Part shown: positions 1 through 64,000 of the stretch, one piece after another | Position numbering within the stretch: the first letter of the stretch is position 1 | Layout of the letters: the number at the start of each line of letters is the position of its first letter | Assembly (NCBI GenBank): GCA_049968315.1 | Contig: JBMFRA010000006.1 | Location: forward strand, 647 to 64,646 | Direction of reading: 5' to 3' | Length of the DNA: 64,000 nt | From: Acidobacteriota bacterium | GTDB lineage: Bacteria; Acidobacteriota; UBA4820; DSQY01 | Made by a program: the position numbers and the translations under genes | Notes under the pieces: model-generated | The model's input: only the letters and a program-made list of their open reading frames with translations | Database searches by the model: none | Told to the model about the DNA's origin: nothing

Positions 1-684
1 TTCTGGACGAGGAGCTTGCCGATGTTCAGGACGCCGATGACGTTCTCCTTGATCTTCAATGGGATGCAGGCGATGGGGTGGTGGAAGTCCACCCGGTACC
101 CCGCCTCGGCCTGGTTGATGTAGTAGGGCTCTCCGGTCTTGGCCACGGTGCCGACGATCCCCTCGCCGATGCGGACGGAGGGGAAGGCGAAGCCCTCGTC
201 GTAGCCTTCGTGGGCGATGACGCCCAGTTCGTTGGTCTTCTCGTCCAGGAGCATGATGGAGAAGACCTCGGCCCCGATGAGGTTGATGACGATCTCCATG
301 ACGATCTGGACCACCTCCTGGAAGTCCAGGGTCGAATGGAGCTGGTAGGAGGCCACGTAGAGGTTGGCCAGGTTGTTGTTCTGCTCCTCCACCTCCACGT
401 ACCGCTGGGCGAAGTCCTTGTTCTCCTCCTCCACCCGCTGGTAGAGGGCCTCCAATTCCCGCTTCTCCCGTTCCACCTGCTCGAGGCGCTTTCGGAGGAT
501 CTCCAGCTCCGCCTCCAGGCCGCGGCTGTCGCCCGACTGGGACTGGAGGGCCGCCACCTGGTAGCGGAGGCGCTCGTTCTCCTTCAGGAGGTCCTGGATG
601 AACTCCTTCTGCTTGGAGAGCATCTGAAGGAATTCCTGGCTCTTTCGGAACAGCTCGTTGTGGTCGTCGGCCATGGGACCATCC
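1..684 (-). CDS. GAF domain protein with N-terminal coiled coil, partial (N-terminal 228 aa in window; C-terminus lies beyond position 1)
   Basis: Reverse-strand translation from the ATG whose complement lies at 682-684 gives MADDHNELFRKSQEFLQMLSKQKEFIQDLLKENERLRYQVAALQ (coiled coil) followed by a GAF-like block (...EVFSIMLLDEKTNELGVIAHEGYDEGFAFPSVRIGEGIVGTVAKTGEPYYINQ...IPLKIKENVIGVLNIGK). The listed + ORF 78..1178 is the EL-rich antisense shadow of this gene. Confidence 0.6.
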
Positions 685-805
685 GCCTTCAGCGGGGTTG
701 TACCACAGGGTCCGGGGGAATGCAACGCGGCCCGCCCTACCGTCCCTCCTGGACCGGGTGGAGCCTTCCATCCCACCGCCTCTTCCTTCCCCCTGGCGGG
801 TCTCC

Positions 806-1870
806 TCACAAGGCAGGGCTGTCCAGGAGGGCGTGGCGGTTGACGAGGTCCGCGATGCCGTCGAGGTCGGCCACGTGGTGGGCGGCCCCCGCCTTGATGA
901 CCTCCCGGGGCATCCCGAAGATCACGGCGGAGGACTCGCTCTCCGCCACGACGATCCCCCCGGCGGCGTTCACCGCCCGGGCCCCCTCCGTCCCGTCGTC
1001 CCCCATGCCGGTGAGGACCGCCACCAGGCAGTTCCGGCCGGCGGCGGCGGCCAGGCTTCGGAAGAGGTGGTTGGCGGACGGCGCGAAGCGGTCCTCGGGC
1101 CGGCGGGGACCCGTCCGGATCACCAGGTCCTTCCCCTGGCGCTCCAGGCGGGTCTGCTTGCCGCCGGGAGCCACGTAGACGGTGCGGGCCGAGAGGGTGT
1201 CGCCGTCCTCCGCCTCCCTGACGGCCCGCCCCGAGAGGGTGGCCAGCCGTTCGGCGAAGAGCCGCGTGAAGACCGGCGGCATGTGCTGGCAGATGAGGAT
1301 GGGGGAGAGGAGGTGGGGGGAGAGGCCCAGGAGAACCCGCTGGAGGGCCGGAGGCCCGCCGGTGGAGGCGGCGAGGGCCACGATCTCCGCCCGGCGGCTT
1401 CCCTTGGCCTGGGGCGGGGGCTCGGCGGGAGGCCGGGGGGCCTGGGCCTCCACCCGCTGGCGGACCTTGTCCAGCTTGAAGGAGGGGATGGCCAGGATCT
1501 TGGAGAGGAGTTCCTCCTCCATGTTCTTGAGGTCGGGCGACGCCGTGCGGGTGGGCTTGACGACGAAATCGGCGGCCCCCAGGTCCAGGGCCTTGAAGAC
1601 CGACCGGTCCGACTCCCGGGCGGAGACCACGATGACCGGTATGGGGCGGTTGGCCATGACCCAGCGCAGGACGGCAAAGCCGTCCATGTTGGGCATCTCC
1701 AGGTCCAGGGTCATGGCGTCGGGCTGGAGCTTGAGGATCTTCTGGAGGGCGTCCTCCCCGTCGAAGGCCCGCCCCACCACCTCCACCTTCCCGGAGGACT
1801 CCAGGATCTCGGAGATGACCTTCCGGTTGAAGGAGGAGTCGTCCACCACCAGCACGCGGATCTTCTTCAC
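806..1870 (-). CDS. cheB: Chemotaxis response regulator protein-glutamate methylesterase CheB (REC + methylesterase)
   Basis: N-terminal receiver MKKIRVLVVDDSSFNRKVISEIL...LDLEMPNMDG and C-terminal CheB methylesterase domain (AASTGGPPAL...VLTGMGDDGTEGARAVNAAGGIVVAESESSAVIFGMPREVI). The 4-bp overlap with cheR is typical of operon coupling. Confidence 0.9.
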   Translation of the reverse strand: MKKIRVLVVDDSSFNRKVISEILESSGKVEVVGRAFDGEDALQKILKLQPDAMTLDLEMPNMDGFAVLRWVMANRPIPVIVVSARESDRSVFKALDLGAADFVVKPTRTASPDLKNMEEELLSKILAIPSFKLDKVRQRVEAQAPRPPAEPPPQAKGSRRAEIVALAASTGGPPALQRVLLGLSPHLLSPILICQHMPPVFTRLFAERLATLSGRAVREAEDGDTLSARTVYVAPGGKQTRLERQGKDLVIRTGPRRPEDRFAPSANHLFRSLAAAAGRNCLVAVLTGMGDDGTEGARAVNAAGGIVVAESESSAVIFGMPREVIKAGAAHHVADLDGIADLVNRHALLDSPAL

Positions 1871-2727
1871 GGCCCCTCCTTCGTGTAGACGAGGTCGTGG
1901 GGCAGGTGGACGAGGCGGAAGCGGTCGGTGACGGAAATCAGGCTCTCCGAGTGGCCCAGCAGGAGAAAGCCGCCCGGCCGCAGCTTCTCGTGGAACTTCT
2001 CCATGACCCGCGCCTTGGCCTCCATGTCGAAATAGATAATGACGTTTCGGCAGAAAATCACGTCAAAGGGGGAGAAGAAGGCGTAGCGGTCCATGTCGAA
2101 GAGGTTGAAGCGGGAGAACTGGACCTTTTTCCGGATCTCCTCCTTCAGGCGGTACCGGTTGGGGCCCTCGGGATGGAACCACCGGGCCTTGAAGGGGGGG
2201 GGCACCCCCCGGAAGGAGCTCTCGGCGTAGATCCCCTCCCGGGCCCGGGCCAGCACGCGGGTGTTGATGTCGGTGCCGAGGATCTCGAAGGCCCCTTCGG
2301 TCCAGAGGCCCGCCTCCGTCAGGAGGATGGCCACCGAGTACGGCTCCTCCCCGCTGGAGCAGCCGGCGCTCCAGATGCGCAGGCGCTGGCTAGGCCGGGA
2401 GGCCCTCAGGGCGGGCACGATGTCCTTGAGGAAGCACTCGAGCTGGCGCTCCTCTCGCATGAAGTAGGTCTCGTTGGTGGTGATGAGGGCGATGAGGGCG
2501 TCCCACTCCTGGGCCCGGTCGGCGTCGTACTGGAGGAAGTGGTAGTAGTCGCGGGGGTGGAGCCCCCCCAGGGCCTCCAGGCGGTTCTGCAGGCGCTTCT
2601 CGAAGAAGAAGCGGCTGGAGGGGCCAAAGGAGAGCCCCGTCTGGTCGTGGACCAGCTTGCAGAAGAGCCGGAAGAGTTCGTCGTCGAGGAGGTTGCCCTC
2701 CGGCTCCATCCCGTCCCAGAGGCCCAT
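1867..2727 (-). CDS. cheR: Chemotaxis protein methyltransferase CheR
   Basis: The ETYFMREERQLECFLKDIV...RIWSAGCSSGEEPYSVAILL...VIFCRNVIIYFD block is a diagnostic CheR SAM-dependent methyltransferase signature. Confidence 0.9.
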   Translation of the reverse strand: MGLWDGMEPEGNLLDDELFRLFCKLVHDQTGLSFGPSSRFFFEKRLQNRLEALGGLHPRDYYHFLQYDADRAQEWDALIALITTNETYFMREERQLECFLKDIVPALRASRPSQRLRIWSAGCSSGEEPYSVAILLTEAGLWTEGAFEILGTDINTRVLARAREGIYAESSFRGVPPPFKARWFHPEGPNRYRLKEEIRKKVQFSRFNLFDMDRYAFFSPFDVIFCRNVIIYFDMEAKARVMEKFHEKLRPGGFLLLGHSESLISVTDRFRLVHLPHDLVYTKEGP

Positions 2728-2730
2728 GGT

Positions 2731-4941
2731 TCAGAGGCCCTCCAAATGCTTGAGGATCTCGATGAGGATCAGCTTGGTCTGGAAGTCCACCGACTGGGCT
2801 TCGTGTTCGATGAGCCGCAGGTTTTCCCGGCCGAGGCTGACGAAGAAGGCGAAGGCGGCGTCCTTGAGGACCGGGTCGGTGAGGTAGTTGAGCATGCGGG
2901 GCACGGCCTCGACGGCCTTGAGGGAGACGAGGGCCTGGATCACCGCCTGCTTCACGAGGGGGTCCGGGTCCCGCTCCAGCTCCTTGAGCAACGGGGCGAG
3001 AAAGCGCCGGTCCTGGGAGGTGCCCATGAGTTCGATGGCCGTTTGGCGGATCTCCCAGTGCGGATCGGCCAGGGCCTCGGTGAGCAGGCGGGCGGCGTCG
3101 GGACGGTGGGAGCGGGCCAGGGCCGCCAGGGCCGCCCGGCGGACCTCCAGGGGGGCGTCGGGGCGCCGGGCCAGCTCCAGAACCCGGGGGAAGAGGGCGC
3201 CGCACCCCACCTCCATGAGGCCCTTCAGGGCCCCCAGCTGCACGGGAAGGGCCTCCTGGTCCAGGACCTTGAGGAGGGCCTCCCCCACTTCGGCGTCGGT
3301 GCTCTGGGCCAGGTGGGCCGCCGCCTCGGCGCGGACCCAGACGTCGGCGTCGGTGAGGAGGGCCATGAGGGTCTCGCTCTGGCGCGTGAGGAGCTCCCGC
3401 CCCAGGGCCGCCACCACCGCCCGCCGGACCTTGGGGTCCGAATCCCCCAGGAGGGGGAGGAGGGTTTCAAAGGCGCCGGCGCCGGCCCGCTCGGCCACCA
3501 GGCGGACGACGGTTCTGCGGACCGCCGGCGAGGAGTCCCGGAGCCCCGGTAGGAGGGGGGCGGTCTCCATCCCCGTCCCCTCCGCCAGGAGGAGGTAGCC
3601 CGCCACCCGGACGCCCTCCTCCGGGCTTTCCGCCATCTGGCCTCCCAGGGTGGCGATGCGCCCGCGGAGGGAGGGGTTCCGCCGCGCCATGGCCTTCAGG
3701 CCCTGGAGGGCCGTCTGGTGGAAGGTGGGGTCTCCCTCCCGGAGGACGGAAACGAGTTCGGCGAGGGCCCGGGGGTCGTCGGACTGCCCCAGGGCCGCCA
3801 GGGCCTCCATCCGGATCTGGTCCTCCTCCTCCCGGGCTTGGCCGAGGAGGGGGACCACCGATTCGGGCCCGCCGGTGCGTCCCAGCAGGCGGATCAGAAG
3901 CACCCGCTGCTCCTGGGTGGAAGCACGGTGGAGGCGTTGGACCACCGACTGGGTGGCGGCGGTACCGAAGGCGCACGCGGCGGCGTAGGCGTCCTTCTGC
4001 AGGTAGACGTTCTCCAACTCGTCCAGGACGTGGTCCAAGAGGGTCAGGTCTCCCAAGGCGCCGGCGACGACGATCATCCCCCGCCGCTCTTCGGTTTTGG
4101 CCTCGCCCCAGCTCCGGTCCAGTTCCTCCACCATCTCCAGGGGGAAGTGGTTGCGGACGAGCCTCTGGAGCTCCGCCTGGTGCCGCGGGAGGAGGGGGGC
4201 GGGGATGGGGGCGTGGTGGATGCGCCCCAGGCACTCCAGGAGGTCCCCCAGCGGAGCACCGGGCTCGGAGGCCCGCTCCAGGAGGAAGGGAACCACCGAG
4301 AGGTCCGCCAGGCGGCCGAAGGACTTGAGGACGGCCTTCCGAAACTTACGCACCTCGTAGAGTTCCATGAGCTTGGCGGTGGCTTCCCGCCCGCCGATGC
4401 AGGAGAGGGCGTCGATGAGGTGGAACCAGAGCCAGTCGTCCTCCCGCCGGAAGATGTCGAAGAGGACCGGAAGGCTCCCCGTGTCCCGGAGCTGGCCCAG
4501 GCTGGTAATGGCGGCGGAGAGGATGTTCTTGTTCTCGTGGCTGAGGTAGTAGATGAGGTGCGGGGCGCTGGAGCGGGAGGGGATCTCCCCCAGGAGGGTG
4601 ATGAGGGCCAGCTTGACGTCCAGGTCGTTCTCCACGAGCTGGTCATAGATGGCCGGAAGGGCCGGCGGGCCGATCTTCACCAGGGCCTCGGAGGCGGAGT
4701 TGCGCTTGCCGGCGTTGTCGGAGTCGTAGAGGGCCCCGAAGAGAATGGGCAGGGTCTTCTCCATGGGAAAGAGGAGAATCGACTCCACGGCGGCCTTCCG
4801 CACCCGCCAGTTGGGGTCCCCCAGAAGGCCGTCCAGGAGGGGCAGCGCCTCCTCCCGGCCCGTCTCTCCCAGGGCCAGCGCCGCCTTGCGGCGCGTCTCC
4901 ACCTCCGGAGAGTGGGCGTCTCGCGCCAGGGCTTCCATCAT
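2731..4941 (-). CDS. HEAT/PBS-lyase repeat protein, Cpc7-like chemotaxis-associated
   Basis: Many tandem HEAT-like repeats of the form ...VRRAAVEALG.../...DPNWRVRKAAVESI.... The true start is taken at the internal MMEALARDAHS, whose ATG complement is at 4939-4941. The first ~235 codons of the listed ORF 2731..5646 are a Pro/Gly/Arg-rich low-complexity extension that overlaps the upstream gene. The 4-bp ATGA overlap with the upstream gene stop supports this start. Confidence 0.75.
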   Translation of the reverse strand: MMEALARDAHSPEVETRRKAALALGETGREEALPLLDGLLGDPNWRVRKAAVESILLFPMEKTLPILFGALYDSDNAGKRNSASEALVKIGPPALPAIYDQLVENDLDVKLALITLLGEIPSRSSAPHLIYYLSHENKNILSAAITSLGQLRDTGSLPVLFDIFRREDDWLWFHLIDALSCIGGREATAKLMELYEVRKFRKAVLKSFGRLADLSVVPFLLERASEPGAPLGDLLECLGRIHHAPIPAPLLPRHQAELQRLVRNHFPLEMVEELDRSWGEAKTEERRGMIVVAGALGDLTLLDHVLDELENVYLQKDAYAAACAFGTAATQSVVQRLHRASTQEQRVLLIRLLGRTGGPESVVPLLGQAREEEDQIRMEALAALGQSDDPRALAELVSVLREGDPTFHQTALQGLKAMARRNPSLRGRIATLGGQMAESPEEGVRVAGYLLLAEGTGMETAPLLPGLRDSSPAVRRTVVRLVAERAGAGAFETLLPLLGDSDPKVRRAVVAALGRELLTRQSETLMALLTDADVWVRAEAAAHLAQSTDAEVGEALLKVLDQEALPVQLGALKGLMEVGCGALFPRVLELARRPDAPLEVRRAALAALARSHRPDAARLLTEALADPHWEIRQTAIELMGTSQDRRFLAPLLKELERDPDPLVKQAVIQALVSLKAVEAVPRMLNYLTDPVLKDAAFAFFVSLGRENLRLIEHEAQSVDFQTKLILIEILKHLEGL

Positions 4942-5720
4942 GGGGAACCTCCCCTCCGAGCCTGCCAGTCCAGGTACTGGGAGACGATGGCGTCCAGCAC
5001 CTTGGAAGCGCCCGGCCTCCGGGCCTCCAGGTACCGCTTGGCCTCCTGGGCCTCCTGGCGGAACTCCGCCAGGAACCCTTGGAGGTCCTTCACCTTCCGC
5101 ATTCTCCCGGGATGGTAGACGAGGAGGTCGGCGAAGACCGACCGGGCCAGGCGGTGGGACTCGGCGTCCAGACCCCGGCTCTCCGCCGCCCCCGCCTCCA
5201 GAGGCATGTGGAGGTGGTAGGAGATCTTTTTCAAAACCGCCTCGTCGCTGTAGCCCTCTTCGAGGTAGTCGTCGGCGCCGTAAAGGGACTCGGGCCTCCG
5301 GTGGTAACGGCGGGAGTTGTGGATGGCCCCCAGGAGAAGGATGGCCCGGGGAGCCGGGCCTTCGGCCCGGAGCCGGGCGATGAGTTCCACCCCCATGAGG
5401 CCGGGAAGGTAGGGGTTCACGAGGAGGAGGTCCGGGCGGCGCTGGCGGACCGCTTCGTAGGCCGCCTCTCCGTCTTCCGCCACCGTCAGGGCGAAGCCCT
5501 GCCGGTTGAGGAGGTCGATGAGGCCGTTCCGGAAGTCCCGCTGGATGTCGGCCACCACCGCGGTGGCGTGCCGCCCGTTGCCGGCCAGGTCGTGCAGGGC
5601 CTCGGGGCTCAGGTTCACCAGGAACTCCCGGGAACAGCCCCGGCAACGGACCCTCAGGAGGCGCGCCTGGCCTTCGGGAACCTTGTACCGCTTGAGGCAG
5701 TGGGGGCAGTAGACGTACAT
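4938..5720 (-). CDS. MJ0042-type zinc-ribbon protein fused to a receiver-like domain that appears to be a pseudo-receiver
   Basis: N-terminus MYVYCPHCLKRYKVPEGQARLLRVRCRGCSREFLV has CPHC...CRGC, a zinc ribbon. A REC-like fold follows (TAVVADIQRDF...RPDLLLVNPYLPGLMGVELI...ILLLGA), but the phospho-acceptor position reads N (LLLVNP) instead of D and the acidic pair is reduced to AD. This resembles non-phosphorylatable FrzS-type receivers. Confidence 0.7.
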   Translation of the reverse strand: MYVYCPHCLKRYKVPEGQARLLRVRCRGCSREFLVNLSPEALHDLAGNGRHATAVVADIQRDFRNGLIDLLNRQGFALTVAEDGEAAYEAVRQRRPDLLLVNPYLPGLMGVELIARLRAEGPAPRAILLLGAIHNSRRYHRRPESLYGADDYLEEGYSDEAVLKKISYHLHMPLEAGAAESRGLDAESHRLARSVFADLLVYHPGRMRKVKDLQGFLAEFRQEAQEAKRYLEARRPGASKVLDAIVSQYLDWQARRGGSP

Positions 5721-5733
5721 GGAGACTCCCGCG

Positions 5734-6411
5734 TCAGGGGGCGAAGGCCAGGAAGAGGGGCAGGTTCAGGAAGGCCACCGCCCGTCCGCCCCGGTAGAAG
5801 ACCCCCTCCACGAACTCCTGTCCCACGGGCCGGAAGCCTTCGGGGGGCGGTTCCAGGGTCTGGAGGTCCACCTCCGCCAGGGGTTCGATGCCGTCCACCA
5901 GGAGGCCGAAGTGGTCCGCCCCCATGTCCAGGATGACGATCTTTCGCCCTTCCTGGCGTGCGGCCCGCCGGATGCCCAGCCGCGCCGCCACGTCGATCAC
6001 GTTCACGATCTTCCCCCGGAGGGTGAGGATGCCCACGAAGAAGCCGGGGGCGTTGGGCACGGGGGTCAGGGGCCTCTCCTCGATGATGAGGGCGATGTCG
6101 TGGATGGGGATGGCGTACCGCTCCCGGGCCAGCAGGAAGACCAGGAGCTTCTCTCCGCGGCCCGAGGGGGCCTCCCCTTGGGGAGGGGAAGGTGCCGGGG
6201 CCCCTTCGCCTTCTGCGGCGGGCGGGGGGAGGGGCTTCTCCTCCGCCTCCCGCTCCGCCCCCTCCGCTTCCGGAGCGGGCGGGGGAAAGGGCGGCTCCGG
6301 TGGCGGGGGGGGCGCGGAAGGGGGCGGGGCTTCCCCGGCGGGAGGGTGCTTCTCCGGGGAAGGACGGCGGGCCTTCTTTCGGATCTTCGCCAGGTCCATG
6401 CGAGCCCCCAA
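5734..6411 (-). CDS. cheW: Chemotaxis coupling protein CheW with Pro-rich N-terminal extension
   Basis: CheW-like domain EKLLVFLLARERYAIPIHDIALIIEE...FFVGILTLRGKIVNVIDVAARLG...KIVILDMGADHFGLLVDGIE, preceded by ~85 aa rich in P, E and A. The start could alternatively be the 5th codon (MDLAK). Confidence 0.8.
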   Translation of the reverse strand: MGARMDLAKIRKKARRPSPEKHPPAGEAPPPSAPPPPPEPPFPPPAPEAEGAEREAEEKPLPPPAAEGEGAPAPSPPQGEAPSGRGEKLLVFLLARERYAIPIHDIALIIEERPLTPVPNAPGFFVGILTLRGKIVNVIDVAARLGIRRAARQEGRKIVILDMGADHFGLLVDGIEPLAEVDLQTLEPPPEGFRPVGQEFVEGVFYRGGRAVAFLNLPLFLAFAP

Positions 6412-6502
6412 AGGACGTTTCGATTATACGGAAGAGGGACGGGGGGTGCAATTCGGCGGGCCCTTTGGTTGTTCTTTCGCCTGAGCCAGAGAAAGGACGG
6501 AC

Positions 6503-7699
6503 ATGGCGCGGGCGGAAGAAGAGGAGAAGACCCCCGAAAGAAACGGCGCCCGGCCCTTTCCTTGGTTCGAGGTGCTGGGGGCCACCTCCCGCGTCCTGGC
6601 GGAGGACCTTCGGCTGGAGCGGACGGTTCAGTTCTGGCGTCTTGCCGTGCTCTCCCTTCTTCTCGCCGTACCCGCCGCGGCCATCGCGGTGGAGGGGTGG
6701 AGGCCCGAGCACCTCTGGGGGCTGGTGGTCATCCTGGCCAGCATCCTCCTCACCCTCCCCTCCCTCTGGAGCCTCAGGAGCCCCCGCCGCATCGCCCTGG
6801 TGCGCTTCGGCGCCACCTTCTTGGATGCCACGTGGGTGACGGCCCTCCTGGCGGTCTACCTCGCCCTGGGCAGGCCCATGATGGCCGTCAACAGCCAGGT
6901 GACCTTCCTCGCGTACTTCTTGGTCCTTGGCCTCATCGCCTGCCGCCACGACCTCTCCCTCGCCCTCTTCGGCGCCGCCCTGGTCCTCTGCGAATACCTG
7001 GCCCTGGTGGCGGCGGGGGCCTTCCTGTACAACCTCCCCTCCGCCCCCCCCGACCCCGCCTACGGCTCCTTCGGCTGGGCCAACCAGGTGGGACGCCTCA
7101 TCATCCTGCTCCTGGCGGCGGCCCTCACGGTCCTCGTGGTCCTCAACTCCCGGCGGGTGCGGGAGCACTCCCTGCGGGACGGCCTCACGGGCATCCACAA
7201 CCGCCGCTACTTCGAGGAGGCCCTGGAGCTGGAGTTCGTCCACAGCGAGGCCCGCGGGGAACCTCTGGTGCTGGTCCTCATGGACGTGGACCACTTCAAG
7301 GAGTACAACGACCGGCGCGGGCACCCCTTCGGAGACCGGGTGCTCCTCATGGCCGCCGACTACCTCCTCCGTCACCTGCGGCGAAGCGACGTTCTGGCCC
7401 GGTACGGTGGCGACGAGTTCGCTTTTCTCCTGCCCAACACCACCCCCCAAGAGGCCCTGGAGACCCTCTTCCGCCTCCAAGGGAATGCGGAGCGGTGGTT
7501 CCACGGGCTCACCACCCCCGGGGAGCCGCCCCTCTCCTTCTCCTTCGGCCTGGCCGAAAGGGGGCCGGGAGACGCGAGCGGCGCCGACCTCCTCGGCCGC
7601 GCCGACCGCCACCTCTACCGGAGTAAGGCCGCCGGCGGGGGGATGGTCTGCCTGGAGGGAGGCCGCCTGGTGAAGCGGCCGGCCGCCGCCCACCGCTGA
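6503..7699 (+). CDS. Membrane-bound diguanylate cyclase (multi-TM N-terminus + GGDEF domain)
   Basis: About six hydrophobic segments are followed by a GGDEF domain (DGLTGIHNRRYFEE...LVLMDVDHFKEYNDRRGHPFGDRVL...LRRSDVLARYGGDEFAFLLP). The active-site GGDEF and the RxxD I-site (RRSD) are both present. Confidence 0.85.
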   Translation: MARAEEEEKTPERNGARPFPWFEVLGATSRVLAEDLRLERTVQFWRLAVLSLLLAVPAAAIAVEGWRPEHLWGLVVILASILLTLPSLWSLRSPRRIALVRFGATFLDATWVTALLAVYLALGRPMMAVNSQVTFLAYFLVLGLIACRHDLSLALFGAALVLCEYLALVAAGAFLYNLPSAPPDPAYGSFGWANQVGRLIILLLAAALTVLVVLNSRRVREHSLRDGLTGIHNRRYFEEALELEFVHSEARGEPLVLVLMDVDHFKEYNDRRGHPFGDRVLLMAADYLLRHLRRSDVLARYGGDEFAFLLPNTTPQEALETLFRLQGNAERWFHGLTTPGEPPLSFSFGLAERGPGDASGADLLGRADRHLYRSKAAGGGMVCLEGGRLVKRPAAAHR

Positions 7700-7716
7700 A
7701 GCCTGGGCCCCTCCGG

Positions 7717-8256
7717 TCACCCGGTTAGGCGTCCCTCCGCCAGCGCCCGCTGGAAGGCCTGCCGGGCCAGGGATGCGTGGCGGCGGACGGTGACCTCCCC
7801 AATCCCCAGCAGGCGGGCCACCTCCCCGTCGGGAAGGCCCATCACCTCCCGGAGGAGAAAGACCAGCCTCCGGCGGGGGGCAAGCCCCCAGGCCCAGTGG
7901 TACAGGCGCCCGGGATCGAAGGGGCGCCCCTCCACCCGGAGTTCCCCCGCCCCTTGGGGCAGCGGCTCCATATCCGGGAGCTTCCGCCTCCGGCGGAGGA
8001 AGGTGTAGGCCCTGCGGACGGCGACGGCCTTGAGGAAGGGGTAGGGATCTTCCCCCCGGCGCAGGCGCCCCAGCGACCGGTAGAACCGGAAGAAGGCGTC
8101 TTGGAGGATCTCTTCGGTGTCCTCGGCGTTGGGGACCACCTGGAAGACCAGGCGGAAGAGGGGCCGGTAGTAGTGGCGGAGGAGCCGCTCGAAGGCCCCC
8201 TCGTCGCCCTCTTGGGCGGCACCGAGCCATTCCTGGGGGCCTTGGGACCCTTCCAC
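7717..8256 (-). CDS. ECF-family RNA polymerase sigma factor
   Basis: Sigma-70 region 2 (FERLLRHYYRPLFRLVFQVVPNAEDTEEILQDAFFRFYRSL) and region 4 (LVFLLREVMGLPDGEVARLLGIGEVTVRRH). Confidence 0.85.
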   Translation of the reverse strand: MEGSQGPQEWLGAAQEGDEGAFERLLRHYYRPLFRLVFQVVPNAEDTEEILQDAFFRFYRSLGRLRRGEDPYPFLKAVAVRRAYTFLRRRRKLPDMEPLPQGAGELRVEGRPFDPGRLYHWAWGLAPRRRLVFLLREVMGLPDGEVARLLGIGEVTVRRHASLARQAFQRALAEGRLTG

Positions 8257-8287
8257 CCGCTCCTCCCGCGCCCTTCGGCCCTCCCTC

Positions 8288-11200
8288 CTACCGCGTGAAG
8301 ACCACCGTCGTCTCTCCCCCGTCGCCGTTGACGACCCTCAACGCCACCGGCACGCCGGCGGGGAGGGCGGCCTTGAGGGTGGCCCCTCCCTTGAGGACGA
8401 TCTTGGAGGCGCTCTTCACCGTGGTGTTGGACCAGAGGACCCCCCCCACGTAGACCTGGGCGTCGCTGTGGAAGTTGCCCCCCTGGAGGATGAGGCGGAA
8501 GGGCCCCGAGGCCGTCCGGACGGAGGTGACCTGGGGAGGCGCCACGACGGTGACGCTTCCGCTCTGCTGGCAGGAGGCGCCGTCCTTCTCCACCGTGAAG
8601 GACCAGGCGTAGGTCCCCGGCACCGCGTAGGTGTGGCGCGGGGACAGGTCAGTGGAGGTCCCGCCGTCGCCGAAGTCCCAGAGGAAGGAGGTGGTACCCC
8701 CGCAGTGGTCTTCGGTGTAGGAGGCGGAGAAGACCGCCTCCGAACCGGCGGAGGCCACGGGGGGGGCGGTGGCGGCGCAGCCCAGCGTGCAGGGGGTGGG
8801 CAGGGGAAGGGCGGAGGCCGGGTCCGCCGGGCGCCCTTCGAAACCCTCTCCGTCCACGGAAGTGACGGTGAAGAGGTACTCCCGGCCGTTTTCCAGCCCC
8901 CCCACCAGGGCGGTGGTCTGGGAGCCGCCGGCCTGGGTGGAGAAGGCCCAGGTGGCCCCGCCGTCCTCCGAGAGGTAGACCCGGAAGGCCGCAACCCCGA
9001 AGGCGGGGGGGGCCCAGGTCAGGCGGGCGGCGCCGTCCCGCCCCTCGGCCTGGAGCTGGGACGGGGGATCGGGGGCCGGCAGTCGAAGGCGCAGGGTGGG
9101 ATCGCCGAGAAGGACGTTGCCCAGGACCGCCCGGGCCAGCGTCGAGGGAAGGGCGAAGCGGCCGGCGTCCACGAGGTCGCCCAACTCCCGGACCTTGTCC
9201 CACCCGAAGGCCTCTTGGAGGAAGGCCCGGTTGAAGGTGTCCTCCTCGTCGGGGTAGGCGATGGTGGTGAAGCCCGAGGCCCCGATGGCGCCGCGGTCGG
9301 GACGGGCCACCAAGGCCTCCATGAGGGCCAGGGTGTTCACCTCGTCGAAGGCCGAGTTGTAGCAGGAACTGTTGAGGACGAAGGGAAGGGGGGCCTCCCC
9401 CGGCGTCATGGGGGGCAGGAGGTCCACGTCGGAATCGCTGCAGGTGCCCCCGCCGCAGTTCCGGGAGGGAAAGGCGGTGAAGACGGCGTAGTTCTTTCCC
9501 CAGAAGGCCACGCCGCTGTGGCCGGCGTAGTGGACCAGGGCCGACTGGGGCCAGGCGGAACGGAGGGCCGCGGCGAAAGCGTTGGCGTCGGTTCCGTTGT
9601 ACGGCGGGTCGTGGAAGTAGAGGTGGAGGTCTGACCAAGGCGGGGCAAAGTAGGCAGCCCGGTAGCCGTCGTTGATGGTCTCGAACTGCTGCTCCCAAGA
9701 AGAAGACCAGGTGTCGGCGACGAAGAGCCCCGTCCGGTACCAGCTCCCCCACCGGCCTTGGTCCTCGTAGGCGGCGATCTTGGCGAGGAGCCCTTCCAGC
9801 TCCCCGTAGGAGCGGACGGGGAGGCGCCCCGTGGCCATCTCCGGGAATCCGTCGCCGTCCACGTCGGCGAACCAGGCGTCGGAGGGGTACCTCCCCATGT
9901 AGGTGAAGTCGGTGAGGTCCTCGAACATCAGGGTGGGGACCCAGTTCTTCAGCGTGGGGTCACCCTTCACGTTCTTGTAGTCGTAAGTGGCGTCGCCCAC
10001 GAAGAGCACGTAGCGGGGCGCGGGGTTCCAGGAGGCGCGGGCGGCGGTGAGGAAGGACCGGATGGCCGTGGGGTCGAAGAGGCCGGAGGAGAACTGGTCG
10101 TAGACCTCCTGGATGTCCACCACCTCCACCGAGAAGCGGCTCCTCCTCCGCTGGAGGTACTCCCCCCAGGCCCCCGCCTCCCCGTTGGGGTGGAAATCGG
10201 GGTGGGTGAGGATGAGAAGGTCGGCCCCCAGGGAGGGGGAGGCCAGGTCCCGGGGGGCGGCCGCCTCCAGGGCCGCCGGGGCCTTCGGGGCGGCGGCGGC
10301 GTAGAGGCGCCGCTCGGTCCCCCCTTCCGCGGGCCGTTCGAAGGTGGCGGAATCCCCCGAAAAGAGGGCGTTCTCCAGGAGCCTGGGGAGGGCGAGGCCC
10401 GTTTCGGGGTCCGTCGCCGTGAGGTCCAGGAGGTAGGGGGCCGCGGGCAGGTTCGTCACGGCGTACCGAGCCTGGCGGTCGGGGACGGTGAAGTCCAGGA
10501 CCCCCTCGTGGGCCGCAAAGGTTCTCTCGTAGGAGACGTCGAAGAAGTCTGGGATCTGGTAGTCCCCGCTGCCGCTCACCGAGAGGACCAGGGGCACCTC
10601 GCCGGCGGGAACGCCGGGGCCAAAGGTCCAAGAGAAGGAGGCGAGGCCTAGGCCGCTATAGGCCGCGGGGTTGGGGCCCGAGGCCGGCGGCTGGCCCGCC
10701 AGCGTAGCCGAGAGGGTATGGGCCCCGGAGGAGAGGGCGGCCACCAGGGCCGTGACGGTCACCGGGGGGGCGGCGAGGCCGTAGAGGGGCAGGGTGTAGG
10801 TGCGGGGCTGGTTCTTGTAGACCGGCGACCCCATGTACCAGAGGTCCCCGTTGGGGCGGTAGTGGTAGATGTTGAAGAAGAAGTCGTTCCGCTCCACCCG
10901 AAGGTGTTCCGTGAAGGAGACTTCCAGGGGGTAGCCCGAGGCGGGGGCGGCGTTGGCCCGCTCCATGCGAAGCCCCGGGAACGACGGGTCCACCCTGAGC
11001 CAGTAGACATTCTCGTCGGTGAAATCCCCGCCGTTGAAGAGGGGCCTGGGCGGCAGGCGCAGCTTCTCGCCGAAGAAGAGGAGGGCGTGGGAGGGGCCGA
11101 AGGGAACGCCGGCGGGGCCTTCCACCAGGAGGGGGACCTCCTTCCCCCGGCAGAAGAGGTGGATGGCGTCGGGGGAGAGGCCCGTGAGGTCGAAACCGGC

Positions 11201-11806
11201 GGCGGCGAGGTCCGCGGCGGTGAGGCGGTAGAGGCCGTCCTCCCGGATGCGGATCCGCAGGCCCGGCGGCGGCGGAGCCGGAGCGGGCACCGCCGGGGCC
11301 CGGCGGGGAGGGGTGAAGGCGGGGAGCGGCGCCGGGACGGCGAAGAGGGAGGCCCCGGGAACGAAGGCGGGGGGGGCCACCGCCTTTTTTTCTTCCCCGT
11401 CCTCCTCCCAGCGGAGCAGAATGCGGGCCGAGGCGAGGAGGAGGAGTTGGCCCTCCCCCCCTCGCTGGAAGGGCCTCACCAGAATTTCCGCGTAGGGCCG
11501 CCCCCGAAAGGTCCCCCGGGCGCCCAGAGAGAGGGGCGGGCCGGAGGGAGGCTTGAGGGCCCCCGCCTCCACGGGGCTCCACGCCTCCTCCTCGAAGCAG
11601 GCCGAAAGGCCGCGGGCCTCCAAAGGAAGGGGGACCTTGAGGGAGACCACGGGGGCAGGCCGGGAGGGCCCGGGGGCGGTCCACACCGCCACCTCCGCCG
11701 GGGAGGGCCTCCAGGAGAGGCGCAGGCTACCCTCGGCGGCCCTCGGCGTGGCGGGGAAGGAAAGAAGGGCGGCGAGGCCCACCAGGGCCGCAACGGTTCT
11801 TTTCAT
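8288..11806 (-). CDS. Secreted multidomain peptidase, C25 (gingipain)-like catalytic domain + FN3 + PKD + C-terminal IPT/TIG-like domain
   Basis: Signal peptide MKRTVAALVGLAALLSFPATPRAAEG. A gingipain-like His/Cys region (VHYAGHSGVAFWG ... VLNSSCYNSAFD). An FN3-like segment (RLTWAPPAFGVAAFRVYLSEDGGATW...EYLFTVTSVD). A PKD domain (FLWDFGDGGTSTDLSPRHTYAVPGTYAWSFTV). A C-terminal ~75 aa TIG-like domain (PFRLILQGGNFHSDAQVYVGG...VLKGGATLKAALPAGVPVALRVVNGDGGE). Confidence 0.75.
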   Translation of the reverse strand: MKRTVAALVGLAALLSFPATPRAAEGSLRLSWRPSPAEVAVWTAPGPSRPAPVVSLKVPLPLEARGLSACFEEEAWSPVEAGALKPPSGPPLSLGARGTFRGRPYAEILVRPFQRGGEGQLLLLASARILLRWEEDGEEKKAVAPPAFVPGASLFAVPAPLPAFTPPRRAPAVPAPAPPPPGLRIRIREDGLYRLTAADLAAAGFDLTGLSPDAIHLFCRGKEVPLLVEGPAGVPFGPSHALLFFGEKLRLPPRPLFNGGDFTDENVYWLRVDPSFPGLRMERANAAPASGYPLEVSFTEHLRVERNDFFFNIYHYRPNGDLWYMGSPVYKNQPRTYTLPLYGLAAPPVTVTALVAALSSGAHTLSATLAGQPPASGPNPAAYSGLGLASFSWTFGPGVPAGEVPLVLSVSGSGDYQIPDFFDVSYERTFAAHEGVLDFTVPDRQARYAVTNLPAAPYLLDLTATDPETGLALPRLLENALFSGDSATFERPAEGGTERRLYAAAAPKAPAALEAAAPRDLASPSLGADLLILTHPDFHPNGEAGAWGEYLQRRRSRFSVEVVDIQEVYDQFSSGLFDPTAIRSFLTAARASWNPAPRYVLFVGDATYDYKNVKGDPTLKNWVPTLMFEDLTDFTYMGRYPSDAWFADVDGDGFPEMATGRLPVRSYGELEGLLAKIAAYEDQGRWGSWYRTGLFVADTWSSSWEQQFETINDGYRAAYFAPPWSDLHLYFHDPPYNGTDANAFAAALRSAWPQSALVHYAGHSGVAFWGKNYAVFTAFPSRNCGGGTCSDSDVDLLPPMTPGEAPLPFVLNSSCYNSAFDEVNTLALMEALVARPDRGAIGASGFTTIAYPDEEDTFNRAFLQEAFGWDKVRELGDLVDAGRFALPSTLARAVLGNVLLGDPTLRLRLPAPDPPSQLQAEGRDGAARLTWAPPAFGVAAFRVYLSEDGGATWAFSTQAGGSQTTALVGGLENGREYLFTVTSVDGEGFEGRPADPASALPLPTPCTLGCAATAPPVASAGSEAVFSASYTEDHCGGTTSFLWDFGDGGTSTDLSPRHTYAVPGTYAWSFTVEKDGASCQQSGSVTVVAPPQVTSVRTASGPFRLILQGGNFHSDAQVYVGGVLWSNTTVKSASKIVLKGGATLKAALPAGVPVALRVVNGDGGETTVVFTR

Positions 11807-11827
11807 GAAGGAAGTATAAAGAAGCGA

Positions 11828-11848
11828 GCCCCCGCTGGCAACGGGGGC
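11828..11848 (-). terminator. Candidate intrinsic terminator downstream of the small precursor ORF
   Basis: Inverted repeat GCCCCCG-CTGGCAA-CGGGGGC gives a 7-bp GC stem with a 7-nt loop. On the minus strand it is followed by a T-rich tract; the reverse complement of 11807-11823 is TCGCTTCTTTATACTTC. It sits ~25 nt after the peptide stop and immediately before the start of the C25 peptidase gene. Confidence 0.45.
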
Positions 11849-11872
11849 CCGCGGGTGGGGTCCTTCGGCGGG

Positions 11873-12022
11873 TCAGGAGTGGTACGGCCCAGCGCCGCAG
11901 GCGCCGGCACCCTTGCCGCAGGCACCGGCCTTGGCTTCCACCTTCTCCCGGTAGACCACCGCGGGCTTCTCGTAGGGCTTGCGCGTTTCCATCGTCACCG
12001 TCCCTTTCACGAGGGTGAACAT
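11873..12022 (-). CDS. Small ORF (49 aa) not in the supplied ORF track: candidate RiPP precursor peptide
   Basis: Manual reverse-strand translation gives MFTLVKGTVTMETRKPYEKPAVVYREKVEAKAGACGKGAGACGAGPYHS, with the stop at complement 11873-11875. AGGGGA lies 9 nt upstream of the ATG (SD-like). It starts 21 nt after the radical SAM/SPASM stop in the same frame. The C-terminal 18 residues are Gly/Ala/Cys-only repeats (GACGKGAGACGAG) ending in Ser. An alternative start is the internal METRK (ATG complement at 11990-11992). Confidence 0.5.
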   Translation of the reverse strand: MFTLVKGTVTMETRKPYEKPAVVYREKVEAKAGACGKGAGACGAGPYHS

Positions 12023-12043
12023 AGTGTGAAATCCCCTCGCCTG

Positions 12044-13171
12044 TCAAGGCCGTGTCACTGTCTCGTGCCGGATGAGAACCGGCTTCGCGGGCCCTCCCCG
12101 CCGCTCCTCCTCCGCCACCCGGCGCCGGATCCGCGCGATGCGGAGGTACTGGTCCTCCACCTGCAGGGGGTCCCCCGTGCGGAGCTGGGAGAGGCCGGGG
12201 CAGGAGAAGCAGAAGGCGTGGTCCTCGGTGCTCCGCCGGATCGCCCCGGGAACGGCGCGGTTGGCCTCCCGAACCTTCTTGAGGAGGGGGGAGGTCTCCC
12301 AGATCTCCTTCAGCCGTGCCTTCCGGACGTTGCCCACCGCCTGCTTCCACTGGGTGCACGGCTGGACGTCCCCGTAGGGGGTCACGTGGAACATCCCCGT
12401 CCCCACGGTGCAGTTGTACTCCCCGCCCTCCCGCTCGAAGGGGGAGTTGCCGATGTTGAGCCCCTCCCTGCGGTAGAGGGAGGCGATGGCCTCGTCGGAG
12501 GCCATGAGCTCCAGGGGGAAGGGGTCGCCGTCGTCGGAGGCGGTGAGGACCGGGTCGAAGTAGACGGGGTAGCCGAAGCGCTGGCCCAGTTCCCGGATCT
12601 CCTGGAGCTGGTGCTCCACCAGCCGGGTCACCACCACCTTCAGGTAAACCCGGAGCCCCTGGGCCCGGAGGTACCCCAGGGCCTTCACCTGGCGGTCGAA
12701 GGACCCGGCCACCTGGGTGAGGGCCTCGGCCGTTTCGGCGTCGGCGCCGTGGAGGGACATCTCGATGCAGAAGGGGGCCAGTTCCCTGAGCCTCCGCGCC
12801 GTCTCCTCGGTGATGGCGACGCCGTTGGTGAAGATCCGCAGGGCGAAGGCGCGCTTCCTCGCCTCCCGGGCCAGGTCCCAAAAGCGCGGGTGGAGGAGAG
12901 CCTCCCCCCCCGTGAAGGTCAGGAAGAGGATCCCCATCTCCCGCATCTGGTCCAGAAGGTCTAGGTACTCCTCGAAGGAGAGGGGAGGTCCCGGCGGCGG
13001 AGGCGGCGGAGTGCGCCGGGGCTGGTTCTTCCGGGCCACGGGGTTGTAACAGTACCGGCAGGCCAGGTTGCAGGTGTAGGTCAGCTCCAGGGAGGCGCTG
13101 TAGGGGTGGGCGGACTCGATGGCCCGGTTGAGGAGGTCCTGGTACGGGGTGAGGGGGGGGCGCCGGGCCAA
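12044..13171 (-). CDS. Radical SAM / SPASM-domain peptide-modifying enzyme
   Basis: CxxxCxxC cluster in LTYTCNLACRYCYNP. A TIM-barrel region follows (ILFLTFTGGEALL...IFTNG...IEMSLHG). The C-terminal SPASM-type cysteines are CTVGTGMFHVTPYGDVQPCTQ...HAFCFSCPG. Confidence 0.9.
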   Translation of the reverse strand: MARRPPLTPYQDLLNRAIESAHPYSASLELTYTCNLACRYCYNPVARKNQPRRTPPPPPPGPPLSFEEYLDLLDQMREMGILFLTFTGGEALLHPRFWDLAREARKRAFALRIFTNGVAITEETARRLRELAPFCIEMSLHGADAETAEALTQVAGSFDRQVKALGYLRAQGLRVYLKVVVTRLVEHQLQEIRELGQRFGYPVYFDPVLTASDDGDPFPLELMASDEAIASLYRREGLNIGNSPFEREGGEYNCTVGTGMFHVTPYGDVQPCTQWKQAVGNVRKARLKEIWETSPLLKKVREANRAVPGAIRRSTEDHAFCFSCPGLSQLRTGDPLQVEDQYLRIARIRRRVAEEERRGGPAKPVLIRHETVTRP

Positions 13172-13181
13172 GAATACCTTC

Positions 13182-13445
13182 CTACAGCAGGGCGCCGCTC
13201 TTCCGGAGATCCTCTAGGAAAACCAGAAGATCCCGGCGGGCTTCCTCCTCGGAAACGGCGAAGGTCCGGGCGATATTTCGCGCCAGCGTCTCCACGTCCT
13301 CCTCCTCCAGGTGCTCCCAAATGTACGTCCCCACCTCGTTGAGGACCTGCACCTCCCCCTCGATGTTGAAGACCAGAACCGCCTGGCCCTCGATGACCCG
13401 CCAGGAGACCTCGGGGTTACGCCGGTGGACCGTCTGTTCGACCAT
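13182..13445 (-). CDS. PqqD-family protein (RiPP recognition element-like peptide chaperone)
   Basis: 87 aa: MVEQTVHRRNPEVSWRVIEGQAVLVFNIEGEVQVLNEVGTYIWEHLEEEDVETLARNIARTFAVSEEEARRDLLVFLEDLRKSGALL. Length and pattern match the PqqD/RRE family (hydrophobic beta strands, then LNxxGxxIWxxL and a 3-helix bundle). Confidence 0.8.
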   Translation of the reverse strand: MVEQTVHRRNPEVSWRVIEGQAVLVFNIEGEVQVLNEVGTYIWEHLEEEDVETLARNIARTFAVSEEEARRDLLVFLEDLRKSGALL

Positions 13446-14316
13446 GAAGGACCTCGCTCTCCAAAAGCGGCCAGAAGCTCGCGCTCTTCGTAAAGTGTAA
13501 GTCGAAGACCGGCGTCTGGCCAGTGAGGTCCTCGAGGAGTGGGAGGAGCCGACCCTTCCGGTCCGCCGGGGCGGTGACGAAGGGGCAGGCCGCCGCCAGG
13601 CTGGCCACCGCCACCGGCCTCGGAAGGGCCTCCAGCCTGTCCTCGGGAGCCTTCCGCAGGCGGAACAGGCCGGCCACGGGAAAAATTCCGGGGTGCTTCC
13701 CTCCCTGGGGAAGGGTTCCGGCGAAGGGGGTGGCGGCGGCGAAAAAGCGGCCCTGCCGTTTCAGGAGGAGCACCAGATCGTCGGAGAGGAGGGGGAGGCC
13801 GGGGCTCAACGAGGCCACGGTGGACTTGCCGGCGCCGGAGGGGCCGAAGAAGAGGCAGGCCCGGCCCTCCCGCACCAGGCCGGCGCTGTGGAGGACGAAG
13901 CCGCGGTGCTCCAGCGCCAGGTCCGCCACGGTCCAGCGGAGGACGTTCTCCACCGCCTGCAGGAAGGAAGGGGAACCGGGGGGGGCCGAGACCCGCACCA
14001 CCCCCCTCCGCCCGGCCCGGAAGGCGGCGAAGCCGTGGGAAAGGAGGAGCCGTCCCTCCCCCAGCGGCCGCTCCTCCAGCCGCAGGAAGCGGTCCGGGGC
14101 CATCGAAAGGTAGGCCTCCCAGCCGGGGACCACCCGGAAGACCAACGCGGGCTCCTCTTCGGCGAGGAAGGGACGGTACCGCTCCCTCAGCGCCTCCAGG
14201 GGTGCCTCCCCCGGAAAGAGAAAGCCTACGGTGAGCCCCGCCACCGAGACCCCCAAGGGATGGGTACAGGCGGGGAGGCCCTCCTCGAAGTGCCGAAGAT
14301 CCGGAAAACGATCCAT
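13417..14316 (-). CDS. HPr kinase-related (HprK-like) P-loop kinase
   Basis: Walker A motif CLFFGPSGAGKSTVA in the second half of a ~300 aa protein, typical of the HPr kinase C-terminal fold. The start is trimmed to MDRFPDLRHFEEG (ATG complement at 14314-14316). The upstream 25 codons of the listed ORF are Arg/Gly-rich and overlap nothing conserved. The gene overlaps the PqqD gene start by 29 bp. Confidence 0.65.
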   Translation of the reverse strand: MDRFPDLRHFEEGLPACTHPLGVSVAGLTVGFLFPGEAPLEALRERYRPFLAEEEPALVFRVVPGWEAYLSMAPDRFLRLEERPLGEGRLLLSHGFAAFRAGRRGVVRVSAPPGSPSFLQAVENVLRWTVADLALEHRGFVLHSAGLVREGRACLFFGPSGAGKSTVASLSPGLPLLSDDLVLLLKRQGRFFAAATPFAGTLPQGGKHPGIFPVAGLFRLRKAPEDRLEALPRPVAVASLAAACPFVTAPADRKGRLLPLLEDLTGQTPVFDLHFTKSASFWPLLESEVLHGRTDGPPA

Positions 14317-14387
14317 GGATGAAACGCGGGGGACGCCGCCGGCGTCCCCCCTTCCCCTTGGCGGTTCCCCAAAACCTCTTCTTCGCC

Positions 14388-14804
14388 TCAACGGGGCTCC
14401 AGTTCTGGGAAGAAGAAGGCCACCTCCCTCCGGGCGTTCTCCTCCGAGTCCGACCCGTGGACGGCGTTGCGCTGGATGTCGGTTCCGAATCGCCCCCGGA
14501 GGGTCTCCGGGGGGGCCTTCCCGGAATCGGTGGGCCCCATGACCGCACGGAGCCGCGCCACGGCATCTTCCCCTTGGAGGCAGGCGGCGACGACGGGGCC
14601 GGAGGTCATGAAGTCCACCAGCTCCTGGAAGAAGGGCCGCTCGCGGTGGACGGCGTAGAAGGCCTCCGCCTCGCTCCGGGAGAGGCGGTGGAGCCTCAGG
14701 GCCACCAGGTCGAAGCCCTCGTCCAGCAGGCGCTGGAGGATGGCCCCCGCCACCCGCTTGGCCATGGCGTCGGGCTTGATCATCACCAGGGTGCGCTGGA
14801 CCAT
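14388..14804 (-). CDS. ndk: Nucleoside diphosphate kinase
   Basis: MVQRTLVMIKPDAMAKRVAGAILQRLLDEGFDLVALRL...NAVHGSDS is a textbook NDK sequence with the active-site His. Confidence 0.95.
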   Translation of the reverse strand: MVQRTLVMIKPDAMAKRVAGAILQRLLDEGFDLVALRLHRLSRSEAEAFYAVHRERPFFQELVDFMTSGPVVAACLQGEDAVARLRAVMGPTDSGKAPPETLRGRFGTDIQRNAVHGSDSEENARREVAFFFPELEPR

Positions 14805-14807
14805 GCC

Positions 14808-15365
14808 TCAGGCCCCCGCCGCGGCCGCGTAGGTGCGGGCCGCCTCCTGGCCCGCCCGGATGGCCTTCTTGTTCAGCTCCTCCGTGCCCTTGGGAACCCG
14901 CGCCAGGACGGCCTTCTCCAAGGCCTCGGGGGAGACGATGCCCGTCAGTTCGCTGATGAGCCCCAGGGCCACGATGTTGGCCACGAACTCCCGCCCCACC
15001 GTCTCCTTGGCCAGCCGGGTGATGGGAGCCTTGACCTGCCGGTACTTGGCGGGGATCTCACCGGGGACCAGGTCCGAATCGGCGATGATGAGGCAGGTCT
15101 CGGGGGCTTCCTTGACGTACTTGTCGGCGGCGGCCTCGGTCATGCAGAGGAGCAGGTCCACGTGGGTGGCCTTGGGGTAGTCGATCTCCTCGTCGGAGAT
15201 GATGACCTCGCTCTTGCTGGCCCCCCCGCGGGATTCGGGCCCGTAGGACTGGCTCTGGCAGGCGTTCTTGCCCTCGAGGATGGCGGCCTCGGCCAGGATG
15301 ACGCCCCCCAGGACGAGACCCTGTCCCCCCGAGCCCGCGAGCCGGATTTCGAAACGTTTTCCCAT
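14808..15365 (-). CDS. korC: 2-oxoglutarate (2-oxoacid):ferredoxin oxidoreductase gamma subunit
   Basis: MGKRFEIRLAGSGGQGLVLGGVILAEAAILEGKNACQSQSYGPESRGGASKSEVIISDEEIDYP is a gamma-subunit signature. The start is trimmed to MGKRFEIR (ATG complement at 15363-15365). The upstream 75 codons of the listed ORF are low-complexity. Confidence 0.85.
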   Translation of the reverse strand: MGKRFEIRLAGSGGQGLVLGGVILAEAAILEGKNACQSQSYGPESRGGASKSEVIISDEEIDYPKATHVDLLLCMTEAAADKYVKEAPETCLIIADSDLVPGEIPAKYRQVKAPITRLAKETVGREFVANIVALGLISELTGIVSPEALEKAVLARVPKGTEELNKKAIRAGQEAARTYAAAAGA

Positions 15366-15376
15366 GGTTCCGCTCC

Positions 15377-16192
15377 TCACTTGCCCTGCACGCGGGCGCA
15401 GAGTTTGTCGTACTCCTCGCAGAATTCCGGGCGCTGGACCTGGTGGAGGATCCCCACCGGGTACTTGCCCGCCTTCTCCTCCGCCGTCATCTTGTCGGCG
15501 AGCTTCACGTTGTAGGTGAGGGCCTTGTAGCGGTCCATCATCTCCGAGGCGTCCCCCCACTTGTTCTGGCGCCCGAAGTACGTGGTGCACTGGGACCAGG
15601 CGTCCACCACGGAGAAGCCCTTATTCTGAAGGGCGGCGAGGAGGATCCGGTCCATGGCCACGGCGTCCAGGTCCAGGGCCCGGGCCACAAAGGTGGCCCC
15701 AGACCCCTGGGCCAGCGCGCAGACGTCGAAGGGCTGTTCGATGGCCCCGTAGGGGGCGGTGGTGCCCTGGGCGCCGGTGAAGGTGGTGGGGGAGGCCTGG
15801 CCGCCGGTCATGCCGTAGATGTTGTTGTTGAAGACCACCAGGGTGATCTCGATGTTGCGTCGGCAGGCGTGGATGAAGTGGTTGCCGCCGATGGCTACGG
15901 CGTCGCCGTCGCCAGAGACCACCACCACGTGGAGCTTGGGGTTGGCGAACTTCACGCCGGTGGCGAAGGCCAGGGCCCGCCCGTGGGTGGTGTGGAGGGT
16001 GTTGAAGTCCAGGTAGCCCGGCGTCCGGCTGGAGCAGCCGATGCCCGACACCACCACCACGTCGTCCTTGTTCCACTTGAGCTTGTCGATGGCCCGGAGG
16101 AGGGACTTCATGATGGTGCCGTGGCCGCAGCCGGGGCACCAGATGTGCGGCATCCGCTCCTTGCGGAGGTACTGGAAGTAGTCCATGGACAT
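15377..16192 (-). CDS. korB: 2-oxoglutarate:ferredoxin oxidoreductase beta subunit (TPP-binding)
   Basis: WCPGCGHGTI...VVSGIGCSSR...VVVSGDGDAVAIGGNHFIHACRRNIEITLVVFNNNIYGMTGGQ is a TPP-binding beta subunit. Confidence 0.9.
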   Translation of the reverse strand: MSMDYFQYLRKERMPHIWCPGCGHGTIMKSLLRAIDKLKWNKDDVVVVSGIGCSSRTPGYLDFNTLHTTHGRALAFATGVKFANPKLHVVVVSGDGDAVAIGGNHFIHACRRNIEITLVVFNNNIYGMTGGQASPTTFTGAQGTTAPYGAIEQPFDVCALAQGSGATFVARALDLDAVAMDRILLAALQNKGFSVVDAWSQCTTYFGRQNKWGDASEMMDRYKALTYNVKLADKMTAEEKAGKYPVGILHQVQRPEFCEEYDKLCARVQGK

Positions 16193-16195
16193 GGC

Positions 16196-17326
16196 TCAGC
16201 CTCCCACGATGGCCGACAGGATGCTCGCCGGCGTGATGGGTTCGCCGTTCACGAGGTTGACGCGGGCGATGGGGACGCCCTTGCCCAGGATGCGCTCCAC
16301 CTCGAGGACGTACTGCCCCAGGTTCATCTCCGGCACCACCACCTTCCGGGCGCTCCGGGCGGCGGCGGCCAGCTCCTCCTCCGGGACGGGGTAGAGGGTC
16401 ACGGGCCGGAAGAGGCCGGCCTTCACCCCCTTCTCCCGCGCCTCGTTCACCGCACGCTTGGCCGACCGGGCGGTGGAACCGTAGGCCACCACCAGGACCT
16501 CCGCGTCCTCGGTGCGGAAGTTCTCGTAGAGGAGGATCTCCTTCTTGTTTCGCTCCACCTTGTCCAGGAGGCGCCGGTGGAGGGACTCCATGTTGGCGGC
16601 GGTGAGGGAGGGAAAGCCCGTCTCGTCGTGGTCCAGCCCGGTGACGTGGTACCGGGCCCCTTCGCCGTAATTCATCCACGGGGGAACCAGGTCCTCCCCA
16701 GCGGCGTAGGGCTTGAAGGAGACCTGCTCCTGAGGCGACGGCCCCCGGGCCCAGACCTGCTCCACCGACTCGGGGACGGCGAGCTTCTCCCGCATGTGGG
16801 CCACGATCTCGTCCATGGCGAGGACCGTTGGGGTCCGCAGGCGCTCGGCGAAGTTGAAGCAGTGGACGGTGCACGCAAAGGCCTCGGGGACCGTGGAGGG
16901 GGAGAGGACCACCGCGGGGTGGTCGCCGTGGGTACCCCAGCGGCACTGCTGGACGTCGGACTGGGAAGGCCCCGTGGGGTTTCCGGTGGAGGGCCCGCCC
17001 CGCATCACGTTCACGAGGACGATGGGAACCTCCGCCATGGCGGCGTAGCCGAGGTTCTCCTGCATGAGGGAGAAGCCCGGCCCCGAGGTGGCGGTCATGG
17101 CCTTGAGCCCCGCCAGGCGCGCCCCGATGATGGCCCCGATGGAGGCGATCTCGTCCTCCATCTGGATGAACTTCCCCCCGATCTTGGGAAGGCGCCCCGA
17201 CATCTTCTCGGCGATCTCCGAGGAGGGGGAGATGGGGTACCCGGCGAAGAACCGGCACCCGGCGGCCACGGCGCCTTCGGCGCAGGCCTCGTTGCCGGAG
17301 AGGAATCTGACGTTCTCCGAAGCCAT
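16196..17326 (-). CDS. korA: 2-oxoglutarate:ferredoxin oxidoreductase alpha subunit
   Basis: LSGNEACAEGAVAAGCRFFAGYPISPSSEIAE...ASIGAIIGARLAGLKAMTATSGPGFSLMQENLGYAAMAEVPIVLVNVMRGGPSTG is an alpha-subunit signature. Confidence 0.9.
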   Translation of the reverse strand: MASENVRFLSGNEACAEGAVAAGCRFFAGYPISPSSEIAEKMSGRLPKIGGKFIQMEDEIASIGAIIGARLAGLKAMTATSGPGFSLMQENLGYAAMAEVPIVLVNVMRGGPSTGNPTGPSQSDVQQCRWGTHGDHPAVVLSPSTVPEAFACTVHCFNFAERLRTPTVLAMDEIVAHMREKLAVPESVEQVWARGPSPQEQVSFKPYAAGEDLVPPWMNYGEGARYHVTGLDHDETGFPSLTAANMESLHRRLLDKVERNKKEILLYENFRTEDAEVLVVAYGSTARSAKRAVNEAREKGVKAGLFRPVTLYPVPEEELAAAARSARKVVVPEMNLGQYVLEVERILGKGVPIARVNLVNGEPITPASILSAIVGG

Positions 17327-17336
17327 GGCTGTCCCC

Positions 17337-17648
17337 CTAGTCCACGAAAATGGCGAAGTCCGGGCAGCGGATCTCGCAGAGCATGCACTTGGTGCAGGCG
17401 TCGGCGTCCACCACCTCCACGTGGCGGAAGCCCATGGCCAGGACCTTCTCCGGGCAGTAGTTCACGCAGATGTTGCAGAGGTTCCCCTTGCAGTGGGAGG
17501 GAATCACGGTGATGGTGAGGTCCTTCTTCACCTTCCGGCCGTGGCCCGAGACGGCGAACTTGTCCTTCTGGACCTCCTTGAGCCGCGGCGAGCCCACGTC
17601 GCGGCCTTCCTGGAGTTCGCCGCTGGTCCGCTGAAGCGTCATCGGCAT
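17337..17648 (-). CDS. korD: 4Fe-4S ferredoxin-type delta subunit of the 2-oxoacid:ferredoxin oxidoreductase
   Basis: Two Cys clusters (CKGNLCNICVNYCP and CTKCMLCEIRCP) in a 103-aa protein directly upstream of korA. Confidence 0.8.
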   Translation of the reverse strand: MPMTLQRTSGELQEGRDVGSPRLKEVQKDKFAVSGHGRKVKKDLTITVIPSHCKGNLCNICVNYCPEKVLAMGFRHVEVVDADACTKCMLCEIRCPDFAIFVD

Positions 17649-17720
17649 CTTGTTCTCCCCGGCGGAGCCTTCGTTGCCCCGCCCAAAGCCGTGCGGGGGG
17701 CGACGCCCCCCGCCTTTTCG

Positions 17721-18602
17721 CTACCGTTTGCCCGATAGGGCGCGCACCATGGCCTCGCCGATTTCGGTGGGGCTCTTGACCACCACGGCCCCCGCCTCGG
17801 TGAGGGCCTTCATCTTCTCCGCCGCCGTGCCCTTGCCGCCGGCGATGATGGCCCCGGCGTGGCCCATGCGGCGGCCGGGGGGGGCCGTCTGGCCGGCGAT
17901 GAAGGCCACCACCGGCTTCTTCATGTGGGCCTTGATGTACGCCGCGGCCTCTTCCTCCGAGGTACCGCCGATCTCTCCGATGAGGACGACGCCCTCGGTG
18001 GCCGGGTCTTCGTTGAAGAGCTGGAGGGCCTCCACGTGGGAGGTCCCGGGGACGGGGTCCCCCCCGATGCCCACGCAGGTGCTCTCGCCCAGTCCCGTCT
18101 CCGTGAGCTGCCACACCGCCTCGTAGGTGAGGGTGCCCGAGCGGGAGATGACCCCCACGCGGCCGGGCTTGTGGATGTACCCGGGCATGATGCCCATCTT
18201 GCACTCGCCGGGGGTGATGACGCCGGGGCAGTTGGGGCCGATGAGGCGGGCCCCGGAGTTCCGGATGGCGGCCTTCATGCGGGCCTCGTCCCTGGCGGGG
18301 ATGCCCTCGGTGATGCAGACGATGACCTTCACGCCGGCGTCGGCGGCCTCCAGGACGGCGTCGGCGGCGAAGGCGGGCGGGACGAAGATGAGGGAGGCAT
18401 CGGCGCCGGTCTCCTTCACGGCGCCGGATACGGTGTCGAAGATGGGGACCTTCTCCTCCCAGCGGGTGCCGCCCTTGCCCGGCGTGACCCCGGCCACGAC
18501 CTTCGTTCCATACTCCAGGCACTGGCGGGCGTGGAAGGAGCCTTCCTTGCCGGTGATGCCCTGGACCACGACGCGGGTCTCCTTGTTGACCAGAATGCTC
18601 AT
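17721..18602 (-). CDS. sucD: Succinyl-CoA synthetase alpha subunit
   Basis: [45 protein letters not shown]...SRSGTLTYE...GIGGDP with the phospho-His loop MGHAGAII. Confidence 0.95.
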
Positions 18603-18612
18603 GGGGCCCCCC

Positions 18613-19791
18613 TCACTTCACCGAGGCGACGGCCATCTGGGCCGCCTGCTTGAGGTTGTCGGCCACGGCGAACTTGAGGCCGGAGGCCGCCAGCATCGCC
18701 TTGCCCTTGTCCACGTTGGTCCCCTGGAGCCGCACCACCACCGGGAGGGAGACGCCGATCTCCTTGGCGGCGGCGATGACACCCTCGGCGATGACGTCGC
18801 AACGGACGATCCCGCCGAAGATGTTGATGAGGACCGCCTTCACGTTTTTGTCGCTCAGGAGGATCTTGAAGGCGTTCTTCACCCGCTCGGTGGTGGCCCC
18901 GCCGCCCACGTCCAGGAAGTTGGCCGGTTCCCCGCCCTCCAGCTTGATGACGTCCATGGTGGCCATGGCCAGACCGGCGCCGTTCACCATGCAGCCGATG
19001 TTCCCATCGAGCCGGATGTAGTTGAGGTCGTACTTGCTCGCCTCGATCTCCAGCGGCTCCTCTTCCGAGAGGTCCCGCATCTCCACGATGTCGGGGTGGC
19101 GGAAGAGGGCGTTGTCGTCGAAGTTCATCTTGGCGTCGAGGGCGAGGACGTGGCCGTCCTTGGTGAGGATGAGGGGGTTGATCTCCGTCAGGGTGGCGTC
19201 GGTCTCCTCGTGGGCCCTGTAGAGGGCCGTGACGAGCCTGACGCACTCCTTGAAGGCCTCCCCCTTGAAGCCCAGGCCGAAGGCGATCTGGCGGGCGTGG
19301 AAGGGCTGGATGCCCACCAGGGGGTCGATCCACGTCTTGAGGATCTTCTCCGGCGTCTCGGCGGCCACCTTCTCGATCTCCACCCCGCCCTCGGTGGAGG
19401 ACATGACGACGTTCATCTGGCGGGCCCGGTCCAGAACGATGCCCAGGTAGTACTCCTTGGCGATGTCGCTGGCCTCGGTGACGTAGACCTTCTGGACCTC
19501 CTTGCCCGCCGGCCCCGTCTGGTGCGTCACCAGGACGTTGCCGAGCATCTTCTTGGCGAACTCCGCGGCCTCGTCGGCGGTCTGGGCCAGCTTGACGCCG
19601 CCCTTGAAACCGTCGGTGAAGGTCCCTTTGCCCCGTCCGCCGGCGTGGATCTGGGCCTTGACCACGACGGTTCCGCCAATCTCCTTCGCCGCGGCGTAGG
19701 CCTGTTCGGCGGAAAGGGCCACCTTGCCGCGGGGCACGGCCACGCCGTACCGCCCCAGGATCTCCTTGGCTTGATACTCGTGAACTTTCAC
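18613..19791 (-). CDS. sucC: Succinyl-CoA synthetase beta subunit
   Basis: [22 protein letters not shown]...[16 protein letters not shown]...[22 protein letters not shown]...[11 protein letters not shown] is a canonical SucC. Confidence 0.95.
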
Positions 19792-19850
19792 GGTCGCACC
19801 CCTTTCTCAGACCGGATCTTCCCCATGGTCGTCCCCCCAAAAGGGGCCAA

Positions 19851-19879
19851 AGTATGGCACAGGGGGCCCTCCCTGTCAA
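19851..19879 (-). promoter_or_regulatory. Candidate sigma-70 promoter for the sucC-sucD-korDABC-ndk operon
   Basis: On the minus strand, TTGACA (complement of 19874-19879), a 17-nt spacer and CATACT (complement of 19851-19856) lie ~55 nt upstream of the sucC ATG at 19791. Confidence 0.4.
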
Positions 19880-20013
19880 CGAACGGAAGGCCCCGTCCCG
19901 CCACGGGAAAAGGGCGTTGCGGCTGGGGAGCCCCCCCGGCGGCCGTGCTCCGGAGGCGTCCCGCTCTCTCCTCCCAGAGCGGCACCCCGGGCATGGCCGC
20001 CGGGGAGCTTCTC

Positions 20014-20607
20014 CTACTCGACGGAGGGGAGGTACGCCTCCGCCAGGGCCTGGAGGGATTCCCAGATGTGGGAGACGTCGTTGGTGAGAAGAATGAGGTC
20101 CCGCTTGTTGCCCAGGATGTCCTTCACGTGGCCCTTGAGCACCGCCTCCTGCCGGAAGCCGATCTTCTCGAAGGCCTTCCGGGCGCCCACCTGCTGGTCG
20201 GTGACCTCCGCCACCAGCTTGTCCAGGCCCAGGTTCAGGGCGAGGCCCACCAGGGCCTTGGCCAGGGCCGCCCCCAGCCCCTTCTTCTGGTAGGGGCGGG
20301 CCACCACGGCGCGGATCTCCCCCACGTGCCGGGACCACCCGCCCCGCCGGTGGAGGGTGCCGTCGCCGATGACCTCCTCGCCTCGGAGGGCCAGGAGGGG
20401 GATCACTTGGTCGAAGTCCAGGTTCTTTACGAAGCGTTGGATGGTCTCCTCCCGGGTGACGTCCTCTTTGAGGAAGAGGCGGTCCTCCTCGGGGAGGCTC
20501 CGGAAGAAGGCCAGGAGCCGCGGGCCATCCTCGGCCGTCATGGGGCGGATGGTGACGGGGGTGCCGTCCTTCAGGACCACTTCCTGCGGAAACCCTTCGA
20601 GCGCCAT
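20014..20607 (-). CDS. GNAT-family N-acetyltransferase
   Basis: GNAT motifs A and B (ALRGEEVIGDGTL...VVARPYQKKGLGAALAKALVGLALNLGLDKLVAEV...NQQVGARKAFEKIGF). The start is trimmed to MALEGFPQEVV (ATG complement at 20605-20607). The upstream 46 codons of the listed ORF are Gly/Arg-rich. Confidence 0.75.
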   Translation of the reverse strand: MALEGFPQEVVLKDGTPVTIRPMTAEDGPRLLAFFRSLPEEDRLFLKEDVTREETIQRFVKNLDFDQVIPLLALRGEEVIGDGTLHRRGGWSRHVGEIRAVVARPYQKKGLGAALAKALVGLALNLGLDKLVAEVTDQQVGARKAFEKIGFRQEAVLKGHVKDILGNKRDLILLTNDVSHIWESLQALAEAYLPSVE

Positions 20608-20765
20608 GGCTCCCTCCTCGGCGTGGCCGGAGGCTCCCCGGCACCCCCCGGGCGCCGTGCCTCCGCGGAATCGTTGGCCCCATTGTAGCCAGAGGGCCAG
20701 CCCGCTGTCCAGGGGCTTTCCCCCGAAGGGAAAAGCGTGGTACACAGGACCCGGGAGGTCCCCCC

Positions 20766-23700
20766 ATGGAGGAAGCCCGGCTTCGCCATAGGCTGGCGGC
20801 CCTGCTTCCCCGGCCGGTCTGGCCCCTGGTGGCGGGGCGGGCCGAGGGGAGGCGCACGGAAGGGTGCGTCCTCTTCGCGGACCTGGCCGGCTTCACCGCC
20901 CTCACCGAGAGGCTCTCCGCCATCGGCCGGGAGGGCGCCGAGGAACTCACCCGAATCGTCAACCGGTTCTTCGAGGCCCAGATCACCGTGGTCCACCGCG
21001 CCGGCGGGGACGTCCTCCGCTTCGGCGGCGACGCCCTTACGGTCTTCTTTGAGAAGGGGGCGCGTCCGGCCCTGGAGGCGGCCCTGGCCATGCAGGCGGC
21101 GGCGGGGGCCTTCCACGAGGTGCCCACCCGGGCCGGGACCTTTTCCCTGGCCATGAAGATCGGCGCGGCGGAGGGCTCCGTCCTCTTGGGCTTGGTGGGA
21201 GATGAGGAGCGGGGGCGGGACTACTTCGCGGCGGGGAGGGCCCTGGACGACGCCGCGGAGGCGGAGCACCGGGCGGCCCGGGGGGAGGTGGTCCTCTCCC
21301 CCGCCCTGGCGGGGAGGGCCCGCTCCCTCGGCTTCGGCCTGGCGGAGGCCGGGGACGGCTTCGCCCGCCTGGAGGGCGGCGCAGGACCCCCGCCGGCCCC
21401 GGAGGCCACCCTCTCCCCGGAACCCCCGCCCCTGCTGGCCCTGGAGTCCTTCCTCCCGCCGTGGGCCGTGGAGAAGGCGCGCCTCAACGAGGGGCTGTGG
21501 GCCGCCGAACACCGGCGAACCACGGTCCTCTTCCTCTCCTATTCGGGCCTCGACTACGAGAACGACCCGAGGGTCCTGGACAAGGTGAGGGCCGTCTACG
21601 GGGAGATCGCCCGGGAGGTTCAGCGCCACGGCGGCTGGGTCAACAAGGTGGACATGGGGGACAAGGGCAGCAAGGCCATCGCCCTCTTCGGGGTCCCCCG
21701 GGCCCTGGAGGGGGCGGAGGAGGCGGCCTGCCGGGCGGCCCTCCGGATTCTGGAGAGCGGCGTTCTCCGGGAACTCTTGCCGGTGGTCCGCATCGGCATC
21801 GCCTCCGCCCCCCTTTTTGCGGGCTACGTGGGGTGCGAGGAACGGCGGGAGTTCACCGTCATGGGGGACGGGATCAACCTCTCCGCCCGGCTCATGGCCA
21901 ACGCCCACGCCTGGCGGGTCCTCTGCGACGGAGCCACCCGGGAGAAAGCGGAGGGGCGCCTCGCCTTCCGGACCCTGGACCCCATCTTCGTGAAGGGCAA
22001 GCGGGAGAAGGTCCCCATCCACCGTCCCGAGGGAGAGCGGGAGGAGGCGGAGGAGGCGGCCCGGGCCTTCGTCGGGCGGGAGGCCCTGCTGGACGCCCTT
22101 TTGCAGAACCTTACCGGGGCGGAGGGCCCGCCGGTCCTGGCCGTCACCGGCCCGCCGGGCGCCGGAAAGAGCGCCCTCCTCCACCGGCTGGGCCTCCGGC
22201 TGGAGGAGAGGGGGATCCGCCACTCCACCGTCCCCCTGGCGCCCCACAGCGCCCACGGCTACCTCTCGGCCTTCCGGCCGGTGCTCTTCTCCGCCCTGGG
22301 CGTCTCCCGCTCCGCCCCGGGGCCCATCCAGGAGGCGGCCCTGCGGGCGGCCCTCCTCCCCGAAGACCACCCATACCTCCCCCTCTTCGGCCCCGTCCTC
22401 TCCTTCGCCTTCCCGGAAACCCCCGAGACGGCGGCCCTTTCCCCCAAAGACCGGAAGGACATCCTCTTCGCCATGGCCCAGCGGATTCTGGAGGGCCTCG
22501 CCGCCGGAGGGAGGTACATCCTCTCCCTGGACGGGTTGGAGTGGGCCGACGCCGCTTCCCTGGAGTTCCTAGAGGCCTGGGCGCCCCAGCTTCTGGGCCG
22601 CGGCCTGAGGCTGGTCCTCTCCTTCCGGGAGGGGGCTGCCCCCCGGACGGCGGCCCTGGTGCCGGAGGGGGCCCACTTCAAGGTGGAGCCCTTCTCCGCC
22701 AAGGAAATCGGGGAGTTTCTGGTGCGTGCCGCCGGCGCCGCGCCGCCCCCCGAGGCTTTTGTCGCCTTCCTGCTCCGGAAGAGCGGCGGGAACCCGAAGT
22801 TCCTCGAGCAGATCCTCCGTGTCTTAGAGGAGCAGGGTCTCTTTCGGCCGGGCCCCTCGGGGCTCCTCGAGGTGGACGAGGACCGTCTTGCCGCCGCCCG
22901 GTTCCCCGACACCCTGGAGGGGATCCTCCTCTCCCGGGCCGACGGCCTCCCCGAAGGAGAACGGAGGCTCTTGAAGACGGCGGCGGTCCTGGGAACCTCC
23001 TTCTCCCTCAACCTCCTGGCCCGCCTCTCGGGGGAAGGTCCGGAGGCGGCGGCGGAGGGGGTCCGCTCCCTGGAGCGGAAGGGCTTCGTCCGGATGGATT
23101 CGTGGGGCCAGAGGCCCTACGCCATCTTCGCCGACCCCCTCCTGCGCGACGCCCTCTACGAATCGCTCACCTTCGAGGCCCGGCGGGGGCTGCACCGGCA
23201 GGCCGCCCGCTTCCTCGAGGCCGAAAGCGGCACCGACCGGCGCGTTTGGCCGGCCTTGGCCCGCCACTACGAGGCCGCCTCCGAGGCGGAACCGGCCCTT
23301 AGGTACCTGGGCCTCTGCGCCGAGGAGGCGCGGGCCCGCTACGACAACACGGCGGCCTTCGACTTCCTCTCGCGCCTGGTGGCCCTCAAGGAGGCCTCCG
23401 GAGCCCGTGCCGGGGACGACCCCGCCTACCGCCGCGCCCTTCTTCACCTGGCCGAATCGGCCAAGGAGCTGGGACGCCTCGAAGAGGCCGAAGCCCTGAG
23501 CCGCAAAATCCTCGAGAGCGTCTCCGAAGCCTGCGAGGAGACCGTCGTCTCCCTCATGCGCCTGGCGGACATCGAGCGAAGGAGGGGCAACCTGGACCGT
23601 TCCCTGGAGCTGGACGAGGAGGCCTTGGCCCGGTCCGCACCCCTCGCCGAACCGGTTTTGGAGAGCAGAATCCTCCTGGATTCAGGGGTTAGCCATGCCA

Positions 23701-24956
23701 TGGCCGGGCGCTTCGGCGAGGCCCTTTCCCGCTTCAAAGAGGCAGCGCACCTGGCGCGAAAAGCCGGTACCCCCACCTGGCAGGTCCTCGCCCTCATGAA
23801 CCAGGGGTTGTGCCAGCAGTACGGTTCGGCGGATTTGGAGTCCGCTCGCGCCACTCTCGGAAAGGCCTTGCGCCTCGCCCGGAGGTACGCCTTGAGGCCA
23901 CAGATGGTCAACCTGGCCATCAACCTGGCTCAGGTCCTGGCCGACATGGGCAAATTCGGGAGGGCTCTGGCCTTGGTGGAGGAACCCCTCTCCATTTCCA
24001 CCCAATTTGGGTACCGTACCATGTCCGCCTTTTTGATCTCCAACCGGGCGCTCTACCGGACCATGACCGGCCAGTGGGATTGGGCCGCGCAAGATGCAGA
24101 GCGGGGATACCAGCTCTGCAGGACGCACGGGATGGGCTTCTCCGAGGCGGCCACCCTCCATACCCGCGGGATCCTGCTGGCCGTGGAAGGCGCCTGGAAA
24201 GAGAGCGTGGATTGCCAGGTGAAGGCCCTGGAAAAATACTCCCTTCTCAAGAGTGAGCAAGGTGTTCGGGGTGCGGTCAGCGAACTCCTGATGGTGGAGA
24301 ATGCCCTGGGCCTGAAAAGCGGCCAACTGGGCTGGCAAGCCACCAGCGGAGTGGACCCGCGGGCGCTGTCGGAGGTCCCGGGACAGCACGGGCTGGCCAT
24401 CCGGGCCCAGCTTCTCCTGCGGCAGCGCCGCTCGGGCGAGGCGTCTCTGGCGGTTGCCTGGCAGAACATGGAGGAGATCCTGCAGGAGGCGTACCGGGCC
24501 AAGGTCCAGTGGCTCGTGGCCGAAGTGGGAGAACTCCTCCTGCGGCTTCTGTTGGAGGCTGGGAATGTGGAGGAGGCCTCCGTGGCGGGCCTAGCCGTCT
24601 ATCCCAAGGTGGTCCCGCAGAAGAGCCCCCTCAAGACCGGTGCCTTCCTCCTCACCTTCGGGGAGTGCCTCCTCGCCACGCAGCGCTGGCAGGCCCTCGG
24701 GGGGGTCCTTCGCCGCCTCCAGGCGTACGGAAAGGCCTTCGACCGAGGCCTGCTGGGATTGAGGTACCGGCTCCTGCGGGCCGAGGTTTCCGCGGGCGAA
24801 GGGCGGCTTCCATCGGCGCGGTACCACGCCCGGGCCGCCCGAAGGATCGCCGACGCCGTGGAGGCCCTCCAGCGGGACTCCCTCTTCCTGGAGGCCTACC
24901 GCAGGCTCCCCGAAATGGCTCGGCTCATGGCCCTGGAGGCCCGGCTGGGCCTCTGA
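20766..24956 (+). CDS. Large signalling ATPase: two class III nucleotidyl cyclase domains + AAA/STAND P-loop ATPase + TPR repeats
   Basis: Two cyclase-like blocks (CVLFADLAGFTALTERL...VLRFGGDALTVFF and TVLFLSYSGLDYEN...KVDMGDKGSKAIALFGVP...GYVGCEERREFTVMGDGINLSARL). Walker A LAVTGPPGAGKSALL. A long C-terminal TPR/alpha-solenoid region. No obvious HTH. Confidence 0.85.
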   Translation: MEEARLRHRLAALLPRPVWPLVAGRAEGRRTEGCVLFADLAGFTALTERLSAIGREGAEELTRIVNRFFEAQITVVHRAGGDVLRFGGDALTVFFEKGARPALEAALAMQAAAGAFHEVPTRAGTFSLAMKIGAAEGSVLLGLVGDEERGRDYFAAGRALDDAAEAEHRAARGEVVLSPALAGRARSLGFGLAEAGDGFARLEGGAGPPPAPEATLSPEPPPLLALESFLPPWAVEKARLNEGLWAAEHRRTTVLFLSYSGLDYENDPRVLDKVRAVYGEIAREVQRHGGWVNKVDMGDKGSKAIALFGVPRALEGAEEAACRAALRILESGVLRELLPVVRIGIASAPLFAGYVGCEERREFTVMGDGINLSARLMANAHAWRVLCDGATREKAEGRLAFRTLDPIFVKGKREKVPIHRPEGEREEAEEAARAFVGREALLDALLQNLTGAEGPPVLAVTGPPGAGKSALLHRLGLRLEERGIRHSTVPLAPHSAHGYLSAFRPVLFSALGVSRSAPGPIQEAALRAALLPEDHPYLPLFGPVLSFAFPETPETAALSPKDRKDILFAMAQRILEGLAAGGRYILSLDGLEWADAASLEFLEAWAPQLLGRGLRLVLSFREGAAPRTAALVPEGAHFKVEPFSAKEIGEFLVRAAGAAPPPEAFVAFLLRKSGGNPKFLEQILRVLEEQGLFRPGPSGLLEVDEDRLAAARFPDTLEGILLSRADGLPEGERRLLKTAAVLGTSFSLNLLARLSGEGPEAAAEGVRSLERKGFVRMDSWGQRPYAIFADPLLRDALYESLTFEARRGLHRQAARFLEAESGTDRRVWPALARHYEAASEAEPALRYLGLCAEEARARYDNTAAFDFLSRLVALKEASGARAGDDPAYRRALLHLAESAKELGRLEEAEALSRKILESVSEACEETVVSLMRLADIERRRGNLDRSLELDEEALARSAPLAEPVLESRILLDSGVSHAMAGRFGEALSRFKEAAHLARKAGTPTWQVLALMNQGLCQQYGSADLESARATLGKALRLARRYALRPQMVNLAINLAQVLADMGKFGRALALVEEPLSISTQFGYRTMSAFLISNRALYRTMTGQWDWAAQDAERGYQLCRTHGMGFSEAATLHTRGILLAVEGAWKESVDCQVKALEKYSLLKSEQGVRGAVSELLMVENALGLKSGQLGWQATSGVDPRALSEVPGQHGLAIRAQLLLRQRRSGEASLAVAWQNMEEILQEAYRAKVQWLVAEVGELLLRLLLEAGNVEEASVAGLAVYPKVVPQKSPLKTGAFLLTFGECLLATQRWQALGGVLRRLQAYGKAFDRGLLGLRYRLLRAEVSAGEGRLPSARYHARAARRIADAVEALQRDSLFLEAYRRLPEMARLMALEARLGL

Positions 24957-24996
24957 GGCCCCTGGCGGGGCCGCCCGCACGGCCGGGCTCCCTCTG

Positions 24997-27900
24997 CTAT
25001 GGTCGTGTATAGGAGGCCGTGCAGTATCCCCCGTCGGGGTTCTCCAGGCGGATGGAGACGGCCTGGCCCTTGGGAAACTTGGCCTTGAGGGCCGATCCAC
25101 CCTTCAAAACGACGGTGGTGGCGTTCTTGACGGTGGCCTGGGCCCAGGGCTCGGGGTCGCTTCCAAGGTACACCCGGGCCCCCGCCTGGAAATTCTGGCC
25201 CAAGAGCTTGATCCGGAAGGGCGCTGCCATCTTGGTGACGGCAGTAATGGCCGGCGGGTCCTTCACGGCGAGGAAGGAGACCTCCGCCGCCTGCCCGGCG
25301 TCGTCGTAGGCTCGGGCCACCACCCGGTGGGCTCCGGAGGGGAGGGATGTCGGGTCCAGGCGGAAGGTGAAGGGATGGTGGAGGTCCTCCTTGCTAGCTT
25401 GGCCGTCCACGAGGAAGACCACCTTCGCCACCGCCCCATCGTCGGAGGCGGCGGCGGCCACAGCCAGGGGGGCGCTTCCCAGGACCACGTACCCCTCCGT
25501 GGGGGCGAGGAAGACTACGGAGGGAGGCGCGTCGGCCTTCACGGTGAAGGCCCCAGGGAGGGTGCGGGGAGCCCCTCCGGGGTTGGCGAGCGTCAGGGTC
25601 CGGGGCCCCGGCGCTGCGGCGGGGGCGATGGAGACCCTCAGGGCCAGCAGGTGGGGGGAGAGGAAAGAAACCTCCTGCACGGAGACCCCCTCCCCCAGAT
25701 TCACGCTGGCTCCGTCGGCAAAGTTGTCCCCGGAGAGTTCCAGGACCATCTGCCGCCCCTGGATGCCCTCGTCGGGGCGGAGGGACCCCAGGCGCGGCCC
25801 CGGCGGGGCGGGCTGGCAGTCGAAGGCAGAAGCCGGGTAGGGGGCAGTGGGTACGCCGGCCTCCCAAGAGTCCACGGGGCGCAGCGTCCCCCCTTCGAGA
25901 AGCCGGAGGTTCCGGACGGCAAGGGGGCTTCCGAAGGCGGCGCACGGAGCCCCGGAGAGGTCGAAGAGGAGGCCTTGGGTGGCGGAGCCGGGGGAGGTGG
26001 CGGTGAAGGCCGTGGAGGCGTGGGCGAGGAAGAAGTCCGAGGCGTCGTAGAGGTCCGCCGAGAGGGTGTAGTCGCCGGCGGCGGGAAGGTCCAGATTCGC
26101 CGTGAAGGCCAGGGCCTCGTAGAGGCCGTCGTCGTCGGTGTCCCACCCCTGGTCGGCGAAGGAACCGGTGAAGGCGTGGGCCGGCGGGAGGACGGCCAGA
26201 AGGTCCCTGGCGATCCGGGTGACGCCCTGCCCGTCGTAGGTCCCCTGGGCGGTGAAGAGGACGTCGTAGGCCCCCGGGAGGGATGGGGCCACACCGGTTC
26301 CGCCGAAGGAGCCGTCCCCCGCCGCCCCGTCCCCGTGCTGGCCGTCGTCGTAGAGGGTCACCGTGTCCAGGAGGGAGCCCCCCGAGAGGACGGCGGCGGT
26401 GACCGCCGTGAAGGCCAGGTCCCCCGGGTCACCGGTGAGGTCCAGCCGGTAGTGGACCGCCTCCCCGGGGGCGTACCGGTCTCTCGTCACGTGGGCCTCG
26501 ATGCCGGCGGGGCTGTTCTCGAAGGAGGTGGCCCGGAAGGTGACGCTCCCCGCGGGAACGGCCACCGAGAGGGTCCAGGTGCCGGGCTCGGGGTTTAGGA
26601 CCTGGAAGAGGAGGTCGTTTTCGCCGGCGGCGGAGGCGGCGGGGCTTCCGTGGGGATCCAGCAGGGTGAAGGAGGCGGATCCGTCCTGGACGAAGACGGC
26701 GAGGGCCATGCCGTCGGTGGCCCCCACGGGAAAGTCGAAAGACTGCGTGGCCAAGGGCCCTCCCGCGAAGGCGCTGAGGGTGCCGCCTTTGGTACCCGTG
26801 GAGCGGGCCCCTGTACCCCAAAGGCTGGAGCCCACCGGACTCAGCGGGTTCTCGTCGTCGCCGGCTGGGGCGGAGGGGGAGGCCGCGAGCGGCGTGGGGG
26901 AAGGTCCCAAAACCCCCACCCGAGGGAGGATGGTGGCGGCAAGGACGTCGGTGGCGGAGGGGGGCGATCCGAGTTCGGCGTGGTCGTAAGAGAAGATATG
27001 GCCCGGGCCGCTGTCGAAGACCACCGAGGCGTACGGGCGGCACCGGGGACCCGAGGGGTCTCCGTCGCCGCAGAGGAGCCTCACGATGGCGAAGGCCGAG
27101 AAGAGGGGGACCCTCCCGTCGGACCCCCCCATGCCCCACAGGCCTCGGTCCCCCCCAATGGCATAGACCTTGTCGGTCCAAGGGCCAAAGTTGGGGTAGA
27201 CCTCGTTAAAGCGCCGGACGATGGCGTCGGTGCCGAGGGGTCCTTCCCCCAGGCCGCCGAAAAAGAAGTCGCTCCCGCTGTTGGGGACGGCCAGGAGGAA
27301 GATCTTCTGCAAGGCCCGCATCACGAGATCCTCTCCCAGGCCTCCCCCGGCCAGTACCCGGGCCACCAGGCCCCCCATGTCGTAGGCCACCAGCGTCCAG
27401 GGCGGGTAGGGCGAGACGGAGAGGACCTTCCCGGCCCGATCTTCGAGGCCGTGGAGGTCCGCCTCGATTTGGGTGTAGACCTGGCCCGCCCGGAGGTCCC
27501 AGGAGACCTCCTGCCCCCACCAGGTGTAGTGGGGGGTGAAGGAGAAGAAGCCTGCGGCCCGCGCCCGGTTGTCCCAGTACTCCCCGGCTCCGGGACCCTC
27601 CCCCACCCACTTCCGGTAGCACCCCATCACCCCGTGGAGAAAGACGATGGGGGGCGGGAAGGCGATGTCGGCCTCCACCCCCCCGGACGGGGGGACGGCC
27701 ACCGGAGAAGCGAGGGCCCGCACCACCTCCTTCTCCAGGTACCCCCCGGGGGGGGCCGGGCAGCCGAAGCCCCGGTACTCCGCGTCGTGGAGGATGAAGT
27801 CCTTGTACCGGACCCGGGCCTCCAGGCGGTAAGTGCCGGCGGGTAGGGAGGGAAAAGCGTAGAAGCCGCGGGAGGCGGAGACGGTCTGGGCGGCGCCGGT

Positions 27901-30675
27901 GGAGACCTCCCGCGCCGTCACCGAGAGGGAGACGATCCCCTCACCGTCCAGGGGGAAGAGATCGTCGCCCTGGATGCCCACGTACCCCCACAGGGACCCC
28001 TGGGCGACCACCACCGTCCCCGTCCGGGTGCAGACGGCCTGGCCATAGGAGACGGTGAGGGTCCAGGTGTAGCTCCCCGGTGTGGTGTAGGTGTGGCTGG
28101 GGTTCTGCTGGGTGGAGTGGGCCGAGCCGTCCCCGAAGTCCCAGTCGTAGGCGGGCAGGAAGACGTCGATGCCGCAGGAGCCTTGAAGGGCCGCCCCGCC
28201 GGTGAAGGAGACCGGTAGGGGGGCCAGGCCGGACGCGGGGGAGGCCGAGGCGGAACAGAGCAGCTCACAGACGCGGATCTCGCCGCTCCGGGTGCAGGTC
28301 TCCGAATCGGCGGTGACGGTGAGGGTCCAGGTGTAGGTGCCCCCGGAGAGGTACGTGTGGGTAGGGTTCTTTTCGGTGGAGGTGGTGCCGTCGCCGAAGT
28401 CCCAGAAGAAGGAAGGGCTCTGGGAACAGCCGCTGGCCGTGGCGGAGGCGGTGAAGGCGACGGCCTGGGGCGCGATCCCGTTTGAGGGGGCCGCGGAGGC
28501 CGAGCAGGACACGGTGCATCCCGGTGGGGCGGTGGAAACCACCGACAGGAAGCCGTCGGAGTCTCCCCCCAGGGTGGTCTGGAAGGCGTTCCCCGTGAGG
28601 GGGAAGAGGTTGGAGTAGGTCCCCCCCGCGAGCCCCCACCGCGTCTCCCCCGCCCCCAGGTCCACGCGGCAGAAAAGGGCCTCGGCCCAGTCGTCGCCGT
28701 TACCGCCGAAGTAGGTGGTCAGCGTGCGCAGGGGCACTGGCCTGGGGAAGGTCCAGCCGGCCAGCAGGGCGTCCTCGGGGCCTTGGAGGGCCTCGAAGCC
28801 CGGAAAGGGGTTCAAGAGGGGCAGGTCGGCGGAGCTGGTGGCCCCGGCCACCACCAGCGAAGGGTCGGAGGAGCCTTCGCACGGGGCGGCGGCGTAAACG
28901 AAGTCGTTCCCCGAGCCCCCCAGGAAGGTGGAAAACTCCGCGGTGGTGGCGGTGGGGCCGGCGAAAAAAACCGCCGCCACGGCGTCGTAGCTTCCTCCCA
29001 GGGAAGCCTGGGTGGGCTGAACGGTAGGAAAGTCGGGCGACTGGGTGTACCCCGCCACGGCCACGAGGCCGTTGGGGAGGACGGCCAGGGAGGAGAGGCA
29101 ATCGTAAAGGCCGCCTCCCAGAAAGGTGGCGTAGGTGGGTCCGGGGTACATTCCCACGCTGTACCGCAGGAAAACACCGTCCCCGTTGCCCCGGTAGGTT
29201 TCCTGAAAGGCGCCGGGGGTGTAAGGAAAATCGTAGGAGTCGGTTTCGCCGCAGAGGAAGAGGGCCTCGGGGTCGGCTGGGTCGGCTTGGACGGCGCGAA
29301 GGGCGTCCTCTCCCGTCCCTCCCACGAAGGTGGAGAAGACAAGCTGGGAGATGCCCGGCAAGGACGGCTCGAGCACGGTGAGAAAGCCGTCGCTGCTACC
29401 CCCGAGGTAGTACTGGGGGGCGTTATCGGTCCAAGGAAAATCGGAGGAGCGGGTCTGGCCGGTGACGTAGAGCCGTCCCCAGGGCCCCACGGCCACCCCC
29501 CAGCCAGCCTCGTTGTCCCCCCCGCCCAGCCGCGTGGAGTAGGAGAGCGCTCCCCCGGCGGTGAAGCGGGCCACGAAGGCGTCATTCTGGCCTCCCGCCA
29601 GCGGGAGGCCGCCCAGCACCGGGAAGTCCGCCGAACCCGTGGTGCCGGCGAGGATCCAGTTCCCCCCGTCGTCGGTGGCCAGGGCCGCCGCCTCGTCGCC
29701 GCCGCTCCCCCCCAGGAGGGCCACGAAGTTCAGCGTGCGGGACGGCCCTTGAAAGACGGCGAGGAAGGCATCCTCGAAGCCGTGGAAGGTTCCGCCGCCG
29801 GGAAAGTCCGGCGAGTAGGTAAGGCCCGCCACCGCCAGGTTTCCGGCACCGTCCTCGCGCACTCGGGCGGCCATGTCGTACTGGGAGCCACCGAGGTAGG
29901 AGGAGTACTCCAGGGTGGGGTCCACCACCAGGGCCTCTCCCTCCCGCCTGCCTTCGATGCAAACGGCAAGGGTGCGGGGAGAGATGGGCACGAAGGAGCC
30001 CCGGAGGGTGCGCCGCCCCCCCCGGCCGTCCGCGAAGACCGCCGGCAGGTGAAGGGGAAGGGAACCGGCCTCCGTGTCGAGGACCACCTCTCCGCCTGGG
30101 AGCCGACGGAAGGCCACGGGCCGGCCGTCCAGCGACTCCGCCCGAAGCCGAAGCGGTGCGTCTCCAGCACCGGGGGTGAGGTGGAGGTCGAAGCGGAGAG
30201 CCCCGTCCAACGGGAAGAACTCCACGTCCACCCCCGGGATGGGCCCCTCCCAGAGAAGCCGGCCGTACCGCGGGATTCCGGTGATCCAGCGGGAAGGATC
30301 GCTCCCCCGGTAGAGGTGGACCACGCCAGGCAGGGGGTCCAGGGGCCGGAAGGTGCCGCCGGCGGCCCCCTCCAGGGTGAGGCGGAAGGAGGCGGCGGGC
30401 TCTTGCCCGCAGGGCACCTCCCGGCCTGGCCGGTGGCCGGGAGCGGGCGAAGCGAGGAGCACCTCCACCCCTTTGGGGCCAATGCCGAGAAAGGAGCCCG
30501 GAGAACGCGCCACAAAGGCGGCGCCGGAGGGCCCTTGGCCCAGGTTGGGTTCGAAGGCGCGCCAGAGGCCCTCCGCCGTCCCCGATGGGGTGCGGACGGG
30601 GGTGGCGGCCCAAGCGGCGACGGCCAGCGCGCAACTCACCAAGAACCCGCCCCGCTTCGCCATTGAGAATGCCAT
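24997..30675 (-). CDS. Giant secreted multidomain protein (1892 aa): SBBP beta-propeller repeats + 2 PKD domains + CarboxypepD_reg-like + alpha/beta-hydrolase-like + Ig-like domains + C-terminal IPT/TIG-like domain
   Basis: Start set at MAFSMAKRGGFLVSCALAVAAWAATP, a signal peptide. The ATG complement is at 30673-30675 and GGAGGGA lies 5 nt upstream. Upstream of that point the listed 2557-aa ORF is antisense to the oppA-like gene. SBBP repeats of the form YSTRLGGGDNEAGWGVAVGPWGRLYVTGQTRSSDFP recur about eight times. The PKD motifs are FFWDFGDGTTSTEKNPTHTY and YDWDFGDGSAHSTQQNPSHTY. The C-terminal domain is PFRIKLLGQNFQAGARVYLG...VLKGGSALKAKFPKGQAVSIRLENPDGG. Confidence 0.8.
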   Translation of the reverse strand: MAFSMAKRGGFLVSCALAVAAWAATPVRTPSGTAEGLWRAFEPNLGQGPSGAAFVARSPGSFLGIGPKGVEVLLASPAPGHRPGREVPCGQEPAASFRLTLEGAAGGTFRPLDPLPGVVHLYRGSDPSRWITGIPRYGRLLWEGPIPGVDVEFFPLDGALRFDLHLTPGAGDAPLRLRAESLDGRPVAFRRLPGGEVVLDTEAGSLPLHLPAVFADGRGGRRTLRGSFVPISPRTLAVCIEGRREGEALVVDPTLEYSSYLGGSQYDMAARVREDGAGNLAVAGLTYSPDFPGGGTFHGFEDAFLAVFQGPSRTLNFVALLGGSGGDEAAALATDDGGNWILAGTTGSADFPVLGGLPLAGGQNDAFVARFTAGGALSYSTRLGGGDNEAGWGVAVGPWGRLYVTGQTRSSDFPWTDNAPQYYLGGSSDGFLTVLEPSLPGISQLVFSTFVGGTGEDALRAVQADPADPEALFLCGETDSYDFPYTPGAFQETYRGNGDGVFLRYSVGMYPGPTYATFLGGGLYDCLSSLAVLPNGLVAVAGYTQSPDFPTVQPTQASLGGSYDAVAAVFFAGPTATTAEFSTFLGGSGNDFVYAAAPCEGSSDPSLVVAGATSSADLPLLNPFPGFEALQGPEDALLAGWTFPRPVPLRTLTTYFGGNGDDWAEALFCRVDLGAGETRWGLAGGTYSNLFPLTGNAFQTTLGGDSDGFLSVVSTAPPGCTVSCSASAAPSNGIAPQAVAFTASATASGCSQSPSFFWDFGDGTTSTEKNPTHTYLSGGTYTWTLTVTADSETCTRSGEIRVCELLCSASASPASGLAPLPVSFTGGAALQGSCGIDVFLPAYDWDFGDGSAHSTQQNPSHTYTTPGSYTWTLTVSYGQAVCTRTGTVVVAQGSLWGYVGIQGDDLFPLDGEGIVSLSVTAREVSTGAAQTVSASRGFYAFPSLPAGTYRLEARVRYKDFILHDAEYRGFGCPAPPGGYLEKEVVRALASPVAVPPSGGVEADIAFPPPIVFLHGVMGCYRKWVGEGPGAGEYWDNRARAAGFFSFTPHYTWWGQEVSWDLRAGQVYTQIEADLHGLEDRAGKVLSVSPYPPWTLVAYDMGGLVARVLAGGGLGEDLVMRALQKIFLLAVPNSGSDFFFGGLGEGPLGTDAIVRRFNEVYPNFGPWTDKVYAIGGDRGLWGMGGSDGRVPLFSAFAIVRLLCGDGDPSGPRCRPYASVVFDSGPGHIFSYDHAELGSPPSATDVLAATILPRVGVLGPSPTPLAASPSAPAGDDENPLSPVGSSLWGTGARSTGTKGGTLSAFAGGPLATQSFDFPVGATDGMALAVFVQDGSASFTLLDPHGSPAASAAGENDLLFQVLNPEPGTWTLSVAVPAGSVTFRATSFENSPAGIEAHVTRDRYAPGEAVHYRLDLTGDPGDLAFTAVTAAVLSGGSLLDTVTLYDDGQHGDGAAGDGSFGGTGVAPSLPGAYDVLFTAQGTYDGQGVTRIARDLLAVLPPAHAFTGSFADQGWDTDDDGLYEALAFTANLDLPAAGDYTLSADLYDASDFFLAHASTAFTATSPGSATQGLLFDLSGAPCAAFGSPLAVRNLRLLEGGTLRPVDSWEAGVPTAPYPASAFDCQPAPPGPRLGSLRPDEGIQGRQMVLELSGDNFADGASVNLGEGVSVQEVSFLSPHLLALRVSIAPAAAPGPRTLTLANPGGAPRTLPGAFTVKADAPPSVVFLAPTEGYVVLGSAPLAVAAAASDDGAVAKVVFLVDGQASKEDLHHPFTFRLDPTSLPSGAHRVVARAYDDAGQAAEVSFLAVKDPPAITAVTKMAAPFRIKLLGQNFQAGARVYLGSDPEPWAQATVKNATTVVLKGGSALKAKFPKGQAVSIRLENPDGGYCTASYTRP

Positions 30676-30930
30676 GGTTCCCTCCCGCCCAAGACGAGCC
30701 TTGGAGTTATACCCTATGGTTCTTAATATAGGATCGAGGGGATGCGCCGTCGAGGGCTCCTCCGCCCCACCTCTCGGGAAGGGATCCCGAAAAGCCCTCT
30801 GAAAACAAGGCCCTTTCCAAGAAACGGCCTTGGCTCGATCTGTGACCTTCCTCACAGTCCTCCTGGATCCCAGGAGCACCTTGCCACGGCCCGGGGGCAC
30901 CGGTATCCTGTCGCCACGCGGGAGGACCCC

Positions 30931-32655
30931 ATGGACCTCGGAAGGCGCCTTTTCAAAGCGGCGTTCCTTTGGCTTTCGCTTCTTCTCCTGGCCTGCGGCG
31001 GCTCCCGGGAAACGTCCCCGCCCGCCGCCGCCCCCGGGCGGATCCAACCAACGGGCCAGGCGGCCTTTCTCTCGGCCTACCAAGGAAAGCCTCCGGTGGA
31101 CGGGGGCACCTTCACCCGGCCTCTCCCCGTGGAACCGGTGACGCTGAACCCCGTGGTGGCCAGCGACCAGGTCTCCTTCCTCGTCTACAAGTGGATCTTC
31201 GACCCCTTGATCGACATGGACGAGAAGATGGAGCCCACGGGGGTGCTGGCCCGCTCCTGGGAGGTCTCCCCCGACGGCCGGACCCTGACCTTCCACCTGC
31301 GGGAGGGGGTCTTTTGGCACGACGGGAAGCCCTTCACCGCCGAGGACGTCCTCTTCACCTACCGCGCCTGCATGGACCCCACCGTGGATGCCGTCAACAA
31401 GCGGCCCACCTTCGCCGAGGTTCAGTCGGTGGAGGCTCCGGACCCGCTCACTGTCGTCGTGAAGTGGAAGGTCCCCTACGCCCCCGGTCTGGCGGCGTGG
31501 GTCCTCTACATCCTCCCCAAGCACCTCTACGACTACCCGCCGGGAAAGGGCGCCCAATTCAACACCCACCCCCTGAACGCCCGCCCCGTGGGAACGGGCC
31601 CCTTCCGCTTCGTGGAGTGGAGGAGGGGCGAAGCGGTGGTGCTGGAGGCCAACCCTTCCTACTTCCGGGGCCGGCCCCACCTGGACCGGGTCGTCTTCCG
31701 GGTCCTTCCCCAGGCCGAGACCCAGCTCGCGGCCTACCGCACGGGGACGCTGGACATGGCGGGCCTCGGCCCCGAGCAATGGGAGGCGGTGAAGAGAGAC
31801 CCCGGCTTCTGGCGGCGGTCCTCTGTCTTCGAGTATCCCGTGAGGCAGTTCTACTACATCGGCTGGAACTTGGACGGGTCGGTCCCCCTCCTCGCCGACC
31901 GCAAGGTCCGCAAGGCCCTGGCCCTGGCCCTGAACCGAAAAGGCGTGGTGGACAGGATCCTGGGTGGCCACGGCGCCCTCCTCTCCGGCCCCTTTTACCC
32001 CGACGGGTGGGAGAGCAACCCCTCCGTCCCCCCCCTCCCCTACGACCCCGCCGCCGCGGCGAGGCTTCTCGACGAGGCCGGATGGACGGACCACGACGGG
32101 GACGGCCTCCGGGACCGCGGGGGAAAGCCCTGCGCCTTCGAGTGCCTGGTCCCGGCGGAGGTGGAGATGTTCTCGAGGTGGCTGGAGGTCTTCCAGCAGG
32201 ACCTGCGCAAGGTGGGGGTGGACATGCGGGTCCGGCAGCTGGAGTGGGGGGTCTTTCTGGACCGCACCCACCGCCACCGCTTCGAGGCGTACCTTTCGGG
32301 CTGGTCCCTGGGGGACGACCCCGACCCCTTCCAGCTCCTCCACTCCTCCCAGGGAAGGCTGCTCCCCTCGGGGGTGGGGGTGGGCCAGAACGACGGCTCC
32401 TACGCCAACGCCGAGGTGGACCGCCTCATCGAGGAGCAGCAGAGGACCTTCGACCGGCAGGCCCGCCAGCGGGCCCTCTGGAGGATTCACGAGATCGTCG
32501 CCGAAGACCAGCCCCACGCCTACCTCTTCCTGGGAACCCAGATCACCGCCGTCGGGAACCGCTTCCAGAACGTGAAGGCGAGCCGAGCCGGCTACGGCCT
32601 CTTCACCTGGTACCCCTCCCTCCTGGAGTGGTGGGTGCCGAAGGAACTCCAGTAG
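30931..32655 (+). CDS. ABC transporter substrate-binding lipoprotein, family 5 (oligopeptide/dipeptide-binding OppA/DppA-like)
   Basis: Lipoprotein signal MDLGRRLFKAAFLWLSLLLLACGGS, with the ATG at 30931 preceded by GGGAGGA. An SBP family-5 body follows (VEPVTLNPVVASDQVSFLVYKWIFDPLIDMDE...SWEVSPDGRTLTFHLREGVFWHDGKPFTAEDVLFTY). The listed ORF start at 30742 adds 63 unsupported codons. Confidence 0.85.
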   Translation: MDLGRRLFKAAFLWLSLLLLACGGSRETSPPAAAPGRIQPTGQAAFLSAYQGKPPVDGGTFTRPLPVEPVTLNPVVASDQVSFLVYKWIFDPLIDMDEKMEPTGVLARSWEVSPDGRTLTFHLREGVFWHDGKPFTAEDVLFTYRACMDPTVDAVNKRPTFAEVQSVEAPDPLTVVVKWKVPYAPGLAAWVLYILPKHLYDYPPGKGAQFNTHPLNARPVGTGPFRFVEWRRGEAVVLEANPSYFRGRPHLDRVVFRVLPQAETQLAAYRTGTLDMAGLGPEQWEAVKRDPGFWRRSSVFEYPVRQFYYIGWNLDGSVPLLADRKVRKALALALNRKGVVDRILGGHGALLSGPFYPDGWESNPSVPPLPYDPAAAARLLDEAGWTDHDGDGLRDRGGKPCAFECLVPAEVEMFSRWLEVFQQDLRKVGVDMRVRQLEWGVFLDRTHRHRFEAYLSGWSLGDDPDPFQLLHSSQGRLLPSGVGVGQNDGSYANAEVDRLIEEQQRTFDRQARQRALWRIHEIVAEDQPHAYLFLGTQITAVGNRFQNVKASRAGYGLFTWYPSLLEWWVPKELQ

Positions 32656-32668
32656 GGGAGCCCTCGCC

Positions 32669-33685
32669 ATGGCGGTCTACGCCCTGCGGCGGCTCCTGCT
32701 GATGGTCCCCACCTTTCTCCTCATCACCGCCGTGGTCTTCGCGGCGGTGAAGCTGGCGCCGGGGAACCCCTTCTCCGCCGCCCGGGCCGCCGGCGAAGGA
32801 GCGGTCCGCCAGATGAACCCCGCCGACTACCAGGACCTCCTCCACCGGTACGGCCTGGACCGGCCCTGGTACGTCCAGTACGGCCGGTGGCTCGCGACCT
32901 TGGCCTCGGGCTCTCTGGGGGTCTCCTACAGCCAGCGGCGCCCGGTGAGCGAGGTCCTCTTCGGGGAGGCCTTCCCCGGAGGCGGATTCCTGTCGAGCCC
33001 CCTGGGGGCGACGCTCCTGCTCAACGTGCTGGCGACGGTGTTGATGCTGGCGGTGGCACTCCCCGTGGGATTCCAGGCCGCGCGGAGGCCCGGCGGGCCT
33101 TTCGACCGGCTGGTCTCGGGATTTCTCTACGCCCTCTACTCTCTCCCCAACTTCTGGGTGGCGGTGCTTCTCATCCTGGTGGCGGGCGTCCACTTCCGGC
33201 TCCTGCCCTTCATCGGGATGCGCTCGGAAGGCTTCGCCACCCTGGGTTTCTGGGGGAAGGCGGGGGACATCCTGCGCCACGCCGCCCTCCCGGCCCTCTG
33301 CCTGGCCTACGGGGGGATGGCCTTCATCGCCCGCTTCACCCGCCGAACCCTGCTGGAAAGCCTGGGAAGCGACTTCGTCCGGGCGGCCCGGGCACGGGGC
33401 CTCCCCGAGGGCCGGGTCCTCTGGGGCCACGGCGTGCGGAACGCCCTCCTCCCCATGGTCACCCTCCTCAGCCTTCTCCTTCCAGGGTTGGTCTCCGGTT
33501 CGGTCATCGTCGAGAACCTCTTCGCCTGGCCCGGTATGGGCCAGCTTTTCATGAAGGCCGTCTACACTCGGGACTACCCCGTGATCCTCGCCGAGTCGGT
33601 CCTGGGCGCGGTGGTGGTCCTGGGCAGCACCCTGCTGGCGGACCTCCTCTACGGCGCGGCGGACCCCCGCGTCCGGCTGGAGTGA
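32669..33685 (+). CDS. ABC transporter permease (OppB/DppB-like)
   Basis: MAVYALRRLLLMVPTFLLITAVVFAAVKLAPGNPF... is a typical OppB N-terminus. A multi-TM body and the EAA-like loop FIARFTRRTLLESLGSDFVRAARARG follow. Confidence 0.9.
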   Translation: MAVYALRRLLLMVPTFLLITAVVFAAVKLAPGNPFSAARAAGEGAVRQMNPADYQDLLHRYGLDRPWYVQYGRWLATLASGSLGVSYSQRRPVSEVLFGEAFPGGGFLSSPLGATLLLNVLATVLMLAVALPVGFQAARRPGGPFDRLVSGFLYALYSLPNFWVAVLLILVAGVHFRLLPFIGMRSEGFATLGFWGKAGDILRHAALPALCLAYGGMAFIARFTRRTLLESLGSDFVRAARARGLPEGRVLWGHGVRNALLPMVTLLSLLLPGLVSGSVIVENLFAWPGMGQLFMKAVYTRDYPVILAESVLGAVVVLGSTLLADLLYGAADPRVRLE

Positions 33686-34752
33686 CCCCCGTGGCCGCCC
33701 CCTTCCCCCTCCTCCGCCGCGCCTTTCACCCGCCCGGGGGGCGGAGCTCCGCCGCCGGCCTCCGTTTTCCGGTGACCGTCCTCGGCCTGCTGGCCGCCCT
33801 CTCCCTCCTGGCGCCCCTCGTGGCCAACAACAAGCCCCTGGCGGTCCAGCTGGAGGGCCGCCTCCTGTTTCCCGCCTTCCGGGACCTCTTTCCCTTGCCG
33901 CTCTTCCTCCGTCCCGACGAGGCGGCCCTGGCGCTGCAAAAAGACCCGCGGTGGTTCGGACCCGGCGGCGGGGGCCGCCAACGGGCCCGTTGGGTCCTCC
34001 TGCCTCCCATCCCCTACTCCCCGTACGAGACGAGCCTGGACCGGATCCACGAGCCCCCGAGCCGGAATCACCCCATGGGCTGCGACGACGTAGGCCGGGA
34101 CGTGGCGGCCCGGATCGTCCACGGCACCAAGGTCAGCCTCCTCACGGGGGTCCTCTCCATGTTCCTGGCCCTCCTCGTCGGCGTCTCCCTCGGCGCCCTG
34201 GGAGGCTTCGCCGGCGGTGCCGTGGACCGGCTCTTCGTCTCGCCGGCCATCGAAGTGATGCTCTGTTTTCCCACCTTCTTCTTCATCCTCACCGTCACCG
34301 CCGTGACCGACCCCCGGTACCTCAACCTGTGGAGCGTCATCCTCGTCATCGGGCTCACCTCCTGGGCCCCGCTGGCCCGCTTCGCCCGGGCGGAGTTCCT
34401 CCGCCTCAGGTCCGCCCCCTTCGTGGAGGCGGCACGGGCCCTGGGTGCGGGCCCCTTCCGGCAGGCCCTCCGCCACATCCTGCCCAACGCCTCGGGCCCC
34501 CTGGCGGTGAACGCCGCCTTCGGGGCCGCGGGGGCGGTCCTGGCGGAGGCCGCCCTCTCCTTCCTCGGGGTCGGCATCCAACCCCCCGAGCCCTCCTGGG
34601 GCAACGTCATGAGCCTGGTGGTCCGCCACTGGAGCGACTGGTGGCTGGGCCTCTTCCCCGGCGCGGCCCTCTTCCTCACGGTGATGGCGTACAATCGGCT
34701 CGGCGAGGCCCTGGAGGGGCGCATGGGACCGGGGGGCCCGGCGCCGGGATAG
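33682..34752 (+). CDS. ABC transporter permease (OppC/DppC-like)
   Basis: ...PMGCDDVGRDVAARIVHGTKVSLLTGVLSMFLALLVGVSLG... is a typical OppC N-terminal motif, with multi-TM and EAA loop RFARAEFLRLRSAPFVEAARALG. The start is uncertain: GTG at 33682 (overlapping the oppB stop as GTGA) or GTG at 33691. The listed ORF 32887..34752 is over-extended in this frame. Confidence 0.8.
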   Translation: MTPVAAPFPLLRRAFHPPGGRSSAAGLRFPVTVLGLLAALSLLAPLVANNKPLAVQLEGRLLFPAFRDLFPLPLFLRPDEAALALQKDPRWFGPGGGGRQRARWVLLPPIPYSPYETSLDRIHEPPSRNHPMGCDDVGRDVAARIVHGTKVSLLTGVLSMFLALLVGVSLGALGGFAGGAVDRLFVSPAIEVMLCFPTFFFILTVTAVTDPRYLNLWSVILVIGLTSWAPLARFARAEFLRLRSAPFVEAARALGAGPFRQALRHILPNASGPLAVNAAFGAAGAVLAEAALSFLGVGIQPPEPSWGNVMSLVVRHWSDWWLGLFPGAALFLTVMAYNRLGEALEGRMGPGGPAPG

Positions 34753-34770
34753 CCCCCGGCGGAGGACGCG

Positions 34771-35748
34771 ATGGCGGAACGCACCGAGTGGCCGCGGAAC
34801 CTGATCCTCTGGGCCACCGACCCCCGGATGACCGAGCGGGACGCCGCGGCCTGGTGCCGCGCCTGGGGCGGCGAGGAGGGGGTCTTGAGCCTGAGCGGCC
34901 CCGACACCTCCCCCGCCACGCTCCTCCGGGAACTCCGCTCCGTCCCCATGTTTCGGGAGGTCCAGCCGGTGCGCCTCCGCCACGCCGAAGGGGCGGGGGC
35001 CGACCTCCTGGCGGCCCTCGACGCCTACCTGGACAGTCCTTCACCCTCGGCGGCGCTCCTCATCGAGGCCTCGGCGGACCTCTCCAAACCTTCGGGCCTC
35101 TGGAAGAGCCTTCTCGGGAAGGTACCCTCCCGGGACCTGCGGGTCCGTTCGGTGAAGGCCTACGCCGAGCTCCGGGCGCGGTCGGAGGGCTTCCGCCTCA
35201 CCCCCGAGGCCCTGGAGGGCCTGGAGGAGTGGTCCCAGGGCGATCCAGCCCTGGCCGCCCGGGCCCTGGACCTCCTCTTCCTCTACAAGGCGGACGAGAA
35301 GGTGGTGGACGGCCCCGACCTTCCGGCCCTGCTGGGGGCCGGGGGAACCCCCCGGCAGTGGGACGCGGTGGACGCCTTCGTGCGGGGAGACGTCCGAACC
35401 CTCGCCGGGATGCTGGCGGCCATCCGGCGGGACCCCGACGCGGTTCCCCTGGCCTTCCTGGGCATGGTGGCCAAGCAGGTCCGTTCCCTTCTCTACCTTC
35501 GTTCCGCCAAGGCCGCCGGCAGAAACCTGCGGGAGGTGGAGCCCCGGGAGCTGGGCTTCGCCCACCCCGCCCCCGTGCGGCGGCTCCTGGAGAACCTGGA
35601 CCGGTGGCCCGAGGAAAAGATCCGCCGGGCCCTGGGGGTCCTCTACGACCTGGACCTCTGCCTCAAGGGCGGGGTTCGGGACGACTGGGGCCACGTGGAA
35701 CGCCACCTCCTTCGGATCCTGAAGGAGACGGTGGCGGCTCCGCCCTGA
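34771..35748 (+). CDS. holA: DNA polymerase III delta subunit
   Basis: Delta-subunit-like N-terminal clamp-loader fold (NLILWATDPRM...LLRELRSVPMFREVQPVRLRHAEG) and C-terminal helical domain. The size (325 aa) fits. Confidence 0.7.
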   Translation: MAERTEWPRNLILWATDPRMTERDAAAWCRAWGGEEGVLSLSGPDTSPATLLRELRSVPMFREVQPVRLRHAEGAGADLLAALDAYLDSPSPSAALLIEASADLSKPSGLWKSLLGKVPSRDLRVRSVKAYAELRARSEGFRLTPEALEGLEEWSQGDPALAARALDLLFLYKADEKVVDGPDLPALLGAGGTPRQWDAVDAFVRGDVRTLAGMLAAIRRDPDAVPLAFLGMVAKQVRSLLYLRSAKAAGRNLREVEPRELGFAHPAPVRRLLENLDRWPEEKIRRALGVLYDLDLCLKGGVRDDWGHVERHLLRILKETVAAPP

Positions 35749-35751
35749 GGC

Positions 35752-37374
35752 TCAGGGCGGGGGGGCGAGGGCCACCCGCCCTCCGCCTTGCTTTCGGGCG
35801 GTCTCCAGGGCGGAGGAGGCGGCGTCGAGCCAGGCCTTCAGGGTCTTCATGGAGGGGTGGGCCATGGCCGCCCCGGCGGTGAAGGTGGTTCGGAGCTTCA
35901 GCTCTTCCACCGGCCACTCGATCTGGGAGTACTCCCACAGAAGCCTCTCCAAGAGCTTCACCGCGTCGCCGGGGGTGAGGTGTTCCAGGACGACGGCCAG
36001 GAGGTTTTCGCCGTAGCGCCCCATGATGTCGGTCTGCCGCACCTTACGCTGGAGGTACCGCGCCAGCCCCTGGAGGAGGGCCGCCTGGACCCTCGGCGGA
36101 GGAAAGGGCAGTGACGGGGGGGGATCCACCTGGACGAGGACCATGGCGTAGGGGACCTGGCGGCGGCTGAAGCGGGAGAGGCAGAGGCGGGCCTGCTGGA
36201 GGAAGGGGGTGTGGGCAAGAAGCCCCGTCAGTTCGTCGTGGTCCATCATCTCCTGGAGGGAGCGGTAGCGGATGAGCCTCGACTTGACGGTGGCCAGCAG
36301 GTCCTCGGGGGTCACGGGCTTGATGAGGTAGTCGTCGCCCCCGGCCTCGGCGCCCTTGATCTGGGCCTTTCGGCGCCCCTCGGTGGTGAGGAAGACCACA
36401 GGCACCGCGGAGAAACCCTCCTCCTGGCGGAGGTACCTCACGAGGTCGTAGCCCGAGACCCCGGGCAAAAGGACGTCCATCAGCACCAGGTCGGGCCGGA
36501 AGGCGTGCAACTCCCGCTCGAAGACCATGGGGTCGGTGAGGACCCGCACCTGGTAGCCTCCCTGGGAGAGGGTCCTTTCCAGAAACTCCGCCTGGTGGGG
36601 ATCGTCCTCCACCGCCAGGATCCGGGCGGCGGAGGCCCGCCTCCGGCCCAGCAGGGCCCGGAACTTGCGGAAGAGGCTTCCGGGGTCCACCGGGGGGGGC
36701 AGGAAGCCGTCGGCCCCGCAGGCGATGGCCTCCACCTTGTCGTGGAAGAGTTCGGGGGCGCCCAGGAGGATCACGGGGATGGTTCGTTCCCCTTCGATCT
36801 CCCGAAAGCGGCGGACGAAGTCGTAGCCGGAGCCGTCGGGAAGGGAGACGGCCACCGCCGCCATGTCCGGCAGGGAGGCCCGGGCCTTCTCCAGGCCGGC
36901 GGCCATGCTCTCCGCCTGTTCCACCTGAAGGCCGCGCTTCGCCATGAACTCCGAGAGGGCGGCGCTCTCCGGGGTGGAAGGGGCCACGAGCAGGAGCAGG
37001 GGGACGGCGCGGCTCTGGAACCGGCTGGGGGCCGCCGCCTGGGTATCCATCACCCCCTGGAAGATCACCCGGAGGCGGCGGACGAGGCCCGCGACCTGTT
37101 CCAGCTCCTCGTCGGTGGGGGGGCGCTCCGAAAGGAGCACCGTGTAGCACATGTACTCCCCCTCCCCTCCCAAGGCGCTCACCTCCGGGAGGGCGTAGAG
37201 GGCCCCCGAGCCCGCGAAGTCGTGGAAGCCGGCCTGGATCTCCTCCAGCGGGCGGCGGGAGGAGCGGTCCGCCTGCAGCGCCGAAAGGAGGCGGTCCATG
37301 TCCGCCAGACGCTGGGCGCTGTCCTCCAGATAGCGGCGCCAGGATTCCGTCCGGTCCTCCCGATTCTTGGCCAT
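35752..37374 (-). CDS. Response regulator with two receiver domains and a degenerate GGDEF domain that keeps the RxxD I-site motif
   Basis: Start trimmed to MAKNREDRTESWRRYLED (ATG complement at 37372-37374). REC1 is RAVPLLLLVAPS...; REC2 is ARILAVEDDPHQAEFL...DLVLMDVLLPGVSGYDLVRYLR...KPV. A GGDEF-like domain follows (HDELTGLL...) whose A-site reads RYGENLLAV instead of GG(D/E)EF, while the RxxD I-site just upstream (RQTD) is intact. Confidence 0.75.
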   Translation of the reverse strand: MAKNREDRTESWRRYLEDSAQRLADMDRLLSALQADRSSRRPLEEIQAGFHDFAGSGALYALPEVSALGGEGEYMCYTVLLSERPPTDEELEQVAGLVRRLRVIFQGVMDTQAAAPSRFQSRAVPLLLLVAPSTPESAALSEFMAKRGLQVEQAESMAAGLEKARASLPDMAAVAVSLPDGSGYDFVRRFREIEGERTIPVILLGAPELFHDKVEAIACGADGFLPPPVDPGSLFRKFRALLGRRRASAARILAVEDDPHQAEFLERTLSQGGYQVRVLTDPMVFERELHAFRPDLVLMDVLLPGVSGYDLVRYLRQEEGFSAVPVVFLTTEGRRKAQIKGAEAGGDDYLIKPVTPEDLLATVKSRLIRYRSLQEMMDHDELTGLLAHTPFLQQARLCLSRFSRRQVPYAMVLVQVDPPPSLPFPPPRVQAALLQGLARYLQRKVRQTDIMGRYGENLLAVVLEHLTPGDAVKLLERLLWEYSQIEWPVEELKLRTTFTAGAAMAHPSMKTLKAWLDAASSALETARKQGGGRVALAPPP

Positions 37375-37507
37375 CCTGCACCCCCGCCCCTTCGCAGGGC
37401 AACTATACCCTGCCTTTCCGCTTCTGAAAAGGCGTTTGACAGAAGCCGCTCCCGGTGCTAGCGTTACAAGCTTGGCCGGCCGGGGAAGGCCGGCAGGGAG
37501 GATCCCC

Positions 37508-38494
37508 ATGCACCGGTTTTTCCGAACGATGGGCATGGTGGCGCTCGCCGCCTCGCTGGCCCTCGGGGCCGCCGCCCAGTCCAAGGGCTCCAAGGGCAAG
37601 GACGAAAAGAGCAAGGAATCCCAGAAGATCGAGGACCTGATCGCCAAGGGGGAGTACCAGAAGGCGGTGGACCTCGCCCAGAAGTTCATCGAGGCGGGGC
37701 AGGTGACCGAAGGCCTCTACATCGACCTGGGGGTGGCCCACTACAACCTGAAGAACTACGAGGCCGCCATCCAGGCCTTCGAGAAGGCCGTGGAGCAGAA
37801 CCCCTTCGGCACCCAGGCCCTCCTCTACGAGGCCACCTGCTACCACGACATGGGCCAGGAGGCGAAGGCCGCCGAGGCCTTCCAGCGGGCCATCGACGTC
37901 GATCCCACCAACAACGAGGTCCGCTACAACATCGCCCAGCTCTACGAGAAGAGCAACCGCCCCCAGGACGCCCTGGCCCAGTACCAGGCCATCTACCAGC
38001 AGAACCCGGACTACAAGGACGTGGCCTTCGCCGCCGGCATCCTCCTCTTCAACCAGGGGAAGTACGCCGAAGCGGAGCCCTACTTCGAAAAGGCCGCCGC
38101 CCTGAGCCCCTCCGACGAGCAGGTGCTCCTGGCCGTGGGCCAGAACCTCCTGAAGGCAGAGCAGTACGCCAAGGCCATCCCGGCCCTCCAGAAGTACCTG
38201 GAGGTCACCAAGAACGACACCTACAAGCCCGCCGTGCTGGACCAGGTGGCCATCGCCTACGAGAAGCAAAAGGACTACGAAGGGGCCCTCGCCGCCTACG
38301 ACCGGATCCTGGGCCTCCGCCCCAACTGGGAGAAGGCCCTCCTCGGCAAGGGAAACGCCCTGGTGAACCTCAAGCGGTACGCCGAAGCCGTCCCCGTCCT
38401 CAAGTCCTACCTCGAGGTCTCGAAGAACGAGGAAAAGAAAAAGGCGGTCCAGGACCTCCTCAAGCAGGTGGAGCCCCTGGCCAAGAAGAAGTGA
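37508..38494 (+). CDS. Secreted TPR-repeat protein
   Basis: Signal peptide MHRFFRTMGMVALAASLALGAAAQ. About eight TPR units follow (YQKAVDLAQKFIEAG..., YEAAIQAFEKAVEQNP..., QEAKAAEAFQRAIDVDP...). Confidence 0.8.
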   Translation: MHRFFRTMGMVALAASLALGAAAQSKGSKGKDEKSKESQKIEDLIAKGEYQKAVDLAQKFIEAGQVTEGLYIDLGVAHYNLKNYEAAIQAFEKAVEQNPFGTQALLYEATCYHDMGQEAKAAEAFQRAIDVDPTNNEVRYNIAQLYEKSNRPQDALAQYQAIYQQNPDYKDVAFAAGILLFNQGKYAEAEPYFEKAAALSPSDEQVLLAVGQNLLKAEQYAKAIPALQKYLEVTKNDTYKPAVLDQVAIAYEKQKDYEGALAAYDRILGLRPNWEKALLGKGNALVNLKRYAEAVPVLKSYLEVSKNEEKKKAVQDLLKQVEPLAKKK

Positions 38495-38637
38495 CGATTG
38501 GCAAACAACGGAACCCCAACGGGGGAGCCCAGGCTCCCCCGTTTTCTTTTCGCCTCCCCCCAAGGCCGCCCTCGTTCCGCTCCCTTGCGTTTTTCTCCCG
38601 GCGGGCCTAGCCTGTGGGGCAACCGAAGGAGGGTGCC

Positions 38638-39372
38638 ATGGCCTGGACCTGCGCCTGCGGACAGGAGAACCCGCCGACCTCGAAGTTCTGCGACCGGTGC
38701 GGTGCACCGCGGCCCGAAGGGGCCGAGGAGGCAGCCCCGCGGGAGGCCCATCCCGAGAAGGAAGCGGAGGTCCCCGGGCCCCCTCCCCCCGCCGCGCCTC
38801 CGCAGGCCCCTCCCGCCGCGCCTCCTCCCGCCTCCCGGCCTGCGGCCGCCCCTCCGCCCCCCCGCAAGGGCTTTCCCGCGGCCCTGGTCCTGGCCCTGGT
38901 GGGTGCGGGCTTGGTCTTCTTCTGCCTCGTGGGGGGGATCGTGGCCGCCATCGCCATCCCCAACTTTCTCTCGGCATTGGAGAAGGGAAAGCAGAAGCGG
39001 GCCATGGCCGAGATCCAGGCCATCGCCGCCGCCTGCAGCGCCTACGAGGCGGACCACGGCACCTACCCCGCCACGGGCCACGATACCGATTCCTACTACA
39101 GCCTGGTGGACGCGGAGGCCCTTCGCTCCCTTCTGGAACCGTCCTACATCCCCAAGCTTCCCGTCCTGGACCCCTGGGGCGCCCCATACAGCTACGGCGT
39201 CTCCGCCGACGGGCGGGAGTTCATCCTCCTCTGCGGGGGCTCCGACAAGAAGGTGGTGCTCAACGCCATCCCCACCGACGTGGCGGCGACCCACTGCTTC
39301 GAAGACGACATGGTCTTCGAGAACGGGCGGTTCCTCAGGTACCCCGAAGGCGTGCAGAAGAAGTGCCACTGA
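38638..39372 (+). CDS. Zinc-ribbon / Pro-rich linker / TM helix / pseudopilin-like (GspG/type IV pilin fold) fusion protein
   Basis: MAWTCACGQENPPTSKFCDRCGAP is a zinc ribbon. A (PA)-rich linker follows, then a TM helix (LVLALVGAGLVFFCLVGGIVAAIAIPNF), then a pilin-like alpha-1 and beta region (LSALEKGKQKRAMAEIQAIAAACSAYEADHGTYPATG...). There is no canonical prepilin peptidase site. ATG at 38638, with GAAGGA upstream. Confidence 0.6.
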   Translation: MAWTCACGQENPPTSKFCDRCGAPRPEGAEEAAPREAHPEKEAEVPGPPPPAAPPQAPPAAPPPASRPAAAPPPPRKGFPAALVLALVGAGLVFFCLVGGIVAAIAIPNFLSALEKGKQKRAMAEIQAIAAACSAYEADHGTYPATGHDTDSYYSLVDAEALRSLLEPSYIPKLPVLDPWGAPYSYGVSADGREFILLCGGSDKKVVLNAIPTDVAATHCFEDDMVFENGRFLRYPEGVQKKCH

Positions 39373-39484
39373 GGGGGCCGCCCCGGCGGCCGCCCCGCTC
39401 CCGTCCGCACCCCGCCGCCACGGCGCGGTCTTGTAGGCGGGGTGAAAACGTCCTACCATTCGTAGGTTCGGGAGGTCTGCGAAG

Positions 39485-41938
39485 ATGGCCTACGAGCCGC
39501 TGTCGCTGGAAGAACGGATGCAGAGGAGGTGGGAGGAGGCGGGCGTGGCCCGCACCCCGGAGGTCCCCGGCCGGCGGAACTTCTACTGCCTGGAGATGTT
39601 CATGTACCCCTCGGGCCGGATCCACATGGGCCACGTCCGCAACTACACCATCGGGGACGTGGTGGCCCGGTTTCAACGGATGCGCGGGAGGAACGTCCTG
39701 CACCCGCCGGGCTTCGACGCCTTCGGCCTGCCGGCGGAGAACGCCGCCATCAAGGGAGGAGTCCACCCCAAGGCCTGGACCGACGCCAACATGGCCGCCA
39801 TGCGGGACCAGCTCCGCCGCCTGGGCTTCCTCTACGACTGGAACCGGGAGGTGGTCACCTGCGAGCCGGAGTACTACCGCTGGAACCAGTGGTTCTTCCT
39901 CCGGATGTTTGAGAAGGGGCTCTGCTACAAGGCCAAGCGGCCCGTCAACTGGTGCCCCTCCTGCGCCACCGTCCTCGCCAACGAGCAGGTGGAAAACGGC
40001 ACCTGCTGGCGCTGCCACAACCCCGTGGAGATCCGGGAACTGGACCAGTGGTTCCTCAAGCTCACCCACTACGCCGAGGAGCTGCTCCGGAACCTCGACG
40101 ACCTCTCGGAGTGGCCCCCGGAGGTGGTGGCCATGCAGCGGAACTGGATCGGCCGCTCCGAGGGCGCCCTCGTCGACTTCCCCGTCGCCGGCCAGGGAGG
40201 GACCCTCACGGTCTTCACCACCCGCCTGGACACCATCTACGGCGCCACCTACCTCCTGCTGGCCCCCGAGCACCCCGCCGTGGAGGCCATCACCTCCGCG
40301 GGCCAGCGGGCGGAGGTGGAGGCCTTCCGGGCGAAGATGCGCTCCCAGAGCACCCACGAGCGGGCCACCACCCGGGACAAGGAGGGGGTCTTCACCGGCG
40401 CCTGGGCCCTCAACCCCTTCTCCGGTGAGCGGATCCCCGTTTGGGTGGCCAACTTCGTCCTCATGGACTACGGAACGGGCGCCATCATGAGCGTCCCCGC
40501 CCACGACCAACGGGACTTCGAGTTCGCGCGGGCCTACGGCCTCCCCGTCCGCGTCGTGGTCCAAAGCGGAGGCCTCTCCGCCGAGACCTTGGAGGCCGCC
40601 TGTGCCGACGACGGGGTCCTGGTGGAGAGCGGGCCCTTCACCGGCCTCCCCAACCGGGAGGCCGCCGTCCGGATGGCGGCCCTGGCCGAGGAGAAGGGTT
40701 TCGGCAAGCGGACCGTACAGTACCGCATCAAGGACTGGGGCATCTCCCGCCAGCGCTACTGGGGAACGCCCATCCCCATCGTCTACTGCCCCGCCTGCGG
40801 AACGGTCCCCGTCCCCGAAGAGGACCTTCCGGTGCTCCTCCCCAAGGACGTGGCCTTCACCGGCCGCGGCCAGAGCCCCCTGGCCACCCACGGGGCCTTC
40901 CTCCAGGTCCCCTGCCCCCGGTGTGGCAAGGAAGCCCGCCGGGAGACGGACACCATGGACACCTTCGTGGACTCCTCCTGGTACTTCCTGAGGTACACGA
41001 GCCCCCGGGAAACCTCCGCCCCCTTCGACCGGAGGGCGGTGGAGGCCTGGTGCCCCGTGGACTTCTACATCGGCGGCATCGAACACGCCACCATGCACCT
41101 CATCTACTGCCGCTTCTTCACCATGGTCCTGAGGGATCTGGGGCTCCTGCCCTTCGGGGAGCCGGTGAAGCGCCTCATGTGCCAGGGAATGGTCATCAAG
41201 GACGGGGCCAAGATGAGCAAGAGCCTCGGGAACCTCGTGGAGCCGGACGAGATGGTGGCCCGGTACGGTGCCGACGCCGTCCGGCTCAACATGCTCTTCG
41301 TCTCCCCCCCCTGGGACCGCCTGGACTGGCAGGACAGCGGAGCCGAAGGGGCCTTTCGCTTCCTGGCCCGGGTCCACGGGTTGGTGGAGGAGTGGGCGGA
41401 GGACCTCGGGGGCCCGGCGGAGCCCGGTGCAGGCTCCGTGCACCCGCTGCGGCGGAAGGTCCACCAGACGGTGGCCCGTGTGGAGCGGGAACTGGACGGT
41501 CGCCTCAAGATCAACACCGCCGTGGCGGCCCTCATGGAGCTGGCCAACGCCCTCCTGGCCTTCGCCGCCACCTACGACCGCAGCCCCGCCCAGCGCTTCG
41601 TCTTCCGGGAGGCCCTAGGGGCCCTGGTCCAGATGCTCTCCCCCTTCACGCCCCACCTGGCCGACGCCCTCTGGGAACGCCTCGGCGGAAGGGGGTTCCT
41701 GGTGGACGGCCCCTGGCCCGCCTGGGATCCGGCCCTGGCCGCCGAGGAGGAGGTCACCCTGCCGGTCCAGGTGAACGGGCGCCTGAGGGGCCAGGTGACG
41801 GTTCCCGCCGGGGCCTCTGCGGAGGAGATCCTCGCGGCGGCGCGGAGCCACGAGAAGGTGCGGCCGCACCTCGAAGGAAGGACGGTAGTCAAGGAGATCG
41901 CCGTCCCCGGCAAGGTCGTCAACTTCGTCGTGCGGTGA
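39485..41938 (+). CDS. leuS: Leucyl-tRNA synthetase
   Basis: HMGH motif (PSGRIHMGHVRNYTIGDV) and KMSKS motif (VIKDGAKMSKSLGNLV). The full 817-aa protein aligns in the author's recollection with bacterial LeuS. Confidence 0.97.
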   Translation: MAYEPLSLEERMQRRWEEAGVARTPEVPGRRNFYCLEMFMYPSGRIHMGHVRNYTIGDVVARFQRMRGRNVLHPPGFDAFGLPAENAAIKGGVHPKAWTDANMAAMRDQLRRLGFLYDWNREVVTCEPEYYRWNQWFFLRMFEKGLCYKAKRPVNWCPSCATVLANEQVENGTCWRCHNPVEIRELDQWFLKLTHYAEELLRNLDDLSEWPPEVVAMQRNWIGRSEGALVDFPVAGQGGTLTVFTTRLDTIYGATYLLLAPEHPAVEAITSAGQRAEVEAFRAKMRSQSTHERATTRDKEGVFTGAWALNPFSGERIPVWVANFVLMDYGTGAIMSVPAHDQRDFEFARAYGLPVRVVVQSGGLSAETLEAACADDGVLVESGPFTGLPNREAAVRMAALAEEKGFGKRTVQYRIKDWGISRQRYWGTPIPIVYCPACGTVPVPEEDLPVLLPKDVAFTGRGQSPLATHGAFLQVPCPRCGKEARRETDTMDTFVDSSWYFLRYTSPRETSAPFDRRAVEAWCPVDFYIGGIEHATMHLIYCRFFTMVLRDLGLLPFGEPVKRLMCQGMVIKDGAKMSKSLGNLVEPDEMVARYGADAVRLNMLFVSPPWDRLDWQDSGAEGAFRFLARVHGLVEEWAEDLGGPAEPGAGSVHPLRRKVHQTVARVERELDGRLKINTAVAALMELANALLAFAATYDRSPAQRFVFREALGALVQMLSPFTPHLADALWERLGGRGFLVDGPWPAWDPALAAEEEVTLPVQVNGRLRGQVTVPAGASAEEILAAARSHEKVRPHLEGRTVVKEIAVPGKVVNFVVR

Positions 41939-41951
41939 AAGGAGGCCCCCC

Positions 41952-42503
41952 GTGCGATTCCTTCGGTCTCGTCTCGGTTCTCCCGCGTTCGGACGGCCGT
42001 TTCTCTCCCTCCTGCTCCTGGGGACGGCCCTGGGCTGCGGCTACCGGCTCCTGGGGACGGGCAACCTGCCCGAGGGAATCAGGACGGTGGCCGTCCTCCC
42101 CTTCGAACGCCAGGTGCCCGTGGTCCAGCTCGACCAGCGGGTGACGGAGGCGGTGACCCAGGAGATGGCCCGGCGCCTCAAGGTACGGGTCCAATCGGAA
42201 AAGGAGGGGGCCGACGCCGTGCTGACCGGAACCATCCGGAGCTTCCACGTGGCTCCCCTCTCCTACGACGAGGCGGGCCGCGCCAACCGGTACCAGGTCT
42301 CCCTGGGGGTCAGGGTCCGCCTGGCGGACGCCAAGGGGACGATCCTCTTCGAATCCCAGGCCTTCCGGTTCACCGAAAACTACGCCCGCTCCTCCTCCCC
42401 GGCCACCTTCGCCGCCGAGGAGGTGGTGGCCTACGAGCAGGTGGCCCGGGACTTCGCCAGGGCCCTGGTCTCGGCCATGATGGAGGGCGGCCGTGGCCGA
42501 TGA
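41952..42503 (+). CDS. lptE: LPS-assembly lipoprotein LptE-like
   Basis: Lipoprotein signal ...LLLLGTALGCGYRLLG, then an LptE-like body (TVAVLPFERQ..., VLTGTIRSFHV...). It lies immediately downstream of leuS, which is the conserved leuS-lptE synteny. Confidence 0.7.
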   Translation: MRFLRSRLGSPAFGRPFLSLLLLGTALGCGYRLLGTGNLPEGIRTVAVLPFERQVPVVQLDQRVTEAVTQEMARRLKVRVQSEKEGADAVLTGTIRSFHVAPLSYDEAGRANRYQVSLGVRVRLADAKGTILFESQAFRFTENYARSSSPATFAAEEVVAYEQVARDFARALVSAMMEGGRGR

Positions 42504-43551
42504 CCGGATCCCCCGCCACGAACAGGGCGGTCCCCCGGGGACGTGGACGGTCTGCACCCTCACCCCCGACGGGCTCCTCAAGGAGGATTTCGCCGCCGGC
42601 CTCAAGGTCCACGGCGACCTCATCTACTACGACGAGATCTGGGACTACAACGCCTTCTGCCCCTTCCCCCTCGGGAGGATCCTCGCCCTGGCCGCCGTCA
42701 CCGCCGCCGCCGTTCTTCTCCCCTTTTGGGGTGCAGGGCCCGTGGCCGCCTACCTCCTCCCCTGGGCCCTTCTCTCCGTGGCGTGGGTCTTCCTGTGGGC
42801 AGCCCTGAGGCGCAAGTCGGTCCACCTCTTCGATTTCCAGGGACAGGAGCTGGCCGTCCTCCACGGCGTTCGGGGGGGCTCCCTGGACCGCTTCCTGGAG
42901 GCGCTCGTGGAGCAGGTGGCCCGCTCCCGCTACCCCCTCCAGGCCACGCTGGAAGGGCTGGACCTCGGCCGCCTCTCCCTCCGCGCCCGCGGGCGGACCT
43001 TCCGGGCCTCCTTCCTCTACGACCGGGTTCTCTTCGAGGAACTGGGGCCGCTGGGCTACGGGCGGCGGGAGTTCTACGCTCTCACCGCGCTGAGGGCCCC
43101 CCTCTCCCTGGCCTGGCGCGTTCCCTGGCCCACCCTCTTCCCCGGGATCCTCGCCGCCCTGCTGGCGGTACCGGCGGCCTCGGCGGGACTGGAGAGCCGG
43201 GGCTCCGCCGGCCCCTGGGCCTGGGGCCTCCTCGGCGCCTCCCTCCTCTTGTTGCTCCTCTCGGCCCTTCTCCTCACCGTCTCGGTGACGGTGGATACCG
43301 GCGGCACCGCCCCCTTCCGCTCGCCGCCGCTCTCCTGGTGGGCCCGGCGGGACCGCCAGCGGATCCTCGCCTTCCTGGCCTCCGTGGTGCGGGCCGCCGA
43401 CCGGGTGGACCTCCTGGACATGGAGGACTACTGGGAGTACCACCGGGCCAAGCTCGCCCTCCTCAAGGAGGAGGGCTTCCTGGAGGAGTGGCCCTACCGC
43501 TCCGCCCTGGTGCGTCTCAGCAGCCAGGAACGGGAGGAAATGGGGGAGTAA
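42493..43551 (+). CDS. Hypothetical polytopic membrane protein
   Basis: Long ORF with several hydrophobic helices (LALAAVTAAAVLLPFWGAGPVAAYLLPWALLSVAWVFLWAAL; LGASLLLLLLSALLLTVSV). The GTG start overlaps the lptE stop. No recognisable domain. A competing frame is listed in the track. Confidence 0.45.
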   Translation: MADDRIPRHEQGGPPGTWTVCTLTPDGLLKEDFAAGLKVHGDLIYYDEIWDYNAFCPFPLGRILALAAVTAAAVLLPFWGAGPVAAYLLPWALLSVAWVFLWAALRRKSVHLFDFQGQELAVLHGVRGGSLDRFLEALVEQVARSRYPLQATLEGLDLGRLSLRARGRTFRASFLYDRVLFEELGPLGYGRREFYALTALRAPLSLAWRVPWPTLFPGILAALLAVPAASAGLESRGSAGPWAWGLLGASLLLLLLSALLLTVSVTVDTGGTAPFRSPPLSWWARRDRQRILAFLASVVRAADRVDLLDMEDYWEYHRAKLALLKEEGFLEEWPYRSALVRLSSQEREEMGE

Positions 43552-43572
43552 GGGCGCCCGCCCGAAGGCGCC

Positions 43573-45204
43573 TCAGAGGCTCTTGCAGGCCCGGGCCACG
43601 GCCCGGATGGCCTGGCCGAAGGGCTTGGCCACGAAGGGGTCGTCGGCCAAGAAGCGGAGGGGCGTCCCCCGCCGTTCCAGCAGGCTCCGAAAGATCTCCA
43701 TGCTGAGCGCCCTCCGCATGGAGACGCCGGAGAGAAAGGCGGCGGTGCACAGGAGGGAAGGCTCCATCTCGAACTCCCGGGCGGCCTCCTCCAGTTCCTC
43801 CCGGTGCCCCAGGATGTACGAGAGCTTCATCTGGGCGTCGGCCAAGGGCAGGTCGCCGCAGGGGACCCCTCCGGCCTCCAGGAGGGTCAGCCCCGTCTCG
43901 TAGTCGGCGTCGTAGGGCTCCAGGGGAACCTGGGAGGTCACCGCCACGAACTTCCCGGCGGCGACGGCCTTCTTGAGGGCCGGCAGGACGGAGTGGGGGG
44001 AGCCTTTGAGGATGTTGGCGTTGCCCCCCCCGTACCCGCAGAGGATGGCCGCCGACCCGCAGGCCCCGAACTGGGCTTCGTAGTCCCCGGTGGTGAAGAA
44101 AGGGTTGGCGAAGACCGGCTTCACCGTGGTATCGAAGCGGGTGTCGGCGGTGGCGACGCCGATCTTCTCGATCTCCAGGGCCACCCTCTCCCAATGCTCG
44201 CAGGTGAGGTTGGAGGAGTCGAGGGAGAAGAGGTCGTGGCGGTGCGGGTTGACGAAGAAGCCGGAGAGGGGGTCGTTGAGGTACTTCCAGACGAAGTCCC
44301 CCGTGGGTTTGAGGGCACCGAAGGCCGACGCCGAGCGCTGGGACTCGATGGTTCCCCCCGTCCGGATGAGGTGGAGGTCCTGAAGGCGCTGGTCCTCGTA
44401 AGGGATGAAGACCCAGTCCTTCCGGGCGGAGGTGATGCCGTCGGGGGTGGCGCTGGCCGCCAGCCGCCCTTCGAAGGCGTCGGTGTCCCACTTGCGGTAC
44501 TTGGTGAGGCGCCCCGAGAAGACCCGCTGGCCGTTGTTGAAGACCGCGAAGAGGTGGGCGGGCCTCAGCCGGTTGAGGAGGTAGAGGGCCGTCTTGAGGT
44601 TTCCCAGGGCGTCGGAGCTGGAAAAGTACCCCTCCAGCGGAACCTGGGATCCGGTCACCGCCACGTTGGCCTTGAGCCCTTTGAGGGCGTACCGGAGGTA
44701 GCAGAGGCCCCAGGCCATGGTGTCGGTGCCGTGGGTGACGAGGATCCCCACGTCGTTCCGCACCCGCCCGTACTTCTCCATGCCCTTGGCGATCTTCCAT
44801 TCCAGCACGTCCAGGCGGTCGCCCCCGAGGATCTCCTCCTTGAAGAGGAAGGCCTCGGGGTCCACGTCCTCCACCTTGAGGTCCTCGGTGACCCGTTCGG
44901 AGACGAAGGCCTCTCTGAGGACCCGGGCGTCGTGGATGGCGGTGAGGACGACGACGGGGACCGTGGGGTACCGGCGGCGGATGTGGTAGAGGAGCTCGAT
45001 GCCCTCCCGCCCGCCGGGGGAGAGTTCCACGTCCAGGACCACGGCGTCGGGGGCCTCCCCGGCGAGGATCTCCACGGCGCCTTCGAAGGAGTCGGTGAAG
45101 AGGCACCGCCAGTCGGGGCGGTGCTTCTCGAAGTGGGCCCGGAGGACGGCCTCCATCCCGCCCAGGTCGTCGTCCACGAAGAGGATGGTGAAAGTTCGCG
45201 CCAT
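43573..45204 (-). CDS. Response-regulator receiver fused to an L-asparaginase-like domain
   Basis: REC is MARTFTILFVDDDLGGMEAVL...PDAVVLDVELSPGGREGIELL. Asparaginase motifs follow: VTHGTDTMAWG...VAVTGSQVP...SDALGNL, then LIRTGGTIESQ, then the C-domain (ILCGYGGGNANIL...FVAVTSQVPLEP...LPLADAQMKLSYILG). HGTDTM precedes TGGTI, which is the reverse of the canonical order. Confidence 0.8.
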   Translation of the reverse strand: MARTFTILFVDDDLGGMEAVLRAHFEKHRPDWRCLFTDSFEGAVEILAGEAPDAVVLDVELSPGGREGIELLYHIRRRYPTVPVVVLTAIHDARVLREAFVSERVTEDLKVEDVDPEAFLFKEEILGGDRLDVLEWKIAKGMEKYGRVRNDVGILVTHGTDTMAWGLCYLRYALKGLKANVAVTGSQVPLEGYFSSSDALGNLKTALYLLNRLRPAHLFAVFNNGQRVFSGRLTKYRKWDTDAFEGRLAASATPDGITSARKDWVFIPYEDQRLQDLHLIRTGGTIESQRSASAFGALKPTGDFVWKYLNDPLSGFFVNPHRHDLFSLDSSNLTCEHWERVALEIEKIGVATADTRFDTTVKPVFANPFFTTGDYEAQFGACGSAAILCGYGGGNANILKGSPHSVLPALKKAVAAGKFVAVTSQVPLEPYDADYETGLTLLEAGGVPCGDLPLADAQMKLSYILGHREELEEAAREFEMEPSLLCTAAFLSGVSMRRALSMEIFRSLLERRGTPLRFLADDPFVAKPFGQAIRAVARACKSL

Positions 45205-45389
45205 GGCCGCCCCTGGAGAGAGTGTACCACCGCCCGGGTGGAGGGAAAGAGGGGGGCGGCGGCAATCCCCTGCAAGGTGGAGGCCCCCTCGGCCCCGGGA
45301 TCCAGCCGGCCCCGCCGCCCTCCCCGGTCCCGCCGAAGCCCTCCCGTTCTCATGAAGGCGGGCCGTGGTATGCTAGGAAGGGAGGCGCC

Positions 45390-46109
45390 ATGGCCGCATC
45401 GGTCCGCCTGCTGCTGCTCAGCAATTCGACCAACCCCGGGGAACCGTACCTCGGCTGGTCCCTGCCCCACATCCAGAGGTTCCTCGCCGGCGCCGCCCGG
45501 CGGGTCCTCTTCGTGCCCTTCGCCGGTGTCCGGATCACCTGGGAGGACTACACCGCCAAGGTCCGGGGTGCCTTCGCCGGCATCGGTGTCGAGGTGGCCG
45601 CCACCCACGAGGTGGCGGACCCCGCGGCGGCCCTGGGGCGGGCGGAGGGGCTGGTGGTGGGCGGCGGCAACACCTTCCACCTCCTCCGGCTCCTGCGGGC
45701 CTCGGGCCTCCTGGAAGCCGCCAAGAAGGCCGTCGGGGAAGGCATGCCCTACGTGGGCTGGAGTGCCGGCGCCAACGTGGCCTGCCCCACCATCATGACC
45801 ACCAACGACATGCCCATCGTGGACCCCCTGGGTCTCGACGCCCTGGGCCTCGTCCCCTTCCAGATCAACCCGCACTTCACCGAGGCCGTTCTCCCGGGCC
45901 ACGGCGGCGAGTCCCGGGAGGAGCGGATCCTGGAGTTCCTGGAGGCCCACCCGGAGGCGGTGGTGGTGGGACTCCGGGAGGGGAGCCTCCTCCGCCGGGA
46001 GGGCGGCGAGCTGCGCCTGGAGGGAATCCGCGGTGCCCGCCTCTTCCGCCGGGGATCGGAGGCGGTGGACCTGGCGCCCGGTTCGGTCCTCTCGGGCCTC
46101 CTCGCCTGA
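45390..46109 (+). CDS. Peptidase S51 family (dipeptidase E / cyanophycinase-like)
   Basis: RLLLLSNSTNPGEPYLGW...GLVVGGGNTFHLLRLL...YVGWSAGANVACPTIMTTNDMPIVDP is the S51 Ser-His-Glu arrangement. ATG at 45390, with AGGAAGGGAGG upstream. Confidence 0.8.
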   Translation: MAASVRLLLLSNSTNPGEPYLGWSLPHIQRFLAGAARRVLFVPFAGVRITWEDYTAKVRGAFAGIGVEVAATHEVADPAAALGRAEGLVVGGGNTFHLLRLLRASGLLEAAKKAVGEGMPYVGWSAGANVACPTIMTTNDMPIVDPLGLDALGLVPFQINPHFTEAVLPGHGGESREERILEFLEAHPEAVVVGLREGSLLRREGGELRLEGIRGARLFRRGSEAVDLAPGSVLSGLLA

Positions 46110-46112
46110 GCG

Positions 46113-46883
46113 ATGTGTCTCCTGCTCCTCGCCCATCGCCCCCGGCCGGACCTCACCCTGGTCCTGGCGGCCAACCGGGACGAATTCTACGACCGGCCTT
46201 CGGCCCCCTCGGCCTGGTGGGAAGACTCCCCAGGCATCCTGGCGGGAAGGGACCTCCGCCAGGGAGGCACCTGGCTGGGGGTCTCCCGGCGGGGGCGCCT
46301 CGCCGCCCTCACCAACATCCGGGAGCCCTCCCGCCACGACCCCGCCGCGCCCTCCCGGGGACTCCTGGTGAAGGAATTCCTCCGGTCCCCCCTGGACGCC
46401 GGCGCCTTCCTTCGGAAGCTGGACGGATCGCCCTACAACGGCTTCAACCTGTTGGCCTTCGATGGGGAGAACCTGGCGGTGGCCTCCAACCGGGCCGAAG
46501 GGGTGCGCCTGTTGGAACCGGGCCTCCACGGCTTCAGCAACGGCCTTCTGGACTCACCCCGGTGGCCCAAGGTGCGGAGGGGGATGGCGGCACTGGGGCG
46601 CCTCCTGGAAGCGGCGGACGGCAACCTGGAGGAGGGGCTCCTCGCCGTGCTGGCCGACGGCACGCCGGCTCCCGACGGGGAGCTGCCCCGGACCGGCATC
46701 GGGCTGGAGGCGGAGCGGGCCCTCAGCCCCATCTTCACGAGGACCGAAGTTTACGGTACCCGGGCCTCCACCGTGGTCATCCTCCGTGCCGACGGAGGGG
46801 TCTCGTGGGTGGAGCGCGCCTACGGCCCTTCGGGGCGGCCGGGGCCGGAAGTGCGGGTTTGCTTTCGAAGGGAGGTCCCTTGA
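46113..46883 (+). CDS. NRDE-family protein (DUF833 / TANGO2-like)
   Basis: MCLLLLAHRPRPDLTLVLAANRDEFYDRPSAPSAWW is the family-defining N-terminus including the NRDE motif. Confidence 0.8.
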   Translation: MCLLLLAHRPRPDLTLVLAANRDEFYDRPSAPSAWWEDSPGILAGRDLRQGGTWLGVSRRGRLAALTNIREPSRHDPAAPSRGLLVKEFLRSPLDAGAFLRKLDGSPYNGFNLLAFDGENLAVASNRAEGVRLLEPGLHGFSNGLLDSPRWPKVRRGMAALGRLLEAADGNLEEGLLAVLADGTPAPDGELPRTGIGLEAERALSPIFTRTEVYGTRASTVVILRADGGVSWVERAYGPSGRPGPEVRVCFRREVP

Positions 46884-47500
46884 GTACCGGTCACGAAGCA
46901 ACGGTTTCCCCCGAGGCGGTCCGGCGGGACGGGGAGGCCCTTCCCCTGGCCCGCTGGGAGGGGCCCGTGGTGGTGGTCGCCGAGCCGTCCCGCGTGGGAG
47001 AGGCCCTGCGGCTCCTCCGGGGGGAGGCGGTCCTGGGCTTCGACACGGAGACCCGTCCCTCCTTCCGCCGGGGGGAGGTCTACCCCCCGGCCCTGGTCCA
47101 GCTGGCGGGCCGGGAGGTGGTGGTCCTCTTCCAATTGGGGCGGGTGGGACTGCCCGACGGCCTCAAGGCCCTCCTCTCCGACCCCGCCGTGGTCAAGGCG
47201 GGCGTGGCGGTGGGCCGGGACGTCAAGGAGCTGGTGGAGTTCTCCCCCTTCGAGCCCCAGGGCTTCGTGGAACTGGGGGAGATGGCGGAGGCGGCGGGGC
47301 TCAAGGCCCGGGGGCTGCGGGGCCTGGCGGAGGAGGTGCTGGGCCTCAAGGTGGCCAAGGGCCAGCGCACCACCAACTGGGCGAGACACGACCTCAGCCC
47401 GGCCCAGGTGGCCTACGCCGCCACCGACGCCTTTCTGGGGCGGGCCCTCTACCTCGAACTCCGGGACCGCCTGTCGCGCCGGGCGCTTCCCGAGGCATAA
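46880..47500 (+). CDS. 3'-5' exonuclease domain protein (RNase D/DnaQ-like fold)
   Basis: Exo I-III motifs (VLGFDTETRPSF..., ...VVKAGVAVGRDVKEL..., ...YAATDAFL). The TTG start overlaps the upstream stop (TTGA) and GAAGGGAGG lies upstream. Confidence 0.7.
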   Translation: MSTGHEATVSPEAVRRDGEALPLARWEGPVVVVAEPSRVGEALRLLRGEAVLGFDTETRPSFRRGEVYPPALVQLAGREVVVLFQLGRVGLPDGLKALLSDPAVVKAGVAVGRDVKELVEFSPFEPQGFVELGEMAEAAGLKARGLRGLAEEVLGLKVAKGQRTTNWARHDLSPAQVAYAATDAFLGRALYLELRDRLSRRALPEA

Positions 47501-47537
47501 TGAGGCGGGGGCGAGAAGGGGAAGGAGGGCCCCGGGC

Positions 47538-48971
47538 ATGGGAAAGGGGCTTCTGAGGACCAAGCCGCTGGATCGGCTCAAGGCGGAAACGGAGACCGAG
47601 GGAAAGCGCCTGAAGAGGGTCCTCGGCCCCCTGGAGCTGACGGCCATCGGCATCGGGTGCATCATCGGGGTGGGGATCTTCGTCCTGCCCGGCGTGGAGG
47701 CGGCCCGCCACTCCGGTCCCGGCATCGTCCTTTCCTTCGCCATCGCCGCCATGGCCTGCGCCTGCTCGGCCCTCTGCTACGCCGAGCTGGCGGCCATGAT
47801 CCCCGTCTCGGGCAGCGCCTACACCTACGGCTACGCCTGCCTGGGGGAGATCCTGGCCTGGATCATCGGTTGGGACCTCATCCTGGAGTATATGGTGGGG
47901 GCGAGCCTCGTGGCCATCGGGTGGTCGGCCTACCTCCAGAACCTCCTCAAGGGGATGGGGCTCACCCTGCCCGCCTACCTGGCCTCGGCCCCGGCCTGGA
48001 GCCACCTCGCCCAGCCGGAACAGGGGACCTTCGCGCTGGGGGTAGACCTCCCCGCGGCCCTCGTCGTCCTGGCCATCTCCTACCTTCTCTACCGGGGCAT
48101 CCAGGAGAGCAGCCGGGTGAACTTCGCGGTGGTGGTGGTGAAGATCGCCGTCATCCTGGTCTTCATCGCCCTGGCGGTGTGGCACGTCAAGCCTGCGCTG
48201 TGGCACCCCTTCCTGCCCTTCGGCTTCAAGGGCGTCATGACCTCGGCGGCCATCGTCTTCCTGGCCTACATCGGCTTCGACGCCGTCAGCACCACCGCCG
48301 AGGAAGCCCGGAACCCCCAGCGGGACATGCCCATCGGCATCCTGGCCTCCCTCGTCATCGCCACCGTCCTCTACATGGCGGTGTCGGCCATCATGACGGG
48401 GGTGGTCCCCTACACCCAGCTCGGCGTGGCCGACCCGGTGGCCCTCGTCCTCGATACGCTGAAGATGCCCTGGGCCAGCGCCCTGGTGAGCGTGGGGGCC
48501 CTGGCGGGGATCACCAGCGTGCTGCTGGTGCTCCTCATGGGCCAGCCGCGGATCCTCTTCGCCATGTCCCGGGACGGGCTTCTTCCCCGCGCTGTCTCCG
48601 CGGTCCACCCCCGCTTCCAGACCCCCTACCGGGCCACGTGGCTCACGGGCCTCGTGGTGGCGCTGAGCGCGGCCCTGACCCCCATCTCGGTGGTGGCGGA
48701 GCTCTGCTCCATCGGGACCCTCTTCGCCTTCGTCATCGTCTGCGGGGGGGTCTTGGTCCTCAGGAGGACGCGGCCCGACGAACCCCGGCCCTTCCGCGCC
48801 CCGTTGACGCCGCTGTTGCCCGTCGCCGGCATCGCCCTCTGCCTCTACCTCATGGCGAGCCTGCCCCTAGTGACGTGGCTCCGCTTTCTCGTCTGGCTCT
48901 GCCTGGGCCTCCTGGTCTACGGTTTCTTCGGGTACCGGAACAGCGCCCTCAACGGCGGCGCCCCGGCCTGA
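47538..48971 (+). CDS. APC-superfamily amino acid permease
   Basis: Twelve or more TM helices, with ELAAMIPVSGSAYTYGYA and the FIGFDAVSTTAEEARNPQRDMP signature of the amino acid/polyamine/organocation family. Confidence 0.9.
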   Translation: MGKGLLRTKPLDRLKAETETEGKRLKRVLGPLELTAIGIGCIIGVGIFVLPGVEAARHSGPGIVLSFAIAAMACACSALCYAELAAMIPVSGSAYTYGYACLGEILAWIIGWDLILEYMVGASLVAIGWSAYLQNLLKGMGLTLPAYLASAPAWSHLAQPEQGTFALGVDLPAALVVLAISYLLYRGIQESSRVNFAVVVVKIAVILVFIALAVWHVKPALWHPFLPFGFKGVMTSAAIVFLAYIGFDAVSTTAEEARNPQRDMPIGILASLVIATVLYMAVSAIMTGVVPYTQLGVADPVALVLDTLKMPWASALVSVGALAGITSVLLVLLMGQPRILFAMSRDGLLPRAVSAVHPRFQTPYRATWLTGLVVALSAALTPISVVAELCSIGTLFAFVIVCGGVLVLRRTRPDEPRPFRAPLTPLLPVAGIALCLYLMASLPLVTWLRFLVWLCLGLLVYGFFGYRNSALNGGAPA

Positions 48972-48979
48972 GGGCCGGG
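48962..48979. terminator. Possible bidirectional stem-loop at a convergent gene junction
   Basis: CCCGGCC-TGAG-GGCCGGG (7-bp stem, 4-nt loop) overlaps the permease stop codon, between the convergent permease and cytochrome c genes. There is no U-tract. Confidence 0.25.
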
Positions 48980-49031
48980 CCGGACGGGAAGGTCCCCAAC
49001 CGCAGGGCCTCCGGTGCCACGCCGGGAGGCT

Positions 49032-49457
49032 TCAGGGAGCGGCGTTGCGGGCGTTGAGGTAGTCGGCCACCGCCTCGATCTGCCGGTTGGAGAGGCGTCC
49101 CTCGAAGGCCGGCATGGTGAGCCCCCGCCCCCGGTGCACGATCCTGATCAGCAGGTCCCGGTGGTCCTCGTAGGGCCAGTTCTTCCGGAGGAGGGCCGGA
49201 ACCGTCCCCGACCCCTTAAGGTCGGCCCCGTGGCAGACGGCGCAGTTCTCGGCGTAGAGGACGGCACCGTCCAGGGAACCGGCGGGGGCGGGAGCCTTGG
49301 AGGACGCCGGTGGGGAGGAGGGTACCGGGGCGGCGGTCTCCCGTCCGGCGAGGGCGGTCCTCCAGAAGAGCAGGGTGAGGGCGGCGGGCAGGACGACGGC
49401 GGCGGCCACGGCTAGCCCGCGAAAGACGGAAGCTCTCGGGTGGGCGGTCTCGGTCAT
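49032..49457 (-). CDS. Membrane-anchored c-type cytochrome (class I)
   Basis: Start trimmed to MTETAHPRASVFRGLAVAAAVVLPAALTLLFW, a TM anchor. There is a single CxxCH heme site (ENCAVCHGADLKG) and a downstream Met ligand (GLTMPAF). The upstream part of the listed ORF is unsupported. Confidence 0.75.
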   Translation of the reverse strand: MTETAHPRASVFRGLAVAAAVVLPAALTLLFWRTALAGRETAAPVPSSPPASSKAPAPAGSLDGAVLYAENCAVCHGADLKGSGTVPALLRKNWPYEDHRDLLIRIVHRGRGLTMPAFEGRLSNRQIEAVADYLNARNAAP

Positions 49458-49584
49458 TCCATCCTCCAGGGCCGATGATAACACCGGCGGATTCCTCCGC
49501 TTCCCACCGGCCCTTCTCAGAGGCCCCCCAGGAAGGGTATTCTGGCCGGGGGGCCAGTCCCCGGGGGTTTTCGAGGAGGCATCC

Positions 49585-51411
49585 ATGGGCAAGATCGTCG
49601 AGTGCGTCCCCAACTTCTCCGAAGGCCGGGACGGAGCCGTCATCAAGCAGATCACCGACGCCATCCAGAGCGTCGAGGGCGTCGAGCTGAAGAACGTGGA
49701 CCCCGGCCCCGACATGAACCGCGTAGTGGTGACCTTCTTCGGACCGCCGGAGGCCGTGGAGGAGGCCGCCTTCCGGGCCATCGCCACCGCGGCGGAGGTC
49801 ATCGACATGCGTGCCCACCGCGGCAGCCACCCCCGGATGGGCGCCACCGACGTCTGCCCCTTCGTCCCGGTCCACGACGTGACCATGGAGGAGTGCGTCG
49901 CCATGGCCCGCCGCTTGGGGGAGCGGGTGGGTAAGGAACTCCGGATTCCCGTGTACCTGTACGAGTACGCCGCCACGCGGCCCGAGCGAAGGAACCTCGC
50001 CGAGATCCGGCGCGGGGAGTACGAGGGGCTTCCCAAGAAGCTCAAAGACCCCGCCTGGGCCCCCGACTTCGGCCCCGCCGTCTTCAACCCCAAGTCCGGC
50101 GCCACGGTCATCGGCGCCCGGGACTTCCTCATCGCCTACAACATCAACCTCAACTCCCGCGTCAAGGACCACGCCACCGACATCGCCTTCGAACTGCGGG
50201 AGAAGGGCCGCTCCGTCCGTACGGGAAACACCGAACCTTTCTACTACATGGGCAAGATCTTGAAGCACGAGCCGGGAAAGTACCCCTGCGGCACCTGCCT
50301 CGAGGTCTTCCCCGACCCGGCGGCCCTCTTCTCCCACATCGAGGCCGCCCACGGCTACGACGGGCGGGCCCTCTACCGGCTGAACGACATCGACCCCGAC
50401 CGCCTCGACGGCCAGTCGGTGAAGAAGCCGGGCCTCTTTCGCGCCTGCAAGGCCATCGGCTGGGAGCTCCCCCAGCACGGCCGCACGCAGATTTCCATCA
50501 ACCTGACCAACTTCCGCCTGACCCCTCCCCACATCGTCCTGGAAAAGGCCCGGGAGCTGGCGGCCCTGCGGGGGCTCGTGGTCACCGGATCGGAGATCGT
50601 GGGCCTCGTTCCGCTGGAGGCCCTCGCCGAGGCCGGCCGGTTCTACCTCTCCCGCCAGGGGCGCTCCACCGGCGTCCCCCTGGACGACCTGTTGGAGACG
50701 GCGATCCAGAGCATGGGGCTGAGGGACCTGGGCCCCTTCGACGTGAAGGAGCGGGCCATCGGCTACCCCAAGGTCCCCCCGGAGGAGCTCATCGCCAAGA
50801 CCACCTTCGAGTTCGTCCACGAGGTCTCCCGGGATTCCCCCGCCCCCGGCGGCGGTTCCGTGGCGGCCCTCTCGGGGGCCCTCGGCGCCGCCCTGGCCTC
50901 CATGGTGGCCAACCTCACCGTCGGAAAGGCCGGCTACGAAGAGGCCTTCGCCGAGATGGGGGCGGTGGCGGTGGAGGCGCAGAAGACCAAGGACGCGCTG
51001 CTGCTCCAGGTGGACGCCGACACCCGGGCCTTCAACGGGTACATGGAAGCCCTCCGCCTCCCGCGAAACACCGACGCCGAGAAGGCGGCACGCCAGCAGG
51101 CCATGCAGGACGGGCTGAAGGAGGCGGTGGCCGTGCCCCTCCTCACGGCGGAGCTTTGCCTCCGGGCCCTGGGCCTCTGCCAGCGGGCCGCCGCCGTGGG
51201 GAACCGGAACTCCGTCTCCGACGCGGGGGTCGGCGCCCACATGGCCTTCGCCGGAGTCCTGGGGGCCTGCCTCAACGTCCGCATCAACCTTCCGGGCATC
51301 AAGGACGAGGCGTACACCGCCGAGAAGCGCTCCGCCGTCCAGTCGCTGGAGGCCGAGGCCCGCCGCCTTCTCGAGGCCTGCACCGCGGAGGTCCTCGGCA
51401 GGATCCGCTAG
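49585..51411 (+). CDS. ftcD: Bifunctional glutamate formimidoyltransferase / formiminotetrahydrofolate cyclodeaminase
   Basis: MGKIVECVPNFSEGRD...DMRAHRGSHPRMGATDVCPFVP is a formiminotransferase. The C-terminal ~190 aa form a cyclodeaminase helical domain (GSVAALSGALGAALASMVANLTVGK...). ATG at 49585 after GAGGAGG. Confidence 0.85.
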   Translation: MGKIVECVPNFSEGRDGAVIKQITDAIQSVEGVELKNVDPGPDMNRVVVTFFGPPEAVEEAAFRAIATAAEVIDMRAHRGSHPRMGATDVCPFVPVHDVTMEECVAMARRLGERVGKELRIPVYLYEYAATRPERRNLAEIRRGEYEGLPKKLKDPAWAPDFGPAVFNPKSGATVIGARDFLIAYNINLNSRVKDHATDIAFELREKGRSVRTGNTEPFYYMGKILKHEPGKYPCGTCLEVFPDPAALFSHIEAAHGYDGRALYRLNDIDPDRLDGQSVKKPGLFRACKAIGWELPQHGRTQISINLTNFRLTPPHIVLEKARELAALRGLVVTGSEIVGLVPLEALAEAGRFYLSRQGRSTGVPLDDLLETAIQSMGLRDLGPFDVKERAIGYPKVPPEELIAKTTFEFVHEVSRDSPAPGGGSVAALSGALGAALASMVANLTVGKAGYEEAFAEMGAVAVEAQKTKDALLLQVDADTRAFNGYMEALRLPRNTDAEKAARQQAMQDGLKEAVAVPLLTAELCLRALGLCQRAAAVGNRNSVSDAGVGAHMAFAGVLGACLNVRINLPGIKDEAYTAEKRSAVQSLEAEARRLLEACTAEVLGRIR

Positions 51412-51517
51412 GGAAGGGGCGGATGCGGGGAGACCGCGCCGGGCCACCCGGCCCGGCTCCCCCCTTCGCCCCCCTCCCCGGCTTCCCTTTCCCCTTCCCT
51501 TGCGCTAGCCTACGGCC

Positions 51518-52303
51518 ATGGCGCCGCTGCCCCTCACGTCGCTCCAGAACCCCCTCTGCAAGAGGGTGCGGAAGGCCGCCGAGGGCAAGGACCGGGAGGC
51601 CTTCCTGCTGGAAGGGCGCCACCTCCTCACCGAAGCCCTGGCCGCCGAATGGCCCCTCCTCGCCGTCCTCGTCCGCTTGGACCGGTGGCCCGAATGGTCC
51701 GCCCGCCTCCTATCGCTGGAGGGCGAGGGAAGGGTCTTCGCCGTCCCCGAAAGGCTGGTGGCGAAGCTGGCCACCCAGCCGGCCAGCGAGGGGCTGCTGG
51801 CCCTGGCGGCCCGGAAGGGCTCGCCCTTGCCGGACCTCCCCTCCCCCCGGGGGTACCTCTACCTCGACGCCGTCCAGGACCCGGTGAACGTGGGCATCCT
51901 GGTACGCTCGGCCCGGGCCTTCGGCCTGGCCGGTGTCTTCGCCGGCCAGGGGACGGCCGACCCCTTCCGGGGCCAGGCTCTCCACCGGAGCGCCGGCGCC
52001 GCCTTCCAGATCCCCGTCTGGCCCATGAAGGCGCAGGAGTTCCTGGCCTGGTCCGGCCAGAAGGGGGTCGCCCTCCTCGCCGCCAACGCCCGGGGCGAAC
52101 CGCTGCCCAATGCCGCCCGCCCCCAGGGGTCCTTCGCCCTCGTCCTGGGCAACGAGGGCCGCGGCCTCTCCCCCGAACTCCTGGAGCGGTGCGTGCGGCG
52201 GGTGGCCATCCCCATGGTCGCCGGGTGGGACTCGCTCAACGTCGCCGTGGCCGGTTCCATCCTCATGGCCCACTTCTCGGGGCTCCGCTTCCCGGCACTG
52301 TGA
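51518..52303 (+). CDS. SpoU/TrmH-family RNA 2'-O-methyltransferase
   Basis: SPOUT motifs YLYLDAVQDPVNVGILVRSARAFGL, FALVLGNEGRGLSPEL and IPMVAGWDSLNVAVAGSILM. Confidence 0.85.
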   Translation: MAPLPLTSLQNPLCKRVRKAAEGKDREAFLLEGRHLLTEALAAEWPLLAVLVRLDRWPEWSARLLSLEGEGRVFAVPERLVAKLATQPASEGLLALAARKGSPLPDLPSPRGYLYLDAVQDPVNVGILVRSARAFGLAGVFAGQGTADPFRGQALHRSAGAAFQIPVWPMKAQEFLAWSGQKGVALLAANARGEPLPNAARPQGSFALVLGNEGRGLSPELLERCVRRVAIPMVAGWDSLNVAVAGSILMAHFSGLRFPAL

Positions 52304-52366
52304 TCCCCGTCACACCTTCCGGGCCTAATAGGTGGTATACTCTCTCCGATTGCTGGAGGACGATCC

Positions 52367-53512
52367 ATGAAGAAAATTCTGGTGTGGGCCCTCGCCGCGG
52401 CGCTGGCGGTGGGTATGGCGTGCAAGAAGGAATCGAAGGAGGTCTCCAACCAGCTGGCGACGGCCCAGAAGATCGCCAAGCTGGAACAGGACATCGACGC
52501 CAAGCAGGAGAAGGTCAACCAGCTCCTCAGGCAGTACGTCCAGGAGGGCGGGCAGGACATCGGCGGCGTGGTGGGCCAGACCCTCACCCCCGAGCAGAAG
52601 GCCCTCCTGGAGCAGAAGCTCCGGGATGAAAAGGGCATCGGCTACCGGGACCTCATCAACGACATCCTCGCCCGCCAGAAGGAGGTGGAGGACCTGAAGG
52701 TGCAGGTGCAGGAGCTGGAGAAGAAGCTCCCCGCCGCCGTCGTGGTCCAGCGGGGAGACCGCCACTACGACCTGGCCATGAAGTTCCTGACCCAGGAGAA
52801 GGGCCTCAGCCCCGCCGCCGCCAAGAAACTAGTGGAACAGGTCAACCTCATGGACGAGCTGGTGCCGGGCTTCAAGGTCTGGAACTTTTACGACAACGGC
52901 GTCTTCGGCACCTTCGTCACCCAGGGGGAGGCCTCCGTCAGCCCCTACCGGGTGATCCAGCGGGCGAAGCAGGAGTTGGTCTCCGCCCGGGACACCGCCA
53001 TTTCCCAGCGGGACGCCCTGGCCAAGGAGAAGACCACCCTCCTCGAACAGGTCTCCGAGCTGGAGAAGAAGCGCGACCAGCTGAACCAGGACGTGGCCAT
53101 GCTGCAGGCGGAGCGGGCGGACCTCCTCCGCAAGATGCAGGAGCTCAACGACCTCTCGGAGGACTTGAAGGCCCGCCTCAACTCCGTCTTCTACCGGGTG
53201 GGGGAGCGGAAGGCCCTCGTGGCCCAGGGGGTCATCCACGACGGGCTCTTCACCAAGGCCCGGATCACCAAGTTCGACGAGGCCTCCTTCCCCAACCACC
53301 TGGACCTGCGTTCCGGCGACACCATCAAGTTCACCGCCGAGGAGGCGGGGGTGCCGCTCATCAAGAGCGTCAAGCTGGCCCCCGAGGCCTCCTTCAAGGC
53401 CGGGGTGGACTACATGGCCGCCGTCCTCTCCGACGGGAAGGAAGCCCAGGTAAAGCTCCTCAACCCCGACAAGTTCAAGGCCGAGCGGTCCATGGTCGTC
53501 GTCGTGAACTAA
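52367..53512 (+). CDS. Coiled-coil lipoprotein, possible LysM-like segment
   Basis: Lipobox MKKILVWALAAALAVGMAC and long heptad coiled coils. VVVQRGDRHYDLAMKFL...G resembles a LysM core. No enzymatic motif. Confidence 0.65.
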   Translation: MKKILVWALAAALAVGMACKKESKEVSNQLATAQKIAKLEQDIDAKQEKVNQLLRQYVQEGGQDIGGVVGQTLTPEQKALLEQKLRDEKGIGYRDLINDILARQKEVEDLKVQVQELEKKLPAAVVVQRGDRHYDLAMKFLTQEKGLSPAAAKKLVEQVNLMDELVPGFKVWNFYDNGVFGTFVTQGEASVSPYRVIQRAKQELVSARDTAISQRDALAKEKTTLLEQVSELEKKRDQLNQDVAMLQAERADLLRKMQELNDLSEDLKARLNSVFYRVGERKALVAQGVIHDGLFTKARITKFDEASFPNHLDLRSGDTIKFTAEEAGVPLIKSVKLAPEASFKAGVDYMAAVLSDGKEAQVKLLNPDKFKAERSMVVVVN

Positions 53513-61405: not shown

Positions 61406-63222
61406 AAAGGCTCCTACTCACCCTCTTCCTCGGAGCGCTGGGGGCCGCCGCGATGGCCTTGCCGCCGGTCCTCTCCCAGTCTTTCTCCCCCTGGCCCCCC
61501 GCCGGGTGGTCCCTGCCCCCTTCGGCGGCGGGGGAGCGGTGGGAGGGGTCGGAGGGGACCGCCACCGCCAACTACACGGGGGGCGAGGGGACGGCCGCCA
61601 CCGCCCGGCCCCAGTCGGGCGGGGACCTGGACCTCCGCACCCCGGCCTTCGCCCTTCCCGCCGGGGCTACGGGGGCGGTTCTGCGCTTCCGGGAAGACCT
61701 CCTCCTGCGGGAGGGGAGCGCCGACGTGGCGGAGATCGCCCTCTCCACCGACGGCGGCGCCACCTTCCCCCACCTGCTGCGGCGGCGGGAGGGCGGCGGG
61801 GCCGGGGGGCGCGGCCCGCTGGAGACCACGGTAGACCTCTCTGCCTGGGCCGGGGAGGCCGCCCTGGTGGTGCGCTTCCGGTACGGGGCGGTGGCTGGTT
61901 CGGACCACGGGTGGTGGCAGGTGGACGACGTGCGGGTGGAGGCCCGAAGCTGCCCCTCCACGGCGCTGGTCCTGGAGGGTCCCCCCTACGCCTGCCCCCC
62001 GGGGGCGCTCCTCACCGCCGGGGAGGGGTGGAGCTCCTACCGCTGGTTCCGCAACGGGATCCTCCTTCCCGGTGCCACGGGGGAGAGCCTCCTCGCGGGC
62101 CTTTCGGGAACCTACACGGTGGAGGGGACCGACGCCGAGGGCTGCGCCGTCCTCTCCGCGCCCTTGGAGGTGACGGTGGAGTCGCCGGCACCCCCCGTCG
62201 TCCAGGGTCCCTCCGAGGGGTGCCCCGGCGGTGCGGTGGTCCTTACGGCCTCGGGGACCTCCGGGGGAGGCACCCTCCAATGGTACCGGGACGGCCTCCC
62301 CATCCCGGGAGCCACGGGGGACACCCTGGCCGTCCTGGAGGGGGGTACCTTCGAGGCGGTCTTCGCCACCGCCGGGGGCTGCGAGGCCCACTCCGCCCCC
62401 CACACCGTCTCCTTCTCGCCGGCCCTCTCCCAACCGCAGGTCCTCACCGCCGCCTGTGACGGGGCTCTCCTCGAGGCCCCCCTGGGGCTTGCCGCCTGGA
62501 CCTGGACCCGGGACGGCCTTCCCCTCCCCGGCGCCTCCGGCCCCGCGCTGGCGGTGGAAGAATCCGGTGCCTACGCCGTGGCCGGTTGGACGCCCACGGG
62601 CTGTGCGCTTCAATCCCCCCCGGCGGAGGTCGTCCTGGCCCCCCGGCCCTCGGTGGCGGTGGAGGCCGAACCCTGCCCCGGCGGGGCCACCCTCCAAGCC
62701 CTTGGTGTCCCAGGTCCCGTTCGGTGGGAGGCCGGAGGGCGGGAACTTCCGGCTCCCCCTTCGGCCACCCTTCGCACCACCCTTCCCGGCCTTTATACCG
62801 CCCTGGCGGAGACGGCACCGGGGTGCGAACGGCGTTCCCTCCCGGTGGCGGTGGAGATCCCTCCCTGCGCCTCCCGGGAGGTGAGCGGACCAGGAGCCTT
62901 CTACCCCCTTACGGTGGAACGCATTTCCCGCAAAGACGGCTCGCCGGCCCTTCGGCTCTCCTTCGAAAAGGCCCCCGGCGCCGTGACCTACGCGCTCTTC
63001 TGGGGAACCTTGGGCCAGCCCGGCAGCCACCGGGAACCGGGCCACGCCCTCTGCGGCCTCGTCCCTGAGGACGACGGCTCGGGCCGGCTGGAGGTGACGG
63101 TGGAGGACCTTCCCAGCGACGCCTACTTCCTCCTCGCCGCGGACCTGGGCGGGGGCCTTTTGACGGTGGCTGGGCAGGACAGCGGCGGAACCCCCATTCT
63201 TCCCGGAAGCTGCGGCCCGTAG
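61402..63222 (+). CDS. Secreted 606-aa protein: N-terminal beta-sandwich domain + four Cys-containing Ig-like repeats + C-terminal domain
   Basis: The GTG start overlaps the upstream stop. Signal peptide VKRLLLTLFLGALGAAAMALP. Four ~85-aa repeats with the pattern GxYxVxG/A...GC(A/E)xxSxPxxV (e.g. GTYTVEGTDAEGCAVLSAPLEVTV, GTFEAVFATAGGCEAHSAPHTVSF, GAYAVAGWTPTGCALQSPPAEVVL, GLYTALAETAPGCERRSLPVAVEI). Confidence 0.7.
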   Translation: MKRLLLTLFLGALGAAAMALPPVLSQSFSPWPPAGWSLPPSAAGERWEGSEGTATANYTGGEGTAATARPQSGGDLDLRTPAFALPAGATGAVLRFREDLLLREGSADVAEIALSTDGGATFPHLLRRREGGGAGGRGPLETTVDLSAWAGEAALVVRFRYGAVAGSDHGWWQVDDVRVEARSCPSTALVLEGPPYACPPGALLTAGEGWSSYRWFRNGILLPGATGESLLAGLSGTYTVEGTDAEGCAVLSAPLEVTVESPAPPVVQGPSEGCPGGAVVLTASGTSGGGTLQWYRDGLPIPGATGDTLAVLEGGTFEAVFATAGGCEAHSAPHTVSFSPALSQPQVLTAACDGALLEAPLGLAAWTWTRDGLPLPGASGPALAVEESGAYAVAGWTPTGCALQSPPAEVVLAPRPSVAVEAEPCPGGATLQALGVPGPVRWEAGGRELPAPPSATLRTTLPGLYTALAETAPGCERRSLPVAVEIPPCASREVSGPGAFYPLTVERISRKDGSPALRLSFEKAPGAVTYALFWGTLGQPGSHREPGHALCGLVPEDDGSGRLEVTVEDLPSDAYFLLAADLGGGLLTVAGQDSGGTPILPGSCGP

Positions 63223-63368
63223 CCGTCTCGATTCCGAGAATGAACCCCCACCCTTCTCGTTTTTGAGAAGCCCGCTATCTTACAAAATCTCTATTATCAA
63301 TAGGTTAGGCCACAGCCGCCACTGGTACGGCCCTTGCTCTCCTTTAGGCGGATGCCTAGGAGGCGGCC

Positions 63369-64000
63369 ATGAAACGCAAAGCGATCTTCGGAATGGCGGC
63401 GGGGCTTCTGGCGGCAACGGCCGTTTGGGCCCAGGCCGACTCCAAAACGGGGACCGGCCGCGCCAGTGCTTCGGTGCGCGTGACGGTGTCCATCCCCGGT
63501 GTCGTTGCCTTGGAGGTTCCCGACGAGGTCACCTTTGACTTGGCGAAGTACCTGAAGAACGGTTCCCGGGTCTCTCCCGGCGACCCCTGCCCCGACAACG
63601 TCTTTCCCCCGCCCCCCGGCTGCACCGGGACGGCGCGCTTCGATCCCACGGAGATCAAGACCGCGGCGCTGGAAGCCCGCGGGCTGGCCGTCCGTCCGGG
63701 GGAGAGCCCCCTCTACGTCTTCTCCAACGGCGCCTCGGGGACGCTGGACCTCCAGGCTTCGGTGGAGCCCGCCTGGTCGGGCCCCGGCGATGGTCCGGGC
63801 TTTTCCACCACGGCCTTGAGGCTTCGGCCCGCCCCCGGAGCCCCCGAAGGACCGCTGGCGAGCGCGGGACGCCACCTGGCCCAAAGCCCCGAAACCCTGC
63901 TCTCCCTGCCGGCCCGGAGCGGGGGCTGGAGGAAGCTGCCGCTGGCCCTGGACCTGGAGATTCCGGGCGCCGGGGCGGTGGCCTTCCAGGAGGGAACTTT
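63369..64000 (+). CDS. Secreted protein, member A' of the paralogous pair (partial; continues beyond window end)
   Basis: Signal peptide MKRKAIFGMAAGLLAATAVWAQA. The SVRVTVSIPGVVALEVPDEVTFDL...FPPPPGC...VFSNGASGTLDLQASVEPAW block is clearly homologous to 56443..57099. It is preceded by an unusually AT-rich ~70-bp stretch. Confidence 0.7.
   Translation, partial: MKRKAIFGMAAGLLAATAVWAQADSKTGTGRASASVRVTVSIPGVVALEVPDEVTFDLAKYLKNGSRVSPGDPCPDNVFPPPPGCTGTARFDPTEIKTAALEARGLAVRPGESPLYVFSNGASGTLDLQASVEPAWSGPGDGPGFSTTALRLRPAPGAPEGPLASAGRHLAQSPETLLSLPARSGGWRKLPLALDLEIPGAGAVAFQEGT

Follow-up and report, generated by a model that had tools for sequence, protein, structure and literature searches.

A conserved small gene beside a radical SAM enzyme in Acidobacteriota, a probable RiPP precursor

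A small gene and its expression signals

The window, by which we mean the whole 64,000-nt stretch of DNA that was analysed, carries a tightly packed cluster on its minus strand. A P-loop kinase-like protein of the ScmC family with a PEPCK/HPr-kinase fold (13417..14313; TIGR04352, 4.7e-8) is followed by a discrete PqqD-family protein of 87 aa, a RiPP recognition element or RRE (13182..13445; PF05402, 2.7e-15), whose start overlaps the end of the kinase-like gene. Next come a radical SAM (rSAM) enzyme (12044..13171) and a short peptide gene (11873..11992), and then a secreted PorU-like C25 cysteine peptidase with signal peptide, C25, FN3 and PKD domains (8288..11806; PF01364, 2e-59), syntenic with the peptide gene. 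An ECF-type sigma factor (7717..8256) is the last syntenic gene.

The first-pass annotation had picked out a minus-strand ORF at 11873-12022, and this frame is indeed present, with 49 codons running from ATG to TGA (translation MFTLVKGTVTMETRKPYEKPAVVYREKVEAKAGACGKGAGACGAGPYHS). As described, its first ATG lies 21 nt past the rSAM stop codon (12046-12044), in the frame of the rSAM gene, and the adjacent gene encodes a radical SAM/SPASM protein (PF04055, 1.2e-24; PF13186, 1.8e-9). The reported Shine-Dalgarno sequence was also found, as GAGGGGA 9 nt 5' of the first ATG, but the assignment of this start and ribosome-binding site is probably wrong: the ATG at 12022-12020 falls within a -10 hexamer, TATGTT, and related peptides begin at the equivalent of Met11. 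The longest ORF thus has the wrong start because its upstream ATG belongs to the promoter, and translation almost certainly begins at the second ATG, at 11992, which gives a product of 39 aa. The preferred model, 39 codons plus stop (METRKPYEKPAVVYREKVEAKAGACGKGAGACGAGPYHS), is based on the homologue alignment, pN/pS and a family HMM. A charged N-terminal leader had been proposed; its corrected sequence is METRKPYEKPAVVYREKVEAKA, and the product has 39 aa, not 49 aa. From the homologue alignment, the leader would span residues 1-22 (11927..11992) and contains an invariant Y7-E-K-P10-A-V of the type [Y/W]xxPx[L/V/I/F/A], while the core would comprise residues 23-39 (11876..11926; GACGKGAGACGAGPYHS) with Cys25, Cys32 and the C-terminal Ser39. 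The peptide has no signal sequence, and Rfam gave no credible RNA element at the site.

Several compositional features of the earlier description had to be revised. Two cysteines were counted instead of three (residues 35 and 42 of the 49-aa ORF), the last 18 residues contain Lys, Pro, Tyr, His and Ser in addition to Gly, Ala and Cys, and in the alignment neither the GACG...GACG tandem element nor the richness in Gly and Ala is kept in relatives. The sequences ACGK and ACGA are confined to the peptide of the window, with ACSK, LCGA, SCTK, TCGP and others in relatives. The GC content by codon position, which the annotation had suggested computing, was 0.60/0.54/0.86, the pattern seen in coding sequences of this 70% GC window, with the GC3 of 0.86 at the low end among its genes (0.83-0.96). 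An antisense shadow ORF on the plus strand (10718-12964) has a similar GC3 periodicity. As 15 kb of this GC-rich window contained 107 ORFs of at least 30 aa, the length of the ORF alone is not significant; its significance comes from its conservation.

The peptide gene has its own promoter, in which a -35 hexamer TTGACA (12042..12047, minus strand), overlapping the rSAM stop codon TGA, is separated by 18 nt from the -10 hexamer TATGTT (12018..12023, minus strand). This element matches the consensus at 10 of 12 positions, 0.0 such sites were expected in shuffled sequences, and it is kept in related loci (L082, L083/L001, L085, L092, L116, L118, L120 and L154), where the aligned -10 reads TATATT, TATTTT, TATAGT, TACACT or TACATT. 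A Shine-Dalgarno-like sequence, GAAAGGGA, can be read 8 nt 5' of the ATG at 11992 (12001..12008, minus strand), and a purine-rich GGAG/GGGA block 6-9 nt before the aligned start codon is kept in nine relatives. Downstream, 21 nt past the stop codon of the peptide gene, lies an intrinsic-terminator-like hairpin, whose 13 pairs include 10 G-C pairs, ahead of TTCTTTAT (11824..11852, minus strand; -32.5 kcal/mol, z = -3.4), and a similar hairpin was found 3' of the peptide gene in L082. A different arrangement was seen in 26 loci, where the peptide gene has a strong Shine-Dalgarno sequence, lacks a promoter of its own and begins approximately 25 nt past the stop codon of a gene for a secreted protein of about 500 aa.

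A peptide family and its gene neighbourhoods

Searches of metagenomes yielded 114 relatives confirmed by tblastn, among which were 77 distinct homologous peptides that share one architecture in the alignment. A conserved leader (M-K-K-P-Y-E-K-P-A-[IV]-[IV]-x-x-E-K-[IV]-E-A-R-A) precedes a variable core (C-x6-16-C-x5-9), so that the family signature can be written as YEKPA...C-x6-16-C...Ser-COOH. Exactly two cysteines are present in 74 of the 77 peptides, most commonly spaced by 6 residues and then followed by 5-9 residues, and 66 of the 77 end in Ser. Some loci that contain the kinase gene have peptides ending in Ala or Gln instead (L135, and the second copies in L117 and L119). About 10 of the 77 lack a basic residue, [R/K], ahead of the core, among them the peptide of L142, a locus with a C25 gene. 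Several loci carry two to four divergent copies (L116, L117, L147 and L155). Against selected relatives pN/pS was 0.13-0.41, with pS up to 0.88 and synonymous sites hence near saturation, values which indicate that the gene is under purifying selection.

The family HMM had a single match in the window, the peptide gene itself (3.4e-17), and found no member beside the more distant rSAM enzymes L003 (from Thermoanaerobaculum) and L005-L081. Pfam and NCBIfam contain no model for the peptide, which had no NCBIfam match at E values up to 1. By exact look-up, relatives occur in public collections under the label 'hypothetical protein', in clusters of 29, 156 and 8 members, while the exact peptide of the window is absent from public protein collections. 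These entries refute the idea that gene finders had never called the family, which had come from a word-indexed search with the 49-aa query that returned one match. We found no paper describing the family, and literature on PYEKPA, SynChlorMet, ScmC and Acidobacteria rSAM RiPPs gave nothing specific.

The peptide gene keeps company with genes for the ScmC-family kinase, the discrete PqqD/RRE and the Twitch-like rSAM enzyme in three gene orders, in most cases together with genes for an ECF sigma factor and a PorU-like C25 peptidase. In the order seen in the window (rSAM-peptide-C25-ECF), the peptide gene lies directly 3' of genes for rSAM homologues that are 50-88% identical, in 17 loci from metagenomes or genomes that have 600 nt or more of upstream DNA and also in L082, and in a second clade it lies 3' of rSAM enzymes that are 31-37% identical. 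The second order, peptide-PqqD-rSAM-ScmC, with the peptide upstream, is found in loci of the Vicinamibacteria type. In the third (L168), ScmC-PqqD-rSAM-sulfatase-like-C25-ECF-...-peptide, the peptide gene is situated about 15 kb downstream, within the same cluster. A group of soil peptides was considered to be orphans, with no rSAM gene within 6 kb, and this was rejected, as the ECF gene links them to a ScmC-PqqD-rSAM-C25-ECF cluster approximately 15 kb away. A gene of the NTP_transf_5 family adjoins the peptide gene in one locus only (L130). When the genome contigs were searched with a profile of the rSAM alignment, the results were dominated by generic rSAM patterns and contained only three close loci.

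Together with the conservation of the peptide in orthologous neighbourhoods, these data show that the small ORF is a real, conserved gene, that it is subject to purifying selection and that it is linked genetically to the enzymes. The proposal that it encodes a leader-plus-core precursor for the adjacent rSAM maturase is strongly supported by the occurrence of homologues beside rSAM homologues, and the close packing of the cluster leaves no space for a small ORF better suited to this role. Among the observations that count against such a reading, none of the enzymes was found in the available flanking DNA at 22 loci, the gene after the rSAM gene in L168 encodes a sulfatase-family protein and not the peptide, and the compact cluster has no transporter or immunity gene.

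The enzymes and a proposed maturation route

The rSAM enzyme has a reduced, Twitch-like SPASM domain at its C-terminus and no fused RRE. Its invariant cysteines are C34, C38 and C41 of the CxxxCxxC motif and, beyond these, only C254-x17-C272 and C321-x2-C324; four conserved C-terminal cysteines correspond to a Twitch-like domain and not to a 7-Cys SPASM domain. Their number varies among the homologues, with a single Cys in L168 at the position of the CxxC in the window. Among PDB structures, the family profile is closest to the sactisynthase SkfB (6efn, 5.6e-20), aligned through the C-x17-C Twitch motif. The structural model (pLDDT 88) matches SuiB, SkfB, PqqE and anSME, with the highest TM-scores for anSME (0.62-0.65), and its fold resembles those of peptide-modifying rSAM enzymes. 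The enzyme scored below every NCBIfam equivalog cut-off, and the NCBIfam models that it matched with the best scores were AhbD and MftC and not those of sactisynthases.

The PqqD/RRE gene is syntenic in all resolved gene arrangements, and its product matches the lasso, GeoRSP and ScmD PqqD models weakly, in each case below the cut-off. Discrete RREs have been shown to bind a [Y/W]xxPx[L/V/I/F/A] leader motif (PMC13381572), which the Y-x-x-P-x-[V/I] of the precursor leader fits when the sequences are compared. For the kinase-like protein the Met at 14313 is the probable start, in an ORF open to 14391, and residues are counted from it. Its homologues are covered by the Pfam family ScmC (PF27840), and it has a GxSGxGK(S/T)T P-loop together with His142, Lys163, Asp178 and Asp179, which are invariant in 39 sequences; a fold prediction for database homologues was PEPCK-like (pLDDT 94). 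A His-Lys-Asp-Asp motif and phosphorylation of a conserved C-terminal precursor Ser have been described for the lasso kinases PadeK and ThcoK (PMC9266682). The C25 peptidase, with PorU (6za2) as best PDB match, has its catalytic His763 and Cys815 invariant in 15 syntenic homologues, and its gene lies downstream in all 12 rSAM-adjacent loci with enough DNA. The ECF gene is syntenic in 12 loci and in L168.

Overall, we consider it probable, at roughly 85%, that the locus encodes a 39-aa RiPP precursor peptide that is modified under the guidance of the RRE. The precursor most likely belongs to an unnamed family of radical-SAM-modified peptides in Acidobacteria. Expression would be driven by its own strong sigma-70-type promoter, overlapping the end of the rSAM gene, and the hairpin terminator would largely halt transcription past the precursor gene; together, these two elements are proposed to supply the precursor in excess over the enzymes. 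We infer that the Y-E-K-P-A-[V/I] motif in the N-terminal leader of about 22 residues is bound by the separate 87-aa PqqD/RRE, which would hand the 17-residue core to an rSAM enzyme that has no RRE of its own. This enzyme most likely works on or through the two invariant cysteines, and thioether cross-links of the sactionine type are our preferred chemistry. The identity of the acceptor residues is not conserved, and the core in the window offers only Gly, Ala, Lys, Pro, Tyr, His and Ser.

Phosphorylation of the precursor, on a Ser, is probably the role of the conserved ScmC-family kinase-like protein; by analogy with HprK-like kinases from lasso-peptide and LPP clusters, the best candidate is the C-terminal Ser. 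Removal of the leader, near the conserved [R/K]-A, may be the task of the syntenic, secreted C25 peptidase. A gingipain-like, [R/K]-specific cleavage stays a weak idea, because about 10 of the 77 peptides have no basic residue there, and with no signal sequence in the peptide and no transporter in the cluster the precursor has no evident route to a secreted peptidase. The ECF sigma factor would regulate the module.

Acidobacteria are abundant in soil and yet almost unexplored chemically. The precursor family is widespread, unnamed and tied to a specific set of enzymes; it numbers no fewer than 114 loci in metagenomes, and its clusters in public collections reach 156 'hypothetical proteins'. 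Both the ScmC kinase-like family and an rSAM clade that is uncharacterised thereby gain a concrete candidate substrate. The precursor gene also illustrates how annotation can miss a real gene.

Alternative readings and known systems

A chance, unexpressed open frame in GC-rich intergenic DNA is favoured by the abundance of random ORFs of this size in a 70% GC window, the absence of the exact peptide from public protein collections and the GC3 periodicity shared with the antisense frame, but it is effectively refuted by conservation: 77 distinct homologues keep start, stop, Shine-Dalgarno sequence and motif, the gene is under purifying selection and has a dedicated promoter and terminator, and the HMM match at 3.4e-17 is the only one in the window. 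Very unlikely, too, is that the rSAM enzyme matures a neighbouring protein, in the manner of anSME and sulfatases, with the small ORF encoding an unrelated conserved protein such as an ECF-linked regulator. The rSAM gene of L168 does overlap a gene of the sulfatase/phosphodiesterase family at the start of the latter, the peptide gene there lies 15 kb off, the top TM-scores are to anSME, and an ECF sigma factor is always close by. However, the enzyme is always paired with a discrete PqqD/RRE, which anSMEs do not use, and the full 7-Cys SPASM motif of anSMEs is missing. Moreover, the peptide leader carries an RRE-type YxxP motif, the peptide gene adjoins the rSAM gene in two independent gene orders, and the cluster in the window has no sulfatase gene.

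It is improbable, though less so, that the peptide is the precursor of a protein-bound or cofactor-like small subunit, cross-linked by the rSAM enzyme and working with the secreted neighbours (C25, FG-GAP/TSP3 and the paralogues of about 500 aa), comparable to the gamma subunit of quinohemoprotein amine dehydrogenase, mycofactocin or PQQ. Coupled expression is suggested by the 26 loci in which the peptide gene closely follows a secreted ~500-aa gene, and large secreted repeat proteins or a C25 peptidase stand beside the peptide in every arrangement. The cluster also lies among housekeeping genes (ndk, sucCD and 2-oxoacid:ferredoxin oxidoreductase) and appears to be vertically inherited, and the best full-length NCBIfam alignment of the rSAM enzyme is to the mycofactocin maturase (7.6e-31). 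Yet that alignment scores 107 bits against a cut-off of 265, the peptide has neither a C-terminal Gly-Val-Tyr nor a signal peptide, and its core varies in sequence and length except for the two cysteines. This variability and the two to four divergent copies in some loci are typical of secondary-metabolite or signalling RiPPs, not of cofactors. The strongest competitor, which has perhaps one chance in three, concerns the chemistry: instead of forming thioethers, the Cys pair would make a disulfide or bind metal after a heterocycle- or thioamide-type conversion, and the rSAM enzyme would carry out epimerisation, C-C cross-linking or MftC-like C-terminal chemistry. It is favoured by the lack of a conserved acceptor residue at any position, by the reduced and variable Cys pattern for auxiliary clusters, by scores below the sactisynthase cut-offs with AhbD, MftC, NirJ and PqqE models scoring at least as high as AlbA and SkfB, and by a conserved C-terminal residue reminiscent of MftA-type C-terminal chemistry. 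Thioether formation nevertheless remains preferred: the two cysteines are the sole invariant core residues, C-alpha thioethers normally have variable acceptors, and the closest solved homologue of the family profile, via the Twitch motif, is a sactisynthase.

Like the sactipeptide systems SkfA/SkfB and subtilosin (AlbA), the window has a short precursor, in which a leader at the N-terminus precedes a core with Cys, and an rSAM enzyme with a C-terminal auxiliary-cluster domain. In contrast, its rSAM enzyme scores far under the family cut-offs (SkfB 51.6/300, AlbA 51.5/850 and StsB 89.5/625 bits), its RRE is a separate PqqD protein where theirs is an N-terminal domain, and its core has just two Cys, as candidate donors, and no conserved acceptor. 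It is, moreover, an Acidobacterial system, with kinase, C25 peptidase and ECF sigma partners. With the RiPPs that use HprK-like kinases, namely the lasso peptides paeninodin and pseudomycoidin and the LPPs, it has in common a discrete RRE with a [Y/W]xxPx[L/V/I/F/A] leader (PMC9266682, PMC13381572) and a P-loop kinase with a His-Lys-Asp-Asp signature (PMC9266682). Precursors of the paeninodin type have a highly conserved C-terminal Ser; here 66 of the 77 peptides end in Ser, a putative acceptor, with exceptions in kinase-containing loci (L135). The cluster in the window, however, has no lasso cyclase, B2 peptidase, SpI-like peptidase, NTP transferase or exporter, and an rSAM enzyme instead; its kinase belongs to the ScmC family (PF27840), reaches 32.5 of 200 bits for TIGR04352 and is closest to PEPCK among PDB structures.

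A ScmC-like protein, a PqqD homologue and a PqqE-like rSAM enzyme also occur together in the SynChlorMet (Scm) and GeoRSP cassettes, and the genes of the window match the ScmC, ScmD, ScmE, ScmF and GeoRSP models weakly, all with scores far below the equivalog cut-offs (for SynChlorMet, ScmC 19.1/125, ScmD 25.6/100, ScmF 84.3/400 and ScmE 65.1/400 bits). SynChlorMet has two rSAM/SPASM proteins against one in the window. To our knowledge, the description of the Scm cassette names no precursor, whereas a clear precursor family was identified here. In the mycofactocin system (MftA/MftB/MftC), too, an rSAM/SPASM enzyme comes with a PqqD-like chaperone and a small peptide. Among NCBIfam models, the one for MftC aligns best with the rSAM enzyme over the full length in a single stretch (7.6e-31), and automatic annotation labels some homologues as MftC. 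The score nevertheless stands at 107.5 against a 265-bit cut-off, the peptides end in ...PYHS (window) or ...GPITS and not in GVY, MftD, MftE and MftF genes are lacking here, and the core is variable and sometimes multi-copy. Membership of the mycofactocin, SCIFF-like and Scm systems was ruled out by score thresholds, and the ACGX-repeat peptide system was rejected as well, with 68.3 of 400 bits for TIGR04340 and no NCBIfam match for the peptide.

Three general features of RRE-dependent radical SAM RiPPs are present: a precursor whose leader of 20 residues is conserved and whose two-Cys core varies, a PqqD-like RRE, and a CxxxCxxC rSAM enzyme with an auxiliary Fe-S domain. A tentative step further, to which we give no better than a minor chance, would be a new RiPP class and not a sactipeptide variant, in which a lasso/LPP-type YxxP leader and a discrete RRE bring a two-Cys core to a Twitch-type rSAM enzyme and a ScmC-family (PEPCK/HPrK-fold) kinase, and the product acts in a conserved cell-envelope module with the PorU-like C25 peptidase, the ECF sigma factor and large secreted FG-GAP/TSP3 proteins. 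The literature that could be searched contained no prior description of a lasso/LPP-style leader and kinase together with an rSAM enzyme and a PorU-like peptidase. If a new class is indeed present, the product might be a signal, or a partner or substrate of the secreted proteins, rather than a free antibiotic, and the peptides would be the first substrate family for ScmC-type cassettes.

The peptide gene and its signals

The 49-codon ORF proposed by the first-pass annotation as precursor of the adjacent radical SAM (rSAM) enzyme is present on the minus strand at 11873-12022 (MFTLVKGTVTMETRKPYEKPAVVYREKVEAKAGACGKGAGACGAGPYHS), in frame with the rSAM gene (12044-13171, minus) and 21 nt past its stop codon, as described. 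It holds two Cys (residues 35 and 42) rather than three, and its last 18 residues, said to be only Gly, Ala and Cys, also include Lys, Pro, Tyr, His and Ser. GC per codon position (0.60/0.54/0.86) matches the coding pattern of the window (70% GC), and the suggested GC3 check places the ORF within the range of clear genes (0.83–0.96), but an antisense shadow frame yields the same periodicity. Since such ORFs are also common by chance (15 kb of the window contain 107 with 30 aa or more), the ORF by itself proves nothing. Two long ORFs, 13214-14566 (minus, 450 aa) and 10718-12964 (plus, 748 aa), were rejected as genes; both overlie real genes, in another frame or on the opposite strand, and translate to Arg/Pro/Gly-rich nonsense, as GC-rich shadow ORFs do.

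Conservation was more informative. A protein search returned a 40-aa relative (MERRKPYEKPAVVYREKIEAKAGACSKTGAGLCGAGPYVS), located on its contig 3' of a partial rSAM sharing 74% identity with the window's enzyme, and two genome loci with 57–59% identical rSAMs carry the same kind of peptide just downstream. The tblastn search for short ORFs beside rSAM homologues that had been recommended likewise found a conserved peptide, with 114 relatives confirmed in a metagenome scan using a four-peptide alignment. Of these, 80 loci were retained, which together with the three earlier loci and the window yielded 77 distinct peptides. The family has the leader consensus (M)KKPYEKPA[IV][IV][HYF]xEK[IV]EARA, followed by a core of x-x-Cys, 6–16 residues, Cys and 5–9 more residues; exactly two Cys occur in 74/77 peptides and a C-terminal Ser in 66 (86%), while the ACGX-like ACGK and ACGA of the window's peptide are not conserved among relatives. 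Over 21 codons (19 of the leader and the first two of the core), comparison of the window with selected relatives gave pS of 0.32–0.88, with synonymous sites nearly saturated, and pN of 0.07–0.30; pN/pS was 0.13–0.41 against most relatives and averaged 0.31 across 2850 pairs. The family profile HMM has one match in the window (3.4e-17) and none in loci around more distant rSAMs. These comparisons indicate that the ORF is a real, conserved gene, and the conservation refutes a frame open by chance. Exact look-ups in public collections found relatives annotated only as 'hypothetical protein' (clusters of 29, 156 and 8 members) and neither the 39-aa nor the 49-aa form of the window's own peptide; no Pfam or NCBIfam model matches any family member.

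The true start is most likely the ATG at 11992-11990, since relatives start at the position equivalent to Met11 of the 49-aa ORF, the upstream ATG chosen earlier lies inside a -10 hexamer, and its Shine–Dalgarno (SD) sequence, a GAGGGGA indeed found 9 nt upstream, sits in the promoter spacer. The resulting precursor (11873-11992, minus) has 39 aa, METRKPYEKPAVVYREKVEAKAGACGKGAGACGAGPYHS, and is preceded by an SD-like GAAAGGGA (12008-12001, minus). Its promoter, TTGACA-18-TATGTT (12047-12018, minus), matches at 10/12 positions with 0.0 expected in shuffles, and the -35 hexamer overlaps the rSAM stop codon. An alignment of intergenic DNA from nine loci showed conserved TTGACA, 17–18 nt and TAnnnT, with a purine-rich SD 6–9 nt before the aligned start codon. 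A terminator-like, G+C-rich hairpin of 13 bp followed by TTCTTTAT (11852-11824, minus; -32.5 kcal/mol, z = -3.4) lies 21 nt past the precursor stop codon. The promoter recurs in two relative loci, L082 and L092 (11/12 matches each), and the hairpin in L082; in a more distant second clade, also linked to an rSAM, a separate promoter is conserved, (G/A)TGACA-17-TATACT. An Rfam search at the precursor site returned nothing credible. A very small gene placed last in an enzyme operon, with a strong promoter and a terminator to itself, is the classical arrangement for the precursor of a ribosomally synthesised, post-translationally modified peptide (RiPP).

A second promoter-like site, TTGCCA-17-TATACT (11813-11841, minus; 10/12 matches), overlaps the descending arm of the hairpin. 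Since it ends just 6 nt before the ATG (11806) of the downstream C25 peptidase gene, the C25 mRNA could be leaderless, or the gene could rely on read-through.

Tandem divergent copies of the peptide gene, two to four in number, occur in L155 (4972-7952), L116, L117, L119, L147 and L152, and the L155 cores end in ...VPAFD, not Ser. A Vicinamibacteria-type precursor gene in a long-read contig (L163, 9473-9741) is split by a frameshift, which may be an assembly indel and not a pseudogene. No family peptide was found within 6 kb either side of the rSAM gene of a Thermoanaerobaculum aquaticum MAG (L003; 38% identical to the window's enzyme), where the peptide may be distant, as in locus L168, or absent.

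Partner genes and gene orders

The cluster runs on the minus strand from ndk (14388-14804) through a P-loop kinase-like protein (13417-14313; TIGR04352 4.7e-8, well below cut-off, with homologues carrying Pfam ScmC PF27840), a discrete PqqD protein (13182-13445; PF05402 2.7e-15) and the 375-aa rSAM/SPASM protein (PF04055 1.2e-24, PF13186 1.8e-9) to the precursor, a secreted C25 peptidase with FN3 and PKD domains (8288-11806; PF01364 2e-59, best PDB match PorU) and an ECF sigma factor (7717-8256). Beyond lie a convergent GGDEF diguanylate cyclase gene and chemotaxis-type genes, the 800-7700 stretch encoding CheB, CheR, a 971-aa HEAT-repeat protein, a response regulator and CheW.

The order kinase–PqqD–rSAM–peptide–C25–ECF is kept in loci with rSAMs just 31–37% identical, and the C25 gene is present in 12/12 rSAM-adjacent loci having at least 1.5 kb downstream. 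Vicinamibacteria-type contigs instead carry a 61-aa member (...RLPYEKPAVSWEQPLEAQPSLMSGCQKQPGGAPDCTAVGPIRS) directly upstream of PqqD–rSAM–ScmC. In 26 soil loci the peptide gene lies ~25 nt past that of a secreted ~500-aa protein, and 6 kb around it contain no rSAM. Tracing the upstream genes along a 643-kb contig (L168) placed the soil-type peptide at the far end of one cluster, ordered ScmC, PqqD, rSAM, sulfatase-family protein, C25, ECF sigma, TSP3 protein, FG-GAP protein, 166-, 240- and 500-aa proteins (no Pfam match for these three) and peptide. That the peptide accompanies the ScmC–PqqD–rSAM set in each of three gene orders is good evidence that they are functionally linked. At 22 further peptide loci, the flanking DNA examined held none of the cluster's enzyme genes. 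The initial observation is partly confirmed, and its reading as a precursor for the neighbouring maturase is supported, with a corrected gene model.

The ~500-aa protein of the soil loci (L096, L105, L106, L112, L115, L128, L164-L168; for example L168 17179-18818) is Cys-rich and ends in ...KERFGPASF; a paralogue is often also encoded just downstream, and neither matches Pfam or NCBIfam. The tight gene coupling suggests that the peptide is functionally related to these proteins. In L168 (1-5527), ScmC–PqqD–rSAM is flanked by two alkaline-phosphatase-superfamily genes, one for a Phosphodiest protein upstream and one for a Sulfatase/Phosphodiest/TPR protein overlapping the rSAM stop, which could have to do with an anSME-like role or with chemistry on the peptide that involves phosphate. 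Only in L130 (4881-6111) does a family member lie directly downstream of an NTP_transf_5 (PF14907) nucleotidyltransferase gene; in lasso and LPP clusters, counterparts of this enzyme occur together with HprK-like kinases.

Enzymes and a proposed maturation route

Homologues of the rSAM are numerous in Acidobacteriota, among them one from a MAG of this phylum with 100% identity to the window's enzyme. The family's invariant Cys are C34/C38/C41, joined in the C-terminal domain by just four, C254-x17-C272 and C321-x2-C324; at the CxxC position a distant member has only one Cys. This four-Cys pattern is Twitch-like and not the seven-Cys SPASM motif; BtrN matches the family profile over the Twitch region. 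Among solved structures, the profile is closest to the sactisynthase SkfB (5.6e-20), then to PqqE, and an AlphaFold model (pLDDT 88) is similar to SuiB, SkfB, PqqE and anSME. The enzyme lacks an N-terminal RiPP recognition element (RRE), the SkfB alignment beginning after SkfB's own N-terminal domain, and it stays below all NCBIfam equivalog cut-offs, with highest scores for AhbD (117 bits) and MftC (107.5 bits). Directly after CxxxCxxC lies a family-specific Pro-rich insertion, YNPVARKNQPRRTPPPPPPGPPLSF (12990-13050, residues ~42-62), unusual for rSAM cores, in which N43, P44, R47 and Q50 are invariant and which is modelled at lower confidence.

In the kinase-like protein, His, GxSGxGK(S/T)T and Asp-Asp are invariant across 39 homologues; it matches PEPCK around the P-loop and has a predicted PEPCK-like fold (pLDDT 94). 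HprK-like kinases of lasso clusters, with a His-Lys-Asp-Asp signature, phosphorylate the linear precursor at a C-terminal Ser that is strongly conserved (PMC9266682), and such kinases with a discrete RRE also act on linear peptides with YxxPxVL in their leaders, a motif of the [Y/W]xxPx[L/V/I/F/A] class that lasso RREs bind (PMC13381572). This class also fits the Y-E-K-P-A-[V/I] that is invariant in the peptide family. The catalytic His (YAGHSG) and Cys (NSSCYN) of the C25 peptidase align with the corresponding PorU motifs and are invariant in 15 syntenic homologues.

Judged from sequence and predicted structure, the cluster would work like an RRE-dependent rSAM RiPP pathway, with the 39-aa peptide as precursor of this enzyme set (probability about 0.85). 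The precursor would be transcribed from its own promoter and its YEKPA[V/I] leader bound by the PqqD protein, which would present the core to the rSAM, acting on or through Cys25 and Cys32. Thioethers of the C-alpha type are the favoured, still tentative, chemistry, because no core residues other than the Cys are invariant, the identity of the acceptor can vary and a sactisynthase is the closest relative in structure; the window's core offers only Gly, Ala, Lys, Pro, Tyr, His and Ser as candidate acceptors. Phosphorylation of Ser39, for which the ScmC-like kinase is the probable candidate, is a step of about equal or slightly lower probability. Leader cleavage by the secreted C25 peptidase, close to an [R/K]-Ala that most members conserve three to four residues ahead of Cys25, appears unlikely, since about 10/77 peptides have no basic residue there, the cluster encodes no exporter and the peptide lacks a signal sequence.

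Alternatively, the peptide might be a cofactor-like or protein-associated small subunit, a reading supported by its operonic coupling to secreted protein genes and the housekeeping neighbourhood of the cluster, but the cores are variable and sometimes multi-copy. The sulfatase-family gene adjoining the rSAM in L168 would suit an anSME-like protein maturase; the leader motif and the obligatory PqqD argue against this, as does the absence of a seven-Cys SPASM. Within the preferred RiPP reading, non-thioether chemistry is a further alternative, the two Cys then forming a disulfide or a metal site.

Relation to known systems

The literature covered, which is incomplete, held no description of the peptide or cluster, and this system lies below the membership thresholds of all the named families tested, AlbA, SkfB, StsB, MftC, ACGX, ScmC/D/E/F, GeoRSP and HprK_rel_A. 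We rate it as an undescribed family of ordinary RiPP precursor type with an unusual partner set. Within a phylum that has been little explored, it gives ScmC-type kinases and an uncharacterised clade of rSAM enzymes a substrate that can be tested. With sactipeptides it shares an SkfB-like enzyme, with HprK-kinase-modified lasso and LPP peptides the leader motif, discrete RRE, kinase signature and terminal Ser, and with the NCBIfam ScmC/PqqD/rSAM cassettes parts of the gene set.

Follow-up and report, generated by a model that had tools for sequence, protein, structure and literature searches.

An alpha/beta-hydrolase domain of an uncurated lipase-related family, placed midway along giant surface proteins, carries aspartate at the position of the catalytic nucleophile in a protein of 1892 residues encoded in the window, the whole stretch of 64,000 nucleotides of Acidobacteriota DNA that was analysed. 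Comparison of its relatives indicates a single replacement of the catalytic serine by aspartate, maintained ever since across a whole clade, and for this reason the domain would be a binding pocket put to a new use or else an enzyme of a rare kind, working through a carboxylate. That a single scaffold can support many chemistries is classically illustrated by the alpha/beta-hydrolase fold. A catalytic role of aspartate at its nucleophile position is known essentially only from the epoxide-hydrolase/dehalogenase group, and in DPP6 the residue is dead. The family described here amounts to a natural experiment, in which a lipase-type Ser(AGC) family and a Gly sister lineage stand beside an Asp clade that has diversified and whose site is otherwise intact and tightly conserved. 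Were the Asp form active, carboxylate catalysis would have been invented here independently, and Acidobacteriota would offer new extracellular enzymes; were it inactive, bacteria would have a counterpart of the DPP6/DPP10 pseudoenzymes, a lipase pocket having turned into a binding module of giant surface proteins.

The gene and its giant surface protein

In the window, a mechanical search for open reading frames returns a frame of 2557 amino acids (24997-32670, minus strand). As the preliminary description had noticed, this frame is a mechanical over-extension running antisense through a neighbouring oppA-like gene, and the real gene is 24997-30675 (minus strand, stop included), which encodes a secreted multidomain protein of 1892 residues. 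The first 665 codons of the frame lie antisense to the OppA-like gene (30931-32655, plus strand; SBP_bac_5, Pfam E 1.7e-93) and have the codon signature of antisense DNA, with GC1 at 0.88 and GC3 at 0.68; for comparison, GC3 is 0.88 in the 1892 codons downstream and 0.92 in the opp gene. This spurious N-terminal extension (30676-32670, minus strand) is composed of a 255-bp intergenic interval and of the opp antisense. The true start, an ATG at 30675 (minus strand) that opens a signal peptide, is preceded four bases upstream by the Shine-Dalgarno sequence GGGAGGGAA. The resulting product, which had been proposed from the same start, is identical over its 1892 residues to NCBI MGC8762465.1 (a 'PKD domain-containing protein' of an Acidobacteriota MAG), and the orthologues start at the equivalent point.

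The divergent OppA-like gene, the first of an opp-type ABC operon, codes for a lipoprotein (signal MDLGRRLFKAAFLWLSLLLLACGG) and is followed by a BPD_transp_1 permease (32669-33685). The convergent neighbour on the other side (20766-24956, plus strand) codes for a STAND protein combining, according to Pfam, an adenylate/guanylate cyclase with AAA_16 and TPR. This cyclase-STAND neighbour, at 44-66% identity in tblastn, adjoins the Asp-type gene in loci L001-L004 and L006-L009, and such a gene also adjoins the Gly sister P0022 in L011.

The 1892-residue product is a secreted, adhesin-like giant surface protein, and it displays all that is expected of the SBBP/PKD class: a signal peptide, DUF7948, SBBP repeats, PKD and bacterial Ig domains. 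The signal peptide MAFSMAKRGGFLVSCALAVAAWAAT, as read from the sequence itself, occupies residues 1-25 (30601-30675, minus strand as for all the features of this protein), and orthologues also have N-terminal signal peptides just ahead of the DUF7948 start. DUF7948 itself (residues 41-254; 29914-30555; Pfam E 8.3e-20) leads into the SBBP-type beta-propeller repeats (residues 255-720; 28516-29913). These are seven by motif count and Pfam, six with a T-x-S-x-D-F/L-P motif and one degenerate, and the region scanned alone scores 21.7 bits for SBBP against a cutoff of 20.5. The preliminary description had announced about eight such repeats, together with two PKD and Ig-like domains; its modules are all there, and its repeat count is to be lowered to seven. 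The two PKD domains (residues ~721-900; 27976-28515; PKD_4 E 3.2e-32, in two stretches) are followed by a CarboxypepD_reg-like beta-sandwich (residues ~905-990; 27706-27963), a weak Pfam match at E 1.6e-4 that is kept in the orthologues. Directly after it comes the hydrolase domain (residues ~1006-1256; 26908-27660), and further on, within 25318-25803, a choice-of-anchor-Z repeat (residues 1625-1712; NCBIfam NF058597, E 5.2e-9) and a Big_7 Ig domain (residues 1718-1786; Pfam E 4.1e-13). The current annotation of the protein is just 'PKD domain-containing', and the hydrolase family is invisible to Pfam at threshold.

A lipase-like fold with aspartate at the elbow

Searched alone against Pfam, the hydrolase domain falls below every threshold (Abhydrolase_1, 14.2 bits against 25.8; DUF7379, 14.4 against 33), and single-sequence Pfam and PDB searches are marginal (E 0.036 and 0.11). 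A word-indexed search for homologues yielded two fragmentary relatives, and an exhaustive profile search gave the wider family. Homology to hydrolases is read from the family profile only, which matches BlEst2 and family I lipases in the PDB (E 1e-7 to 1e-5); homologues of the domain also match the PGAP1, DUF676, Lipase_2 and Abhydrolase models of Pfam. Structure prediction with AlphaFold2 was useless when fed an alignment of 3 sequences (pLDDT 31), and reliable with 52 (pLDDT 89.9, pTM 0.89). With the latter model, Foldseek ranks bacterial lipases first (BlEst2, 6wpy, at E 9e-7, for instance), and among 88 PDB matches at E<=1e-3 the best 50 are alpha/beta-hydrolases, mostly lipases and esterases. 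The model and these matches sustain the earlier view of the segment as a lipase-type alpha/beta-hydrolase, and speak against any other fold.

The motif IVFLHG begins at residue 1010 and VAYDMGG at residue 1096. Profile alignment and codon reading place D1099 (GAC, 27379-27381) at the nucleophile position of an elbow A-Y-D-M-G-G, which in the AlphaFold2 model comes after strand 1093-1098 and before helix 1100-1110, and which has the form Sm-X-Nu-X-Sm-Sm. The usual elbow in most of the family is GHS(Q/M/K)GG. Over the 118 homologue clusters of the family alignment, the nucleophile column holds S in 94 rows, with elbows GHSQGG/HSMGG, D in 19, G in 3 and E in 1; the Asp rows are the 19 closest clusters, the protein of the window among them. 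When the profile is built from the D clade only, its D falls on the Ser within THSMGGLVAR of PDB 4r1d, and the family profile likewise sets D1099 on the Ser of solved hydrolases. The claim of an Asp within the GxSxG elbow is therefore upheld by the alignment, and no other elbow with an intact Ser was found in the protein. The domain lacks the G-x-S-x-G nucleophile of the serine lipases and esterases (family I, PGAP1, DUF676, Lipase_2).

The other positions of the site are conserved. The oxyanion-loop HG after beta3, aligned at H1014-G1015 (27631-27636), has an invariant H and a nearly invariant G in Ser and Asp clades alike. Across the 52 full-length domains, the elbow G-G, the catalytic-acid position D1186 (S-D-G-R-V, after beta7; 27118-27120) and the catalytic-His position H1232 (Y-D-H-A-E-L-G, after beta8; 26980-26982) are invariant, and in the model, considered for topology only, D1186 and H1232 occupy the places expected of acid and His. 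Other residues changed along with the switch to Asp: Nu+1 went from Q to M/A, and HG+3 from S to D/E/G. Conservation comparison further singles out D1136 (27268-27270), W1180, S1222 and H1226 (26998-27000), all within 26998-27270, and, outside that span, W1052 and W1053 (about 27517-27522); these residues are kept in at least 84% of the sequences of the Asp clade, against less than 20% of those of the Ser clade. By topology, the residues fixed with Asp would sit in the catalytic-face loops after beta4, beta6 and beta7.

Origin of the aspartate and rival readings

The Asp clade is monophyletic and nested inside the Ser family. All eight of its genome matches are Acidobacteriota MAGs; the cluster records of the Ser clade carry almost no taxonomy. 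Aspartate is kept in 18 of 19 full-length members, with a mean pairwise identity of 48% across the clade. The exception, P0007, nested within the clade, has Gly at the nucleophile position and retains all else. The syntenic sister lineage P0022 also has Gly, in a degenerate elbow (HGSGCFLLR) and with HS replacing HG, and it is still an intact ORF of 1148 amino acids at its syntenic locus (L011). Both Gly variants are single metagenomic sequences. Since the Ser relatives use AGC in all four cases sampled, the passage from Ser to Asp requires two steps, via Gly or Asn. This path, P0022 and P0007 make the nucleophile look dispensable, and the comparison of sequences presents Asp as a clade-wide, apparently selected state derived from Ser(AGC).

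Constraint on the domain has not relaxed in the Asp clade. Of all the modules of the protein it shows the most even conservation, with identities of 42-49% where others drop to 10-40%; measured against the domains on either side, its conservation stands at 1.23-1.33 for the Asp clade and at 0.72-1.15 for the Ser clade. It is hardly credible, as a consequence of cross-genome conservation, that the aspartate is a sequencing error, the mark of a pseudogene or a neutral change in a domain that is dead. Frameshifts do break the orthologues in L001 and L002, but both broken copies come from one assembly, six MAGs carry intact ORFs of 1600-2000 amino acids, and the best-conserved module of a protein is not where a relic is expected. 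Another 11 related gene copies, at 10 related loci, share the GAC codon, and a sequencing error at D1099 is thereby ruled out; error and pseudogene were both rejected. Synonymous variation at this codon, sought as a sign of selection, was absent (all copies have GAC), a uniformity that says nothing of selection, as the genomes are high-GC.

We favour, with not quite even confidence and by analogy with DPP6, the reading in which the domain would be a selected, non-esterase ligand pocket. Serine-esterase chemistry would have been lost when Ser(AGC) became Asp(GAC) through a nucleophile-less Gly or Asn intermediate; the pocket would then have been re-lined and held by selection as a site of ligand recognition. 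The carboxylate of Asp1099 would pair with His1232 and with the NH groups of the oxyanion hole, shaping a binding pocket, and the domain would in that case add a further binding unit to a large scaffold at the cell surface. Our slight tilt in this direction comes from the Gly-bearing sister lineage and from the precedent of DPP6 (Asp712) and DPP10 (Gly651), which kept elbow, His and Asp, and yet are non-catalytic binding subunits (PMC4350108). Against it, a functional Asp-His-Asp triad would lead one to expect the same strict retention of Asp, elbow, HG and the His/Asp pair, and the newly fixed residues, placed by topology, could equally line a new substrate site.

Somewhat less probable, and still a serious contender, is a genuine Asp-His-Asp hydrolase of independent origin inside the lipase lineage, acting on a putative extracellular substrate. 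The Asp1099 carboxylate would attack an electrophilic carbon, creating a covalent ester intermediate, later hydrolysed by a water molecule activated by His1232-Asp1186, while the oxyanion would be held by backbone NH groups, that of M1100 and that of the residue following HG; epoxide hydrolases and haloalkane dehalogenases work in this way. Such an enzyme would account for an Asp so rarely lost in so diverged a clade, for the invariance of the elbow G-G, HG, D1186 and H1232, for the coincidence of the Nu+1 and HG+3 changes and of the fixation of W1052, W1053, D1136, W1180 and H1226 with the switch, and for a domain that is the best conserved of its protein and unrelaxed relative to the Ser clade; the fold, besides, admits Asp as nucleophile (review PMC11878206). 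Pressed further, this reading would yield an extracellular Asp1099-His1232-Asp1186 enzyme borne by a giant acidobacterial surface protein. Its pocket would have gained Trp residues (W1052, W1053, W1180) and, with D1136, a second carboxylate, and the enzyme would attack an sp3 carbon of some environmental polymer or lipid; epoxides, organohalides and even glycosidic centres come to mind. We consider this proposal doubtful. What weakens the case for a hydrolase is that the signatures of known Asp enzymes are missing. No Asp-clade member has Pro at HG+2 as in the HGXP oxyanion motif (the sequence is HGVM here, and in other members of the clade HG precedes I/L/A/V and then L/F/M); the Trp after Asp (G-H-D-W-G) is absent, Nu+1 being M/A/L/F; and neither a cap Tyr pair specific to the Asp clade nor halide-binding residues were found, the conserved Y1020, Y1050 and Y1160 being common to Asp and Ser clades. 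The nearest solved relatives are lipases, and the profile-PDB search showed no specific homology to these enzymes, the first of them, a soluble epoxide hydrolase, appearing at E 0.42. The mutational path crosses a catalytically dead intermediate, Gly lineages persist both as sister and nested, and DPP6 retains Asp, His and Asp without catalysis.

Persistence of esterase or lipase activity, with Asp1099 either attacking weakly, by way of an anhydride intermediate, or serving water as general base, seems improbable. The homologues are lipase/PGAP1/DUF676-like, and oxyanion loop, His and acid are intact, but replacing the Ser nucleophile of serine hydrolases normally abolishes acyl-transfer activity. 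The Gln conserved after the nucleophile has been lost, and the known natural Asp nucleophiles of the fold act on C-O or C-halogen bonds (PMC11878206).

Comparison with known systems

The best profile and structural matches, family I/BlEst2/PlaB-type lipases (PDB 6wpy, 1hqd, 1ex9, 6zth), share the alpha/beta-hydrolase fold with the domain; they carry P-x-V-x-V-H-G after beta3, an elbow G-H-S-Q-G-G-L-x-x-R, G-T-P-(H/N)-x-G-S after beta6, the acid in (N/S)-D-G-x-V and a C-terminal His. The present domain differs from them in having Asp, not Ser, as nucleophile, in its embedding in a multidomain surface protein of 1892 residues and in a disulfide-type beta-hairpin inserted between acid and His, where C1202 and C1212 would probably form the disulfide; identity is 14-18%, with a TM-score of about 0.5-0.6. 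The elbow of PGAP1/DUF676/DUF7379-like proteins (PF07819, PF05057, PF24096; PDB 4r1d), (V/I)-A-H-S-M-G-G-L-V-A-R, is almost identical save for its Ser. Distant relatives of the domain pass these Pfam models, whereas the domain itself, with Asp for Ser, remains sub-threshold (best 14 bits).

Epoxide hydrolases and haloalkane/fluoroacetate dehalogenases have the elbow Asp (here D1099) and a conserved His and acid, and in them alone is a catalytic role of Asp at this position well established (PMC11878206). Membership in this group was rejected on motifs and homology. Because its signatures are missing, the Asp of the present clade would have arisen separately, by an independent switch within the lipase lineage from a Ser ancestor of lipase type. 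DPP6 (DPPX) and DPP10 (DPPY), paralogues of DPP4, belong to the S9B peptidase family and are eukaryotic type II membrane proteins, and it is by analogy with them that the bacterial domain would be inactive. Different as they are in this respect, they offer the same pattern: Ser of the elbow became Asp in one lineage (Asp712) and Gly in its sister (Gly651), elbow conformation, His and Asp were kept, a beta-propeller is present, and the function is binding, not catalysis (PMC4350108).

Gene model, modules and neighbours

The mechanical ORF of 2557 aa present at 24997..32670(-) had been considered over-extended in the preliminary description, and the shorter 1892-aa gene proposed there (24997-30675(-)) stands. 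The first 665 codons of the ORF run antisense to a real gene, 30931-32655(+), coding for an SBP_bac_5/OppA-like lipoprotein (Pfam E 1.7e-93, lipobox LLLLACGG), with an ABC permease gene downstream of it. Codon-position GC tells the two parts apart: the extension (GC1 0.88, GC3 0.68) is the mirror image of the opposite-strand gene, while GC3 reaches 0.88 in the 1892 downstream codons and 0.92 in the opp gene. GGGAGGGAA lies just before the ATG start codon at 30675(-), from which a Sec-type signal peptide is encoded; orthologues likewise start with signal peptides at the corresponding position, and the NCBI protein of identical sequence (MGC8762465.1, 'MAG: PKD domain-containing protein [Acidobacteriota bacterium]') also has 1892 aa.

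Following the signal peptide, the protein displays DUF7948 (aa 41-254), SBBP-type propeller repeats (aa 255-720), of which seven are counted where about eight had been announced, two PKD domains, a CarboxypepD_reg-like sandwich, the alpha/beta-hydrolase segment (aa ~1006-1256), a PPC-like region, a choice-of-anchor X region, a choice-of-anchor Z repeat, Big_7 and a C-terminal Ig-like domain, the domain scan recovering both the PKD and the Ig-like domains previously described. Beyond the latter, proteins of the Asp clade (homologues with Asp in the nucleophile column) share a conserved end, ...(A/T)(S/T)YTRP-stop (window 24997-25020(-), P0004, P0006, P0015). No PEP-CTERM, LPXTG, T9SS or other recognised sorting signal was identified there; the motif may tag the proteins for anchoring or export.

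The gene stands alone, with the opp operon divergent and a cyclase-STAND gene convergent. The latter, directly downstream at 20766-24956(+), codes for a 1396-aa adenylate/guanylate cyclase - AAA_16 - TPR protein. Downstream of the opp operon, 35752-37689(-) codes for a hybrid Hpt - double receiver - GGDEF protein; counted with the cyclase-STAND gene, it renders the neighbourhood rich in nucleotide second-messenger signalling genes. A 325-aa ORF at 34771-35748(+), near the expected site of a second opp permease or ATPase, has a strong coding signature (GC3 0.91) and no Pfam match at E<=1e-4. Further away, a second large secreted protein, with Peptidase_C25 (gingipain-like), fn3 and PKD domains (8288-11872(-)), adjoins a radical SAM/SPASM maturase-type gene (12044-13213(-)).

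A lipase-related domain with aspartate in the elbow

Searched as a single sequence, the segment barely registers: curated libraries give Abhydrolase_1 (E 0.036) and DUF7379 (E 0.037), and the PDB gives at best the bacterial lipase/esterase BlEst2 (E 0.11); an indexed homologue search returned two fragments only. An exhaustive profile search recovered 118 cluster representatives, nearly all of them multidomain proteins of 600-3000 aa with the hydrolase domain mid-protein, and distant family members pass the Pfam PGAP1, DUF676, Lipase_2 and Abhydrolase_1/6 models. In the PDB the family profile finds BlEst2 at E 1.4e-7, together with Burkholderia/Pseudomonas family I lipases. AlphaFold2, run on a 52-sequence alignment, gave pLDDT 89.9 and pTM 0.89, and bacterial lipases/esterases head the Foldseek matches listed, BlEst2 (E 9e-7, TM 0.56-0.62) coming before Proteus, Pseudomonas, Geobacillus and PlaB enzymes. 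Assignment to the alpha/beta-hydrolase fold suspected earlier is secure. This is a divergent, uncurated lipase-related family that escapes curated models; the protein is already public, annotated by its PKD domains only.

The claim that Asp occupies the nucleophile position (D1099) is borne out when all hits are aligned to the profile. Ser occupies the elbow column in 94 rows (GHSQGGLVAR, AHSMGGLVAR, AHSKGGLVAR), Asp in the 19 that comprise the studied protein and the relatives nearest to it (E 1e-116 to 5e-68), Gly in three and Glu in one. An Asp-clade-only profile aligns its D with the Ser of THSMGGLVAR in 4r1d (a PGAP1/DUF676-like hydrolase), the combined profile aligns the column with the catalytic Ser of BlEst2 and family I lipases, and nowhere else does the domain have a GxSxG. 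Genome hits are all Acidobacteriota MAGs (8/8), one classified as Thermoanaerobaculia. In one Acidobacteriota MAG (L010), adjacent genes (3718-8559 and 8474-12499(+)) each carry an Asp-type domain (AHDMGGLIAR and THDMGGLVAR), the second with N-terminal He_PIG repeats in place of the SBBP propeller: these are tandem paralogues with swapped N-terminal modules. The closest metagenomic orthologues (ENA ERZ25039477; L001 2391-5571, L002 4017-12381) are frameshifted into several ORFs and otherwise collinear, probably through indel errors rather than as true pseudogenes, since contig names suggest long-read assembly.

Residues that never vary among the 52 full-length domains compared include H1014 (HG motif), an elbow Gly, R1106, P1131, G1134, D1186 (S-D-G-x-V) and H1232 (x-H-x-E-L-G); by topology, H1014, D1186 and H1232 take the positions of oxyanion loop, acid and His in a canonical triad. 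W1052, W1053, D1073, D1136, W1180, L1191, A1194, S1222 and H1226 occur specifically in the Asp clade, and two Ser-clade features are lost: Gln at the position following the nucleophile (M/A instead) and Ser at HG+3 (D/E/G instead). By fold topology, most of these positions would lie in loops after beta4, beta6 and beta7, on the catalytic face. No other module of Asp-clade proteins is conserved as evenly as the hydrolase domain, whose conservation relative to flanking domains (1.23-1.33) equals or exceeds that in the Ser clade (0.72-1.15). The domain remains under selection, with no decay.

Descent of the Asp clade

When the nucleophile column is masked, neighbour joining places the Asp sequences in a single clade inside the Ser family. 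Its sister, P0022, has Gly in a degenerate elbow (HGSGCFLLR) and HS replacing HG; another Gly protein, P0007, falls within the clade. Gene order backs this placement: the convergent cyclase-STAND gene adjoins the Asp-type gene in the window, L001-L004 and L006-L009, adjoins P0022 too, and was not seen beside the Ser-type genes examined. Nine related loci (L001-L004, L006-L009, L011), Gly sister included, keep the pairing at 44-66% identity, with varying upstream neighbours (opp operon, RecN/SMC, ClpB). The Ser codon is AGC in 4/4 sampled Ser relatives, so that Ser to Asp takes two substitutions, via Gly (GGC) or Asn (AAC), both without a nucleophile.

Catalysis or binding

Conservation marks the site as functional, a pattern that fits catalysis and ligand binding alike. 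Our leading candidate, held tentatively, is a selected, non-esterase recognition pocket: the obligatory intermediate lacked a nucleophile, Gly-bearing sister and nested lineages persist, the accessory motifs of epoxide hydrolases and dehalogenases are absent, and the domain sits in an adhesin-like context. Somewhat less probable, yet a serious contender, is a genuine Asp-His-Asp hydrolase that arose by convergence, favoured by strict retention of Asp along with all other catalytic elements and by a re-lined pocket. Residual esterase activity seems improbable, marginally more so than all readings not named here taken together. That Asp is an artefact or relic is least credible of all; its codon is GAC in the window gene and 11 other related gene copies from 10 related loci, and the domain lies within intact 1600-2000-aa ORFs in six MAGs.

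Published work on Asp-His-Asp triads deals with dehalogenases and epoxide hydrolases, and a 2024 superfamily classification lists D-D/E-H triads for epoxide-hydrolase clusters only (PMC11878206). Those enzymes have HGXP, a Trp after the Asp and a Tyr pair, whereas the Asp clade lacks HGXP, that Trp and any clade-specific Tyr pair, and its nearest relatives are lipases; membership was therefore rejected, and a shared mechanism, if any, would be convergent. The analysis found no earlier account of a Ser-to-Asp clade among lipase-type hydrolases. Among serine-hydrolase paralogues, DPP6 (Asp712) and DPP10 (Gly651) replaced Ser while retaining elbow, His and Asp; they are binding subunits, and back-mutation to Ser gives no activity (PMC4350108). 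The Asp clade and its Gly sister mirror this DPP6 (Asp)/DPP10 (Gly) pattern.

What the first reader, a model, noticed from the sequence alone, without database searches (positions are those of the whole stretch)
43573..45204. Receiver domain fused to an asparaginase-like domain with swapped motif order
An N-terminal CheY-like receiver with intact DDD...D...T/K residues is fused to an L-asparaginase/GatD-like domain. Within that domain the HGTDTM/VTGSQ block comes about 130 residues before the TGGTIES block. In canonical type I/II asparaginases TGGTI comes first. Either the N-domain is circularly permuted or an extra partial copy was inserted. A phosphorylation-regulated amidohydrolase, or an enzyme-derived output domain, is an uncommon response-regulator architecture.
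Basis: seen in the sequence. Interest (0 to 1): 0.55.

Follow-up and report, generated by a model that had tools for sequence, protein, structure and literature searches.

The report
Receiver-fused, circularly permuted asparaginase-like enzyme
This gene encodes a two-component receiver domain fused to an asparaginase/GatD-type amidohydrolase whose N-terminal catalytic domain is wired in swapped order, and it belongs to a small, undescribed family found in bacteria and Asgard archaea.

Summary
ORF 43573-45204 (-) is an intact 543-aa gene. It has three parts: a CheY-like receiver with all phospho-acceptor residues, an asparaginase N-domain, and an asparaginase C-domain with a roughly 63-aa helical tail.

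The N-domain halves are swapped. The HGTDT/K half (residues 146-269) comes before the TGGT/S half (270-350). This is a true circular permutation of the N-domain, not an extra partial copy or an artefact:
- Each canonical element occurs exactly once.
- Re-ordering the two halves in silico restores one colinear alignment to Pfam PF00710, GatD and AnsA-type enzymes.
- An AF2 model is confident (pLDDT 92.5).
- About 150 homologues from independent assemblies share the same breakpoint.

The catalytic residues T282, T160, D161, K235 and S330 are kept in 66 of 69 aligned members, so the domain is most likely an active amidohydrolase.

The family is rare, with about 51 clusters at 50% identity among 1.84 billion representatives. 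It occurs as a stand-alone protein, as a receiver fusion (one clade, mostly Acidobacteriota) and fused to a class-I GATase-like domain (Asgard archaea).

No histidine kinase gene was found near the gene. Substrate and regulation are inferred. I found no literature on it. I rate it a new variant of a known kind, of moderate interest.

The parts
43573..45204 (-). Whole gene: 543-aa receiver plus permuted asparaginase-like protein (stop codon 43573-43575)
   Evidence: ORF list. Third-position GC is 0.94. Homologues of 536-546 aa align end to end. Coordinates were verified by translation.
44770..45204 (-). Receiver (REC) domain, residues 1-145, including helix a5 (131-144) and a low-confidence a4-b5 insertion (about 100-117)
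   Evidence: PF00072 matches residues 7-100 at 38.2 bits. AF2 predicts a (b/a)5 pattern: E5-10, H17-28, E32-37, H40-49, E54-58, H67-78, E84-88, H90-101, E118-121, H131-144.
45031..45033 (-). D58 codon, the predicted phospho-acceptor aspartate at the end of REC strand b3. Its partners are D11-D13 (45166-45174), T88 (44941-44943) and K122 (44839-44841).
   Evidence: Translation check. Conservation table. Secondary-structure positions in the AF2 model.
44398..44769 (-). Segment B, residues 146-269: the second half of the canonical asparaginase N-domain, placed first. It carries HGTDT (T160, D161; 44722-44727), VTGSQ, SDAxxN and the catalytic K235 (44500-44502).
   Evidence: Local canonical HMM: query 148-245 matches HMM 74-167, E 9e-23. 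Pfam: query 152-245 matches profile 78-170. T160 and D161 are invariant in the 69-sequence alignment; K235 is kept in 68 of 69.
44155..44397 (-). Segment A, residues 270-350: the first half of the canonical N-domain, placed second. It carries strand b1 with TGGTIES (nucleophile T282; 44359-44361), the lid loop 284-303, the substrate-binding DSS motif (S330; 44215-44217) and helix a2 (335-348).
   Evidence: Local canonical HMM: query 276-347 matches HMM 4-72, E 9e-11. GatD 1zq1 residues 91-163 align to query 274-347.
43765..44154 (-). Asparaginase C-terminal domain, residues 351-480 (GYGGGN at 390, VAVTSQVP at 420-427, D432, Y435)
   Evidence: PF17763 matches residues 385-476 at 45.8 bits. Local HMM: query 352-480 matches HMM 196-322.
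43576..43764 (-). Family-specific C-terminal helical extension, residues 481-543 (motifs FLSGV and DPF). It has no counterpart in canonical asparaginases.
   Evidence: AF2 predicts helices 482-491, 499-511, 523-526 and 529-541. The region is conserved in the family consensus, including stand-alone forms. No Pfam match.
45205..45389 (.). 185-bp divergent intergenic region between the gene start and the likely pepE (Peptidase_S51) start at 45390
   Evidence: Sequence read. Translation from 45390 begins MAASV. No sigma-70 consensus promoter or intrinsic terminator was found in 43300-45600.

Best explanation
The gene encodes an orphan response regulator with an enzyme as its output module. That module belongs to the type I/II L-asparaginase / GatD superfamily, and its N-terminal catalytic domain is circularly permuted: the order is b4...K-strand half, then b1...a2 half, then the unchanged C-domain and a family-specific helical tail.

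Shown here:
- The permutation is real and has a single breakpoint throughout the family.
- The fold is confidently predicted.
- The two catalytic threonines (T282, T160), D161, K235 and the substrate-binding S330 are conserved.

Inferred:
- The domain is an active amidohydrolase that releases ammonia from L-Asn, L-Gln or a closely related amide, like cytosolic type-I enzymes.
- Phosphorylation of D58 modulates activity. The new N-terminus created by the permutation sits directly on the strand that carries T160 and D161. REC helix a5 is therefore joined by a 7-residue linker to an active-site strand.
- Asparaginase active sites form across an intimate dimer. The most likely mechanism is therefore phosphorylation-driven REC dimerisation or a shift of the a4-b5-a5 face, which would promote or re-align the catalytic dimer. 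Relief of an inhibitory REC contact, as in CheB, is the alternative.
- The phosphodonor is not encoded next to the gene.
For: - Gene reality and domain content.
- Swapped order, with each canonical segment present once.
- The re-ordered construct restores a single colinear match. PF00710 covers 2-171 of 193 positions at 80.7 bits, against 73.5 bits in two stretches for the native core. For GatD 1zq1, E improves from 4.7e-16 (full-length native protein) to 2e-20.
- AF2 model: pLDDT 92.5, pTM 0.92, and secondary-structure elements that map one-to-one onto the canonical N-domain elements.
- Foldseek: probability 1.00 to GatD and archaeal or type-I asparaginases.
- T160, D161 and S330 are invariant in all 69 aligned sequences; K235 and T282 each vary in one member. 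S186, Q187, D198 and N202 are also invariant.
- REC residues DDD, D58, T88 and K122 are intact in the query and its nearest relatives, and in the basal REC-fused clade.
- The REC fusion recurs in diverged members.
- The close-relative neighbourhood has an amino-acid catabolism flavour (PepE/S51, amino-acid permease, FTCD). This is weak support.
Against: - There is no biochemical data. The substrate is unknown.
- No histidine kinase lies next to the gene, and none was found among the 20 window ORFs scanned.
- No gene neighbour is conserved beyond about 65% identity.
- The lid-loop tyrosine of canonical enzymes is not conserved. The query has F295 at a variable column.
- Most REC-fused relatives have lost the phospho-acceptor residues yet keep the domain. 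REC may therefore act structurally, and phospho-control may be dispensable.
- I could not inspect model coordinates. Active-site geometry and REC-core contacts are not verified. Foldseek TM-scores normalised to the target are only about 0.6, because the aligner is sequential.
Confidence: 0.6

Rival explanations
1. The asparaginase-like module is a glutaminase or ammonia-donor subunit, as GatD is for GatE. It would feed a partner synthetase rather than act as a catabolic asparaginase, with REC gating ammonia supply.
For: GatD 1zq1 is the best Foldseek match and the second-best sequence match in the PDB. The permuted core is fused to a second amidotransferase-type domain in long Asgard and other forms: PF00117 hits 7 of 8 C-terminal domains with best E 3.1e-6, and the motifs CLGHQ and FHPE are visible.
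Against: GatD equivalog scores are far below their cut-offs (75.5 against 310 bits). No GatD N-terminal domain is present. No GatE-like or synthetase partner is adjacent in any locus examined.
Confidence: 0.15
2. The module is a pseudo-enzyme or ligand sensor. The asparaginase fold would bind Asn, Gln or Asp without turnover, and the protein would act as an adaptor or regulator, comparable to the RssB type of REC plus dead enzyme.
For: The canonical lid tyrosine is missing. The gene is an orphan with no operon partners.
Against: The complete catalytic set (T282, T160, D161, K235, S330) is kept in 66 of 69 sequences spanning 23-80% identity. This pattern is typical of active enzymes rather than pseudo-enzymes.
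Confidence: 0.1
3. The REC domain of this protein is a constitutive structural or oligomerisation module that is not phosphorylated, so the enzyme is not under two-component control.
For: Most members of the REC-fused clade have lost D58, the acidic pair or K122 but keep the domain. No kinase gene is nearby. Pfam REC scores are only just above threshold.
Against: In the query and its closest relatives (P0002, P0003, P0004, P0006, P0007) all five signature positions are retained. They sit at the structurally correct strand ends.
Confidence: 0.12
4. The swapped order is an artefact (frameshift or mis-assembly), or it reflects two N-domain copies with one truncated.
For: Pfam reports two PF00710 stretches.
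Against: The stretches are complementary, not redundant. The ORF is continuous with uniform coding signal. About 150 homologues from independent data sets share the same order and breakpoint. The re-ordered construct aligns colinearly.
Confidence: 0.01

Closest known systems
Cytosolic type-I L-asparaginases (E. coli AnsA 2P2D/2HIM; Pyrococcus horikoshii PH0066 1WLS; Thermococcus kodakarensis 5OT0)
   Same: Same two-domain fold (Foldseek probability 1.00). Same motifs: TGGTI, DSS, HGTDT, TGSQ, SDAxxNL, the K-strand and GxGxGN. The re-ordered sequence aligns over residues 5-316 of Yersinia pestis L-asparaginase I (7r6b), and to 1WLS with E 1e-21.
   Different: The N-domain halves are in swapped order. 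There is an added roughly 63-aa C-terminal helical extension and an N-terminal receiver. TIGR00519 scores 82.7 bits against a 260.5 cut-off. The lid tyrosine is not conserved.
GatD, the glutaminase subunit of archaeal GatDE (1ZQ1, 2D6F)
   Same: Best structural match. The three segments align at 274-347, 150-241 and 400-476. The catalytic residues are the same.
   Different: There is no GatD N-terminal domain and no GatE partner. The order is permuted. The equivalog score is far below its cut-off.
Response regulators with enzymatic outputs (CheB REC-methylesterase/deamidase; PleD/WspR REC-GGDEF; RpfG REC-HD-GYP; PorX REC-PglZ). This comparison rests on established knowledge, not on a test here.
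   Same: An N-terminal CheY-like receiver with an intact phospho-acceptor set is fused to a catalytic domain. The likely logic is activation by dimerisation or relief of inhibition.
   Different: The output is an asparaginase-fold amidohydrolase. I found no description of this output in the searchable literature. The gene is an orphan with no adjacent kinase.
60-kDa lysophospholipase / mammalian ASPG (asparaginase domain plus ankyrin repeats; 4R8K, 5DNC)
   Same: An asparaginase catalytic domain embedded in a multi-domain protein, with allosteric behaviour.
   Different: Canonical order, and a C-terminal ankyrin fusion rather than an N-terminal REC.

Membership tests
Type I/II L-asparaginase / GatD superfamily (Pfam PF00710 + PF17763) | Both domain HMMs score above their gathering thresholds | tested here: met
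   PF00710 scores 72.7 bits (cut-off 22.5). PF17763 scores 45.8 bits (cut-off 34.6)..
Type I/II L-asparaginase / GatD superfamily | Catalytic residues: the nucleophile Thr in TGGT, the Thr-Asp of HGTDT, the catalytic Lys and the substrate-binding Ser | tested here: met
   T282, T160, D161, K235 and S330 are all present. T160, D161 and S330 are invariant in 69 family members; K235 and T282 each vary in one member.
Type I/II L-asparaginase / GatD superfamily | Canonical linear order: TGGT, then Ser, then HGTDT, then Lys, then the C-domain | tested here: not met
   The order here is HGTDT (158), K235, TGGT (282), S330, then the C-domain. HMM segments run 74-167, 4-72, 196-322.
Type I/II L-asparaginase / GatD superfamily | Three-dimensional fold | tested here: met
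   The AF2 model has pLDDT 92.5. Foldseek gives probability 1.00 and E 2e-13 to 1zq1, 5ot0 and 1wls. TM-scores normalised to the target are 0.47-0.62 under a sequential aligner. A permutation-aware superposition could not be run.
Type I/II L-asparaginase / GatD superfamily | Lid-loop tyrosine (Tyr25 of E. coli AnsB) | tested here: not met
   The aligned loop column 295 is variable (F in the query). No conserved Tyr appears in 284-303 in the family consensus and near-invariant list.
Type I/II L-asparaginase / GatD superfamily | Asn or Gln amidohydrolase activity | not testable with these tools
   Requires an enzyme assay.
Type-I asparaginase subfamily (NCBIfam TIGR00519) and AnsA equivalog NF006998 | Score above the curated cut-off | tested here: not met
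   82.7 bits against 260.5, and 65 bits against 376.
GatD (NCBIfam TIGR02153 / NF003217) | Equivalog score, GatD N-terminal domain and GatE partner | tested here: not met
   71.9 bits against 324 and 75.5 bits against 310. No PF18195 domain. No GatE-like neighbour.
CheY-like response-regulator receiver (PF00072) | HMM score above threshold and a (b/a)5 fold | tested here: met
   38.2 bits against 30.2. The AF2 secondary-structure pattern fits.
CheY-like response-regulator receiver | Acidic pair after b1, phospho-acceptor Asp at the end of b3, Thr/Ser at the end of b4, Lys after b5 | tested here: met
   D11, D12, D13, D58, T88 and K122 lie at the ends of strands 5-10, 54-58, 84-88 and 118-121.
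CheY-like response-regulator receiver | Cognate histidine kinase or phosphodonor | tested here: inconclusive
   No kinase is adjacent or among the 20 window ORFs scanned. An Hpt-like/REC/GGDEF protein lies 6 kb away (35752-37689), but its Hpt score is below threshold (23.2 against 24.6 bits).

The most novel reading that the evidence does not exclude
The permuted proteins are a functionally distinct, ancient branch of the asparaginase superfamily. In this reading they are a regulated ammonia-releasing or deamidating module that acts on something other than free Asn, such as Gln for a partner enzyme, or a peptide or protein amide. Evolution has repeatedly plugged this module into control or partner domains: REC in Acidobacteriota and WOR-3, and a class-I GATase-like domain in Asgard archaea. 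The permutation would have been selected because it puts the chain terminus on an active-site strand, which makes the enzyme directly controllable by an N-terminal fusion.
Probability: 0.2. Interest if true: 0.7.

Novelty: new variant of a known kind. Interest (0 to 1): 0.55.

Why it matters
Type I/II asparaginases are among the most studied amidohydrolases because of their use in leukaemia therapy and food processing. I found no description of a natural circular permutation of their catalytic domain in the searchable literature.

The family shows that the fold tolerates re-wiring between helix a2 and the HGTDT strand. This gives a natural template for engineering permuted or switchable asparaginases.

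For two-component signalling it adds a new enzymatic output class, which would link phosphotransfer directly to amide-nitrogen metabolism. The repeated decay of the receiver's phospho-site within one clade is also a compact natural case of receiver-to-pseudo-receiver evolution.

Tried and rejected
- Extra partial copy or two N-domains: rejected, because profile coverage is complementary and the re-ordered construct aligns colinearly.
- Frameshift or assembly artefact: rejected.
- Function from conserved gene neighbourhood: only close relatives (L002, L008; at least 67% identity) share the leuS-lptE / pepE synteny. Loci at 60% identity or less have unrelated neighbours. An Exo_endo_phos gene is convergent downstream in two stand-alone loci (L004, L013), which is too few to interpret.
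- Cognate kinase in the window: none found among the 20 ORFs scanned.
- Anti-phage defence link: PADLOC gives only a weak hit caused by the REC domain.
- Genome scan with the family alignment: the returned rows were mostly canonical asparaginases, and only 6 permuted loci were recovered.
- Identity of the C-terminal domain of the long forms: a profile search against PDB sequences found nothing. The Foldseek list for the full-length Asgard model is saturated by asparaginase hits. Only sub-threshold PF00117 hits and motifs support a GATase-like domain.
- Literature: six searches found no paper on permuted type I/II asparaginases or REC-asparaginase fusions. The library is open-access only.
- Promoter and terminator scan: nothing found.

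Full report
**1. The observation**

ORF 43573..45204 on the minus strand is 543 aa and starts with ATG. An AGGGG Shine-Dalgarno-like motif precedes the start. Third-position GC is 0.94, like the other genes of this roughly 70% GC window.

Pfam finds three families:
- Response_reg at residues 7-100.
- Asparaginase N-domain (PF00710) in two stretches, the best being residues 152-245 against profile positions 78-170.
- Asparaginase_C at residues 385-476.

HGTDT lies at residue 158, VTGSQ at 183-187, TGGTI at 282 and GYGGGN at 390.

**2. Permutation, not duplication or artefact**

phmmer against GatD 1zq1 aligns three query segments out of order:
- query 274-347 to GatD 91-163,
- query 150-241 to GatD 168-259,
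- query 400-476 to GatD 340-417.

I built an HMM from 42 canonical type-I asparaginases. It places query 148-245 on positions 74-167, query 276-347 on positions 4-72, and query 352-480 on positions 196-322. Each canonical segment occurs once. Only the canonical inter-domain linker (about 168-195) has no match.

I then re-ordered the sequence in silico as 270-350 + 146-269 + 351-543. The results were:
- PF00710 now matches in one stretch covering 2-171 of 193 positions, at 80.7 bits. The native-order core gives 73.5 bits in two stretches.
- GatD residues 91-417 (E 2e-20), Yersinia pestis L-asparaginase I residues 5-316 and other type-I enzymes each align in a single full-length stretch.

An AlphaFold2 model built from a 69-sequence alignment is confident, with pLDDT 92.5 and pTM 0.92. 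Its secondary-structure elements map one-to-one onto the canonical N-domain:
- Segment B: strand 152-157 (HGTDT), helix 163-173, strand 180-184 (VTGSQ), helix 199-212, strands 218-222 and 227-235 (K235), and a hairpin at 244-259.
- Segment A: strand 274-283 (TGGT), lid loop, helix 304-310, strand 317-328 (followed by S330), and helix 335-348.
- The chain then enters the C-domain.

Foldseek gives probability 1.00 to GatD and archaeal or type-I asparaginases. TM-scores normalised to the target are about 0.6, as expected for a sequential aligner on a permuted protein. I could not access coordinates for a permutation-aware superposition.

**3. A family, not a one-off**

The word-indexed search returned 112 homologues at E <= 2e-35, P0001-P0112. 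The full-library search returned 51 clusters at 50% identity with E < 1e-30 out of 1.84 billion representatives. A clear gap separates these from canonical asparaginases, which match in three broken stretches at E >= 1e-17.

Every full-length member shows the same B-A-C order and the same breakpoint at HMM position about 73-79. This indicates one ancient permutation event.

Three architectures occur:
- Stand-alone proteins of about 386-415 aa that begin directly at the HGTDT strand. Examples come from Rikenellaceae, Bacteroidaceae and Delongbacteria MAGs.
- N-terminal REC fusions of about 525-600 aa, plus longer forms with further N-terminal regions. These are mostly Acidobacteriota, including Aminicenantes and Thermoanaerobaculaceae, and WOR-3.
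- Forms of about 740-830 aa, several annotated as Heimdallarchaeota or Asgard. They carry a C-terminal domain of roughly 400-430 aa with CLGHQ and FHPE motifs. PF00117 (class-I GATase) hits 7 of 8 of these domains below threshold, with best E 3.1e-6.

**4. Is it an enzyme?**

In the 69-sequence alignment, T160, D161, S186, Q187, D198, N202 and S330 are invariant. K235 and T282 are each kept in 68 of 69, and the full catalytic set is kept in 66 of 69, across 23-80% identity. Family-specific invariants such as W239, D354, D432 and Y435 also appear.

The DSS motif resembles the type-I consensus LDSSN(I/M). The only canonical catalytic element missing is the lid-loop tyrosine, which aligns to a variable column with F295 in the query.

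This pattern argues for a working amidohydrolase. Substrate specificity (Asn, Gln or another amide) cannot be read from sequence.

**5. The receiver**

D11-D12-D13, D58, T88 and K122 are present and sit at the ends of strands b1, b3, b4 and b5 in the model.

On a neighbour-joining tree of the catalytic core, the REC-fused proteins form one clade. The full phospho-acceptor set is kept in the basal branches (P0063-P0071) and in the query's own small subclade (P0002, P0003, P0004, P0006, P0007). It has been lost repeatedly elsewhere, for example as D-P-E-A-S-R or G-K-D-x patterns at positions 11-12-13-58-88-122.

Phospho-control is therefore probably ancestral and retained here. In many relatives it is dispensable, and those relatives keep REC as a pseudo-receiver.

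**6. Surroundings**

The gene is monocistronic.
- Downstream it converges on a 352-aa protein with hydrophobic stretches and no Pfam match (42493-43551). This gene follows leuS and lptE.
- Upstream it diverges, across 185 bp, from a Peptidase_S51 / PepE-like gene (45390-46109). After that come TANGO2, a 3'-5' exonuclease, an amino-acid permease and FTCD.
- No histidine kinase was found among the 20 window ORFs scanned.
- A REC-GGDEF protein with a sub-threshold Hpt match lies 6 kb away (35752-37689).

The arrangement is syntenic only in close relatives: L002 at 80% identity, and L008, an Acidobacteria MAG, at 67%. It is different at 60% identity or below. Context therefore gives no firm functional partner.

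The nearest genome hit and the diderm markers (LptE here, LptD in L002) suggest the window comes from an Acidobacteriota bacterium.

**7. Mechanism**

The permutation, the fold, the conserved catalytic and receiver residues and the orphan status are shown.

The rest is inferred. The new N-terminus created by the permutation lies on the strand that bears T160 and D161, so REC helix a5 (131-144) is tethered by 7 residues to an active-site strand. Established structural work on this family shows that asparaginase active sites form across an intimate dimer. Phosphorylation of D58 most plausibly promotes or re-aligns that dimer through the REC a4-b5-a5 face. Alternatively it relieves an inhibitory REC contact, as in CheB.

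My confidence by step:
- Architecture: about 0.95.
- Catalytic activity: about 0.7.
- Phospho-regulation in this protein: about 0.55.
- The specific dimerisation mechanism: about 0.35.

**8. Novelty**

Public sources label these proteins generically, for example "asparaginase domain-containing protein" or "L-asparaginase/GatD". Six full-text searches found no description of a permuted type I/II asparaginase or of a REC-asparaginase regulator. The library is limited to open-access papers.

The protein fails the linear-order criterion and all NCBIfam equivalog and subfamily cut-offs. It keeps the fold and the chemistry-defining residues. I classify it as a new variant of a known kind, of moderate interest.

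Noticed in passing
Related proteins P0075-P0087, P0100, P0103, P0105, P0109-P0112 (not in the window): Long members of the permuted family (about 740-830 aa), several annotated as Heimdallarchaeota or Asgard, carry a C-terminal domain of roughly 400-430 aa. It has class-I glutamine-amidotransferase-like motifs (F/I-C-L-G/S-H-Q and Q-F-H-P-E), and PF00117 hits 7 of 8 below threshold. This would put two different amidohydrolase-type domains in one protein. A profile search against PDB sequences found nothing.
   Followed up: partly
window 44770-44812 (residues 131-144) and several REC-fused homologues: REC helix a5 (LDVLEWKIAKGMEKY) aligns to canonical asparaginase helix a2, which normally precedes the HGTDT strand. 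HMM matches extend to positions 43-66 in P0070, P0045, P0053, P0010, P0017 and P0002. A genuine a2 is still present at residues 335-348. This is either a relic of a duplication intermediate or convergence.
   Followed up: partly
window 35752-37689 (-): A 645-aa protein with two receiver stretches, a partial GGDEF domain and a sub-threshold Hpt match (23.2 against 24.6 bits). It is syntenic with the target in L002. It could be a phosphorelay component for the orphan receiver, but this was not tested.
   Followed up: no
window 42493-43551 (+): A 352-aa ORF with hydrophobic stretches and no Pfam or PADLOC match. It follows leuS-lptE, converges on the target gene, and is conserved in that position in L002 (53% identity) and L008 (39%).
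   Followed up: partly
window 45390-46109 (+): A Peptidase_S51 (PepE-like aspartyl dipeptidase) gene diverges from the target across 185 bp. The ORF as listed starts at a GTG at 45222, but the likely start is the ATG at 45390 with a strong GGAGG-type ribosome-binding site. The adjacency is kept only in close relatives.
   Followed up: partly
window 20766-24956 (+): A 1396-aa protein that combines an adenylate/guanylate cyclase catalytic domain, an AAA_16 STAND-type ATPase and TPR repeats.
   Followed up: no
window 8288-11806 (-): A 1172-aa Peptidase_C25 (gingipain-family) protein with fn3 and PKD domains.
   Followed up: no
window 24997-32670 (-): A 2557-codon open frame with high third-position GC (0.83). 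It overlaps the well-supported SBP_bac_5 gene on the opposite strand (30742-32655). At least part of it is probably a spurious antisense ORF, typical of high-GC DNA.
   Followed up: no
window 49297-51411 (+): A 704-aa formiminotransferase-cyclodeaminase (FTCD_N, FTCD, FTCD_C) with a roughly 100-aa N-terminal extension. With the amino-acid permease and PepE it gives the locus an amino-acid catabolism flavour.
   Followed up: no
L004 9242-10909 and L013 4539-6311: Two stand-alone permuted-asparaginase loci from different lineages each have a 555-590-aa Exo_endo_phos family gene convergent immediately downstream.
   Followed up: no
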